From Candidatus Arthromitus sp. SFB-mouse-Japan (GTDB lineage Bacteria > Bacillota > Clostridia > Clostridiales > Clostridiaceae), in NCBI RefSeq assembly GCF_000270205.1, contig NC_015913.1, positions 150,001-182,000 on the forward strand: a stretch of 32,000 nucleotides of DNA, given 5' to 3'. Shown piece by piece: positions 1-32,000 of this stretch. How positions within the stretch are numbered: position 1 is the stretch's first letter; the number at the start of each line of letters is the position of its first letter. The notes below the pieces were generated by a model. The model worked only from the letters and a program-made list of their open reading frames with translations. It was not told where the DNA came from and did not search any database. The translations under genes were made by a program, and so were the position numbers.

Positions 1-342
1 GGTATTGGGATTGCTCCAATAGGGCATATTGTAACCGTTGATACGGCAGAAGAAGTAGCAGTTAATATTAGTAGTGTTATTGTTTGTGATACAGGTTATA
101 CTTTTGCTAGCTTAAAATCAAAATTAATGACTGTGTTGGAGGAATATCTATTAGAAATCCGTAAGAGTTGGGCAGACCAAAATAATCATGTAGTACGTAT
201 CGCTCAGATTGAATCAAGGATATTAGCTGTAGAGGGTATAGTAGATATCACAAATACTAAGATTAACAGGGTTGAGAACAATCTTACACTAGATAAGTAT
301 CAGATACCTATTATAGGAGATATAACAAATGAGGCAAATTAG
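1..342 (+). CDS. Phage baseplate J (gp47/XkdT-like) protein, C-terminal part; gene begins upstream of the window
   Basis: Frame 1 is open from nt 1 to TAG 340-342; the track ORF 127..342 is only the Met-initiated tail. It lies directly upstream of a DUF2313/XkdU-like gene and overlaps it by 14 nt, as in PBSX-like tail modules. The family call rests mainly on synteny. Confidence 0.55.
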   Translation, partial: GIGIAPIGHIVTVDTAEEVAVNISSVIVCDTGYTFASLKSKLMTVLEEYLLEIRKSWADQNNHVVRIAQIESRILAVEGIVDITNTKINRVENNLTLDKYQIPIIGDITNEAN

Positions 343-1018
343 TCTAATAGAATGGATACCTAAATATCTACAAGAATATAGAGAACTTAAAAAAATAATG
401 GATGTTGAGAATCCTGAAATTAAGCAGTTGTATGATGAAATAGCAATCCTTATGGATAATCTATTTATACATACCTGTAACGAGGATGGCATAGCAAGAT
501 TTGAAAAACTCCTAGATATCAATCCAGATGTGGATGATACTCTAGATATACGTATAACTAGAGTATTAAGTAGATGGACGGATTCCATCCCTTACACTTA
601 TAAAGGATTACTCCGTAAACTTGATATCTTGTGTGGCGAAGGTAATTATGAGATTGAACTTGATAATAATGCTTATACTCTAAAACTAGATGTTTTATCG
701 ATGACAATAAAGCAATTACAAGAGTTAAAGTATATGTTATCATACATGATACCAGCTAATATAGCAATGGATTTAGAAGCCCGAAGGGAAGTTAATATAT
801 CTATATACACTGGCATTGGTATTAACAGGATCAAAAATTCAAAAGTTAATATAAGCCCCCACGTAGAAGACTTAATCAAGGCTTCTTTTTTTGTTGGTGC
901 GGGTGTTAAGAGATGTAAAAAAATTAAAGTGCAAATTAATCAAATAAATTATAAAGCTGTTTTAGGACGTTTTGTGTGTGGGGCAATGAAGGTAGGTGAG
1001 ATAAATGATAATACATAG
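329..1018 (+). CDS. Phage tail protein, DUF2313 / YmfQ / XkdU-like
   Basis: 229-aa ORF with SD AGGAG ~10 nt upstream; the ATG overlaps the upstream gene. The N-terminal region (LIEWIPKYLQEY, NLFIHTCNEDGIARFEKLL) matches my memory of the DUF2313 family that follows baseplate J. Confidence 0.65.
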   Translation: MRQISLIEWIPKYLQEYRELKKIMDVENPEIKQLYDEIAILMDNLFIHTCNEDGIARFEKLLDINPDVDDTLDIRITRVLSRWTDSIPYTYKGLLRKLDILCGEGNYEIELDNNAYTLKLDVLSMTIKQLQELKYMLSYMIPANIAMDLEARREVNISIYTGIGINRIKNSKVNISPHVEDLIKASFFVGAGVKRCKKIKVQINQINYKAVLGRFVCGAMKVGEINDNT

Positions 1019-1769
1019 TTTTAGATTATTAAGTGATAATCTACGCATGAGACCTAAATTATTTTTTAGGGGCAAAAATATAGAGAATTTAGACCAATTC
1101 CCACGCGGCGGCATATCTGTATCTTGGACTGGAGATCCAGAGGTAGTAGATAATGGTATAAAAACTGTACCTGGTACATATGGTATGTTTAACTATGCCA
1201 TGAGCGGCTGGCAAGAATTTACAATGTGTTACACATTTAAGATACATGCCAAGGCGGAATGGAGAGGATTTTTAAATTTAGCTTGGGGGCGCTCTACAGT
1301 AGGTATGCGGATTGAGAACGGATCTGGAGATAGAGCACGTGAAACCTATTTGTGGGGTATCAACAATGATGACAAAGCTATAGTATCAATAGTAGGTGGT
1401 CCACCTTGTTTTGTAACTGATGTTGATAAAATTTATAACTTAATTGTAGTCGTGTCAAAAACAGAGCCTGTTAAGATATACGTAAATGGTAATCAAACAC
1501 ATGAGCTTATACAACCTGATGATAAAAAAGGGTTTAACGGTAAGGGCCATGCTAATATAGACACTCATGCTTTTAATAGGCGATTATCCGCTAATAGATC
1601 TGATGATAATGTAACACATTATGCTCTACGAGTTTGGGATAAGGCTTTAACATATGATCAGATAATGCAAGAGGTGTTAGAAGATGCCAAAGATTATGGT
1701 ATTGATATTACAATACATAGATCTGTCGTAAATAAATTCCGTGTGAATGAATATAAAGTTGGGGAGTGA
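1005..1769 (+). CDS. Phage tail-associated protein with LamG/concanavalin-like jelly-roll domain (putative)
   Basis: 254-aa ORF with SD GGTAGGTGAG and a 14-nt overlap with the upstream gene. The C-terminal THYALRVWDKALTYDQIMQ resembles the terminal strand-helix of LamG-type domains (..lriYnrALsaeEi..). Confidence 0.5.
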   Translation: MIIHSFRLLSDNLRMRPKLFFRGKNIENLDQFPRGGISVSWTGDPEVVDNGIKTVPGTYGMFNYAMSGWQEFTMCYTFKIHAKAEWRGFLNLAWGRSTVGMRIENGSGDRARETYLWGINNDDKAIVSIVGGPPCFVTDVDKIYNLIVVVSKTEPVKIYVNGNQTHELIQPDDKKGFNGKGHANIDTHAFNRRLSANRSDDNVTHYALRVWDKALTYDQIMQEVLEDAKDYGIDITIHRSVVNKFRVNEYKVGE

Positions 1770-1773
1770 GAAA

Positions 1774-2619
1774 ATGAGTTATACAAAAACTGAGTGGATT
1801 GATAATGTTACTATAGTTGATGCTGCAAAACTTAATAAGATTGAGGATCAATTGGAGACTTTAGATACTCAAAAAGTGAGTAGGGATGGGAATAAAGGAC
1901 TGTCCAGTAATGATTTTACAGATGCTTATAAAACTAAGCTTGATAATTTAGAGGATACGATATCAACATCGACGGAAGATAAAGTCGACAAAGAGGATGG
2001 TAAGGGTCTCTCATCTAATGATTTTACCGACGAATATAAGGTCAAAGTTGACTCGATTGCAAATGTGACAACAGACATAACAACAATCCAATCGACACTG
2101 GACACTAAAGTTGATAAAGACGGCAATAAGGTTTTATCCGATAATAATTTTACTAATGAGTTAAAGCAAAAAGTAGAGAGTATAGATGCTTTAAATACTA
2201 CTTTAGATACTAAGGTAGATAAAGTTAACGGTAAAAGTTTATCATCTAATGATTTTACAACTGAGTATAAAAATAAGGTTGACTTAATAGATGGAATACA
2301 AACAAAGGTTGATAGACTAGAGAGAGCATCCGATGTAATAGAGATAACAGCGGTTGATGGTAATATTACGCTGGAGACTAATAAAATATATAGGACTAGT
2401 ATTAGTAGTGATACTGCTTTTGTATTACCTACTATAGATGATAGTACATTCCATCAGATTTTAGTACAAGCTGATGTATCAGATGGAGTTAATATTGATT
2501 TTGGTACTGAGTACTATTTTGGTAGTGGGTATCAAGGAGATGCGGGTAAGTATAATTTTATTTTTGAGCATAACGGCAGTGATTGGGTATATGGTGCTCT
2601 ATACACAGGAGGTCAATAG
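1774..2619 (+). CDS. Tail fibre protein with four phage-tail-repeat-like (SSNDFT) repeats
   Basis: The track ORF starts at 1747, but ATG 1774 follows SD GGGGAG (1761-1766) and the upstream stop (1767-1769). There are four ~30-aa repeats of G(N/K)KxLSSNDFTxxYKxKVD, each preceded by TKVDK. Confidence 0.75.
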   Translation: MSYTKTEWIDNVTIVDAAKLNKIEDQLETLDTQKVSRDGNKGLSSNDFTDAYKTKLDNLEDTISTSTEDKVDKEDGKGLSSNDFTDEYKVKVDSIANVTTDITTIQSTLDTKVDKDGNKVLSDNNFTNELKQKVESIDALNTTLDTKVDKVNGKSLSSNDFTTEYKNKVDLIDGIQTKVDRLERASDVIEITAVDGNITLETNKIYRTSISSDTAFVLPTIDDSTFHQILVQADVSDGVNIDFGTEYYFGSGYQGDAGKYNFIFEHNGSDWVYGALYTGGQ

Positions 2620-4328
2620 TGCAAAATAAGAACTTATTTTTTGAGTATGTGGTATTGACTACTAAGAGTTACGAGTTTGTAAGTCACGTGGTAGCAGGTA
2701 AACAAATGAGATTTACTAAAGCTCAAATAGGTGATGGTGAGGTAATAGATCCAGATAATCTTGCTAATTTGGATGAGCTTATTAACTACAAAAGCGATGC
2801 TGATATAGTAGGTGTACGAGGTGATGGTAAGCAAGCAATTATAGATATTAATATAAATACCGATCATGTAACGGATGCTTTTAAGTTCCGTGAAGTCGGT
2901 ATTTTTGCTGAAATTGATGGAGAGGAAATACTTTATGCTTATCTTAATGCCGGTGATAAATTTGATTACTTAACACCGAATGAAGGAGGTCAAACATTTA
3001 GCCAAACCATACAATTTGTAGTTGCGGTAGGAAATGCTGCAAATGTTGAGATTGTATTTAGCAAGGTAGATATACCTGATGCATCTATAAGATTATCAAT
3101 GCTATCAGACGAGATTATGGATTATATTAATGGAATACAATCTGATATAAGCGAGCACATAACAAATGATATTTTAGGTTCCGGAGTTCATGGGTTAAAG
3201 TTTGATGAGACCCAAGCTAAGTTAAAATACAATAAAAATGGAGCGTGGATAGATATACCAACAGGGCAGGCCGCAGAATCCGAGATTAACAATCATAAAC
3301 TTTTGTCAATCCTTAATGATAGTGGAGTACATGATTTTAGATATGTGGTAGACCGTAAAAAACTCCAATATAAGACTGATACAGGCTGGGCTGATATGGA
3401 GATCGAGGGGACTGGTGATATATCGGTCACCGGATTGACAGCTGACACCTTAAGAGCAGGGGTAACAGTTGTCATAACAAGAGGTGATCAAGAGATTGAT
3501 AGGATTGTTGGATCTTATACAGCTGATGCGACAGCAACGAGCGATGATATTATGCCAGGTAAAACCGCTTATGCTAATGGACAAAAAATTACTGGATCGA
3601 TGATTGCAAATACAGGAGATATACAGTTAAGCAATCCATCTATTGTAAATGATCGGCTTAAGAGTCCTACCATCCCAGATGGTTTATATAAAAACGCTAC
3701 AGTATCTTTTGGACACAATCTTTATCCTGAGTCTATAAAGGCTGGAACTAATATTTATGGGGTTAGTGGTACATATACAAATGATGCTAATGCTACAAGT
3801 GCTGATATATTATCGGGTAAAACTGCTTATGCAAGAGGCAGCAAAATAACAGGTAATATTAGTACTTACTCAGGTGATAGGAGTATATCCGCTCCGACAA
3901 TAAGTGGGAATAATTTGATTACTCCGACAATTAGTAACGGGTATTATAATAATGCTAGATTATCTTTTCCAAAAGGTAATCTATCGCCCGAGAATATCAA
4001 AAAAGGAGTTAATATATTTGGTGTCACTGGCTCAATGGATTCAGGGCGTGTTCTCGGTGCATTGTGGGCAAATTTCTGGAATTCTGGAGGGGGTAAAGAC
4101 ACGGTTGTATGGGATAGTAATTATCTAACAAAGAGGAGTGATTTAACTTTAAGTTTAGCACAATCAGCTAATATTGTATTTAAAAAATCTATTTATACAA
4201 CCGAAAACTCAATGTTCAGTTTCAATTATAATGATGGATATTATAATGCAAGTCAGCAATTTACTATGACGATAAATACTAGCTCTACAGGACAAATAAA
4301 AGTTTGTATTGTTATATTATTAGCTTAA
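2619..4328 (+). CDS. Tail fibre protein with tail-collar-type N-terminal domain (DUF3751-like)
   Basis: GTG 2619 overlaps the upstream stop (TAGTG) and follows SD GGAGG (2608-2612); the track's ATG 2583 lies inside the upstream gene. The N-terminus FEYVVLTTKSYEFVSHVVAGKQMRFTKAQIGDGEV looks tail-collar-fibre-like. Duplicated modules are present: TADATATSDDIMPGKTAYANGQKITG and TNDANATSADILSGKTAYARGSKITG. Confidence 0.75.
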   Translation: MQNKNLFFEYVVLTTKSYEFVSHVVAGKQMRFTKAQIGDGEVIDPDNLANLDELINYKSDADIVGVRGDGKQAIIDININTDHVTDAFKFREVGIFAEIDGEEILYAYLNAGDKFDYLTPNEGGQTFSQTIQFVVAVGNAANVEIVFSKVDIPDASIRLSMLSDEIMDYINGIQSDISEHITNDILGSGVHGLKFDETQAKLKYNKNGAWIDIPTGQAAESEINNHKLLSILNDSGVHDFRYVVDRKKLQYKTDTGWADMEIEGTGDISVTGLTADTLRAGVTVVITRGDQEIDRIVGSYTADATATSDDIMPGKTAYANGQKITGSMIANTGDIQLSNPSIVNDRLKSPTIPDGLYKNATVSFGHNLYPESIKAGTNIYGVSGTYTNDANATSADILSGKTAYARGSKITGNISTYSGDRSISAPTISGNNLITPTISNGYYNNARLSFPKGNLSPENIKKGVNIFGVTGSMDSGRVLGALWANFWNSGGGKDTVVWDSNYLTKRSDLTLSLAQSANIVFKKSIYTTENSMFSFNYNDGYYNASQQFTMTINTSSTGQIKVCIVILLA

Positions 4329-4357
4329 ATTGCAGCTAATTTTTATTATATATGGCG

Positions 4358-4403
4358 AATCCTCTTATTATGCGTTTAATAGGCATTTTAAGAGGATTTT
4401 TAT
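4358..4403 (+). terminator. Putative intrinsic terminator after the tail-fibre operon
   Basis: AATCCTCTTA (4358-4367) pairs with TAAGAGGATT (4389-4398), with partly self-paired sequence between, and is followed by TTTTTA. Confidence 0.45.
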
Positions 4404-4521
4404 TGCAGTAGTGTTATTACATTAAAATATTAAAACAATAGGATTACAGGTTAAATGGTGAGGTGTTTTTTTCGGAGATTAAACAAAACAATAGAAAATT
4501 ATGTAAATGAGGGGAGAACAA

Positions 4522-4953
4522 ATGAAGAATAATGGGATTGTAAAAATTGGATTACTAATTTTAATATTAGTTTTTGCGATAGGGTTAAGTCTTTGGATTG
4601 GAATAGATTTTGCGATAAGGACATTAATACTTGTTATGTGTGTTGATTATGTTTTGGGGTTATCTCTTGCGATAAGCGATAAATCTAAGCATGGTGACGG
4701 AGGGTTATCAAGTCATATAGGGTATAAGGGACTAGTTAAAAAGATTAATATGTTATTACTTGTTGGGGTTGCCGTGATAGTTGAAAACTTTTTAATAGGT
4801 ATGGGACTGCGTGTTAAGTATATAAAAGATATCATTGTTATAGCTTTTGTACTTAACGAGATTATATCGATCCTAGAAAATAGTAAGCTAATGGGATTGG
4901 ACATAACCCATATGGTATCTCAGGCTTTAAAGATATTTAAAAATAAAAAATAA
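4522..4953 (+). CDS. Phage holin (phage_holin_4 / LL-H-TcdE-like family)
   Basis: ATG 4522 (MKNNGIV) lies a few nt after SD GAGGGGAG; the track start 4507 is less likely. The protein has several hydrophobic helices and the motifs VMCVDYVLGL, GLSSHIGYKGLVKKI and LNEIISILEN. It lies immediately upstream of the endolysin. Confidence 0.75.
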   Translation: MKNNGIVKIGLLILILVFAIGLSLWIGIDFAIRTLILVMCVDYVLGLSLAISDKSKHGDGGLSSHIGYKGLVKKINMLLLVGVAVIVENFLIGMGLRVKYIKDIIVIAFVLNEIISILENSKLMGLDITHMVSQALKIFKNKK

Positions 4954-4990
4954 CCTCTTTTCTCAGGTTTGAAGAAAGGAGGTTATTTTT
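4951..4990 (+). terminator. Terminator-like hairpin between holin and endolysin
   Basis: TAACCTCTTTTC (4951-4962) pairs with GAAAGGAGGTTA (4974-4985), giving 12 bp with one G-U, an 11-nt loop, then T5 (4986-4990). The 3' arm contains AAGGAGG. Confidence 0.5.
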
Positions 4991-5101
4991 ATGCAAATTA
5001 AAAAGCTTAGTAATTGTTTTAAAGCTACTTCAACAATTACTAAAGTTAATAAAAGAAATACTACTTTGATTATATCACTTTCGGAGGTATTTTACAAATG
5101 A
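4991..5101 (+). CDS. Hypothetical 36-aa basic peptide (MQIKKLSNCFKATSTITKVNKRNTTLIISLSEVFYK), not in the ORF track
   Basis: ATG lies 8 nt after a perfect SD AAGGAGG (4976-4982). The stop TGA 5099-5101 overlaps the endolysin ATG 5098 (ATGA). There is no homology evidence and the SD is buried in the hairpin. Confidence 0.25.
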   Translation: MQIKKLSNCFKATSTITKVNKRNTTLIISLSEVFYK

Positions 5102-5748
5102 AAATCAATGAGAAACTAGTAAAGTATAATTTTTCGAGTCGTAAAGGAGAAAAAATAAAATACATAACAGTTCATGATACAGGTAATCCAGATAGAGGTG
5201 CCGATGCTGAGGCACATTTTAAATTACATGATAGAGCAGATAGAGGAGCATCAGAACATTATTTTGTTGATGATAAACAGATATTAAGGATTATAAGAGA
5301 TGAGGATAAAAGTTGGCACTGTGGAGATGGAAAAGGAAAGTATGGCATAACAAATGAAAATAGTATTGGAATTGAAATGTGTATCAATAGCGATGGAGAT
5401 TTTGATAAAACCTATAAAAACACACTAGATTTAGTTAAACATCTAATGGGTAAATATAATATATCAATTGATAAAGTAGTTAGGCATTATGATGCTAGTA
5501 GGAAGAGTTGTCCTGATACTTGGTCTGAAAACAATTGGGATGGGTGGGATAAATTTAAAAGTGATTTACAAGTTAAAAAAGATTACACACCATCCATAAC
5601 ATTATTGTATAAAAATGTTTTACAAAGAGAGCCAGATGATGAAGGCTTAAAATATTGGAATGAGCAATTGAATACTGGACTTAGTTTTGGAGATTTACTT
5701 AAAAGATGGGGCGAGAGCGAGGAGTTTAGAGAAAAGTATGCTATATAA
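5098..5748 (+). CDS. Endolysin: N-acetylmuramoyl-L-alanine amidase (Amidase_2/PGRP fold) with C-terminal DUF4214-like domain
   Basis: 216 aa with SD GGAGG 10 nt upstream. Amidase_2 motifs are present: ITVHDTGNP, HYFVDD, SWHCGD, SIGIEMC, VVRHYDASRKSCP. The C-terminal ITLLYKNVLQREPDDEGLKYWNEQLNTGLSFGDLLKRWGESEEF fits the DUF4214 consensus. Confidence 0.9.
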   Translation: MKINEKLVKYNFSSRKGEKIKYITVHDTGNPDRGADAEAHFKLHDRADRGASEHYFVDDKQILRIIRDEDKSWHCGDGKGKYGITNENSIGIEMCINSDGDFDKTYKNTLDLVKHLMGKYNISIDKVVRHYDASRKSCPDTWSENNWDGWDKFKSDLQVKKDYTPSITLLYKNVLQREPDDEGLKYWNEQLNTGLSFGDLLKRWGESEEFREKYAI

Positions 5749-5765
5749 TTATATAGCATACTTTT
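5732..5765. terminator. Bidirectional terminator between convergent endolysin and DUF4160 genes
   Basis: Perfect 34-nt palindrome AAAAGTATGCTATATAATTATATAGCATACTTTT (15-bp stem, 4-nt loop). It includes the endolysin stop codon, and the A/T runs at the stem ends give U-tails in either direction. Confidence 0.55.
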
Positions 5766-5794
5766 ATTTAACATATTTTTATGCCTCTTTTTAG

Positions 5795-6043
5795 TTATTC
5801 TAAAGGTGGAAGTTTTTTTAATGTTTTAGAATCCCACATTTCCATCAGGTCAGTTTTATATTTTTCCGCCCACTCTTTTACAAGTGATTGAGCTATGTCT
5901 GTTAAATCACCTTCCACCATTTCGAGTGTGTCAATTTTAAAAATACCTAATGTATCGTCATATAAAGCTTGGAAGTGAGGAGGGTTATAGCCAGTGAAAA
6001 ATATTTTAACAGTAATGCCATAAAATTTGGTAATTTCTCCCAT
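5795..6043 (-). CDS. DUF4160 domain protein
   Basis: 82 aa. FYGITVKIFFTGYNPPHFQALYDD fits the DUF4160 pattern (PPHfHa.Y). It lies 5 nt downstream of the HTH gene on the same strand. Confidence 0.75.
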   Translation of the reverse strand: MGEITKFYGITVKIFFTGYNPPHFQALYDDTLGIFKIDTLEMVEGDLTDIAQSLVKEWAEKYKTDLMEMWDSKTLKKLPPLE

Positions 6044-6048
6044 TTAAT

Positions 6049-6291
6049 TCACCTCGATTTAGTTGGTTTTGTTGTTTCAAGAGGAACTATTGCAATTGTT
6101 TTCCCTAAGGGTTTTAGTAATTTTAAAATAGTGTTAAGTTGTGGTATATTTGTTCCTTTTTCCATCCTCGCTATAATTGGTTGTTTTATGTTGCTTAACT
6201 CTTCAAGTTGTTTCTGTGTGAGTCCATTTTCCTGTCTAAGTTTTATTATTTCGGATACAATTTCTTTTATCTTTTCTTCAATCATTAGCAA
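6049..6291 (-). CDS. XRE/Cro-family helix-turn-helix protein
   Basis: 80 aa. LTQKQLEELSNIKQPIIARMEKGTNIPQLNTILKLLKPLG is a canonical XRE HTH. There is a 1-nt gap from the upstream DUF2442 gene. Confidence 0.8.
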   Translation of the reverse strand: MLMIEEKIKEIVSEIIKLRQENGLTQKQLEELSNIKQPIIARMEKGTNIPQLNTILKLLKPLGKTIAIVPLETTKPTKSR

Positions 6292-6292
6292 G

Positions 6293-6550
6293 TTATTTTA
6301 ATATTCCATTTTCCCAGAGTTCGTATTCTGAAATATCTATATTTTCATTCCGGGATATTCCGATACCGCCAGAATCAACACATACATTTTTAAATAGCGA
6401 TGGATTATCTTGTATAGGTTTAAACATTTGAGGTAGCTTTTCAAAAAGGTTTTTTACGTCATAAATTTTTTCAATATCATTTGTAAAAGTGACAGACAGA
6501 ATAAAGTTTTCAAGAGGTTCTACATTTTTAATTTTAATTGATAAATTCAT
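6293..6550 (-). CDS. DUF2442 domain protein
   Basis: 85 aa with SD AGGGTGGA upstream of ATG 6550. IKNVEPLENFILSVTFTNDIEKIYDV and the C-terminal ISEYELWENG fit the small DUF2442 domain, which commonly partners DUF4160. Confidence 0.7.
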   Translation of the reverse strand: MNLSIKIKNVEPLENFILSVTFTNDIEKIYDVKNLFEKLPQMFKPIQDNPSLFKNVCVDSGGIGISRNENIDISEYELWENGILK

Positions 6551-6590
6551 AGTATTTCCACCCTTAAATTTTTATTTAAGCTTTCCACCA

Positions 6591-6695
6591 TTATCTTAAT
6601 GGTGGAAGCTTTTTTAATATTTTGGTATTCCACATTTCCATGATATCGCTGTTATATTTTTTAGCCCACTGCTTTAAAAATTTTACAGCATACAT
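6591..6695 (-). pseudogene. 5'-truncated second copy of the DUF4160 gene (last ~30 codons)
   Basis: The minus-strand translation MYAVKFLKQWAKKYNSDIMEMWNTKILKKLPPLR* aligns with the C-terminus of the intact copy (SLVKEWAEKYKTDLMEMWDSKTLKKLPPLE*). Homology stops near 6690. Confidence 0.7.
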
Positions 6696-6955
6696 GGGAA
6701 CAAGATAACTGGTCAAAGTGGGATAATTTTAAAGAGGATTTAATGAGATTAGATACGGAAAATCATAAGGATTACATATCATCTATAACATTACTCTATA
6801 AAAATGTTTTTCAAAGAGAGCCTGATAATGAAGGTTTGACTTATTGGAATGATCAATTAAATACAGGATTGAGTTTTGGTGATATGTTGAAACAATGGGG
6901 AGAAAGTGAAGAGTTTAGGGAAAAATATATAATTATTAGAAGGTATACCTTTTAG
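6692..6955 (+). pseudogene. 5'-truncated second copy of the endolysin 3' end (linker plus DUF4214-like domain)
   Basis: TWEQDNWSKWDNFKEDL...ITLLYKNVFQREPDNEGLTYWNDQLNTGLSFGDMLKQWGESEEFREKY aligns with endolysin residues TWSENNWDGWDKFKSDL...EKY. By eye the nucleotide identity is about four-fifths. There is no catalytic domain; the track ORF 6743..6955 is the Met-initiated part. Confidence 0.8.
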
Positions 6956-6976
6956 AGGTATACCTTTTTTATTTTT
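6941..6976 (+). terminator. Intrinsic terminator after the endolysin fragment
   Basis: The self-complementary 10-mer AGGTATACCT occurs twice (6941-6950, 6956-6965), giving a 10-bp stem with a 5-nt loop, followed by TTTTT-A-TTTTT. Confidence 0.6.
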
Positions 6977-6992
6977 GTAAGCAATTCTTACG
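6967..6992. repeat. Perfect 11-bp inverted repeat near the prophage-host boundary
   Basis: GTAAGCAATTC (6967-6977), loop TTAC, GAATTGCTTAC (6982-6992). There is no T-run after it. Confidence 0.5.
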
Positions 6993-7375
6993 AATTGCTT
7001 ACATTATATAAAATATTATAAATTTTTACAGGTTATTGTGGGTATTTATAAGTGCTTTAGTGCCGTTTATATTTTGAATTTTACTATATTGTAAGTATCC
7101 ATGAACTATGATAGATATTTATAAATTTTTACGTTTTGTCAAACATATCATGTAGAAACTATTGTTAGATTTACTTTATGACCTATACGGGGAATATATT
7201 AATATATTTTTATAGAATTTTTGATGAGGGATCTTCCCCCTTATTTTTATATTTAAAGATGAAATGTATTTTAATACAATATTTTCTATTTGTAAAAAAA
7301 TTTATTTAAGGTAATAATAAGATAAGGTTAATAATTTGTTTAGGTTAATAATTTTGAAAGGTAGAAGTATGGAAT

Positions 7376-8908
7376 ATGGATAGAAAAAATTGTGATGATA
7401 TGAATATAAACGTAGAAGATTACAGTACTGATAAATTATTAGATTTTTTAAATGAGAGCGATACATATTTTATAAAAGATGATAAAAGTGGAATTATTGG
7501 AAATAAAAAGACAGGTGTTATGATAGATAAGAGGACTGGTCAGAAAATTTTTGATAGTAAAAATAGGGATAGTTTAGAAATTAAAAATTATTTAGGTAAT
7601 ATAAAATATGATTTTTTAGATTGTAAGAGTTCTATTAAAAGCCTTAATACTTCTGATTTAAAAATTTTTGAAGATAATTCTAATAATAGTTCAAATAATA
7701 GTGAAAAAGAGAATGATATAAGCAATTTAAATCCATTTGAAAATAATTTAAAGAATTCTAATTTGAGCAGAGATAATTTGAGAAGATTGTTGTTAAATAG
7801 GGCAAGAAAGGTGAGTAAAAAACCTAGTAATATTGAAATTGAAAGTAGTTTAAATAAGAACAAGAATTTAAATTTAAGTGAAAGCAAGGATATTTCTAAT
7901 GAAAATTTATCTGATAATAGTAAGAAATTAACTGAAGATAAGGAAGAAATAATTGATAAAAATATAAGTTTAGAAATAAACAAGAAAGAAGATGAATTAA
8001 TAAGTGATAATATTGGAAGTGATGAAGAACTATTAAAAAAGATTAATTCTAAATTTAACAATGTAGAAAATGAGATTTCGGATATTAAAATTGAAGATTC
8101 GCATTTAAATGATTATAATTTTTATTCTTTTGAAGAATTTGAAAATTTAAATTCAGATATGGAGAGCTCTAAAAATGCTGCTATAGAAGTTAAGAGTGAA
8201 AAGAAAAAGATTAATGAATTAGATAAATTTAAGACAATTATGGATTTTGAAGATTATTTACTGATTATGAAAAGCGATGAAGAAATTCTCAAATCTCCAT
8301 TTTCAGATGAAAAAATTGAAGTTCCTAAGGTGGTTGTTAAGGAAGATGAAGAGGGTGATTCCTTTAATCCATTTGATACTTTATTTGAGGTTGAAGAGAT
8401 TGAGAATCATGATGTTAACAATGAAAATGCAATTGAAGAAGGAATGCTTCCAGAATTTAATTTAAATCAAACTATGAGTAAGAAGGTAAGTATAAGGGAA
8501 GTAATCAAAAATAAGCAGAAAAAGAAACAGGATAAGAAAGAGATGCAAGAGAAATTATTCTTTGAGACATTAGACGAGAGGATAGAACAGTTTAAGAATT
8601 TTAAAGAGAATAGTATAGATTCACAAGGTGTATTAAATGCTATTAATATGGATTTAAATAAGATAAATTCTTCGATCAAGGTTGAGTTTAATAATTTAAA
8701 TAAACGAAGGAATGTAAGATCAAAGGATGGATCATATAAGAAAACATTGAATTCTAAAGATGATAAATTTTCCCTTCAAAATTTACTCGAAGAGATTTAT
8801 GAGGAAAAAGGGGAAGAAGCAAAGGGACTTGATACAAATGAATTAGATATAGATGCTATAAAGAAAGATTTATCTAATAATGAAAATACAAAACAAATAG
8901 TAAATTAA
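7376..8908 (+). CDS. Hypothetical low-complexity K/E/N/D/S-rich protein (510 aa)
   Basis: A 1.5-kb open frame in a very AT-rich (stop-codon-rich) context. No recognisable domain, signal peptide or TM helix. The SD is weak. Confidence 0.6.
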   Translation: MDRKNCDDMNINVEDYSTDKLLDFLNESDTYFIKDDKSGIIGNKKTGVMIDKRTGQKIFDSKNRDSLEIKNYLGNIKYDFLDCKSSIKSLNTSDLKIFEDNSNNSSNNSEKENDISNLNPFENNLKNSNLSRDNLRRLLLNRARKVSKKPSNIEIESSLNKNKNLNLSESKDISNENLSDNSKKLTEDKEEIIDKNISLEINKKEDELISDNIGSDEELLKKINSKFNNVENEISDIKIEDSHLNDYNFYSFEEFENLNSDMESSKNAAIEVKSEKKKINELDKFKTIMDFEDYLLIMKSDEEILKSPFSDEKIEVPKVVVKEDEEGDSFNPFDTLFEVEEIENHDVNNENAIEEGMLPEFNLNQTMSKKVSIREVIKNKQKKKQDKKEMQEKLFFETLDERIEQFKNFKENSIDSQGVLNAINMDLNKINSSIKVEFNNLNKRRNVRSKDGSYKKTLNSKDDKFSLQNLLEEIYEEKGEEAKGLDTNELDIDAIKKDLSNNENTKQIVN

Positions 8909-8977
8909 AAATTGGGTTTAAATTTGTATAAATATTTACTATAATAGTTTTAATGCTAAAAATGAGAGGACCAGTTT

Positions 8978-9670
8978 ATGGGAAAGTATAAAGATGATCA
9001 AGAAAACATTTTTGATAAAAATGAATTCTATAAAGAAGATGATGAGGAAGATTTGTCTGATGAGTATGCGTATCTTTTAGAAGATGAGGATAGCCTTGAG
9101 AGTGATGATAAACCTCTACCCAAGAGATCGGAAAATAGAAAGCATAGGGGTAGGTTTTTATCTACGATTTTAGAATGGGGTATAACGATAGTTGCAGCTT
9201 TGTTAATATCTTTTCTAATAAATAAATTTTTAATATTCAAGGTATATATACCTTCAGAGTCTATGTTTCCAACTCTTAAGGTTGGAGATCAGCTTTTTGT
9301 AACTAAAATGTATAGTGCAGATTCTATACAAAGAGGAGATGTACTTGTATTTTATTCGGAAGAATTCAATGAATTACTTATAAAGAGAGTTATAGGGCTT
9401 CCAGGGGATGATATAGTTGTTAAGGCATCGGGAGAGGTGCTTGTGAATGGTGAGGTACTTAAAGAGGATTATGTTTTTCAAAAAGATGAAACTGCCATAT
9501 TTGATTTGAATTTTAAAGTTCCTGAGAATGAATATTTCTTCCTTGGAGATAATAGAGCGAATTCTCTAGATAGTAGATATTGGAGTGATCCTTATATAAG
9601 CTTTGATGATATAAGGGGAGAGGCAAGAATTATTGTTTATCCATTTAATAGGATTAAGTTATTAAAATAA
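8978..9670 (+). CDS. lepB: Signal peptidase I (S26 family) with long acidic N-terminal extension
   Basis: Contains the Ser box SESMFPTL, Lys box LIKRVIGLPGD and box E GDNRANSLDSRYW. A single TM helix (ILEWGITIVAALLISFLI) follows ~60 acidic residues. SD GAGAGGA. Confidence 0.9.
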   Translation: MGKYKDDQENIFDKNEFYKEDDEEDLSDEYAYLLEDEDSLESDDKPLPKRSENRKHRGRFLSTILEWGITIVAALLISFLINKFLIFKVYIPSESMFPTLKVGDQLFVTKMYSADSIQRGDVLVFYSEEFNELLIKRVIGLPGDDIVVKASGEVLVNGEVLKEDYVFQKDETAIFDLNFKVPENEYFFLGDNRANSLDSRYWSDPYISFDDIRGEARIIVYPFNRIKLLK

Positions 9671-9675
9671 TGTTT

Positions 9676-9737
9676 AGTCGTTCTTTTAAAATATACCGTT
9701 AGAAGGTATAATTGAAAGAGCGACTTTATTTTTTTAA
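9676..9737 (+). terminator. Intrinsic terminator after lepB
   Basis: AGTCGTTCTTT (9676-9686) pairs with AAAGAGCGACT (9715-9725) with one G-U. An inner TATACC/GGTATA stem is present, followed by TTATTTTTTT. Confidence 0.5.
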
Positions 9738-9752
9738 GAAGGATAATGGGGT

Positions 9753-11840
9753 ATGGATGTAAAATTAAATTATAAAATTGAAAAGGAATATTTAGATAAT
9801 GTGCTTGTTTATTTAAATGACAAATTGGCTGAGTATATAGAAAATAGACGAGATATTTCTGATTCTATCGTTGAGTATCGGAAGAAATTTATAGAAGAAT
9901 ATAGAGATGATGATGATAAAATAATAGATTATTTTGATCATGAAAATTATAAGAATGAACAAATTTTTATGGTAGTTGAAAGAAAAATTAAAGAGATTCT
10001 TTATTTAAAAAAAACCCCTTATTTTGGAAAGATTGTTATAAGCGAGGATGGTAAGGAAGAGAAATTCTATATAGGATCATATGGGTTTGATGTTGGACTT
10101 GAAGTTCCTCTCATAATCGATTGGAGAGCACCTATAGCTTCCTTATTTTATCAGGGTAAAATTGGAAGTCTTAGTTATACAATACCATCTGGTGAAGATA
10201 TTTGTGTTTCTTTAAATGAGAGAATACAATTTTTGATTAGAGATGGGAAAATAATTTCCATGTTTGATTCAGAGATAGATGTTAAAGATGAGTTTTTAAA
10301 GGAGATGTTATCTTTAAAATCTTCAAATAAATTAAAAACTATCGTTCAAACTATTCAGATCAATCAGGATAAGATAATAAGGGAAGATAGGAGAAAATCA
10401 ATTATAATAAATGGAGTGGCAGGAAGTGGAAAGACATCTATAGCACTCCATAGAATAGCGTATTTACTTTATAATTTTAGAAATTATTTTAAAGATAGGG
10501 TTCTTATATTATGTCCAAATAAGATTTTTATGGAATATATATCATCTGTTCTTCCATCTCTTGGAGAATACGGAGGAGTACATAGTTATACCAGTGAGGA
10601 TTTTATTTATTTGAGTACGGGGGGAGATTTAAATTTTAATTCTTATGAATTACATATGGAGAAGATACTTAATGATAAAGAATATTTAGATGAATTTAAA
10701 TTTAAGGGTAGTTCCAAGGTAAAATGTGAACTGGATAAGTTTATTTTAGATGTTGAGGAAAATATAAATCTTGGAGGAGATATTTATTTTAGAGAGGAAC
10801 TTATTATAGATTATGAGGAATTAAATAGATTATTTTACAAATCATTTAAGAGTCGTGCTATAAGTGTTAGAATAGATTTAATAAGAAAGAGAATATTTGA
10901 TAGAATAAATAAAGTTAGAAATAGTTTTGTTTTTAAAATCAAAAATAAGTATGAGAGCATGAAGGTACATCCTGATATGGAGAATTACTATGATATGTTG
11001 ATGAAAAATGAAATATATGACGTAGTAAGAGAGAGCAGTGATTTAAAATCATCGCTACATTATTTAAAATTAGAGTCATCTTATGAATTATATAGGGAAT
11101 TTTATGAAGATTATTTTTCAAAAGATCTAGGCGATTTAGATTTTGGAGATTTAGTATTAATAAAGTATATTGATATTAAGTTTTATAAGCCTAAAAAAGA
11201 TCGGGAATATAAGCTTGTTGTTATAGATGAGGGGCAAGATTTTTCTTATATGTTTTATGAAGTTATAAAACTGTGTACAGAGGCGTCTTCTTATTTAGTA
11301 GTTGGTGATTTAAATCAAAGTATTATAAAATTTGAAGAAAATTTTATTTATAGCACACGTGTACTTGAAAATAAAGAAGATTTTACAATACTTGATTCGT
11401 ATAGATCAACTAAAAATATAATTGATTATTCTTTGAAATATATAGATAATGATATTTGTGTTAACTCTATAAGAAATGGTGAAGATGTTTTATATTATGA
11501 ATGTGATTATGATGATTTGAGAAGATTATTAATTGAATCCATAAATAATTTAAGATTACAAGATGAGACAAATATAGGAATAATTGTTTTAAACCAAAGT
11601 ATGATAGATAAGGTATACAATATGATAAGATCCAATTTTTATATTAAAGTAATTAATAATGAGGATCACGTTTATAGTGATAATGGAATATTTTTAATGA
11701 CAGTATACTTATCAAAGGGACTTGAATTTGATTCTGTTTTGGTTATTGATTCTGGATTTGAAGATAATATTTTATATATAATGTTAACTAGAGCTATGCA
11801 TAAAGCAATTCATATAAAAATAAAAAATGTAATACCTTAA
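9753..11840 (+). CDS. helD: HelD-type (helicase IV-like) UvrD/Rep superfamily 1 helicase
   Basis: Walker A GVAGSGKTS, Walker B VVIDEGQDF, and the motifs SYRSTKNI and YLSKGLEFDSVLV. The N-terminal TPYFGKIVISEDG..FYIGSYGF..LIIDWRAPIASLFYQG is typical of HelD. Confidence 0.8.
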   Translation: MDVKLNYKIEKEYLDNVLVYLNDKLAEYIENRRDISDSIVEYRKKFIEEYRDDDDKIIDYFDHENYKNEQIFMVVERKIKEILYLKKTPYFGKIVISEDGKEEKFYIGSYGFDVGLEVPLIIDWRAPIASLFYQGKIGSLSYTIPSGEDICVSLNERIQFLIRDGKIISMFDSEIDVKDEFLKEMLSLKSSNKLKTIVQTIQINQDKIIREDRRKSIIINGVAGSGKTSIALHRIAYLLYNFRNYFKDRVLILCPNKIFMEYISSVLPSLGEYGGVHSYTSEDFIYLSTGGDLNFNSYELHMEKILNDKEYLDEFKFKGSSKVKCELDKFILDVEENINLGGDIYFREELIIDYEELNRLFYKSFKSRAISVRIDLIRKRIFDRINKVRNSFVFKIKNKYESMKVHPDMENYYDMLMKNEIYDVVRESSDLKSSLHYLKLESSYELYREFYEDYFSKDLGDLDFGDLVLIKYIDIKFYKPKKDREYKLVVIDEGQDFSYMFYEVIKLCTEASSYLVVGDLNQSIIKFEENFIYSTRVLENKEDFTILDSYRSTKNIIDYSLKYIDNDICVNSIRNGEDVLYYECDYDDLRRLLIESINNLRLQDETNIGIIVLNQSMIDKVYNMIRSNFYIKVINNEDHVYSDNGIFLMTVYLSKGLEFDSVLVIDSGFEDNILYIMLTRAMHKAIHIKIKNVIP

Positions 11841-11855
11841 AGTATTACATTTTTT
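11822..11855. terminator. Bidirectional terminator embedded in the 3' ends of two convergent, overlapping genes
   Basis: AAAAAATGTAATAC (11822-11835) pairs with GTATTACATTTTTT (11842-11855), giving a 14-bp stem with 6-nt loop CTTAAA. The loop holds both stop codons (TAA 11838-11840 on +, TAA complement at 11837-11839 on -). Confidence 0.55.
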
Positions 11856-12823
11856 ATTGTATTATCTATTAAATTAATGAACTTATCTTTAATAATACAG
11901 TCTTCAAAATATTTATTTAATATTAAATGCTTATTTTTCAATTCTGTACATATTAAATTAAATTCTTTAAGATAGTTGTTAAGCTCTTTTTTCATAATTG
12001 ATAGTTCTTTATTTTCAAAATCTATGAGAAATTCTTTATCATATATTTGTATTCCTGGAATTTTATCATTAAACAATATATTATTTGAGATTATGCAAAG
12101 GTTTAAAGTTGGAATTCTTATATGATCTATTGATTTATTTATAGAATTTTTATAGATTTCATAATACAAATTTAAATTAATTGATTCATTTAATATTTCG
12201 TTTATTAAAATATCTTTAAATATAGAAAAATAATCATTTAGTATAAATAGTTTGTTTTCATAGGAATGTAATTGACTTGAAAACGATTTAAAACCATTTA
12301 TTCCAACAGATGAGATTAAAAACTCTGAGTTATTAAGATTATCTTTATGGGGAATATCGTTAAATATATTATTTAACAAATTATCTTTAAAATTGTATAG
12401 TTTATTTGTGTTTAGGTATTTTGAGAGTTCTTTAGATATTAATTTAAATAGGGTATATATTTTATTTATCCATTCTTTTAGATTATGTGATAGAACATAT
12501 TCTATATCTTCTTTTATTTTTATTATGCAATCATTTTTTTTATAGTTAACAAATGAATCTAGTTCTATTAAATGAGTGTCTTTACTAAGATCATTCGAAG
12601 TATTTATCGAGATATTTAAATCAGGAAGAATAATTTTGCAGATATGATCATTTATGAATTTGTCATATAGATATAATTGAGTTGTTTTAATATTGTATAA
12701 TCTATTAGAAATTATATTTAGAGACTTATTACTGATGTAGTTGTTTTGTGATTTTAAATATATATTTTTTTCATAATTGCTGTTTAATTCATTTAAAAAT
12801 AATCTTTTTAGATAGAATGTCAA
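11837..12823 (-). CDS. Hypothetical N/I/K-rich protein (328 aa)
   Basis: Long ORF with a TTG start 8 nt after SD AAAGGAG. No recognisable motif. Confidence 0.5.
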   Translation of the reverse strand: MTFYLKRLFLNELNSNYEKNIYLKSQNNYISNKSLNIISNRLYNIKTTQLYLYDKFINDHICKIILPDLNISINTSNDLSKDTHLIELDSFVNYKKNDCIIKIKEDIEYVLSHNLKEWINKIYTLFKLISKELSKYLNTNKLYNFKDNLLNNIFNDIPHKDNLNNSEFLISSVGINGFKSFSSQLHSYENKLFILNDYFSIFKDILINEILNESINLNLYYEIYKNSINKSIDHIRIPTLNLCIISNNILFNDKIPGIQIYDKEFLIDFENKELSIMKKELNNYLKEFNLICTELKNKHLILNKYFEDCIIKDKFINLIDNTIKNVIL

Positions 12824-12867
12824 GATAAATGCTCCTTTTAAAATTACTTATAATATTATAATAGTAA

Positions 12868-12897
12868 ATAAAAAAAATAAGGTGTTTTAAACACCTT
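12868..12897 (-). terminator. Intrinsic terminator of the CDF transporter gene
   Basis: AAGGTGTTT / AAACACCTT hairpin (12879-12897) overlaps the stop codon. On the minus strand it is followed by a U-run (plus-strand A8 at 12870-12878). Confidence 0.5.
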
Positions 12898-14068
12898 AAT
12901 TAAATGTATTATTTTTAAATATTTTGCAATCGAAGTTGTTATATTTACTTAGGACAATTTTTGTACATTCATCTATGATATCAAAGTTTATTTTATCGTA
13001 AAATTCTTTTTTTAGTTTAATCTCAAAGAAAATAGTATTCTTTCCGTTTTTATTTACTACTCTAAAATCTATAATATCGCTTATTTCATTTATATTTTCC
13101 TTAATAAGTGACCTAATTGTATTATATATTTCGAGTGATTCTTTATTATGAATGTCTATCGGATCTATATGTATAACCAGATGTATCATCATAGTATTTT
13201 CAATATCTTTTTCTATTCTATCTATTAGTGAGTGTACATCTATTAAATTTAAGTTGGAGGGTACTTCTACATGTATAGATGCAAGAGTTTTGTTTGGGCC
13301 ATAATTATGAACGACAAGATCATGTAGCCCCAAAATGTTTTTATAGCTCAATATTTTCTCTTTCAATTCTTTAACTATCTCATCACTAGGAGCTTCTCCA
13401 AGAAGAGAACTCATAGTCTCTTTTATAAGTCCAATTCCAGAATAAATTATAAATAAGGATATAATAACTCCCGCATATCCATCTAATGATATTTTTATAA
13501 AATTTGATAATAAAAGTGACGCACTTAAAATCGTAGTTGTTAAGGCATCGTAAAATGCATCAACTGAAGTTGCCTTAAGAGATTTTGAGTTTATTTTTTT
13601 AGATACTTTAAGGTTTATTATACCAATCCATATTTTTATAAAAATGGATATTATTAGGATTACAAATAGAATTATGCTAAAATTTGTATTTTCTTTGCTC
13701 ATTATCTTTTCTATGGATGATTTGATGAAACTAATTCCAATGAATATTATGAGGAATGAAACTATAAGAGATGCTATGTATTCATATCTACCGTGGCCTT
13801 GAGGATGTTCTTTATCAGCTGGTTTCATAGAAAATTTAAATGCTATTAGGTTTATTATGGATGATGCAGAATCAGATAGGTTGTTAAATGCGTCAGCTGT
13901 TATTGAAATACTTTTTAATACTACTCCTATGAACACTTTTATTAAAAATAAAATTAAATTTAAAACTATGCTTATATAACTGCACAAAAGACCATAAGAG
14001 GAGCGGACTTTTGGATCCTTAACATTTTGATGATTTCTTATAAATTTTTTGGATAAGAAGTTTAACAT
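12896..14068 (-). CDS. Cation diffusion facilitator (CDF) family divalent-metal efflux transporter
   Basis: Six predicted TM helices followed by a cytoplasmic domain, with CDF-type motifs (ITADAFNNLSDS, HPQGHGRYEY). ATG 14068 (SD AGGAAGG 7 nt upstream) is preferred over the track's 14110. Confidence 0.85.
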   Translation of the reverse strand: MLNFLSKKFIRNHQNVKDPKVRSSYGLLCSYISIVLNLILFLIKVFIGVVLKSISITADAFNNLSDSASSIINLIAFKFSMKPADKEHPQGHGRYEYIASLIVSFLIIFIGISFIKSSIEKIMSKENTNFSIILFVILIISIFIKIWIGIINLKVSKKINSKSLKATSVDAFYDALTTTILSASLLLSNFIKISLDGYAGVIISLFIIYSGIGLIKETMSSLLGEAPSDEIVKELKEKILSYKNILGLHDLVVHNYGPNKTLASIHVEVPSNLNLIDVHSLIDRIEKDIENTMMIHLVIHIDPIDIHNKESLEIYNTIRSLIKENINEISDIIDFRVVNKNGKNTIFFEIKLKKEFYDKINFDIIDECTKIVLSKYNNFDCKIFKNNTFN

Positions 14069-14215
14069 ATTAGACCTTCCTAAAATTTTATTTGTATTAA
14101 AGTATAACATTATATAGTTGATGTTTAAACAAAAAATTATTGACTAATATTGTTAGAAACATATAACATTAAATTAAAAATATTTCAGAAGATGTTATTT
14201 TAAGGAGTGTATTGT

Positions 14216-15415
14216 GTGTCTATAGTTGTACAAAAGTATGGAGGAAGTTCCGTAAGTACGATTGATAAAATTAAAAATATAGCAGAGAGTATAATAAGAC
14301 GTGTAGAACAGGGAAATAAGGTTGTTGCTGTTGTTTCTGCTATGGGAGATACTACAGATAATTTACTTTCTATGGCAAAAGAGGTTTGTGATAATCCGAA
14401 TAAAAGAGAGCTGGATTCATTACTTTCAACTGGTGAGGTAGTTTCTAGTTCTCTTTTAAGTATGGCTATAAATTCTTTTGGATATGATGCTATAAGTTTG
14501 AATTCATTTCAAATACAATTGAAGACCTTAGGGGTTCATGGTAAGTCATTAATTGAAGATATTAATCATGAAAAGATACTTGAATATTTAAATCAAGGTA
14601 AGATAGTTATTATAGCAGGGTTTCAAGGTATAAATGACAAAGGAGATGTAACAACTCTTGGACGTGGTGGATCAGATACTACTGCTGTGGCACTTGCTGT
14701 GAAATTAAAATGTGATTGTGAAATTTATACAGATGTTGATGGAATATATAGTGTTGATCCGAGGAATTATAAAGATGCAAAGAAAATTCCAGAGATAGAT
14801 TATGAAGAGATTTTAGAATTGTCTAGCCTTGGAGCTCAGGTAATGCATTCAAGAAGTATTGAACTTGCACAAAAGTATAAAATTAAGATTTATGTAGGAA
14901 AAAGTTTGGGAGATATGAATGGAACTTATATAATGGAGGTTAAAAATATAGATATGGAAAGTAAGCCTATAATAGGAATTGCAACAAGTGATGAAGATAT
15001 TGCATTGAGTATAAAGAATATGAAAAATGATATTAATTTGATTTCATCTATTTTTAATGATGTTGGCAAGAAAAATATAAATGTTGATATGATAAGCCAA
15101 ACAACTCCAATCAATTCTAGTATAAATTTATCATTTACAATTCCTCTTGAGGATTTATTTGAATGTAAGGAAGTTTTAAGTAAGTATGTATTAGAAGATG
15201 ATATAACTATAGATGAGAGTATTTGTAAATTTTCTGTTGTTGGTATTGGCATGAGATCAACATCTGGTGTTGCGGCAAAGTTGTTTAAAATATTTAGTGA
15301 AAACGACATAGAAATAAAAATGATAACGACGTCAGAAATCAGAATAACATGTGCAATAAACAAGAAGGATAAACTTAAAGCAATCGATTTTGTGGCGAAA
15401 GAGTTTAATTTATGA
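14216..15415 (+). CDS. lysC: Aspartate kinase
   Basis: IVVQKYGGSSV, VVSAMGDTTD, GRGGSDTTA and C-terminal ACT-type repeats. GTG 14216 (8 nt after SD AGGAG) is preferred over GTG 14207, which abuts the SD. Confidence 0.9.
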   Translation: MSIVVQKYGGSSVSTIDKIKNIAESIIRRVEQGNKVVAVVSAMGDTTDNLLSMAKEVCDNPNKRELDSLLSTGEVVSSSLLSMAINSFGYDAISLNSFQIQLKTLGVHGKSLIEDINHEKILEYLNQGKIVIIAGFQGINDKGDVTTLGRGGSDTTAVALAVKLKCDCEIYTDVDGIYSVDPRNYKDAKKIPEIDYEEILELSSLGAQVMHSRSIELAQKYKIKIYVGKSLGDMNGTYIMEVKNIDMESKPIIGIATSDEDIALSIKNMKNDINLISSIFNDVGKKNINVDMISQTTPINSSINLSFTIPLEDLFECKEVLSKYVLEDDITIDESICKFSVVGIGMRSTSGVAAKLFKIFSENDIEIKMITTSEIRITCAINKKDKLKAIDFVAKEFNL

Positions 15416-15429
15416 GGTTGGTGTAATAA

Positions 15430-16710
15430 GTGAAGTTACATGGTTCTTTAAATATAGTAGAAAATGATTTATGTATTGGAGACATAAGAATTTCTGATAT
15501 AGCAAATGAGTTTGGAACTCCTTGTTATATAATGGATGAAAATTTGATTCGAGAGAATATAAGTAGATTTAAAAAATCTATGGGAGAAAATAATGTAGTT
15601 GTTTATGCAGGAAAAACTTTTTTAAACACTCATATGGTTAACATATTGAAAGATGAGAAAATAGGTTTAGATGTTGTATCTGAGGGTGAACTTTACATAG
15701 CATTTAAGTGTGGTTTTGATATGAAAAGTGTTATTTTTCATGGTAATAATAAGAGTGATAATGAAATTAGGATGGGAATTGATTTTGGAGTTGGAAGATT
15801 TGTTTGTGATTCGGTACAGGAGCTTATAAGAATTTGTACTATCTCGAGGGAGCTAAATAAAAAAAGTAAGGTATTTTTGAGGATAAATCCGGGGATAGAT
15901 GCACACACACATGAGTATATAAAGACAGCTTGTATAGATTCAAAATTTGGTATATATAAGGATAAATATATGATATCAGACTTATTAAACGAGTATAAAG
16001 ATAATGAAAATTTAGAGATAGTTGGGTTTCATTGTCATATAGGATCTCAGATATTTTCAAAGGATGCATATATAAATGAAGTGGATGAAATATTTGGTTT
16101 AATGAACGAAGTTAAGGAATATGGATTTGAATTAAAAGAGGTAAATTTAGGTGGAGGATTTGGTATTTATTATACAAAAGATGATTCACCTATGGATATC
16201 GAAGATAATATAAAAATTATTTTAGATAGGGTTCATTATAATTCTAATAAGTTTAGCTTAAGTTTACCAAAGGTTTATATAGAACCAGGTAGAAGCATAG
16301 TTGGAAACGCTGGAACGACAATATATAAAGTTGGAGTTATAAAGGAGATTGAAAAAATAAGAAATTATGTATCGGTAGATGGAGGAATGGCAGATAATAT
16401 AAGGACAGCTCTATATAATGCGGATTATGAGTGCATTATTGCAAATAAGGCTTCAGAGAGTAGAAATTATAGAGCGAGAATAAGTGGTAAATGCTGTGAA
16501 TCCGGAGATATTTTAATAAAGGATACTCTTATACAAACTCCTGATAGCGGAGATATTTTAGCTATTTTTTCAACTGGTGCGTATTGTCATTCCATGAGTA
16601 GTAATTATAATAAGATAACCAGAGCACCTATTATATTTTTTCATAATAATAAAGTTGTGCTCAAAACTAGAAGAGAAAGTTTAGATGATTTAACTAGATT
16701 GGATGTTTAA
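15430..16710 (+). CDS. lysA: Diaminopimelate decarboxylase
   Basis: GTG start 14 nt after lysC. Contains the PLP-Lys motif YAGKTF plus HCHIGSQ, GGGFGI, EPGRSIVG and CESGD. Confidence 0.9.
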   Translation: MKLHGSLNIVENDLCIGDIRISDIANEFGTPCYIMDENLIRENISRFKKSMGENNVVVYAGKTFLNTHMVNILKDEKIGLDVVSEGELYIAFKCGFDMKSVIFHGNNKSDNEIRMGIDFGVGRFVCDSVQELIRICTISRELNKKSKVFLRINPGIDAHTHEYIKTACIDSKFGIYKDKYMISDLLNEYKDNENLEIVGFHCHIGSQIFSKDAYINEVDEIFGLMNEVKEYGFELKEVNLGGGFGIYYTKDDSPMDIEDNIKIILDRVHYNSNKFSLSLPKVYIEPGRSIVGNAGTTIYKVGVIKEIEKIRNYVSVDGGMADNIRTALYNADYECIIANKASESRNYRARISGKCCESGDILIKDTLIQTPDSGDILAIFSTGAYCHSMSSNYNKITRAPIIFFHNNKVVLKTRRESLDDLTRLDV

Positions 16711-16777
16711 ATGAATAATTTTGCTATATATCCAAATAATAAAATAAGGTTGTAAAATTATCTTTTAAGGAGAAAAA

Positions 16778-17917
16778 ATGATTAAACTTATTATATTTGA
16801 TGAGGCAAATGAGATATTAAACATAGAGAAATTTTTAAAAGATGATGTAGATATTGTTGGATATTTAAAAGGTGATAAGAATTACTTTGATGATTATATA
16901 AATGGTATAAAGGTTTACGATTTAAACGATTTACATGATATTTTATCTAAAATTGGTTTTGACTATATTTTGGTAAATAGTAGGAGATATAATATTATTT
17001 ATGATAAAATAAGGGAATTTAATATTAATCCAGAGTGTATACTTGATGTATCGTTCTTTTTTTATGATTCTATAATTAGTGAGATTAGAGATAAACTTTC
17101 TTATTGTAAAGAGGAAAAAAGTTTAAATTTTGATATCATGTTTATGGGAAGAAATTATATAAAAGATGAATTTATTTGTGAATATTTTAATGATTACATA
17201 AATATATCCAGCATTTTTTCGGATGCACATTATGATTATCATTTATTATATTATTTGATAAAGAGTAACAAGATAAGTAAGTATACTAGGATAGGAATTT
17301 TTACAAATTACTCTATGATTTATGAAAATATAGATCTAAAGGATGATAAGTATGGTTTTATGAAGATGTTTGAAGATATATTTTCTGTACATAAAGATGT
17401 AAGTGTGAGAAATACTTTTTCATCTTTTTGTTGTAAGAATTTTAAAAGTAATGTAAGCAAGATATTTAAGAGATTTAATTTAGATGATGTTGTATTTGGT
17501 GATAATTTTAATATATCTTGCCATGAAGATGGAAAGATTCAATATGAAACTCAAATAGAAACCATTAATTATAAAGAAGCCAATATTATAGCATTTAAGA
17601 TGAATAAAAATATAATAAATCAAACTCTTAAGATGTTAAAAGATAATGGGATAGATGTATTTTTTATAGTGCCACCTGTACATAAATTATATAGAACATA
17701 TGTAAACAAAACTCTTCAGAAAGAATTTTATATGATTTTAAATAAAAACTTGAATGATAAATTATATGTATTTGATTATTTTGATTTAGAATTTGATGAT
17801 AATTATTTTTCTTCACCATCTAATTTAAATTATAATGGATGTAGAGAATTTTTAAGAATACTCAGTAAGGATATAAACAATAAGTTTTTGGATGTTATAG
17901 CTTGTAATGATTTATAG
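16778..17917 (+). CDS. Hypothetical protein (379 aa), possibly SGNH/DltD-like C-terminal region
   Basis: SD AAGGAG, with no terminator between it and lysA or the next gene. There is only weak resemblance to known folds: an N-terminal Rossmann-like beta-alpha pattern, and a C-terminal FSSPSNLNYNGCREFL reminiscent of the SGNH block V region. Confidence 0.5.
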   Translation: MIKLIIFDEANEILNIEKFLKDDVDIVGYLKGDKNYFDDYINGIKVYDLNDLHDILSKIGFDYILVNSRRYNIIYDKIREFNINPECILDVSFFFYDSIISEIRDKLSYCKEEKSLNFDIMFMGRNYIKDEFICEYFNDYINISSIFSDAHYDYHLLYYLIKSNKISKYTRIGIFTNYSMIYENIDLKDDKYGFMKMFEDIFSVHKDVSVRNTFSSFCCKNFKSNVSKIFKRFNLDDVVFGDNFNISCHEDGKIQYETQIETINYKEANIIAFKMNKNIINQTLKMLKDNGIDVFFIVPPVHKLYRTYVNKTLQKEFYMILNKNLNDKLYVFDYFDLEFDDNYFSSPSNLNYNGCREFLRILSKDINNKFLDVIACNDL

Positions 17918-17938
17918 TTGTTTTGAGAGGAAAAGATT

Positions 17939-19219
17939 ATGAAAAATAAAATTATAGAGAGGTCAATTGATTTATGTAAATTTTTAGATAAGGGTGTTAG
18001 TGTTTATCATGCTACTGAAAATATATGTGATAAATTATTAGATAGGGGATTTAAGGAACTTTTATATAAGGATAGTTGGTGTTTTGAGGGTAAGGGATTT
18101 GTGAAGTTTAACAATTCATCTGTATTTGCTTTTTCATTAAATAAAGAAAGAATAAAAGATGGAATTAAGTTTATATTATCTCATTTAGATTCGCCTTCCC
18201 TTAAGATAAAGACCGGGAGCGATATTTTAAATAGAGATGGTATTTTATATCTAAATGTCGAAGTTTACGGAGGTGCTATATTAAATACTTGGCTTGATAG
18301 GGGTTTATCTATTGCAGGTAGGGTTTTTATAAAGAGTGAGAATTATAAATTTAGTGAGGTTTTAATAGATTTTGAGGATGATATAGCATTTATACCTAAT
18401 TGTCCGATTCATTTAAATAGGGAGATTAATTCGGGATTTTCTTTGAATAGGCAAACTCATATACTTCCTATAGTTCTTACTAATTCTTTGTGTAGCGATG
18501 CATCTTTAAAAGGAATGATATCATCATATTTAGGTGTATCTAAAGATGATGTGCTAGATTTTGATTTATATTTATACGATACTCAAAAGGCTAGTATAAT
18601 TGGTTTTAATAAGGAATTTATACAAAGTAAAAGAATAGATGATTTAGCGATGAGTGAATCAAGTTTATATGCGTTTATGAATTCGTGTGATCATGCAAAT
18701 AAATTTATTTGTATGTTTGATGGTGAAGAGATAGGAAGTTCTATGAGTGAAGGTGCTTATTCTAATACATTATTAAATATATTAGATAGATTATATGAAT
18801 TAATGAATATTACAACTGAGGATAAGCTTATATCGCTTAATAATAGTTTTATAATTTCTGCAGACATGGCCCATGCGTATAATTCAAGTTATTCTGAGAA
18901 GTTTGATGAAAATAATAGGTGTGTTATAAATAAAGGAATAGCTATAAAGAGTAATTCAAATAGGAGTTATGTGACAACAGGAGAGAGTTCATCTTATATA
19001 AAATCCTTATGTAATAAGATAAGAATACCGTATCAGGTATATTATAATAGATCAGATATACAAGGGGGATCAACTCTAGGTCCAATAATTACTAAGTATT
19101 TATCTATAAAAGGTGTTGATTTAGGTAATCCGATGTTTGCTATGCACTCTTGTAGAGAAACTTCAGGGGTTATTGATCACCATTATATTAGTGAATTATT
19201 TATGGAATATTTTAAATGA
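17939..19219 (+). CDS. M18 family aminopeptidase (aspartyl aminopeptidase-like)
   Basis: SHLDSP, VYGGAILNTWLDRGLSIAGRV, RIDDLAMS, FDGEEIGS, SADMAHA, GGSTLGPI, AMHSCRE. Confidence 0.85.
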   Translation: MKNKIIERSIDLCKFLDKGVSVYHATENICDKLLDRGFKELLYKDSWCFEGKGFVKFNNSSVFAFSLNKERIKDGIKFILSHLDSPSLKIKTGSDILNRDGILYLNVEVYGGAILNTWLDRGLSIAGRVFIKSENYKFSEVLIDFEDDIAFIPNCPIHLNREINSGFSLNRQTHILPIVLTNSLCSDASLKGMISSYLGVSKDDVLDFDLYLYDTQKASIIGFNKEFIQSKRIDDLAMSESSLYAFMNSCDHANKFICMFDGEEIGSSMSEGAYSNTLLNILDRLYELMNITTEDKLISLNNSFIISADMAHAYNSSYSEKFDENNRCVINKGIAIKSNSNRSYVTTGESSSYIKSLCNKIRIPYQVYYNRSDIQGGSTLGPIITKYLSIKGVDLGNPMFAMHSCRETSGVIDHHYISELFMEYFK

Positions 19220-19250
19220 AAAGGGTCAAAATTATTGACCCTTTTTTATT
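19219..19250. terminator. Bidirectional terminator between the aminopeptidase and ispF
   Basis: AAAGGGTCAA (19220-19229) pairs with TTGACCCTTT (19235-19244) with a 5-nt loop, flanked by A- and T-runs. It overlaps the last codons of ispF. Confidence 0.65.
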
Positions 19251-19717
19251 TTGTGTAAAAGGCATACAGCTTGGCAAGCGATCCCTTTCTCTTTTCCTGT
19301 AAAACCTAATTTTTCTTCTGTAGTTGCTTTGATTGTTATTTGTGAAATATCTATCCTAAGAACATTACAGAGTGTTTCCCTCATTATATTTATATAAGGA
19401 TTAATTTTAGGCTTTTGGCAAATTATTATACTATCTATATTTGAAATTTCATATTTTTCATTTTCCATAAGTTCGCGAGTTTTTTCGAGCAATTTTAAAG
19501 AACTTATATCTTTAAAGTTATCGCTTGTATCTGGGAAGTATGTTCCTATGTCGTAAAGTCCACATGCTCCTAGTATTGAGTCTATTATAGCGTGTATTAA
19601 ACAATCTCCATCAGAATGGGCTACAAGACCTTTTTCATGGGGTATTTTAACCCCTCCTAAAATAAGATCACGATTATAATCTAATTTATGTACATCATAT
19701 CCAATTCCTATTCTCAA
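19232..19717 (-). CDS. ispF: 2-C-methyl-D-erythritol 2,4-cyclodiphosphate synthase
   Basis: [46 protein letters not shown]; 161 aa. Confidence 0.9.
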
Positions 19718-19730
19718 AATTTAATTCTCC

Positions 19731-20462
19731 TTAAATTCCTATTAATTGAAATAGTTCATTGAGTTCATCATAAGTTAAGTGCCTATACTTTCCAACTTTT
19801 AAATTACCTAACTTTATATTTAAAATACGAGTTCTTTTTAAATATGAAACTTTATAATCAAGTGTTTCACACATACGTCTAATTTGTCTATTAAGACCTT
19901 GAGTTAGTATTATCTTAAAGGAAAAATTATCTATTTTCCATATTTTGCATGGTTTGGTAATTTGATTTAATATTTTTACCCCGGATTTCATCTTTGAGAT
20001 GAAGTCAGGAGTTATTTCCTTATTTACACGAACTAAATATTCTTTTTCATGGTTATTTTCTGATCTTAATATTTTATTTACAATATCTCCATTATTTGTA
20101 AGTAGTATTAACCCATGAGAATTTTTATCTAGTCTACCTATTGGGAAAATTCTTTTAGGGTAATTTATAAAATCTATTATGTTTGATTTGTCTTTTTTAC
20201 AAGTTGTTGAGGTTATACCGAGTGGTTTGTTTAAAGCTAAGTATATGAAATCAACTTGATTTTTAATTTCTTTGAGTGATGAGTTCTCTTTTATGTATAT
20301 TTTGTCAGAGTAGTTAACGAGTGATCCAAGCGTTGCTATAGAATCATTTATAAAAACTTTATTTTTTCTAATAAGATCATCAGCTACTCTTCTCGAACAA
20401 TATCCGTACTTAGATAAAAATTTATTAATTCTTAGCTTTTCTTGATTCGAAATTTTATTCAC
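19731..20462 (-). CDS. rRNA pseudouridine synthase, RsuA/RluB/RluF family
   Basis: N-terminal S4 domain (RINKFLSKYGYCSRRVADDLIRKNKVFIN), catalytic GRLDKNSHGLILLTNNG, EKEYLVRV, RQIRRM. Confidence 0.85.
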   Translation of the reverse strand: MNKISNQEKLRINKFLSKYGYCSRRVADDLIRKNKVFINDSIATLGSLVNYSDKIYIKENSSLKEIKNQVDFIYLALNKPLGITSTTCKKDKSNIIDFINYPKRIFPIGRLDKNSHGLILLTNNGDIVNKILRSENNHEKEYLVRVNKEITPDFISKMKSGVKILNQITKPCKIWKIDNFSFKIILTQGLNRQIRRMCETLDYKVSYLKRTRILNIKLGNLKVGKYRHLTYDELNELFQLIGI

Positions 20463-20510
20463 ATTTAAACTCCTTAAAAAATATTAAGTTCATTTTATCA
20501 TAGAAGATTA

Positions 20511-21446
20511 TTAAGTACTATTTATTTTTACCAAATTTCCGGAGTTATTTATAATGATATTTAAAGGTATATCTTTTAGAGCTTCCCTTAGTTTATTAAA
20601 AGATTTTTTATTTAGGGGTGGACCTATTATGTAAATTTTTACATCTTGACCTGGTTTCAATATGTTATTTTCCATGCCATAATTTATAAATGATGGTATG
20701 GAGTGATCTATTTTTTTCATTATTTGTTTATTTTGTTTGATCATTGTGCGAGCTGATTTTGTTTTAGGTCTATAAGATAAAATATAGCCATTGTGATTCA
20801 TCTTCATATGCATTGTTAAGTTCATTTCCATAATGATATAGTTGTTTGGTATATTAAATATCATAAAATATGTAACTATAATTGAAAATACTGTTAAATA
20901 AATTTTAGATTTTAAGTTAAGTGAAAAGCGTTTTTTGTTTTTGCAGAGGAATAATTCCCCTTTTTTGTATTTGATGTTTTTCTTTATAAAAATATTTAAA
21001 TGTTCATTTAAAATAATAGAGTATCTTGAATTTTTTTCAACAATAACACTTAAACATTCTATGTTTTCATTTATCATTGAAAGTTTAGAATTATTAAATA
21101 AATAAAACGATAAGTGAGAACAACTCTTTTCGGTAAAAAGAATTGTATAGATCTTTATAAGTTCTATATTTCTTTTATATATTTTAATATTATTTTTGTT
21201 AGTTATATTTTCACTTATTATTTTAAATAATATGGAATTATTTATTTTAGATATTTTATTATTTTTTAAGTATATAGATATATTTTTAGAAATTATTAAG
21301 CATTTACATTTTTCAAATGATGATATATTATTTAAATTATTAAAATTTATATTTTTGATGTATATACTTTGACTCAAGAATGTATAAAGATCTTTTAAAA
21401 TTTTATATTTTAGATTATATTTATTTAAATTAATAAGATCATTCAT
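20511..21446 (-). CDS. Single-pass membrane protein with an RsgI-like (anti-sigma-I type) core preceded by a ~125-aa extension
   Basis: Residues ~128-165 (MINENIECLSVIVEKNSRYSIILNEHLNIFIKKNIKYKKGELF) resemble the RsgI N-domain (B. subtilis GIIVEKNKKFVTLLTPDGQFLKAK). A TM helix IYLTVFSIIVTYFMIF follows. The post-TM IIMEMNLTMHMKMNHNGYIL resembles RsgI MTIDINPSVEMALNSDYEVI. Confidence 0.45.
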   Translation of the reverse strand: MNDLINLNKYNLKYKILKDLYTFLSQSIYIKNINFNNLNNISSFEKCKCLIISKNISIYLKNNKISKINNSILFKIISENITNKNNIKIYKRNIELIKIYTILFTEKSCSHLSFYLFNNSKLSMINENIECLSVIVEKNSRYSIILNEHLNIFIKKNIKYKKGELFLCKNKKRFSLNLKSKIYLTVFSIIVTYFMIFNIPNNYIIMEMNLTMHMKMNHNGYILSYRPKTKSARTMIKQNKQIMKKIDHSIPSFINYGMENNILKPGQDVKIYIIGPPLNKKSFNKLREALKDIPLNIIINNSGNLVKINST

Positions 21447-21699
21447 AAAAGTATCCTCTATTGTAAGTTTAATTAGCAGATATTTGAAAATTTTAGTATA
21501 ATTTCATTATTAAGATTTATTTTTCTATGTAAAAGTGTTTTTTATACTATTTAATAATGATGAAAAAGATAAATAAATATTAAAGATTTTGTTTATTATA
21601 ATTAATAGTAGTCAAAAATAGATATACATTTTTAAATATAGGAGTTATATAAATTGTTATTTTAAGTTTTAGAAGGTTTTTTAAAAGGAGGAGAGATAA

Positions 21700-22452
21700 T
21701 TGATAAACAAGAGCTTTAAAATAAATATGGTCATTATTATAGGAAGTATATTGTTATTTTTGGTATTAAGTTATTCAGAGTATATGGTTAGGGCTATAAA
21801 GCCTAATAATGGTAATATTAGTGTAAAGTCTTTAGAAATTAAAGAAAGCTCCGACGGAATGAGTTTTGATTTAAAGTACCCAGAAGTTGAGTATGGAGAT
21901 AATATTGTAAAAGATAAAATAAACGGATCCCTAAGGGCTCAGGTCTTGGAGTTTAAACAGTATATAGAGGACATATATAAAGAGTTTATTTCATCGACTC
22001 CTAAAGAGTTGGTGGATAATTCTATTTCCTCTGAATTTAGAGGAATGTCTGATTTTGAATATGAAATTATAGATAATATTTTATCTATTAGACTTAATTT
22101 AATACAATTTACTGGTGGAGCTCACCCTATGACATATAGAAGGGACTTTAATTTTGATTTAAAAACTGGGAATGTTTTAAAATTTGGAGATCTTTTTAAT
22201 GAAGAAGGAAAGAAAGTATACAAAGATAAAGTTGATTCTATAATTAGGAATGTTATTGAGGAGAATCCTGATAATTATTTTGTAAATGAGTTTAAAGGTA
22301 TTGGAGATAATGTTCAATATTATTTAACTAAAGATAATATTGTGATATTTTATCAATTATATGAATTAGCACCGTACTCTGCAGGTATACCTGAGTTTAA
22401 AATACCTTATAGTGTATTTGGTGGGAATATAAATGTAGACCCTTTAAAGTAG
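21700..22452 (+). CDS. Membrane-anchored DUF4163/DUF3298 domain protein (RsiV/PdaC-type extracellular domain)
   Basis: TTG start after SD AAAGGAGGAG, with an N-terminal TM anchor. Motifs: LKYPEVEY..INGSLRAQV, FTGGAHPMTYRRDFNFDLKTG, PYSAGIPEFKIPY. Confidence 0.75.
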   Translation: MINKSFKINMVIIIGSILLFLVLSYSEYMVRAIKPNNGNISVKSLEIKESSDGMSFDLKYPEVEYGDNIVKDKINGSLRAQVLEFKQYIEDIYKEFISSTPKELVDNSISSEFRGMSDFEYEIIDNILSIRLNLIQFTGGAHPMTYRRDFNFDLKTGNVLKFGDLFNEEGKKVYKDKVDSIIRNVIEENPDNYFVNEFKGIGDNVQYYLTKDNIVIFYQLYELAPYSAGIPEFKIPYSVFGGNINVDPLK

Positions 22453-22502
22453 AAGATTTTCTCTTATTTTTTAGTTTATAATTGAGTGTTAGAGGTGGAA
22501 AA

Positions 22503-22865
22503 ATGAAAGGATTATTTTTAGATTATTCCAAGTGAACAAGTGTAAGAAAGGCCAAGGATTGGCTTGTTAAAAATAATATAGATGTTGAATTTAGATCTCT
22601 TATTTCAAATACACCAACTAAAGATGAAATTTTATCCTGGGTGTTAAAATATAAGGCAGATATAAATAAGTTCTTTAATGTTAATGGTAAGATATTTAAG
22701 GAAAATAATTTGAAAGAGAAGATAAATGAATTATCTTTAGAAGAATGTGCTGATATGTTATCAAAAGAGGGTATGCTCATTAAAAGGCCTATATATATGG
22801 GTGAAGATTTTATATTATTTGGTTTTAAAGAGAAGGAATGGGAGTCGTATATATTAAAAAAATAA
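22503..22865 (+). CDS. ArsC/Spx/YffB-family thioredoxin-fold protein with in-frame TGA (22533-22535) at the active-site Cys position; candidate selenoprotein, otherwise a pseudogene
   Basis: ATG 22503 follows SD GAGGTGG. The reading is MKGLFLDYSK-TGA-TSVRKAKDWLVKNNIDVEF..., continuous in one frame to TAA 22863-22865 (120 codons). The track lists only the tail, 22641..22865. The family N-terminal signature Y....C..(C/S)RKA..WL places the TGA on the conserved Cys. A hairpin with a G-rich loop lies ~20 nt downstream. Confidence 0.6.
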
Positions 22866-22891
22866 AGCTATGTTCTACATAGCTTTATTTT
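22863..22891. terminator. Bidirectional terminator between convergent genes
   Basis: AAAGCTATG (22863-22871) pairs with CATAGCTTT (22877-22885) with a 5-nt loop, then ATTTTTG; an A-run lies upstream. Confidence 0.55.
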
Positions 22892-23514
22892 TGTTTTTTA
22901 GGAGTAATGTCTGAGAATTCAGATATTTTAAAACATTCTCCTGTATTTTCTATTGATAGATTTTGTTTTAATAGTTGACTATATCCGTCTGTATGTAGTG
23001 ATTTATATGTGATTTCATAAGTATAAAGAGTTTTGGAGATCTTTTTAGGTTTAGATATTGTAAAGGATTGTATTATATTTTGATTTTGTTCAATAAACCA
23101 TGCTGGATTGTCTTTGAATAAATTTTTAAGCTGGTTTTTTACATTGTCATTTGAAATTACAAATAATAGAGTACCATTTTTTTCTTTTATTCCATTAGCC
23201 CAAAGAGTTGCAGCTTCATCTCTATTTAATATTTTTACAAAATTTGAAGATTGTTCCCATAGTGTGTTCCTAAAGCTTAAATTTTCAATTATTTTTAAGT
23301 ATATTTTTTTTATGTTCTCAAGTGTGACAAGAGGATCATCTGATAACTCACCATTTTCAATATTATGCTTTTGATCGCTGATTAATTGAGATTCATCAAC
23401 AACTGAAACTTCACAAGAATTTTTGATTTTCTTTTTGTTAGCTAAAGCGTATACTGGGTTTATACTACATAGAGTGTATGCTCCAATTATAAACGATAGA
23501 ATAAGTCTCTTCAT
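22885..23514 (-). CDS. Hypothetical secreted protein (209 aa)
   Basis: N-terminal signal peptide MKRLILSFIIGAYTLCSINPVYALA. No recognisable domain. Confidence 0.6.
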   Translation of the reverse strand: MKRLILSFIIGAYTLCSINPVYALANKKKIKNSCEVSVVDESQLISDQKHNIENGELSDDPLVTLENIKKIYLKIIENLSFRNTLWEQSSNFVKILNRDEAATLWANGIKEKNGTLLFVISNDNVKNQLKNLFKDNPAWFIEQNQNIIQSFTISKPKKISKTLYTYEITYKSLHTDGYSQLLKQNLSIENTGECFKISEFSDITPKKQK

Positions 23515-23577
23515 TTAATATGTACTCCTTTATAATTATCTTTTAGTTTAGTTTTTCTATAAAATTGAGAATTATTC

Positions 23578-23615
23578 TAAAAAATAAAAACAACACACTG
23601 GATGTATGTTGTTTT
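23578..23615 (-). terminator. Intrinsic terminator of the DUF1540 gene
   Basis: AAAACAACA (23587-23595) pairs with TGTTGTTTT (23607-23615). On the minus strand it is followed by a T-run (plus-strand AAAAAATAAAAA). Confidence 0.5.
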
Positions 23616-23973
23616 ATTTGCAAAAAGTATTACAGTAGGTAAAATTTGAATTCATAGCATCACTACCTATGATATTTACATTTTGTGAGGAACACATACC
23701 TGATTCATTGAATTTGCATGCTTTTGCATCGCATTCAATTTCTGGATACATAACTATACCTGAATTTGTGAAGAACTGTTTGATTTCTCCATTTATATTT
23801 AAGTTTGATAAAGAGTTTAATGTGTTTTCTAAATTTCTTTCTTGAAATGTTGAACAGTGAGTATCGGGGGTAATTGATGCATTCAAGCCACTTACGTGAA
23901 TTTTATTTGCAGTACACATATTATTTGTATAGTGAACACAATTATTTGCAGAGCAACTTAGGGAACCATTCAT
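23614..23973 (-). CDS. DUF1540 domain protein (two Cys-rich repeats)
   Basis: Two copies of the pattern C..NC.(H/F)......C.A..I.(V/I).G........C.TF (SCSANNCVHYTNNMCTANKIHVSG..HCSTF; ECDAKACKFNESGMCSSQNVNIIG..YCNTF). Confidence 0.8.
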   Translation of the reverse strand: MNGSLSCSANNCVHYTNNMCTANKIHVSGLNASITPDTHCSTFQERNLENTLNSLSNLNINGEIKQFFTNSGIVMYPEIECDAKACKFNESGMCSSQNVNIIGSDAMNSNFTYCNTFCK

Positions 23974-24121
23974 TATCTATCACCTCTAACAAAAATATAT
24001 TTTTTAGTATTATTAACTTATTTTCAAATAATATTCTAAGTTTTATTAACAAAATTAATAATAATCAAACAATTAAATGTGTTAAAATAAACAATGATAA
24101 ATTAGAAGGTAGGAGAATCTG

Positions 24122-24970
24122 ATGAGGATCAAGATTATTTTTTTTGAATTATGTACCATATGTTTTGCTTGTCTTTTGATAGCTGTAGGATTAAATTTAT
24201 TTTTAGCTGATGCTAAACTTGTAAGTGGAGGATTGACTGGTATAGCACTGCTTATAGAATATACAACTGGTATCAACTCGGGTATATTATATTTGATTTT
24301 AAATCTTCCTCTATTTGTTTTAAGTTATTTTAAAGTTTCATTGAAGTTTACGATATATTCTATAATTGGAACTGTTTTATTATCTGTATTTTTATATTTG
24401 ACGAGCCCTCTTAAATCTGTACTTAATATACATGATGTATTTTTAAGCGGGGTAATCGGAGGAGTTATATCGGCTATTGGATATTCTCTTATGTTCAAAG
24501 TAAGAGCGACGACTGGAGGGATAGATATATTGGCCGTTATAATAAGGAAGAAAAATCCAGCTAAAAATATTGGAGACGTAACATTTACAGTTAATTTAAT
24601 TATTGTAATAGTTTCCATATTATTATTAAAGGATATAACAAGAGCATTATATTCTTTAATATCAATGTTTGTTACATCTACGGTTGTAAATAAAATGATA
24701 TTTGGATTTAATAAGAAATATCTAGTTCTTATAATAACTAAGTCACCTGATCAAATATCTGAATATATTTTGAATGTTATAAAAAGGGGTGTAACATCTA
24801 TAGAGGCTGAAGGATGTTATACAAAAGATAAACAAAATATACTTTATACGGTTCTTGATATTAACCAGTATGTAAGTTTAAGAAGAAGAATACAAAATTT
24901 TGATCCTAATGCATTTTTATCTGCGATTGAAACAAAGAGTGTCACGGGTAATGGATTTAATGAGATATAA
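24122..24970 (+). CDS. YitT family membrane protein (DUF2179 C-terminal domain)
   Basis: Multiple TM helices with GGLTGIALL and TTGGIDILAVII motifs. The C-terminal soluble domain reads GVTSIEAEGCYTKDKQNILYTVL. Confidence 0.85.
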   Translation: MRIKIIFFELCTICFACLLIAVGLNLFLADAKLVSGGLTGIALLIEYTTGINSGILYLILNLPLFVLSYFKVSLKFTIYSIIGTVLLSVFLYLTSPLKSVLNIHDVFLSGVIGGVISAIGYSLMFKVRATTGGIDILAVIIRKKNPAKNIGDVTFTVNLIIVIVSILLLKDITRALYSLISMFVTSTVVNKMIFGFNKKYLVLIITKSPDQISEYILNVIKRGVTSIEAEGCYTKDKQNILYTVLDINQYVSLRRRIQNFDPNAFLSAIETKSVTGNGFNEI

Positions 24971-25106
24971 AACTAAGTTTGTAACGATTTAAAACTATTT
25001 TCATATATTGGAATTAAAAAATATTTTATAAGTTATGATTATTTTTTAAGAAAAGTATGAGGATGCAGGTATTAACAATAAAACTAGTAAAGATATGATC
25101 AATATA

Positions 25107-25144
25107 GAGAAGATGCTTCTAAATACGGAAGTATCTTCTTTTTT
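25107..25144 (+). terminator. Strong intrinsic terminator 137 nt downstream of yitT
   Basis: AGAAGATGCTTC (25107-25118) pairs with GAAGTATCTTCT (25127-25138), giving 12 bp with one G-U and an 8-nt loop, then T6. Confidence 0.65.
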
Positions 25145-25278
25145 TGATCATGAGTACGGGTAGTACAGATAATGGTGATATGTTTTATATAATAGATGGA
25201 GTTAGTAAAATGATAGAAGTTAGTTGAAAGATTAGAAATTTAAAACAAATTAATTAGTAATTTAAAGGAGATTTTAAA

Positions 25279-26154
25279 TTGGAAAATAATGATATTAATT
25301 ATAAACTAGATGAAGTGGATGATATTAGTAAAACGCATCTTTATGATGAGATAAATCTTTATAGAGCTACGGTATATACAAACTTTATATTAAATTTTAT
25401 ATTATACAAGCCACCATATAATTTACCAAATGAGCTTGTATTAGATAATACTGGATTTTATTACGTTTATGATGCGGATAAAACTTTAGTTAATGGTGAA
25501 TCTATTAATTTATCAATTGGTGTTAAAGGTACATTTATGGTACTTAGAGCCTTAAATGGGAATAAAACGCTCCAAATAAATTTATCAGATACTTTAACTG
25601 AAATTAATAATTATAGTTTAGATTATAAATGTTTAGATACACCATATGGATTTAAGTTATCAGATGTTATAAATAACTTGGGAACAGATTTAAATGATAT
25701 AAAAATAAATTTTAAGGATGGAGATGGTCAGGGAGATGCAAATCTTTCATTGATTCAAACGGGATTTTCTGTAAAGGATGATGGTGAGAAAACAGTAACA
25801 TTTAATTTCACTATAGAAAATAATGGAAGTGAAGTTGCGAGAAAAGTATTATTTAAGGATATTTTACCTAATAGTGTTAGTTTAAATCTTGCAGGAATTT
25901 ATATAAATTCAGTTTATCCAAATAGTAGGGATGTAAAATTAAATTCTAAGAGTTTATTTGTTAGGGTTCCTGATATATCTGTTGGTGAGTCTGTTACTTT
26001 AACAATTGTTTGTAGATTAAACGATGAATCTTGTAATGAATTTAATGTTGGGGTTATAAGTTATGTTTCAAAGGTGGTTCCTGATGGAACGGGAGCACAA
26101 GCATCCAACATAACAATTAAGCAGATTGTTAGTAATTCTAAGGAGATACAATAG
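25279..26154 (+). CDS. Paralogue A of a leaderless two-domain protein family (unknown N-domain, YGFKLS motif, DUF11-like C-domain)
   Basis: TTG start after SD AAAGGAG; 291 aa. Motifs: PPYNLPNELVLDNTGFYY, CLDTPYGFKLSDV, TFNFTIENNGSEVARKVLFKDILPNS, LFVRVPDISVGESVTLTIVC, NVGVISYV. Confidence 0.7.
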   Translation: MENNDINYKLDEVDDISKTHLYDEINLYRATVYTNFILNFILYKPPYNLPNELVLDNTGFYYVYDADKTLVNGESINLSIGVKGTFMVLRALNGNKTLQINLSDTLTEINNYSLDYKCLDTPYGFKLSDVINNLGTDLNDIKINFKDGDGQGDANLSLIQTGFSVKDDGEKTVTFNFTIENNGSEVARKVLFKDILPNSVSLNLAGIYINSVYPNSRDVKLNSKSLFVRVPDISVGESVTLTIVCRLNDESCNEFNVGVISYVSKVVPDGTGAQASNITIKQIVSNSKEIQ

Positions 26155-26283
26155 CTAAGAAACTATTTATAATTAGTAACACTTAATAGTTTATGCTCAT
26201 ATACTTAAAATAAAAAACTTAATAGTTTTATTTTTAATATATGGGGACGAATTTATAATTGATTTTAATAAAATGAGAAATGT

Positions 26284-26312
26284 AAGGTGCCTCTTATTTT
26301 GGGCACCTTTTT
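26284..26312 (+). terminator. Putative terminator after paralogue A
   Basis: AAGGTGCC (26284-26291) pairs with GGCACCTT (26302-26309) with a 10-nt loop, then TTT. Confidence 0.45.
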
Positions 26313-26335
26313 AAATTAGATTGGAGAGTGAAATT

Positions 26336-26500
26336 ATGAATAACAATATTCCAAAAAAAGGAAATAGAGAGATTTTTAATAGTGAGGTTCCGTTTTCGAT
26401 ATATGAAATTGAGAAAATTATTTCAGGAGATAATTTGAATTCTAATTTTAGAGAGGAAAATGGAGGTCATTATAAAGTAGAAGAAATTTTAGACAAATAA
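26336..26500 (+). CDS. Hypothetical 54-aa protein inside the paralogue array (below the ORF-track cutoff)
   Basis: ATG 26336 follows SD GGAGAGTG. Translation: MNNNIPKKGNREIFNSEVPFSIYEIEKIISGDNLNSNFREENGGHYKVEEILDK*. It starts right after the terminator and ends 43 nt before paralogue B. Confidence 0.4.
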   Translation: MNNNIPKKGNREIFNSEVPFSIYEIEKIISGDNLNSNFREENGGHYKVEEILDK

Positions 26501-26543
26501 GATAACGAATTATTTTAGAAATTTATTTTAAGAGGTTATTAAA

Positions 26544-27440
26544 ATGGAACAAGATAAATTAAAAGATATAAATGATCTTAAGGCTATTATGGATTTTAGA
26601 GTGGATGAAAACATTACTCAAATTAAGTTTAATATTAAGTTGGTTCATCCTCCATATAATTTTTCTGGCATAAGTAATCAATTAATCTTAGATAATTTAG
26701 GAAAATTATATAGTTTAAATTCTAAGGGAACAAATACTTTGGATGGTGAATCGTATTCTTTCCCACTTAATATAGAGGGTTTATTTGTAGATATTAATAC
26801 GGTTAATGATGATAGAATTTTAGAACTAGATTTAGAATTATCTAAAAATGAGGTTTCTAATTCAAATAAATGTATGGATACTCCTTATGGATTTAAATTA
26901 TCTCAGATTGCTAATAATGTAGGAGATAATAGTACACTTAATATTACAAACGGTGTAAATGGGGATGCAGCATTAGATAATAATATGATGAAGTCTGGGG
27001 CTAATTTGATTATCAATCAAAGGGCATTTTCTATAAGAAGAGGTGGTAGTAAGTACTTCTTATTTAATTTTAATATTAAAAATGTAGGAGAATTTAGTGC
27101 TCAGAGGGTATTATTTAAGGATATTATACCTAATGGATTAGTTTTGTGTAATAGGGGAATGTTTATTAAAAATAGTGGATCTCCAATGATGAGAATATCG
27201 AGTGATAATTATACGATAAATGGAAGAGAGTTATTTTTAACGCTTCAAAATATTGATAAAAACAATAGCATTTCTTTAATTTTAGTGTGTTTAGAAAGTT
27301 CATCTTGTCATATGAGTGATTTTAATGTTGGGTGTTTAAGTTATGTTTCTTATTATGGTGTTAATGATGCTACAACACCGACTAGCTCTAGAACCTTAGT
27401 TATAAATGATCTTAGTAATATAAAAAAACTTTTTAATTAG
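26544..27440 (+). CDS. Paralogue B of the leaderless two-domain family
   Basis: 298 aa, SD AAGAGG. Motifs: PPYNFSGISNQLILDNLGKLY, CMDTPYGFKLSQI, LFNFNIKNVGEFSAQRVLFKDIIPNG, LFLTLQNIDKNNSISLILVC, NVGCLSYV. Confidence 0.7.
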   Translation: MEQDKLKDINDLKAIMDFRVDENITQIKFNIKLVHPPYNFSGISNQLILDNLGKLYSLNSKGTNTLDGESYSFPLNIEGLFVDINTVNDDRILELDLELSKNEVSNSNKCMDTPYGFKLSQIANNVGDNSTLNITNGVNGDAALDNNMMKSGANLIINQRAFSIRRGGSKYFLFNFNIKNVGEFSAQRVLFKDIIPNGLVLCNRGMFIKNSGSPMMRISSDNYTINGRELFLTLQNIDKNNSISLILVCLESSSCHMSDFNVGCLSYVSYYGVNDATTPTSSRTLVINDLSNIKKLFN

Positions 27441-27461
27441 TCAAAGGGGCAGCAGATTAAT

Positions 27462-28376
27462 ATGAATGATTTTATAGAAACTGGATCAAAGATAACCCCA
27501 AGGGTTTTATCAAGTAATGAAAACGTAGATTCTAATACTAAAAATAATAGAAAATATACAATTTATTTGATTAACAAAGCTCTTAATGAAAATCCAAAAG
27601 GCATAATTAATCGACTTATTTTAGATAATTGGGGAGATTATTATTATGATTATAGGGTGACGGATTTAAATTCATTAATTGCACCACTTGAGTTTAATTC
27701 TTATGGATTTTCCTTTATCTTATCTTCTTTGAATGAAGATAGATATGTGAAAATTAATTTATATAAAAACCCTCAAGAGGGGATGCGTAACTTGCTTTCT
27801 CCAAGAGATACAAATAAAAGATCTTTATGTACTGACACTCCTTATGGATTTAAATTATCTCAAATTATGGATAATCTTTTAGATATTGATCAGATATCCT
27901 TAGATGGTAAACCGGATGGGGAAAATTTTGATGGTATTATGTATCCAGAGCTTACAATAACCCAAAATATTAATATAGATCGCGATAATTCATGTAATTA
28001 CGCCATTTTCAAATTTAATATATTAAATCCAAATGTTTCAGGAAAAACGGTTTTAGTTGCGAGGAGGATTTTATTTAAGGATATACTTCCATTAGGAACT
28101 TTATTTAAAGAAGTGCTTTTAAATGGAAGGAAGTGTGATAAAGAATTTGTTAATTTAGATGGAAGAAGATTGTTTGTAAAATTACCTATCATAAAAGAAG
28201 GGGAATCTGTTGAGCTTAGTGTTGTGTGTTTAATAGATGAATTTAGTGGAGAGGCTTTAAACACAGGAGCTTTAGTTTATGTTTTTAATAATTTATTTAA
28301 TGCGGAAGAAAATTCGCTTACAACTAAGGTTTACACACTTTTAAGCAATTCATTAAGTTTGGGAGATATGATTTAA
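27462..28376 (+). CDS. Paralogue C of the leaderless two-domain family
   Basis: 304 aa, 21 nt after B, SD AAAGGGG. Motifs: RLILDNWGDYYY, CTDTPYGFKLSQI, IFKFNILNP..ARRILFKDILPLG, LFVKLPIIKEGESVELSVVC, NTGALVYV. Confidence 0.7.
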   Translation: MNDFIETGSKITPRVLSSNENVDSNTKNNRKYTIYLINKALNENPKGIINRLILDNWGDYYYDYRVTDLNSLIAPLEFNSYGFSFILSSLNEDRYVKINLYKNPQEGMRNLLSPRDTNKRSLCTDTPYGFKLSQIMDNLLDIDQISLDGKPDGENFDGIMYPELTITQNINIDRDNSCNYAIFKFNILNPNVSGKTVLVARRILFKDILPLGTLFKEVLLNGRKCDKEFVNLDGRRLFVKLPIIKEGESVELSVVCLIDEFSGEALNTGALVYVFNNLFNAEENSLTTKVYTLLSNSLSLGDMI

Positions 28377-28450
28377 AGGAGTAACTTTTTGATTCTTATT
28401 TTCATATAGTTAAAATAAAATATTTTATTATTTTTATGAGGATGAGATTT

Positions 28451-29458
28451 ATGGATCATAATAAAATTGATGATGTGAAAGAGACTTCACAAACGTGTGA
28501 TACATCTTTTGAAGTGGGAGGAGATCCTTTTACTTTTTGTAAGATTCAGGGCATTATTGAAGAAAGTGAAAACTTTGATCATAGTAATTCAGATGAATAC
28601 GCTATATGTTTTGATGTAAATTGTAATTGCAATGAGAATTTAATGGACTCAAATTACAGTAATTCCAATGAAAAATGTTCTAATATATCAAAATATTTTT
28701 TAGAAGTTATTTTGAAAAGCTCAGGAGATAATTCTTATAGTATTGCTAACAATTTAATATTAGATAGTTGTGGAAAGTATACTTGTGATATTAATCAATT
28801 TGTATTAGATGGGAATCAATTTTTCCCAAATATATATAAGGTAGGAATACTTGAAAATATATATGCAAGAAATAGTGATAGATGTTTGGAATTTAGTTTG
28901 TGTGATGTGAGAGATGGTTGTGAAGAGTGTAGTGAAGATGAGAAAGCAGACACATCTTATGGATTTAAATTATCTCAAATCATATCAAATTTGGGAGATT
29001 TATCACAAATAACTAAAGATTTAACCGTTAATGAGTTTGGGAATATTGAATTTACGCAAAAAGCTGTTATATTTAGTAAATATAATAGGAAGCATATAAT
29101 TTTTAGTTTTAAGCTTAAAAATGTGGGAAGTAATACTGCTAGTAAGATATTATTTAAGGATGTATTACCAGGTGGCGTATGTATTTACGATAATGCAATT
29201 TTTATAAATGGCAAATATGTAAATAAAGATAACCTAAGTATGGATGGGAGAAGAATCATTATAAAATTTGATGATATTGGTGCAGATGAGGAGATTGATT
29301 TAATAATGGTTGGATCAATGCAAGATGGGTATGAGTCCATTAATTGTGGAGTCTTAACGTATGTTAGTGGATTTAAAGAAACTTATGGTGTTAAAGTAAT
29401 GAGTGTTGTTCAGGTTTTAAGTAATATTAAAGCTTTAAAATTAAAAGGATGTAATTAA
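28451..29458 (+). CDS. Paralogue D of the leaderless two-domain family, with Cys-rich N-terminal half
   Basis: ATG 28451 (8 nt after GAGGA) is preferred; the track start is 28436. Motifs: NLILDSCGKY, ADTSYGFKLSQI, IFSFKLKNVGSNTASKILFKDVLPGG, IIIKFDDIGADEEIDLIMV, NCGVLTYV. Confidence 0.7.
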   Translation: MDHNKIDDVKETSQTCDTSFEVGGDPFTFCKIQGIIEESENFDHSNSDEYAICFDVNCNCNENLMDSNYSNSNEKCSNISKYFLEVILKSSGDNSYSIANNLILDSCGKYTCDINQFVLDGNQFFPNIYKVGILENIYARNSDRCLEFSLCDVRDGCEECSEDEKADTSYGFKLSQIISNLGDLSQITKDLTVNEFGNIEFTQKAVIFSKYNRKHIIFSFKLKNVGSNTASKILFKDVLPGGVCIYDNAIFINGKYVNKDNLSMDGRRIIIKFDDIGADEEIDLIMVGSMQDGYESINCGVLTYVSGFKETYGVKVMSVVQVLSNIKALKLKGCN

Positions 29459-29471
29459 TTACATCCTTTTT
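29443..29471 (+). terminator. Intrinsic terminator after paralogue D
   Basis: Perfect palindrome AAAAGGATGTAATT/AATTACATCCTTTT (29443-29470) containing the stop codon, followed by a further T. Confidence 0.6.
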
Positions 29472-29640
29472 GTATTTACATAAAAATATTTTGAATAGGA
29501 GAAAATAACAGTATTAAATAAATATAACAATTTATTAATATACTATGAATAAGGTTATTAACAGTATAATGAACCAATTATTTGAAAATAATAAGTTAGT
29601 GTTTATAGTAGATAACTACACTTATTAGGGGGATATATAC

Positions 29641-30960
29641 ATGATTTTAAGAAGAAATAGTTCTAGTCTATTTGTAGTTTTTTTATTAATTGTCTTAAGC
29701 CTTATAGTATTGTTTTTATCATCGAGAGTTGTTAAAGGAATAAAAGTTAAAAATGAAATTAATGTTAAAGTTTGTAAGGTTCAATCTGGCAATGTTCAAG
29801 ATCAAATTGATGTAAGGGTAATTGTAAAGTCCCAAAATTATAAGGAATATTATGGGAATCAATTGAGGATCAGAAAACTATATGTGAAACATGGAGATTA
29901 TGTTGAAAAGGGTAAAAAGCTTTTATCTTTTGATAATAATGATATTATGAGTCAGTATACCCAAGCGAAGATACAACTTGAAAATGCTGTATTACAAAAG
30001 AATCAAATGCTAATAACAAGAGATAATTTTAAAAAACAGAGGATTGCCTTACAAGAAGAGATAGACAGATTAAGGGAAGATCAAGAGGATAATGAGAGCT
30101 TTATTGCAGAACTTGAAGAATCTTTTGAAGATAAAAAAACATTATCTTCAAAGAATGGTTTAACTATATCTGATTATAGTGAAGAAATTGATAAGCTTAT
30201 AAAAGAGAGTGAGGGATTAAGAAAAATTTCATTAGAATTGGAAAGGCAAATGGATACTATACCTGAGATTACAGATGATCAAATAAAGCTTTTAGATAAT
30301 GCTATAGTTTTAGCAGAGAATAGTCTGAAGAATATCTCAGATAAAATTGAGATGTGTAAAGATATAACAGCTGATTTTAATGGAGTTATTACGGATATAA
30401 AAGTAAACGAAGGGAGTTATACTCAACCAGGATCGGTGATACTTGTTCTTCAGGATCTTCAAAATGTAAAGGGTATCTCTTTAATTCCCCAACAAAATAT
30501 TTCAAGTGTAAAAGTTGGGCAAGAAATTGTAATAAACGATCCTATTGGTGTGTATAACGGGAAAATAACAGCTATAAGTGATTTAGCAGTGAATTCTAAC
30601 AATTATTTGAATATTATAAATGAAGATATGAGGGATAATTATTTAGTTGCTGATATTGAGATATTAAATCCTAATGATAAATTAAAGGTTGATTTTGATT
30701 TAAATGGGAAAATTAATTTAGATAATACAATGGATATTTTAAGGATACCAATAGAGTGTATTTTATATGATGAATCTAATACTCCTTATGTGTTTATAGT
30801 TAAAAATAATATCGCTTGTAAAAATATTATATATCCAGGGAAAGTTTCCAATAATTACATAGAAATTGTTGGGGGTATAACTTTAAATGATAGCGTGATT
30901 TTAAATCCTCCCAAAACTTTATCTGACAAGACAAAGGTAAAGGTTGTGTCAAATAAATGA
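29641..30960 (+). CDS. Membrane-fusion / periplasmic-adaptor family protein (HlyD/MacA/YknX type)
   Basis: N-terminal TM anchor. Lipoyl-like half-motifs (VKHGDYVEKGKKLLSFD; ITADFNGVITDIKVNEGSYTQPGSVILVLQD) flank a long coiled coil. The C-terminal region is beta-rich. Confidence 0.8.
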   Translation: MILRRNSSSLFVVFLLIVLSLIVLFLSSRVVKGIKVKNEINVKVCKVQSGNVQDQIDVRVIVKSQNYKEYYGNQLRIRKLYVKHGDYVEKGKKLLSFDNNDIMSQYTQAKIQLENAVLQKNQMLITRDNFKKQRIALQEEIDRLREDQEDNESFIAELEESFEDKKTLSSKNGLTISDYSEEIDKLIKESEGLRKISLELERQMDTIPEITDDQIKLLDNAIVLAENSLKNISDKIEMCKDITADFNGVITDIKVNEGSYTQPGSVILVLQDLQNVKGISLIPQQNISSVKVGQEIVINDPIGVYNGKITAISDLAVNSNNYLNIINEDMRDNYLVADIEILNPNDKLKVDFDLNGKINLDNTMDILRIPIECILYDESNTPYVFIVKNNIACKNIIYPGKVSNNYIEIVGGITLNDSVILNPPKTLSDKTKVKVVSNK

Positions 30961-31616
30961 TGATGAGTCTTAAGAATATAACAAAGTTTTATAAAGATGG
31001 AAATTTAGAGTATAGAGCTTTATATAATATTTCTTTTGATATAGATTATGGAGAATATGTTTTTATATATGGGGGAAGCGGATCTGGTAAAACTACGTTA
31101 TTAAACATTTTAGGATGTATGGATACTTTTGATTATGGTAAGTATACTTTTTGTGATATGGATATAGGAAATAAAAAAGATATTGAATTATCTAGACTTA
31201 GAAATGAAAAATTCGGTTTTATATCTAACAGTATTAAGTTGATACCTGAGCTTAATTTATTTGAAAATGTTGGAATACCACTTTTGTATTCAAAATTCTC
31301 AAAAGAAGAAAAAAGAGAAAGAATACTCAAATATTTGTCTATGTTTTCTATAGAGAAATATAAATATTTATCTATTGACTCTTTGTGTAAAAAAGATAAG
31401 CAAATGGCTTGTATAGCTAGAGCGTTAGTTGGAGGAGCTAAGATAATTATAGGAGATGAGCCTTGTAAGTACTTAGAAAGAAGTGATTGTAAAGAAATAT
31501 TTGAAATTCTTTTTAGTCTAAATAAACAAGGTATTACTTTAATAATAAGTGGGGCTGAATTAAATCCATACTTAGATGTTGGTAAAGTTATAAATTTAAG
31601 AGATGGAATGATGTAG
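30957..31616 (+). CDS. ABC transporter nucleotide-binding protein, MacB/LolD/YknY type, with degenerate catalytic motifs
   Basis: ATGA overlap with the adaptor gene. Walker A GGSGSGKTT and Walker B IIIGDE are present. However, FGFISN replaces FGFVFQ (Q-loop), SLCKKDKQMACIARAL replaces LSGGQxQRVAIARAL, EPCKYLE replaces EPTGxLD, and LIISGAE replaces the VTH(D/E) H-loop. Confidence 0.8.
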   Translation: MMMSLKNITKFYKDGNLEYRALYNISFDIDYGEYVFIYGGSGSGKTTLLNILGCMDTFDYGKYTFCDMDIGNKKDIELSRLRNEKFGFISNSIKLIPELNLFENVGIPLLYSKFSKEEKRERILKYLSMFSIEKYKYLSIDSLCKKDKQMACIARALVGGAKIIIGDEPCKYLERSDCKEIFEILFSLNKQGITLIISGAELNPYLDVGKVINLRDGMM

Positions 31617-31639
31617 TATAAATTTATTAGGAGGTAGTT

Positions 31640-32000
31640 TTGATTATTGATGATATAAATTTATCCATCAAGATAATTTTGAGAAATAAATTTAGAACAT
31701 TTATAGCGATAATTGGAATAGTCACAGGGGTTAGCTTACTTATAGTTACATTTTCATTATTAAAAATTGGAGAGATGAAGATTTTATCTAATATAGATAA
31801 AATAGGAAAAAATATTATAAAGATAAATATGATAAATTCTGAAAATTCTGATAAATATTTAAAATATTATTTTAATTTTGAAGATATAAAATCTCTAAAG
31901 AATTCAAGTTTATCAATAAATTCAATTTCCCCAGAAGCTTATTTTAAGGGTACTATAAGTAATGAATTTGATAACTTAACATCTTATGTTATAGGTGGTA
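31640..32000 (+). CDS. MacB/FtsX-type ABC permease, N-terminal part (runs off the window)
   Basis: TTG 31640 follows SD AGGAGG. LRNKFRTFIAIIGIVTGVSLLIV is the typical first TM helix, followed by the extracytoplasmic domain. The frame is open to nt 32000. Confidence 0.75.
   Translation, partial: MIIDDINLSIKIILRNKFRTFIAIIGIVTGVSLLIVTFSLLKIGEMKILSNIDKIGKNIIKINMINSENSDKYLKYYFNFEDIKSLKNSSLSINSISPEAYFKGTISNEFDNLTSYVIGG

What the first reader, a model, noticed from the sequence alone, without database searches (positions are those of the whole stretch)
22503..22865. In-frame UGA at the catalytic-Cys position of an ArsC/Spx-fold protein: candidate selenoprotein hidden by ORF calling
ATG 22503 (SD GAGGTGG) opens MKGLFLDYSK, then TGA at 22533-22535. 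The same frame then continues without another stop to 22865 (TSVRKAKDWLVKNNIDVEFRSLISNTPTKDEILSWVLKYKADINKFF...). The joined product of 120 residues is the normal full length for the ArsC/Spx/YffB family. That family starts with a strand ending in Y....C..(C/S)RKA..WL (B. subtilis Spx: LYTSPSCTSCRKARAWL). Here the sequence reads LDYSK-[TGA]-TSVRKAKDWL, so the stop codon falls exactly on the redox-active Cys, and the second CxxC Cys is Val. Directly 3' of the UGA the RNA can fold. The lower stem is AACAA (22535-22539) with UUGUU (22564-22568). The upper stem is GCCAA (22551-22555) with UUGGC (22559-22563). The apical loop is GGA, about 20 nt after the UGA. As I recall the bacterial SECIS model, it requires a G-containing apical loop roughly 16-37 nt downstream of the UGA, which this matches. 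The short upstream exon-like piece has kept its SD, ATG and frame, which argues against old decay. Many clostridia decode Sec. ArsC-like selenoproteins have, to my recollection, only been predicted computationally and are not functionally characterised. The ORF track splits this gene and offers a spurious antisense ORF instead.
Basis: partly seen in the sequence, partly recalled or inferred. Interest (0 to 1): 0.8.

Follow-up and report, generated by a model that had tools for sequence, protein, structure and literature searches.

The report
Mis-annotated ArsC-like selenoprotein gene in SFB
A small redox-type gene of the mouse gut segmented filamentous bacterium carries a conserved in-frame UGA at its active-site cysteine position and almost certainly encodes selenocysteine; databases annotate it as a truncated protein, but it belongs to a selenoprotein family that was already predicted.

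Summary
ATG 22503, an in-frame TGA at 22533-35 and an open frame to TAA 22865 give a 120-residue ArsC/Spx-fold protein. The TGA falls on the column where about 80 homologues have the first Cys of CxxC.

[quoted passage not shown] TGA is otherwise an ordinary stop there.

All 11 syntenic orthologues whose DNA I read (mouse SFB, chicken Dwaynia, nine other assemblies) keep TGA at this column. Both flanks are under purifying selection while synonymous sites are close to saturation. This excludes a pseudogene, a downstream start and a reassigned code.

A 17-nt hairpin (22549-22565: 7 bp, GGA loop, 20 nt after UGA) is conserved and fits the published bacterial SECIS geometry. Its energy is borderline. 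The nearest Cys-type (CxxV) homologues carry a similar hairpin, so it is not exclusive to UGA forms.

I could not test the Sec machinery directly. A published census lists SelA, SelB and SelD for this strain.

A Sec form of the same subfamily (UxxC, Cloacibacillus porcorum) is already published. This is therefore a new member of a known kind, with a UxxV motif. GenBank and RefSeq annotate it as 74-95-aa fragments. Interest is moderate.

The parts
22492..22498 (+). Shine-Dalgarno GAGGTGG, 4 nt before the start codon
   Evidence: Read directly. Orthologues have a purine-rich SD at the same distance before ATG, TTG or GTG starts.
22503..22865 (+). Full coding sequence of the 120-residue ArsC/Spx-fold (TIGR01617, YusI/3GKX-like) selenoprotein candidate, with Sec at residue 11 and motif U-T-S-V
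   Evidence: The AlphaFold model has pLDDT 93.3, with beta1 at residues 3-7 and residue 11 capping helix 12-23. The best structural matches are 3GKX, 2M46 and 3FZ4, then Spx.
22533..22535 (+). In-frame UGA, proposed selenocysteine codon
   Evidence: TGA sits at this column in all 11 orthologous loci. It aligns with Cys in 78 distant homologues and with U of a published Sec homologue.
22549..22565 (+). Proposed bacterial SECIS core: 7-bp stem (AGGCCAA / UUGGCUU) with apical loop GGA (22556-58). It starts 13 nt after the UGA, and the loop starts 20 nt after it.
   Evidence: It appears in the MFE fold. It is the RNAalifold consensus, with 98.7% of cells paired and only A-U/G-U and C-G/U-G one-sided changes. 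Codon bias favours pairing and a loop G. A caveat is that a similar hairpin occurs in CxxV Cys homologues.
22858..22892 (+). Intrinsic-terminator-like hairpin with a T-run overlapping the stop codon, shared with the convergent gene 22885-23514(-)
   Evidence: One search found 2 terminator-like sites against 0.1 expected from shuffles.
22523..22780 (-). Spurious antisense ORF (85 aa) produced by mechanical ORF listing
   Evidence: The opposite strand carries the conserved ArsC-family frame.

Best explanation
[quoted passage not shown] It encodes a 120-residue thioredoxin-fold protein of the ArsC/Spx superfamily, in the uncharacterised YusI/3GKX-like branch (TIGR01617). Codon 11 is UGA and is read as selenocysteine.

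Proposed mechanism (inferred): SelB carrying GTP and Sec-tRNA(Sec) binds the 17-nt hairpin 13 nt downstream of the UGA (GGA apical loop 20 nt downstream). It delivers Sec in competition with RF2. Without recoding, translation stops after a 10-residue peptide.

Sec sits at the N-terminal cap of helix 1, the position of the nucleophilic Cys of CxxC in relatives. The +3 residue is Val, and the rat-SFB orthologue has no Cys at all. The protein must therefore act as a single-selenol redox protein that is recycled by, or senses, an external thiol or oxidant (inferred). It is not an arsenate reductase and not Spx proper.

Shown here: the gene structure, the conservation of the UGA, the hairpin conservation, and the fold. 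Taken from the literature: SelA, SelB and SelD in this strain. Inferred: Sec insertion itself, SelB binding, and the biochemical role.
For: - **Organism and code.** Proteins of the window are identical to BAK55930.1, SFBM_0155 and SFBM_0164 of SFB-mouse-Japan. TGA ends 4 of 29 long ORFs and TGG is used for Trp, so the code is table 11.
- **UGA conservation.** TGA is at the same column in 11 of 11 syntenic orthologues (window, L001 Ca. Dwaynia gallinarum, L081-L089). In each it lies ten codons (nine in L082) after an SD-preceded ATG, TTG or GTG.
- **Selection.** pN/pS is 0.22 for the upstream codons and 0.29 downstream. Median pairwise pS is 0.59.
- **Cys/Sec alternation.** All 78 distant homologues have TGT or TGC at the column. 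A published Sec protein of the same subfamily aligns U to it at 39% identity.
- **No Cys variant among close relatives.** All cluster members read W (the result of translating TGA with table 4) or are N-truncated.
- **Hairpin conservation.** It is the alignment consensus with 98.7% of cells paired.
- **Synonymous-site bias.** The Ala codon is GCC in 6 and GCT in 5 of 11, never GCA or GCG (background GCA 37%, GCC 6%). The Lys codon giving the first loop G is AAG in 11 of 11 (background 32%). Leu is CTT or CTA in 11 of 11 (background CTN 34%). In 53 low-GC CxxC homologues the same codons are mostly GCA, AAA and TTA, and the equivalent segment folds at -0.7 against -6.1 kcal/mol.
- **SECIS geometry.** It fits the published bSECIS consensus: loop 3-9 nt, stem 4-16 bp, G then G/U at the start of the loop, and 16-37 nt spacing (PMC13188914).
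- **Machinery.** SFB-mouse-Japan and SFB-rat-Yit are listed as SelD+, SelA+, SelB+ and YbbB+ (PMC5029168 Table S1).
- **Fold.** The first ten codons encode strand beta1, which the fold needs.
Against: - No direct evidence of selenium incorporation exists.
- I could not inspect selA, selB, selC or selD of this genome. The SelD search returned 8000 hits with none attributable to SFB, and there is no tRNA gene in the window. The machinery therefore rests on one paper's table, and tRNA-Sec is not documented there.
- The hairpin shows no compensatory double changes, because its 3' arm is fixed by Asp-Trp-Leu.
- The hairpin's energy is -7.1 kcal/mol alone and -9.1 over 60 nt in the window, but only -5.0 to -8.8 in orthologues. 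That is around or above the -7.5 cut-off of the consensus model.
- The 66-nt fold is not unusual against shuffles (z = -0.79).
- The nearest Cys-type homologues (CSTV; L090, L091 and several metagenome loci) have the same or a similar hairpin. The hairpin alone therefore does not discriminate Sec from Cys forms.
- No Rfam family matches.
Confidence: 0.85

Rival explanations
1. The gene is a decaying pseudogene: a nonsense mutation hit the Cys codon (TGT or TGC to TGA) of an ArsC-family gene.
For: A single transversion turns TGT or TGC into TGA. SFB genomes are reduced. Public annotation treats the locus as a fragment.
Against: The same TGA is present in 11 of 11 orthologues from different hosts at near-saturated synonymous divergence. 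Purifying selection acts on both sides (pN/pS 0.22 and 0.29). SD and start codons are conserved. No relative at 68% identity or more has Cys.
Confidence: 0.02
2. UGA is a true stop. The functional protein starts downstream, as in GenBank and RefSeq (74-95 aa), and the 10-codon ORF is a leader peptide or has no function.
For: Annotation pipelines call downstream starts (P0215 74 aa, P0216 95 aa, P0015, P0016, P0017, P0020).
Against: The called starts differ between genomes (69, 74, 90, 93 and 95 aa), so there is no conserved start or SD after the TGA. A downstream start would remove strand beta1 and the active-site helix cap. The upstream codons LFLDY(S/T/A)(K/R) match the family's beta1 sequence (LFIEYPK-C) and evolve like coding sequence in the same frame.
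Confidence: 0.04
3. The UGA is read through without selenium, by near-cognate tRNA (Trp, Cys or Arg) or by a reassigned code (table 4 or 25).
For: Metagenome gene callers translated these contigs with table 4 and obtained an uninterrupted 120-aa protein with W (P0217 on 108 contigs). Low-level UGA read-through by tRNA-Trp is known in low-GC Firmicutes (general knowledge).
Against: TGA terminates 4 of 29 long ORFs in the window, and reading through them adds only 6-12 codons. Trp is encoded by TGG. Trp at the nucleophile position of a redox fold, where every homologue has Cys (or Sec in a published one), is implausible. The strain is reported to have the Sec trait.
Confidence: 0.05
4. The conserved hairpin is not a SECIS. 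It is either a by-product of the amino-acid motif K-A-K-D-W-L or an RNA element with another role, and recoding depends on something else.
For: CxxV-type Cys homologues carry the same hairpin or a 5-7-bp version of it (L090 is identical; L091 and L092-L154 are similar). There are no compensatory changes. The energy is borderline. The minus strand of the hairpin scores as terminator-like.
Against: Fifty-three low-GC CxxC homologues with the same K-A-K-x-W-L residues do not form it. In the Sec clade the loop G (AAG in 11 of 11) and the pairing codons are fixed, while neighbouring synonymous sites vary. Remnant SECIS-like hairpins after Cys codons are a described phenomenon (PMC1794560). The metagenome CxxV sample was selected with a pattern that forces the 3' arm. 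No other conserved structure follows the UGA.
Confidence: 0.12

Closest known systems
'Arsenate reductase' selenoprotein (U-T-T-C) of Cloacibacillus porcorum CL-84, listed in the deep-Sep selenoprotein set (PMC12013277, suppl. file 1). It probably corresponds to the family 'Arsenate reductase 2, UxxC' of Peng et al. 2016 Table S3; that correspondence is my inference.
   Same: Same YusI/3GKX-like branch of the ArsC/Spx superfamily (KKFFNxxG, DGMLxKRP and GFKExEW motifs). It is 39% identical over 110 residues, with Sec in the same column. Both are computational predictions with unknown function.
   Different: The SFB protein has Val instead of the resolving Cys (UxxV, not UxxC). It comes from Clostridia (the SFB/Dwaynia clade), not Synergistota. 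It forms its own orthologous group with conserved synteny.
NCBIfam NF041106 'ArsC family (seleno)protein' (arsenate reductase-like, UxxC) and TIGR00014-type ArsC selenoproteins (UxxS)
   Same: ArsC-superfamily fold with Sec at the N-terminal nucleophile position. Both are listed as predicted prokaryotic selenoproteins (PMC13188914; PMC1794560).
   Different: The window protein scores 16.6 bits against a cut-off of 85 for NF041106, and 20.2 bits against 106 for TIGR00014. These are different branches. By my own comparison with the R773 ArsC sequence (from memory, no tool run), Arg60 corresponds to Asn in FFN here, so the arsenate-binding Arg triad appears incomplete.
Uncharacterised Cys-type homologues: B. 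fragilis 3GKX, S. aureus SACOL0876 (2M46), S. mutans 3FZ4, and the B. subtilis YusI type (the YusI assignment is from memory)
   Same: These are the closest solved structures (E = 7e-27, TM 0.83-0.90, 31-39% identity), with the same length and architecture.
   Different: They carry CxxC, while the SFB protein carries U-x-x-V. None has an assigned function, so they give no functional transfer.
Spx / MgsR redox-sensing RNA-polymerase-binding regulators
   Same: Same fold (TM 0.83-0.87). The redox residue sits at the same helix cap. Both share the TIGR01617 subfamily label.
   Different: Identity is only 22%. Scores for the Spx models are 47-60 bits against cut-offs of 123-159. There is no CxxC and no C-terminal extension. 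The protein fails Spx membership.
E. coli fdhF-type bacterial SECIS and the consensus bSECIS model
   Same: A hairpin inside the coding sequence just 3' of UGA, with a small apical loop beginning with G-G and 20-nt spacing (PMC13188914 Fig. 2). From memory, the E. coli minimal SECIS is also a 17-nt stem-loop 11 nt after UGA (Liu et al. 1998).
   Different: There is no bulged U, the stem is AU-rich and weaker, there is no sequence similarity, and binding by SFB SelB is untested.

Membership tests
Bacterial selenoprotein gene (UGA recoded to Sec) | In-frame UGA that aligns with Cys (or Sec) in homologues | tested here: met
   TGA 22533-35 against TGT/TGC in 78 homologues, and against U in a published Sec homologue.
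Bacterial selenoprotein gene (UGA recoded to Sec) | UGA and both flanking coding parts are conserved among orthologues | tested here: met
   TGA in 11 of 11 orthologues; pN/pS 0.22 upstream and 0.29 downstream; median pS 0.59. No Cys variant in the clusters.
Bacterial selenoprotein gene (UGA recoded to Sec) | bSECIS hairpin: loop 3-9 nt, upper stem 4-16 bp, G in the first two loop positions, 16-37 nt from UGA, MFE <= -7.5 kcal/mol | tested here: inconclusive
   The geometry is met: 3-nt GGA loop, 7 bp, 20 nt spacing, conserved. The energy is -7.1 kcal/mol for the hairpin and -9.1 over 60 nt in the window, but -5.0 to -8.8 in orthologues. A similar hairpin occurs in CxxV Cys homologues.
Bacterial selenoprotein gene (UGA recoded to Sec) | Genome encodes selA, selB, selD and tRNA-Sec | not testable with these tools
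   None of these lies in the window. The SelD search was uninformative. From the literature, SFB-mouse-Japan is SelD+, SelA+ and SelB+ (PMC5029168 Table S1). tRNA-Sec is not documented there.
Bacterial selenoprotein gene (UGA recoded to Sec) | Selenium demonstrated in the protein | not testable with these tools
   This needs 75Se labelling or mass spectrometry.
ArsC/Spx/MgsR superfamily (Pfam PF03960) | Profile match above the gathering score and the corresponding fold | tested here: met
   50.1 bits against a cut-off of 24. The model has pLDDT 93.3 and TM 0.88 to 3GKX.
TIGR01617 arsC_related (Spx/MgsR family) subfamily | Score above the curated cut-off | tested here: met
   87.9 bits against 75.05 (with C substituted for U).
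Spx transcriptional regulator (NF002459, NF009210, NF009885) | Score above the cut-off, and a CxxC redox switch | tested here: not met
   60.3, 54.3 and 46.8 bits against cut-offs of 123, 159 and 152. The motif is U-T-S-V.
Glutaredoxin-dependent arsenate reductase ArsC (TIGR00014) | Score above the cut-off (the Arg triad around the catalytic Cys was not tested with a tool) | tested here: not met
   20.2 bits against 106.05. E. coli ArsC structures match at only 14% identity and TM 0.73.
NF041106 ArsC family (seleno)protein | Score above the cut-off, and a UxxC motif | tested here: not met
   16.6 bits against 85. The motif is UxxV.
'Arsenate reductase' UxxC selenoprotein family (Cloacibacillus type) | Same subfamily with Sec at the same column, and a resolving Cys at +3 | tested here: inconclusive
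   39% identity with U aligned: met. The Cys at +3 is replaced by Val in all 11 orthologues: not met. No formal family model was available to score.

The most novel reading that the evidence does not exclude
The Peng et al. census counted a single known selenoprotein in each SFB genome. That one may be SelD: the 2006 study states that Sec-decoding organisms lacking FdhA have Sec-SelD, usually together with the selenouridine trait, and SFB shows that pattern. If so, this UxxV protein is a previously uncounted SFB selenoprotein and the only one acting outside selenium metabolism itself. It would then be part of the reason a 1.6-Mb reduced genome keeps the whole Sec machinery. It would also be a single-selenol member of the Spx/MgsR-labelled subfamily, possibly a selenium-based redox sensor or regulator at the oxygen-exposed epithelial surface rather than an enzyme.
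Probability: 0.1. Interest if true: 0.75.

Novelty: new member of a known kind. Interest (0 to 1): 0.4.

Why it matters
SFB are the model Th17-inducing gut commensals and have strongly reduced genomes. A conserved selenoprotein that is truncated or mislabelled in every public SFB annotation ("Arsenate reductase" 74 aa, "ArsC/Spx/MgsR family protein" 95 aa, "hypothetical protein") is a concrete annotation error worth fixing.

The gene gives SFB a selenium-dependent redox protein conserved across mouse, rat, turkey and chicken lineages. It links host selenium supply to the biology of this bacterium.

It also adds a UxxV (single-selenol) variant and a Clostridia lineage to a selenoprotein family known only from prediction. 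It supplies a compact 17-nt candidate SECIS from an AT-rich genome. The closely related CxxV Cys forms carry the same hairpin, which is useful material for studying Cys/Sec interconversion. It does not reveal a new mechanism.

Tried and rejected
- **Code 4 or 25.** Rejected: TGA ends 4 of 29 ORFs and TGG encodes Trp.
Rejected as a conserved element: it is found in the window only.
- **Rfam.** No SECIS or other family matches at 22400-22700; the only hit is a chance lncRNA match at E = 8.
- **Direct check of Sec machinery.** There is no tRNA in the window and no sel genes among the window ORFs. A SelD search with a Treponema query returned 8000 hits and listed 120, none attributable to SFB. The Secmarker supplements do not mention Arthromitus. 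Full-text searches for SFB plus selenocysteine found no genome paper.
- **Metagenome pattern scan.** It returned only Cys-type CxxV relatives and no further Sec-clade loci. That sample is biased by the pattern.
- **Cys81 as a clade-specific resolving Cys.** It is invariant in the 11 loci. I rejected it because the rat-SFB orthologue P0247 has Arg there and no Cys at all.
- **Which protein is the "1 known selenoprotein" of SFB in Peng et al. 2016.** This could not be determined, because the tables give only counts.
- **Structure prediction with Cys at residue 11.** I used the W-reading homologue P0002 instead.

Full report
**Observation.** GAGGTGG lies at 22492-98 and ATG at 22503. Ten codons follow (MKGLFLDYSK), then TGA at 22533-35. 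The same frame stays open for 109 more codons to TAA at 22863-65. With Cys substituted at the TGA, the 120-residue product matches Pfam ArsC (PF03960, 50.1 bits, cut-off 24) and NCBIfam TIGR01617 "arsC_related / Spx-MgsR family" (87.9 bits, cut-off 75.05). It fails the specific models for Spx (47-60 bits against 123-159), arsenate reductase TIGR00014 (20 against 106) and the known "ArsC family (seleno)protein" NF041106 (16.6 against 85). A terminator-like hairpin with a T-run overlaps the stop codon (22858-22892). This is the only TGA-interrupted ORF of the window that lies in otherwise unassigned DNA.

[quoted passage not shown] The window has 27% G+C. TGA ends 4 of 29 long ORFs, and reading through them adds only 6-12 codons. 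Trp is encoded by TGG. The code is therefore table 11, and this UGA is an exception rather than a reassignment.

**Homologues and the Cys/Sec column.** A protein search gave 23 relatives.
- Those at 68-98% identity either read "W" at the column or start downstream of it. The W readings come from metagenome gene callers. The truncated versions come from NCBI annotation, for example "ArsC/Spx/MgsR family protein" of SFB-rat-Yit.
- I fetched the DNA of ten such loci: Ca. Dwaynia gallinarum, two NCBI assemblies and seven Logan or ENA contigs. All share the synteny PdaC/DUF3298 gene, ArsC-like gene, unknown(-), DUF1540(-), YitT.
- All ten, like the window, have TGA at exactly this column. An SD-preceded ATG, TTG or GTG lies ten codons upstream (nine in L082). 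The "W" is therefore an artefact of translating with table 4.
- Members of the 90% clusters (mouse, rat, turkey, chicken and metagenomes) all read W or are truncated. None has Cys.
- In contrast, 78 more distant homologues (37-50% identity) from the genome collection have TGT or TGC there, nearly all in a C-(S/T/G)-(T/S)-C motif.

**Selection.** Among the 11 orthologues, pN/pS is 0.22 for the codons between the start and the TGA, and 0.29 downstream. Median pairwise pS is 0.59, which is close to saturation. The short upstream piece, the TGA and the long downstream piece have been kept together as one coding unit over substantial divergence. This excludes a recent nonsense mutation. It also argues against a downstream start: the starts chosen by annotators differ between genomes (69-95 aa) and would remove part of the fold. 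An AlphaFold model (pLDDT 93.3) places residues 3-7 in strand beta1 and residue 11 at the cap of helix 12-23. That is the classical nucleophile position of thioredoxin-fold redox proteins. The best structural matches are the uncharacterised 3GKX, 2M46 and 3FZ4 (TM 0.83-0.90), followed by Spx, YffB and ArsC.

**The hairpin.**
- It is the only consensus structure RNAalifold finds after the UGA. It is paired in 98.7% of cells across the 11 sequences. The only changes are two one-sided, pair-preserving ones (A-U/G-U and C-G/U-G). There are no compensatory doubles. None are expected, because the 3' arm is fixed by Asp-Trp-Leu.
- The informative signal is at synonymous sites. The Ala codon is GCC (6) or GCT (5), never GCA or GCG, although GCA makes up 37% and GCC 6% of Ala codons in the window. 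The Lys codon that supplies the first loop base is AAG in 11 of 11 (background 32%). Leu is CTT or CTA in 11 of 11 (background CTN 34%, TTA 55%). Neighbouring Val, Arg, Thr and Ser codons vary freely.
- In 53 low-GC CxxC homologues with the same K-A-K-x-W-L residues, the codons are mostly GCA, AAA and TTA. The equivalent 19 nt fold at -0.7 kcal/mol on average, against -6.1 in the Sec clade.
- Only 14 sites in the 32-kb window carry a 19-nt hairpin of -7 kcal/mol or better.
- The geometry fits the published bacterial SECIS consensus: loop 3-9 nt, stem 4-16 bp, G followed by G/U at the start of the loop, and 16-37 nt from the UGA (here 20) (PMC13188914 Fig. 2).

**Caveats on the hairpin.**
- The consensus energy cut-off of -7.5 kcal/mol is reached only with non-conserved flanking pairs in the window (-9.1). 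It is missed by the GCT-type orthologues (-5.0).
- The 66-nt fold is unremarkable against shuffles (z = -0.79).
- No Rfam family matches.
- Most importantly, the two nearest Cys-type homologues have C-S-T-V, so they also lack the second Cys, at 41-45% identity. Both carry the hairpin. L090 has the identical AAAGCTAAGGATTGGCTT after a TGC codon. L091 has a 6-bp version.
- A metagenome scan recovered further CxxV Cys forms with 4-7-bp versions. That sample is biased, because my pattern fixed the 3' arm.
- The hairpin is therefore shared by the UxxV/CxxV branch and is not exclusive to UGA forms. That fits either remnant SECIS elements after Sec-to-Cys conversion, a phenomenon described in PMC1794560, or a pre-existing structure that was exapted. 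What is specific to the Sec clade (plus L090) is the invariant G-G at the start of the loop.

**Sec machinery.** I could not inspect the rest of the genome.
- There is no tRNA gene in the window.
- There are no sel genes among its ORFs.
- A SelD search was swamped by other hits.
- The literature fills part of the gap. Peng et al. 2016 (PMC5029168, Table S1) list both SFB-mouse-Japan, which is this strain, and SFB-rat-Yit as SelD+, SelA+, SelB+ and YbbB+. Table S2 credits each with one known selenoprotein. The family is not named.
- Zhang et al. [quoted passage not shown] SFB shows that pattern, so the counted protein may be SelD rather than this gene. This is unresolved.

**What it most likely is and does.** It is a genuine selenoprotein gene. 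UGA-11 is decoded as Sec by SelB and Sec-tRNA(Sec), recruited by the 17-nt hairpin. Without recoding, only a decapeptide is made. The product is a YusI/3GKX-like member of the ArsC/Spx superfamily with a U-T-S-V motif. The rat-SFB orthologue has no cysteine anywhere. That rules out my interim idea that Cys81 acts as a resolving residue, and it implies a single-selenol mechanism that depends on an external thiol or oxidant. The protein fails membership of ArsC proper and of Spx. Its biochemical function is unknown, as it is for all its closest Cys homologues. Confidence that the UGA encodes Sec is about 0.85. Confidence that the hairpin is the SECIS is somewhat lower.

**Comparison with what is known, and novelty.**
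- ArsC-like selenoproteins have been listed since 2006 (PMC1794560).
- Peng et al. list three "arsenate reductase" Sec families: UxxC, UxxC-like and UxxS.
- NCBIfam has NF041106.
- The deep-Sep selenoprotein set contains an "Arsenate reductase" from Cloacibacillus porcorum with U-T-T-C. It is 39% identical to the SFB protein, belongs to the same subfamily, and has Sec in the same column.
- The finding is therefore a new member of a known kind. Its differences are a UxxV motif, a Clostridia/SFB lineage, and systematic mis-annotation in public records: "Arsenate reductase" 74 aa, "ArsC/Spx/MgsR family protein" 95 aa, and "hypothetical protein".
- Interest is moderate at 0.4. It is a solid annotation correction in an immunologically important organism and a useful Cys/Sec evolutionary case, but not a new mechanism.

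Noticed in passing
window 329-5748: The left end of the window is the tail and lysis end of a prophage. It holds a Mu Gp48-like baseplate protein (329-1018), a tail-collar fibre protein (2583-4328), a holin (4507-4953) and an N-acetylmuramoyl-L-alanine amidase with a DUF4214 C-terminal domain (5098-5748).
   Followed up: partly
window 5578-5739 / 6767-6928 and 5795-5883 / 6591-6679: There are two diverged direct repeats (162 nt at 81% identity, 89 nt at 79%) whose order is swapped between the two copies. They duplicate the DUF4214 end of the amidase as an orphan 70-aa ORF (6743-6955) and the tail of the minus-strand gene 5795-6043 as a 41-aa ORF (6591-6716). They bracket an HTH (6049-6291, -) / DUF2442 (6293-6550, -) gene pair. 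This looks like a rearrangement scar at the prophage end.
   Followed up: partly
L090 6001-6354; L091 533-886; L092, L097, L137, L154 and others: A CxxV (C-S/T-T-V) Cys-type branch of the same family exists in diverse low- to mid-GC organisms. It carries the same hairpin-forming codons after the Cys codon, and L090 is identical to the SFB hairpin. It could be a remnant SECIS or a pre-adaptation. The direction of the Cys/Sec conversion is unresolved.
   Followed up: partly
protein clusters of P0002, P0006, P0015: Metagenome gene callers translated SFB-type contigs with table 4, giving full-length proteins with Trp at the Sec site (P0217 on 108 contigs, P0231 on 79). NCBI records give 74-95-aa fragments named "Arsenate reductase", "ArsC/Spx/MgsR family protein" or "hypothetical protein". 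Low-GC contigs in these collections may hide other selenoproteins behind a false W.
   Followed up: no
window 7376-8908: A 510-aa ORF that is very rich in Asn, Lys, Glu and Ser and has low complexity. It has no Pfam match and lies directly after the prophage and repeat region.
   Followed up: no
window 22551-22563 (- strand): The reverse complement of the SECIS-like hairpin is scored as terminator-like on the minus strand (GCCAATCCTTGGC followed by CTTTCTT). It is probably incidental. The convergent gene 22885-23514(-) already ends at the bidirectional terminator 22858-22892.
   Followed up: no
window 11837-22452 compared with L081 and L082: Gene order around the selenoprotein gene is conserved between SFB and two other assemblies (GCA_054906415.1, GCA_964271565.1). 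The order is cation efflux(-), aspartokinase, DAP decarboxylase, unknown, M18 aminopeptidase, IspF(-), pseudouridine synthase(-), unknown(-), PdaC/DUF3298. L081 has a resolvase gene inserted between DUF1540 and YitT.
   Followed up: no

Follow-up and report, generated by a model that had tools for sequence, protein, structure and literature searches.

We analysed a window of 32,000 nt, the whole stretch of DNA examined, which comes from Candidatus Arthromitus, one of the segmented filamentous bacteria (SFB). Four ORFs, referred to here as A to D, were all present on the + strand where the original prediction had placed them. A further ORF of 54 aa between A and B, s54, had been overlooked. The genes of the array and the hairpin which closes it are as follows:

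25279..26154, + strand: gene A, 291 aa, starting at a TTG behind an AGGAG RBS; residues 1-31 form a disordered tail, ~33-136 the N-domain and ~156-284 the C-domain (CLIPPER)
26336..26500, + strand: s54, an acidic conserved 54-aa ORF between A and B (FSIYEIEKII..G....FRGENG..YKVEEILDK)
26544..27440, + strand: gene B, 298 aa
27462..28376, + strand: gene C, 304 aa
28451..29458, + strand: gene D, 335 aa, Cys-rich (15 Cys), C-terminus KGCN, the type common to single-copy lineages
29443..29470, + strand: hairpin resembling a terminator where D ends, setting the array apart from yknX

The most likely start of D is the ATG at 28451, which has GAGGA 9 nt upstream, and not position 28436; this gives the 335 aa that had been guessed. 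The small ORF s54 was called and kept in mouse, rat, L007 and L009 SFB at 45-72% identity with a dN/dS of 0.20, and family searches returned no match to it.

A to D could be aligned over their full length with 31-36% identity and 40 invariant columns, and are thus four diverged same-strand paralogues, as had been proposed. The core DTxYGFKLS was invariant across the paralogues. All four sites given for the YGFKLSQI motif translate to it, as TPYGFKLS in A (25639-25662), B (26880-26903) and C (27837-27860) and as TSYGFKLS in D (28952-28975). The motif was also said to be conserved at the nucleotide level in B to D, and over an extended 33 nt these three genes did share 28-31 positions, compared to only 24-26 with A. 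Each protein is laid out as a disordered and variable N-terminal tail, a beta-rich N-domain, a short strand-helix element made up by YGFKLSQI and a C-terminal CLIPPER/DUF11 Ig domain, and AlphaFold gave a compact and confident model (pLDDT 80, pTM 0.81).

The C-terminal domain had been assigned to DUF11 and TIGR01451. Pfam DUF11 (PF01345, since renamed CLIPPER; curated cut-off 24.6 bits) matched A with 33.0 bits over residues 170-250, while B and D fell below the threshold and C was without a match; TIGR01451 stayed below threshold in all four proteins. Comparison of the C-domain with adhesin repeats using hhalign gave a probability of 99.2% (E = 8e-19), and on these profile comparisons we take the domain to be a genuine member of the CLIPPER/DUF11 Ig family. 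In the AlphaFold model residues 156-284 form nine strands, mostly at pLDDT ~90, in what looks like an Ig-like sandwich. Foldseek matches include the pilins BcpA and T6, with a whole-chain TM of just 0.27-0.33.

CLIPPER domains are elsewhere typical of secreted fibrillar adhesins (PMC12617251), which counts against a spore role for the array. Many of these domains, not all, contain an intramolecular Lys-Asp-Asn isopeptide triad. A to D resemble these adhesins (solved structure 9IFR, PMC12617251) in the homologous C-domain, the apparently Ig-like nine-strand model and the Asp and Asn of the triad, which are kept in 40/42 (Asp194) and 41/42 (Asn256) family members. Unlike fibrillar adhesins, they carry a single CLIPPER domain each instead of tandem stalk repeats, and unlike fibrillar or sortase-anchored adhesins they are without a signal peptide, adhesive tip or sorting signal. 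They also differ at the isopeptide Lys position. Family members have Gln160 there (41/42), whereas adhesin repeats mostly have Lys (163/207), with Gln in ~15% of them; the stabilising Lys-Asn bond therefore cannot form in the family.

The N-domain, which had been described as unrecognised, could not be assigned to a family with Pfam, NCBIfam, PHROGs or PADLOC, and it had neither a sequence match in the PDB nor a Foldseek match at E ≤ 0.001 in the PDB or BFVD. The proteins had also been described as leaderless and without TM helix or LPXTG motif, and hydropathy and the maximal ORFs agreed with this: no hydrophobic stretch was found in A to D (maximum Kyte-Doolittle 19-residue mean 1.0-1.3), and neither a TM segment nor LPXTG was present. 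As the ORFs are already maximal, there is no N-terminal extension which could hide a signal peptide. All four proteins are acidic, with a pI of 4.6-5.5.

The module 3' of the array had been called an unusual exporter, which did not hold up. It is an ordinary YknX/ABC ATPase/MacB-FtsX module, set off from the array by a terminator after D and by a sigma-A-like promoter of its own. This bears on the possibility, which we consider unlikely, that A to D are surface or secreted adhesins of vegetative cells, exported by a non-Sec route (YknX/ABC/MacB or the flagellar type III apparatus) with the disordered N-tail as signal. The usual place of CLIPPER domains in extracellular adhesins, the disorder of the N-terminal 31 residues and the array-yknX-ABC-macB synteny kept in every lineage are consistent with such export. 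However, in addition to the terminator and promoter just mentioned, L010 has no ABC ATPase, L014 has a 38-aa stub of it and L004 a split gene, with the array retained in all three, and the sole conserved promoter elements of the array are of the sporulation type. We also know of no export of folded 30-kDa cytoplasmic proteins by MacB-type pumps. The other neighbours of the array are housekeeping genes, and the Pfam-annotated genes of the window include none for a canonical coat, exosporium or collagen-like protein; both points count against a spore role for the array. Nor was a collagen-like family present among the called genes of related loci. For collagen-like genes, the window and these loci were judged by gene annotation rather than by G-X-Y repeats.

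We compared the family to 1.84 billion proteins in an exhaustive profile search. Full-length relatives formed only ~25 small-protein clusters, and every cluster which could be named or located was SFB. The profile matched 782 proteins at E ≤ 0.001. Of these, 150 were listed, and in that set each non-family match was a giant protein matching at C-domain positions alone, and none of the matches listed was a full-length relative outside SFB. The A-D family thus appears to be restricted to SFB. Copy number at this fixed locus ranged from 1 (turkey and chicken SFB) through 4 (mouse and rat) to at least 10, and four orthologous types were kept across lineages. Between mouse and rat SFB the family was 66-75% identical compared to 77-95% for the neighbouring genes, and dN/dS was 0.20-0.36 compared to 0.02-0.18. 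The array genes therefore evolve faster than their neighbours, yet under purifying selection, and the diversifying selection which had been suggested was not seen gene-wide, dN/dS being below 1. Fast divergence and the range of copy numbers fit an outward-facing structural layer.

These data also bear on whether the genes could be decaying, functionless remnants of a former giant fibrillar adhesin, which we regard as very improbable. Homology of the C-domain to repeats of adhesins of 1,000-6,800 aa and the loss of the isopeptide Lys are in keeping with such an origin. However, in every lineage the ORFs were uninterrupted and preceded by good RBSs, 19 columns were invariant over 25 family sequences, and the persistence of the four types, the dN/dS values and the confident, compact model all speak against decay. 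Selection and conservation together already refute most of this reading.

The array had been described as lying between two terminators. It instead consists of three units, A, s54-B-C and D, each headed by a putative promoter, and what had been taken for the upstream terminator sits 3' of the first of these. The elements found in the leaders were:

24984..25009, + strand: P1, sigma-K-type motif ACGATTTAAAACTATTTTCATATATT (-35 AC, N16, -10 CATATATT), just 3' of the YitT stop codon and 5' of A
25053..25067, + strand: leader-1 box AAGTATGAGGATGCA resembling an RBS, kept in mouse, rat, L009 and L014 and to some extent in L007
25106..25141, + strand: leader-1 hairpin, 15 pairs and then a T-run, like an intrinsic terminator (fold z-score -4.9)
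26179..26205, + strand: P2, sigma-K-type motif ACACTTAATAGTTTATGCTCATATACT, 5' of the s54-B-C unit
26284..26309, + strand: leader-2 hairpin with T-run, directly 5' of the s54 RBS
28384..28410, + strand: P3, sigma-K-type motif ACTTTTTGATTCTTATTTTCATATAGT, in the C-D gap, found in mouse and rat

Sigma-E and sigma-K promoters have a common CATA-type -10 and differ in the -35 (ATA vs AC; PMC3789822), and for sigma-K a consensus of [a/c]AC[a/c]-N16-CATA-N3-TA has been given (PMC5749712). We scanned the sense strand for AC-N16/17-CATATAnT and found 3 matches in the 32-kb window, where 0.51 were expected, and these were P1, P2 and P3. Within six other SFB loci (~103 kb) 10/10 sense-strand matches lay in array leaders, giving 13/13 for the combined ~135 kb of SFB DNA. 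The motif was found 5' of the first array copy in 7/7 lineages examined, with P1 kept in all seven although the surrounding intergenic DNA is divergent, and the form TAGTAAC-N17-CATATA.T of P2 was invariant in mouse, rat, L007 and L009. This short motif and its conservation suggest that P1 to P3 are sigma-K-type promoters. The lineage is endospore-forming, as had been stated, and the motifs lend independent support to the earlier suggestion of mother-cell-made spore-surface components.

The GAGGATG box seen in leader 1 is a true RBS in the single-copy L012 and 5' of D. Hairpins with differing stem sequences occupy the leader-1 position in rat, L007, L009 and L014, and the leader-2 stem showed compensatory changes between lineages. 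Transcription from two of the three promoters would have to cross a terminator-like hairpin, a point against a spore role. The hairpins also suggest attenuation, and together with the leaderless, soluble and acidic nature of A to D this is compatible with an assembly or role in the cytoplasm that has nothing to do with sporulation, in which case the upstream element would serve as an operator or as the promoter for a different sigma factor. We find this improbable, since the -10 CATATAnT fits mother-cell sigma factors (PMC3789822). The -35 "GTAAC" also resembles ECF-type -35 boxes, whereas the -10 is unlike the CGT-type -10 of ECF promoters. To our knowledge no cytoplasmic role has been described for Ig-like adhesin domains, which also counts against a cytoplasmic function.

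Among known systems, the array is most readily likened to a cluster in C. taeniosporum, also of the Clostridiaceae, which encodes the spore-appendage proteins P29a/P29b together with CRD1, CRD2, HYPO2 and HYPO3: same-strand diverged paralogues of ~29-38 kDa, with DUF11 in 4/9 and sigma-K promoters (PMC5749712), to which the putative sigma-K-type motifs in the SFB intergenic regions would correspond. That cluster specifies a spore surface structure, and the SFB array, known from its genes, is likened to it by analogy, with homology compared at the level of DUF11. Unlike C. taeniosporum, the SFB locus is without a collagen-like partner (GP85/CL2) among its Pfam-annotated genes, and its N-domain and YGFKLS motif appear unique to SFB among the listed matches of the 1.84-billion-protein search. 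DUF11 also occurs in other spore-associated proteins without Sec export, namely CrdA, CrdB and CrdC of the B. cereus group (PMC5749712) and F-Anchor-3, which anchors the F-ENA of Clostridium aceticum and has 0-4 DUF11 domains (PMC12357932); these were compared by description, and their partner domains (DUF4183, CsxA-like) were not detected in A to D by Pfam search. In A to D an apparently SFB-only family pairs an N-domain without known relatives with an adhesin-type Ig domain, and its array has conserved candidate sigma-K-type promoters.

The Ena endospore-appendage subunits (DUF3992; S-/L-ENA) are leaderless beta-sandwich proteins with a disordered Cys-bearing N-tail, encoded in small paralogue clusters. 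Their likeness to A to D (the tail of the D type, the missing leader, the paralogue cluster) is an analogy of principle only: A to D had no Pfam match to DUF3992 and are two-domain proteins which differ in fold and size. We know of no appendages on SFB spores.

The best explanation, to which we give about an even chance, is that A to D are structural components of the spore outer layer made by the mother cell, probably together with s54. They would be transcribed late in sporulation from the three sigma-K-type promoters and, being made in the mother-cell cytoplasm, would not need a signal peptide. Leaderless acidic proteins without TM or LPXTG are what is expected for deposition from that compartment. 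They would then be added to the developing spore from its outer side and become part of an outer layer (coat, exosporium or appendage). Proteins of the D type contain 8-15 Cys and the single-copy forms 12-13, and exosporium and coat cross-linkers are typically Cys-rich; the D type may be the ancestral core to which the A, B and C types were added later.

The same late sigma factor could also serve intracellular offspring, the holdfast-bearing infective cells, with mother-cell-made proteins decorating them or helping in their release and contributing to host-specific attachment. SFB offspring probably arise through the developmental programme that also makes spores, which means that a mother-cell promoter cannot tell the two apart, and the promoter motif evidence is identical. 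The Ig domain is of the adhesin type, copy number and sequence vary by host, and SFB attachment is host-specific (PMC13153320). Nevertheless we think this rather unlikely, since cytoplasmic proteins of the mother cell would hardly reach the offspring wall across the engulfing membrane and gene C is 98-100% identical among mouse-SFB contigs.

Beyond the spore outer layer as such, it is conceivable, though doubtful, that the family makes up the outermost layer, facing the host, of the form in which SFB are transmitted (spore or released offspring), with the N-domain as a module binding host ligands, and that its expansion from 1 copy in birds to 4 in rodents and at least 10 in another lineage underlies the strict host specificity of these bacteria. 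If so, it would represent an adhesin system which does not depend on Sec and which the mother cell assembles. SFB are immune-shaping gut symbionts whose spore carries the bacterium between hosts, and proteins in such a layer would be candidates for the dominant spore antigens met by the host immune system.

Four consecutive genes on the forward strand, together with a small ORF (s54) lying between the first two, make up the array:

25279-26154, + strand: gene A, 291 aa, TTG start, with an AGGAG ribosome-binding site in front
26336-26500, + strand: s54, a conserved acidic ORF of 54 aa
26544-27440, + strand: gene B, 298 aa
27462-28376, + strand: gene C, 304 aa
28451 (most likely start), + strand: gene D, 335 aa

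This start is preferred for D because the upstream in-frame ATG sits within the gene's own GAGGA ribosome-binding box. The four proteins, all acidic, could be aligned end to end at 31–36% identity with 40 invariant columns, and are truly homologous, as the original prediction had proposed. Invariant residues include L-x-L-D, D-T-x-Y-G-F-K-L-S, L-F-K-D-x-x-P, N-x-G-x-x-x-Y-V and a C-terminal S-N. The YGFKLSQI motif translates as had been claimed, and its conservation at the nucleotide level also held, with 28–31 of the 33 nucleotides of the extended motif common to B, C and D. No export signals had been noticed, and we likewise found no hydrophobic segment (maximum Kyte-Doolittle 19-residue mean 1.0–1.3) and no LPXTG motif; because the ORFs are already maximal, a misplaced start codon cannot explain the missing leader. 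Leaderless proteins of this kind could have a cytoplasmic role or reach the vegetative surface by non-Sec export, and both are alternatives to the spore-layer reading to which the promoters point. The small ORF, which stands first in the s54-B-C unit, encodes 47–54 aa in mouse and rat SFB and in two further SFB lineages (L007 and L009), with 13 invariant residues and a dN/dS of 0.20; no family match was found for s54, which may be a small assembly partner of the family proteins.

When 5.8 billion proteins were searched with a profile, only 27 matched, and the single named match was from Candidatus Arthromitus sp. SFB-rat-Yit. Mouse-type metagenome contigs that share this gene order encode identical A proteins, and rat SFB, for which a complete genome exists (AP012210.1), has the same locus. 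We also searched 1.84 billion cluster representatives exhaustively by HMM, and 782 proteins reached E ≤ 0.001. Of the 150 matches listed, those matching over the full length in a single stretch were approximately 25 proteins of 281–523 aa, and every other match was to a protein of 700–6,800 aa with many repeats, at profile positions ~150–290 only. As the named family members all belong to SFB (SFB-rat, SFB-turkey and the chicken MAG ‘Candidatus Dwaynia gallinarum’) and the full-length matches among those listed are these few small proteins, the searches indicate that the whole family is confined to the SFB clade, with a C-terminal domain that is part of a very large superfamily. A scan of GTDB found one locus only, in a chicken SFB MAG. 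No description of the family was found in the available parts of the text of SFB genome papers or of the ‘SFB-specific clusters’ of Pamp et al., and none of the known SFB Th17 epitope strings looked for was found in the window.

AlphaFold2, run with a 25-sequence family alignment, gave a compact and confident model of A (pLDDT 80.3, pTM 0.81), in which residues 1–31 are disordered, residues 35–104 form the beta-rich N-domain, the YGFKLSxI motif forms a short strand and helix (residues 124–134) and residues 156–284 form a nine-strand sandwich. The predicted DUF11 identity of this last part was borne out by profile comparison: the C-domain of A passes the Pfam cut-off, and against the repeats of the giant proteins hhalign gave 99.2% probability (E 8e−19), which assigns the family's C-domain to DUF11. 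This family was lately renamed CLIPPER and is a CnaA-like Ig domain, often with a Lys-Asn isopeptide bond for which an Asp acts as catalyst (PMC12617251). In an alignment of 380 adhesin repeats the Lys was present in 163 of the 207 covered, the Asp in 370 of 380 and the Asn in 69 of 69. The corresponding positions in the SFB family are Gln160 (41/42), Asp194 (40/42) and Asn256 (41/42); since Gln160 stands at the Lys position, a Lys-Asn bond is impossible, with the catalytic Asp and the Asn retained. The same substitution, again with Asp and Asn retained, occurs in ~15% of CLIPPER repeats of large fibrillar adhesins (P0028–P0167), and it is this Q-D-N subtype that the SFB family has fixed.

The N-domain, as had been suspected, resembles no characterised family: it had no match in Pfam, NCBIfam, PHROG or PADLOC, a PDB sequence search found nothing, and the domain modelled alone (pLDDT 80, pTM 0.72) had no Foldseek match in PDB or BFVD at E ≤ 0.001. 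A phage or defence module was ruled out because neither PHROGs nor PADLOC gave matches. A few giant adhesins align by HMM through the N-domain with a register that is plausible (LILDN with v.v.D.iP, DTPYGF with N.A.vsYgF), and the domain may be a degenerate CLIPPER repeat; profile-profile statistics lend this no support (hhalign P 0.07–0.33), and the N-domain HMM scored adhesins barely above shuffled sequences.

An alignment, from five lineages, of the DNA that separates the YitT-family gene from the first copy showed an invariant island, (G)TAAC-N16-(T)CATATA(G/T)T. A second island, TAGTAAC-N17-CATATA.T, lies upstream of s54 in four lineages and a third between C and D in mouse and rat SFB. 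The clostridial sigma-K consensus is [a/c]AC[a/c]-N16-CATA-N3-TA (PMC5749712), and genes for all four sporulation sigma factors are present in SFB (PMC3533761). The features of these leaders in the window are:

24984, + strand: sigma-K-type motif upstream of A
25106-25141, + strand: hairpin and T-run of the first leader (24984-25149)
26179, + strand: sigma-K-type motif upstream of s54-B-C
26284-26309, + strand: hairpin and T-run of the second leader (26179-26315)
28384, + strand: sigma-K-type motif upstream of D

On the + strand of the 32-kb window AC-N16/17-CATATAnT was observed 3 times vs 0.51 expected. In six other SFB loci (~103 kb) all 10 sense-strand matches were in array leaders, and the motif precedes the first array copy in 7 of the 7 lineages examined. 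We infer that the array comprises three late mother-cell transcription units, which strengthens the leading interpretation of the original prediction, mother-cell-made spore-surface components; a role on the intracellular offspring, rather than on spores, is an alternative. Downstream of the first two promoters, multi-copy lineages carry a vestigial RBS-like box, TATGAGGATGCA, which is a genuine RBS in single-copy lineages and in front of D. A strong hairpin with a T-run follows 40–60 nt after this box, and the real RBS lies directly 3' of the hairpin. These hairpins have fold z-scores of −3 to −6 and a conserved position, with stem sequences that vary among lineages, and the leaders matched no known RNA family in Rfam; box and hairpin could act as an attenuator, stabilise the mRNA or be what is left of a deleted gene copy.

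The locus is fixed, with a YitT/DUF2179 gene on one side and a yknX-ABC-macB module on the other, and copy number varies:

Family copies at the locus in SFB lineages
1 copy: L010 and turkey/chicken-type SFB (L012/L013)
2 copies: L014
4 copies and the small ORF: mouse, rat, L007
At least 10 copies: L009:2273-12729, where the contig ends

In L009 (Logan run ERR13725800) the tandem copies have gaps of just 10–32 bp, one pair overlaps, and one 523-aa copy carries a ~200-residue Glu/Lys/Asp-rich N-terminal extension. A neighbour-joining tree, built without support values, gave four orthologous types, with single copies clustering with the cysteine-rich D type (8–15 Cys) and the A and B types expanded in L009. 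Multi-copy D orthologues end in KGCN. Mouse-rat identity is 66–75% for A-D and 72% for s54, vs 77–95% for flanking genes, and against L007 it is 36–48% for array genes and 57–81% for flanking genes. Diversifying selection had been suggested, but the dN/dS of the array genes (0.20–0.36, vs 0.02–0.18 for neighbours) indicates faster evolution under net purifying selection. Divergence extends across both domains and is highest in the N-terminal tails. Among mouse-SFB contigs C is 98–100% identical, and an apparent length polymorphism of this gene was caused by N-runs (scaffold gaps).

The genes 3' of D encode a YknX-type adaptor, an ABC ATPase and a MacB/FtsX permease, which together are a common Firmicute module and not the unusual exporter that had been described. 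Two features separate them from D:

29443-29470: terminator-like hairpin
29582-29609: sigma-A-like promoter

The ATPase gene (30957-31616, + strand) is fast-evolving (mouse-rat identity 69%, dN/dS 0.33); L010 lacks it, L014 keeps only 38 codons of it and in L004 it is split. All three lineages keep the array, and the adaptor (mouse-rat identity 87%) and permease also persist there. Functional coupling of the array to the module is therefore unlikely, given the intervening hairpin and promoter and the persistence of the array despite ATPase loss. Elsewhere in the window, a DUF1540 cysteine-rich gene (23614-23973, − strand) adjoins the array and is unusually well conserved, with 95% mouse-rat identity, a dN/dS of 0.02 and 76–77% identity even to distant SFB lineages. 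A prophage end (329-5748, + strand) encodes a Mu Gp48-like baseplate protein, a tail-collar fibre protein, a holin and an amidase_2 endolysin with DUF4214, a domain reportedly characteristic of the secreted proteins that make up the SFB-specific ‘Cluster.1’ of Pamp et al.

Taken as spore proteins, A-D would be components of the outer layers. This reading draws on their leaderless, acidic, Ig-domain character, the cysteine-rich core member, the conserved sigma-K-type promoters, the quick divergence and copy-number change, and the very few recognisable spore-coat genes in SFB genomes (PMC3533761); we consider a spore-surface role about an even prospect. The closest documented parallel is the appendage cluster of Clostridium taeniosporum, which encodes P29a/b and related CRD/HYPO proteins, paralogues that have diverged and lie on the same strand; four of them have DUF11, and five sigma-K promoters were predicted (PMC5749712). 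DUF11 is further present in CrdA-C, spore proteins of Bacillus cereus (PMC5749712), and in a clostridial F-ENA anchor (PMC12357932). From the published descriptions of these proteins, we class the SFB family as probably working like P29a/b-type, CrdA-C and F-ENA anchor proteins, and not as a proven member of their group.

Among the commensals that induce intestinal Th17 and IgA responses, SFB have been studied best; they show strict host specificity and spread from host to host as spores. The family merits attention because of this importance and because known SFB spore-surface proteins are lacking, none being described in the literature searched. It is a lineage-restricted union of an N-domain without detectable relatives, which it newly adds, and an isopeptide-less CLIPPER domain, and would widen the use of CLIPPER/DUF11 from secreted adhesin stalks to leaderless, candidate spore-associated proteins with a Lys-to-Gln variant that lacks the usual bond. 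A clade-restricted, fast-evolving and copy-number-variable family with conserved late-mother-cell-type promoters offers concrete candidates for proteins of the SFB spore surface. These could be targeted in spore purification, by detection antibodies and in studies of transmission, and would allow the contribution of spore-surface proteins to host specificity to be tested.
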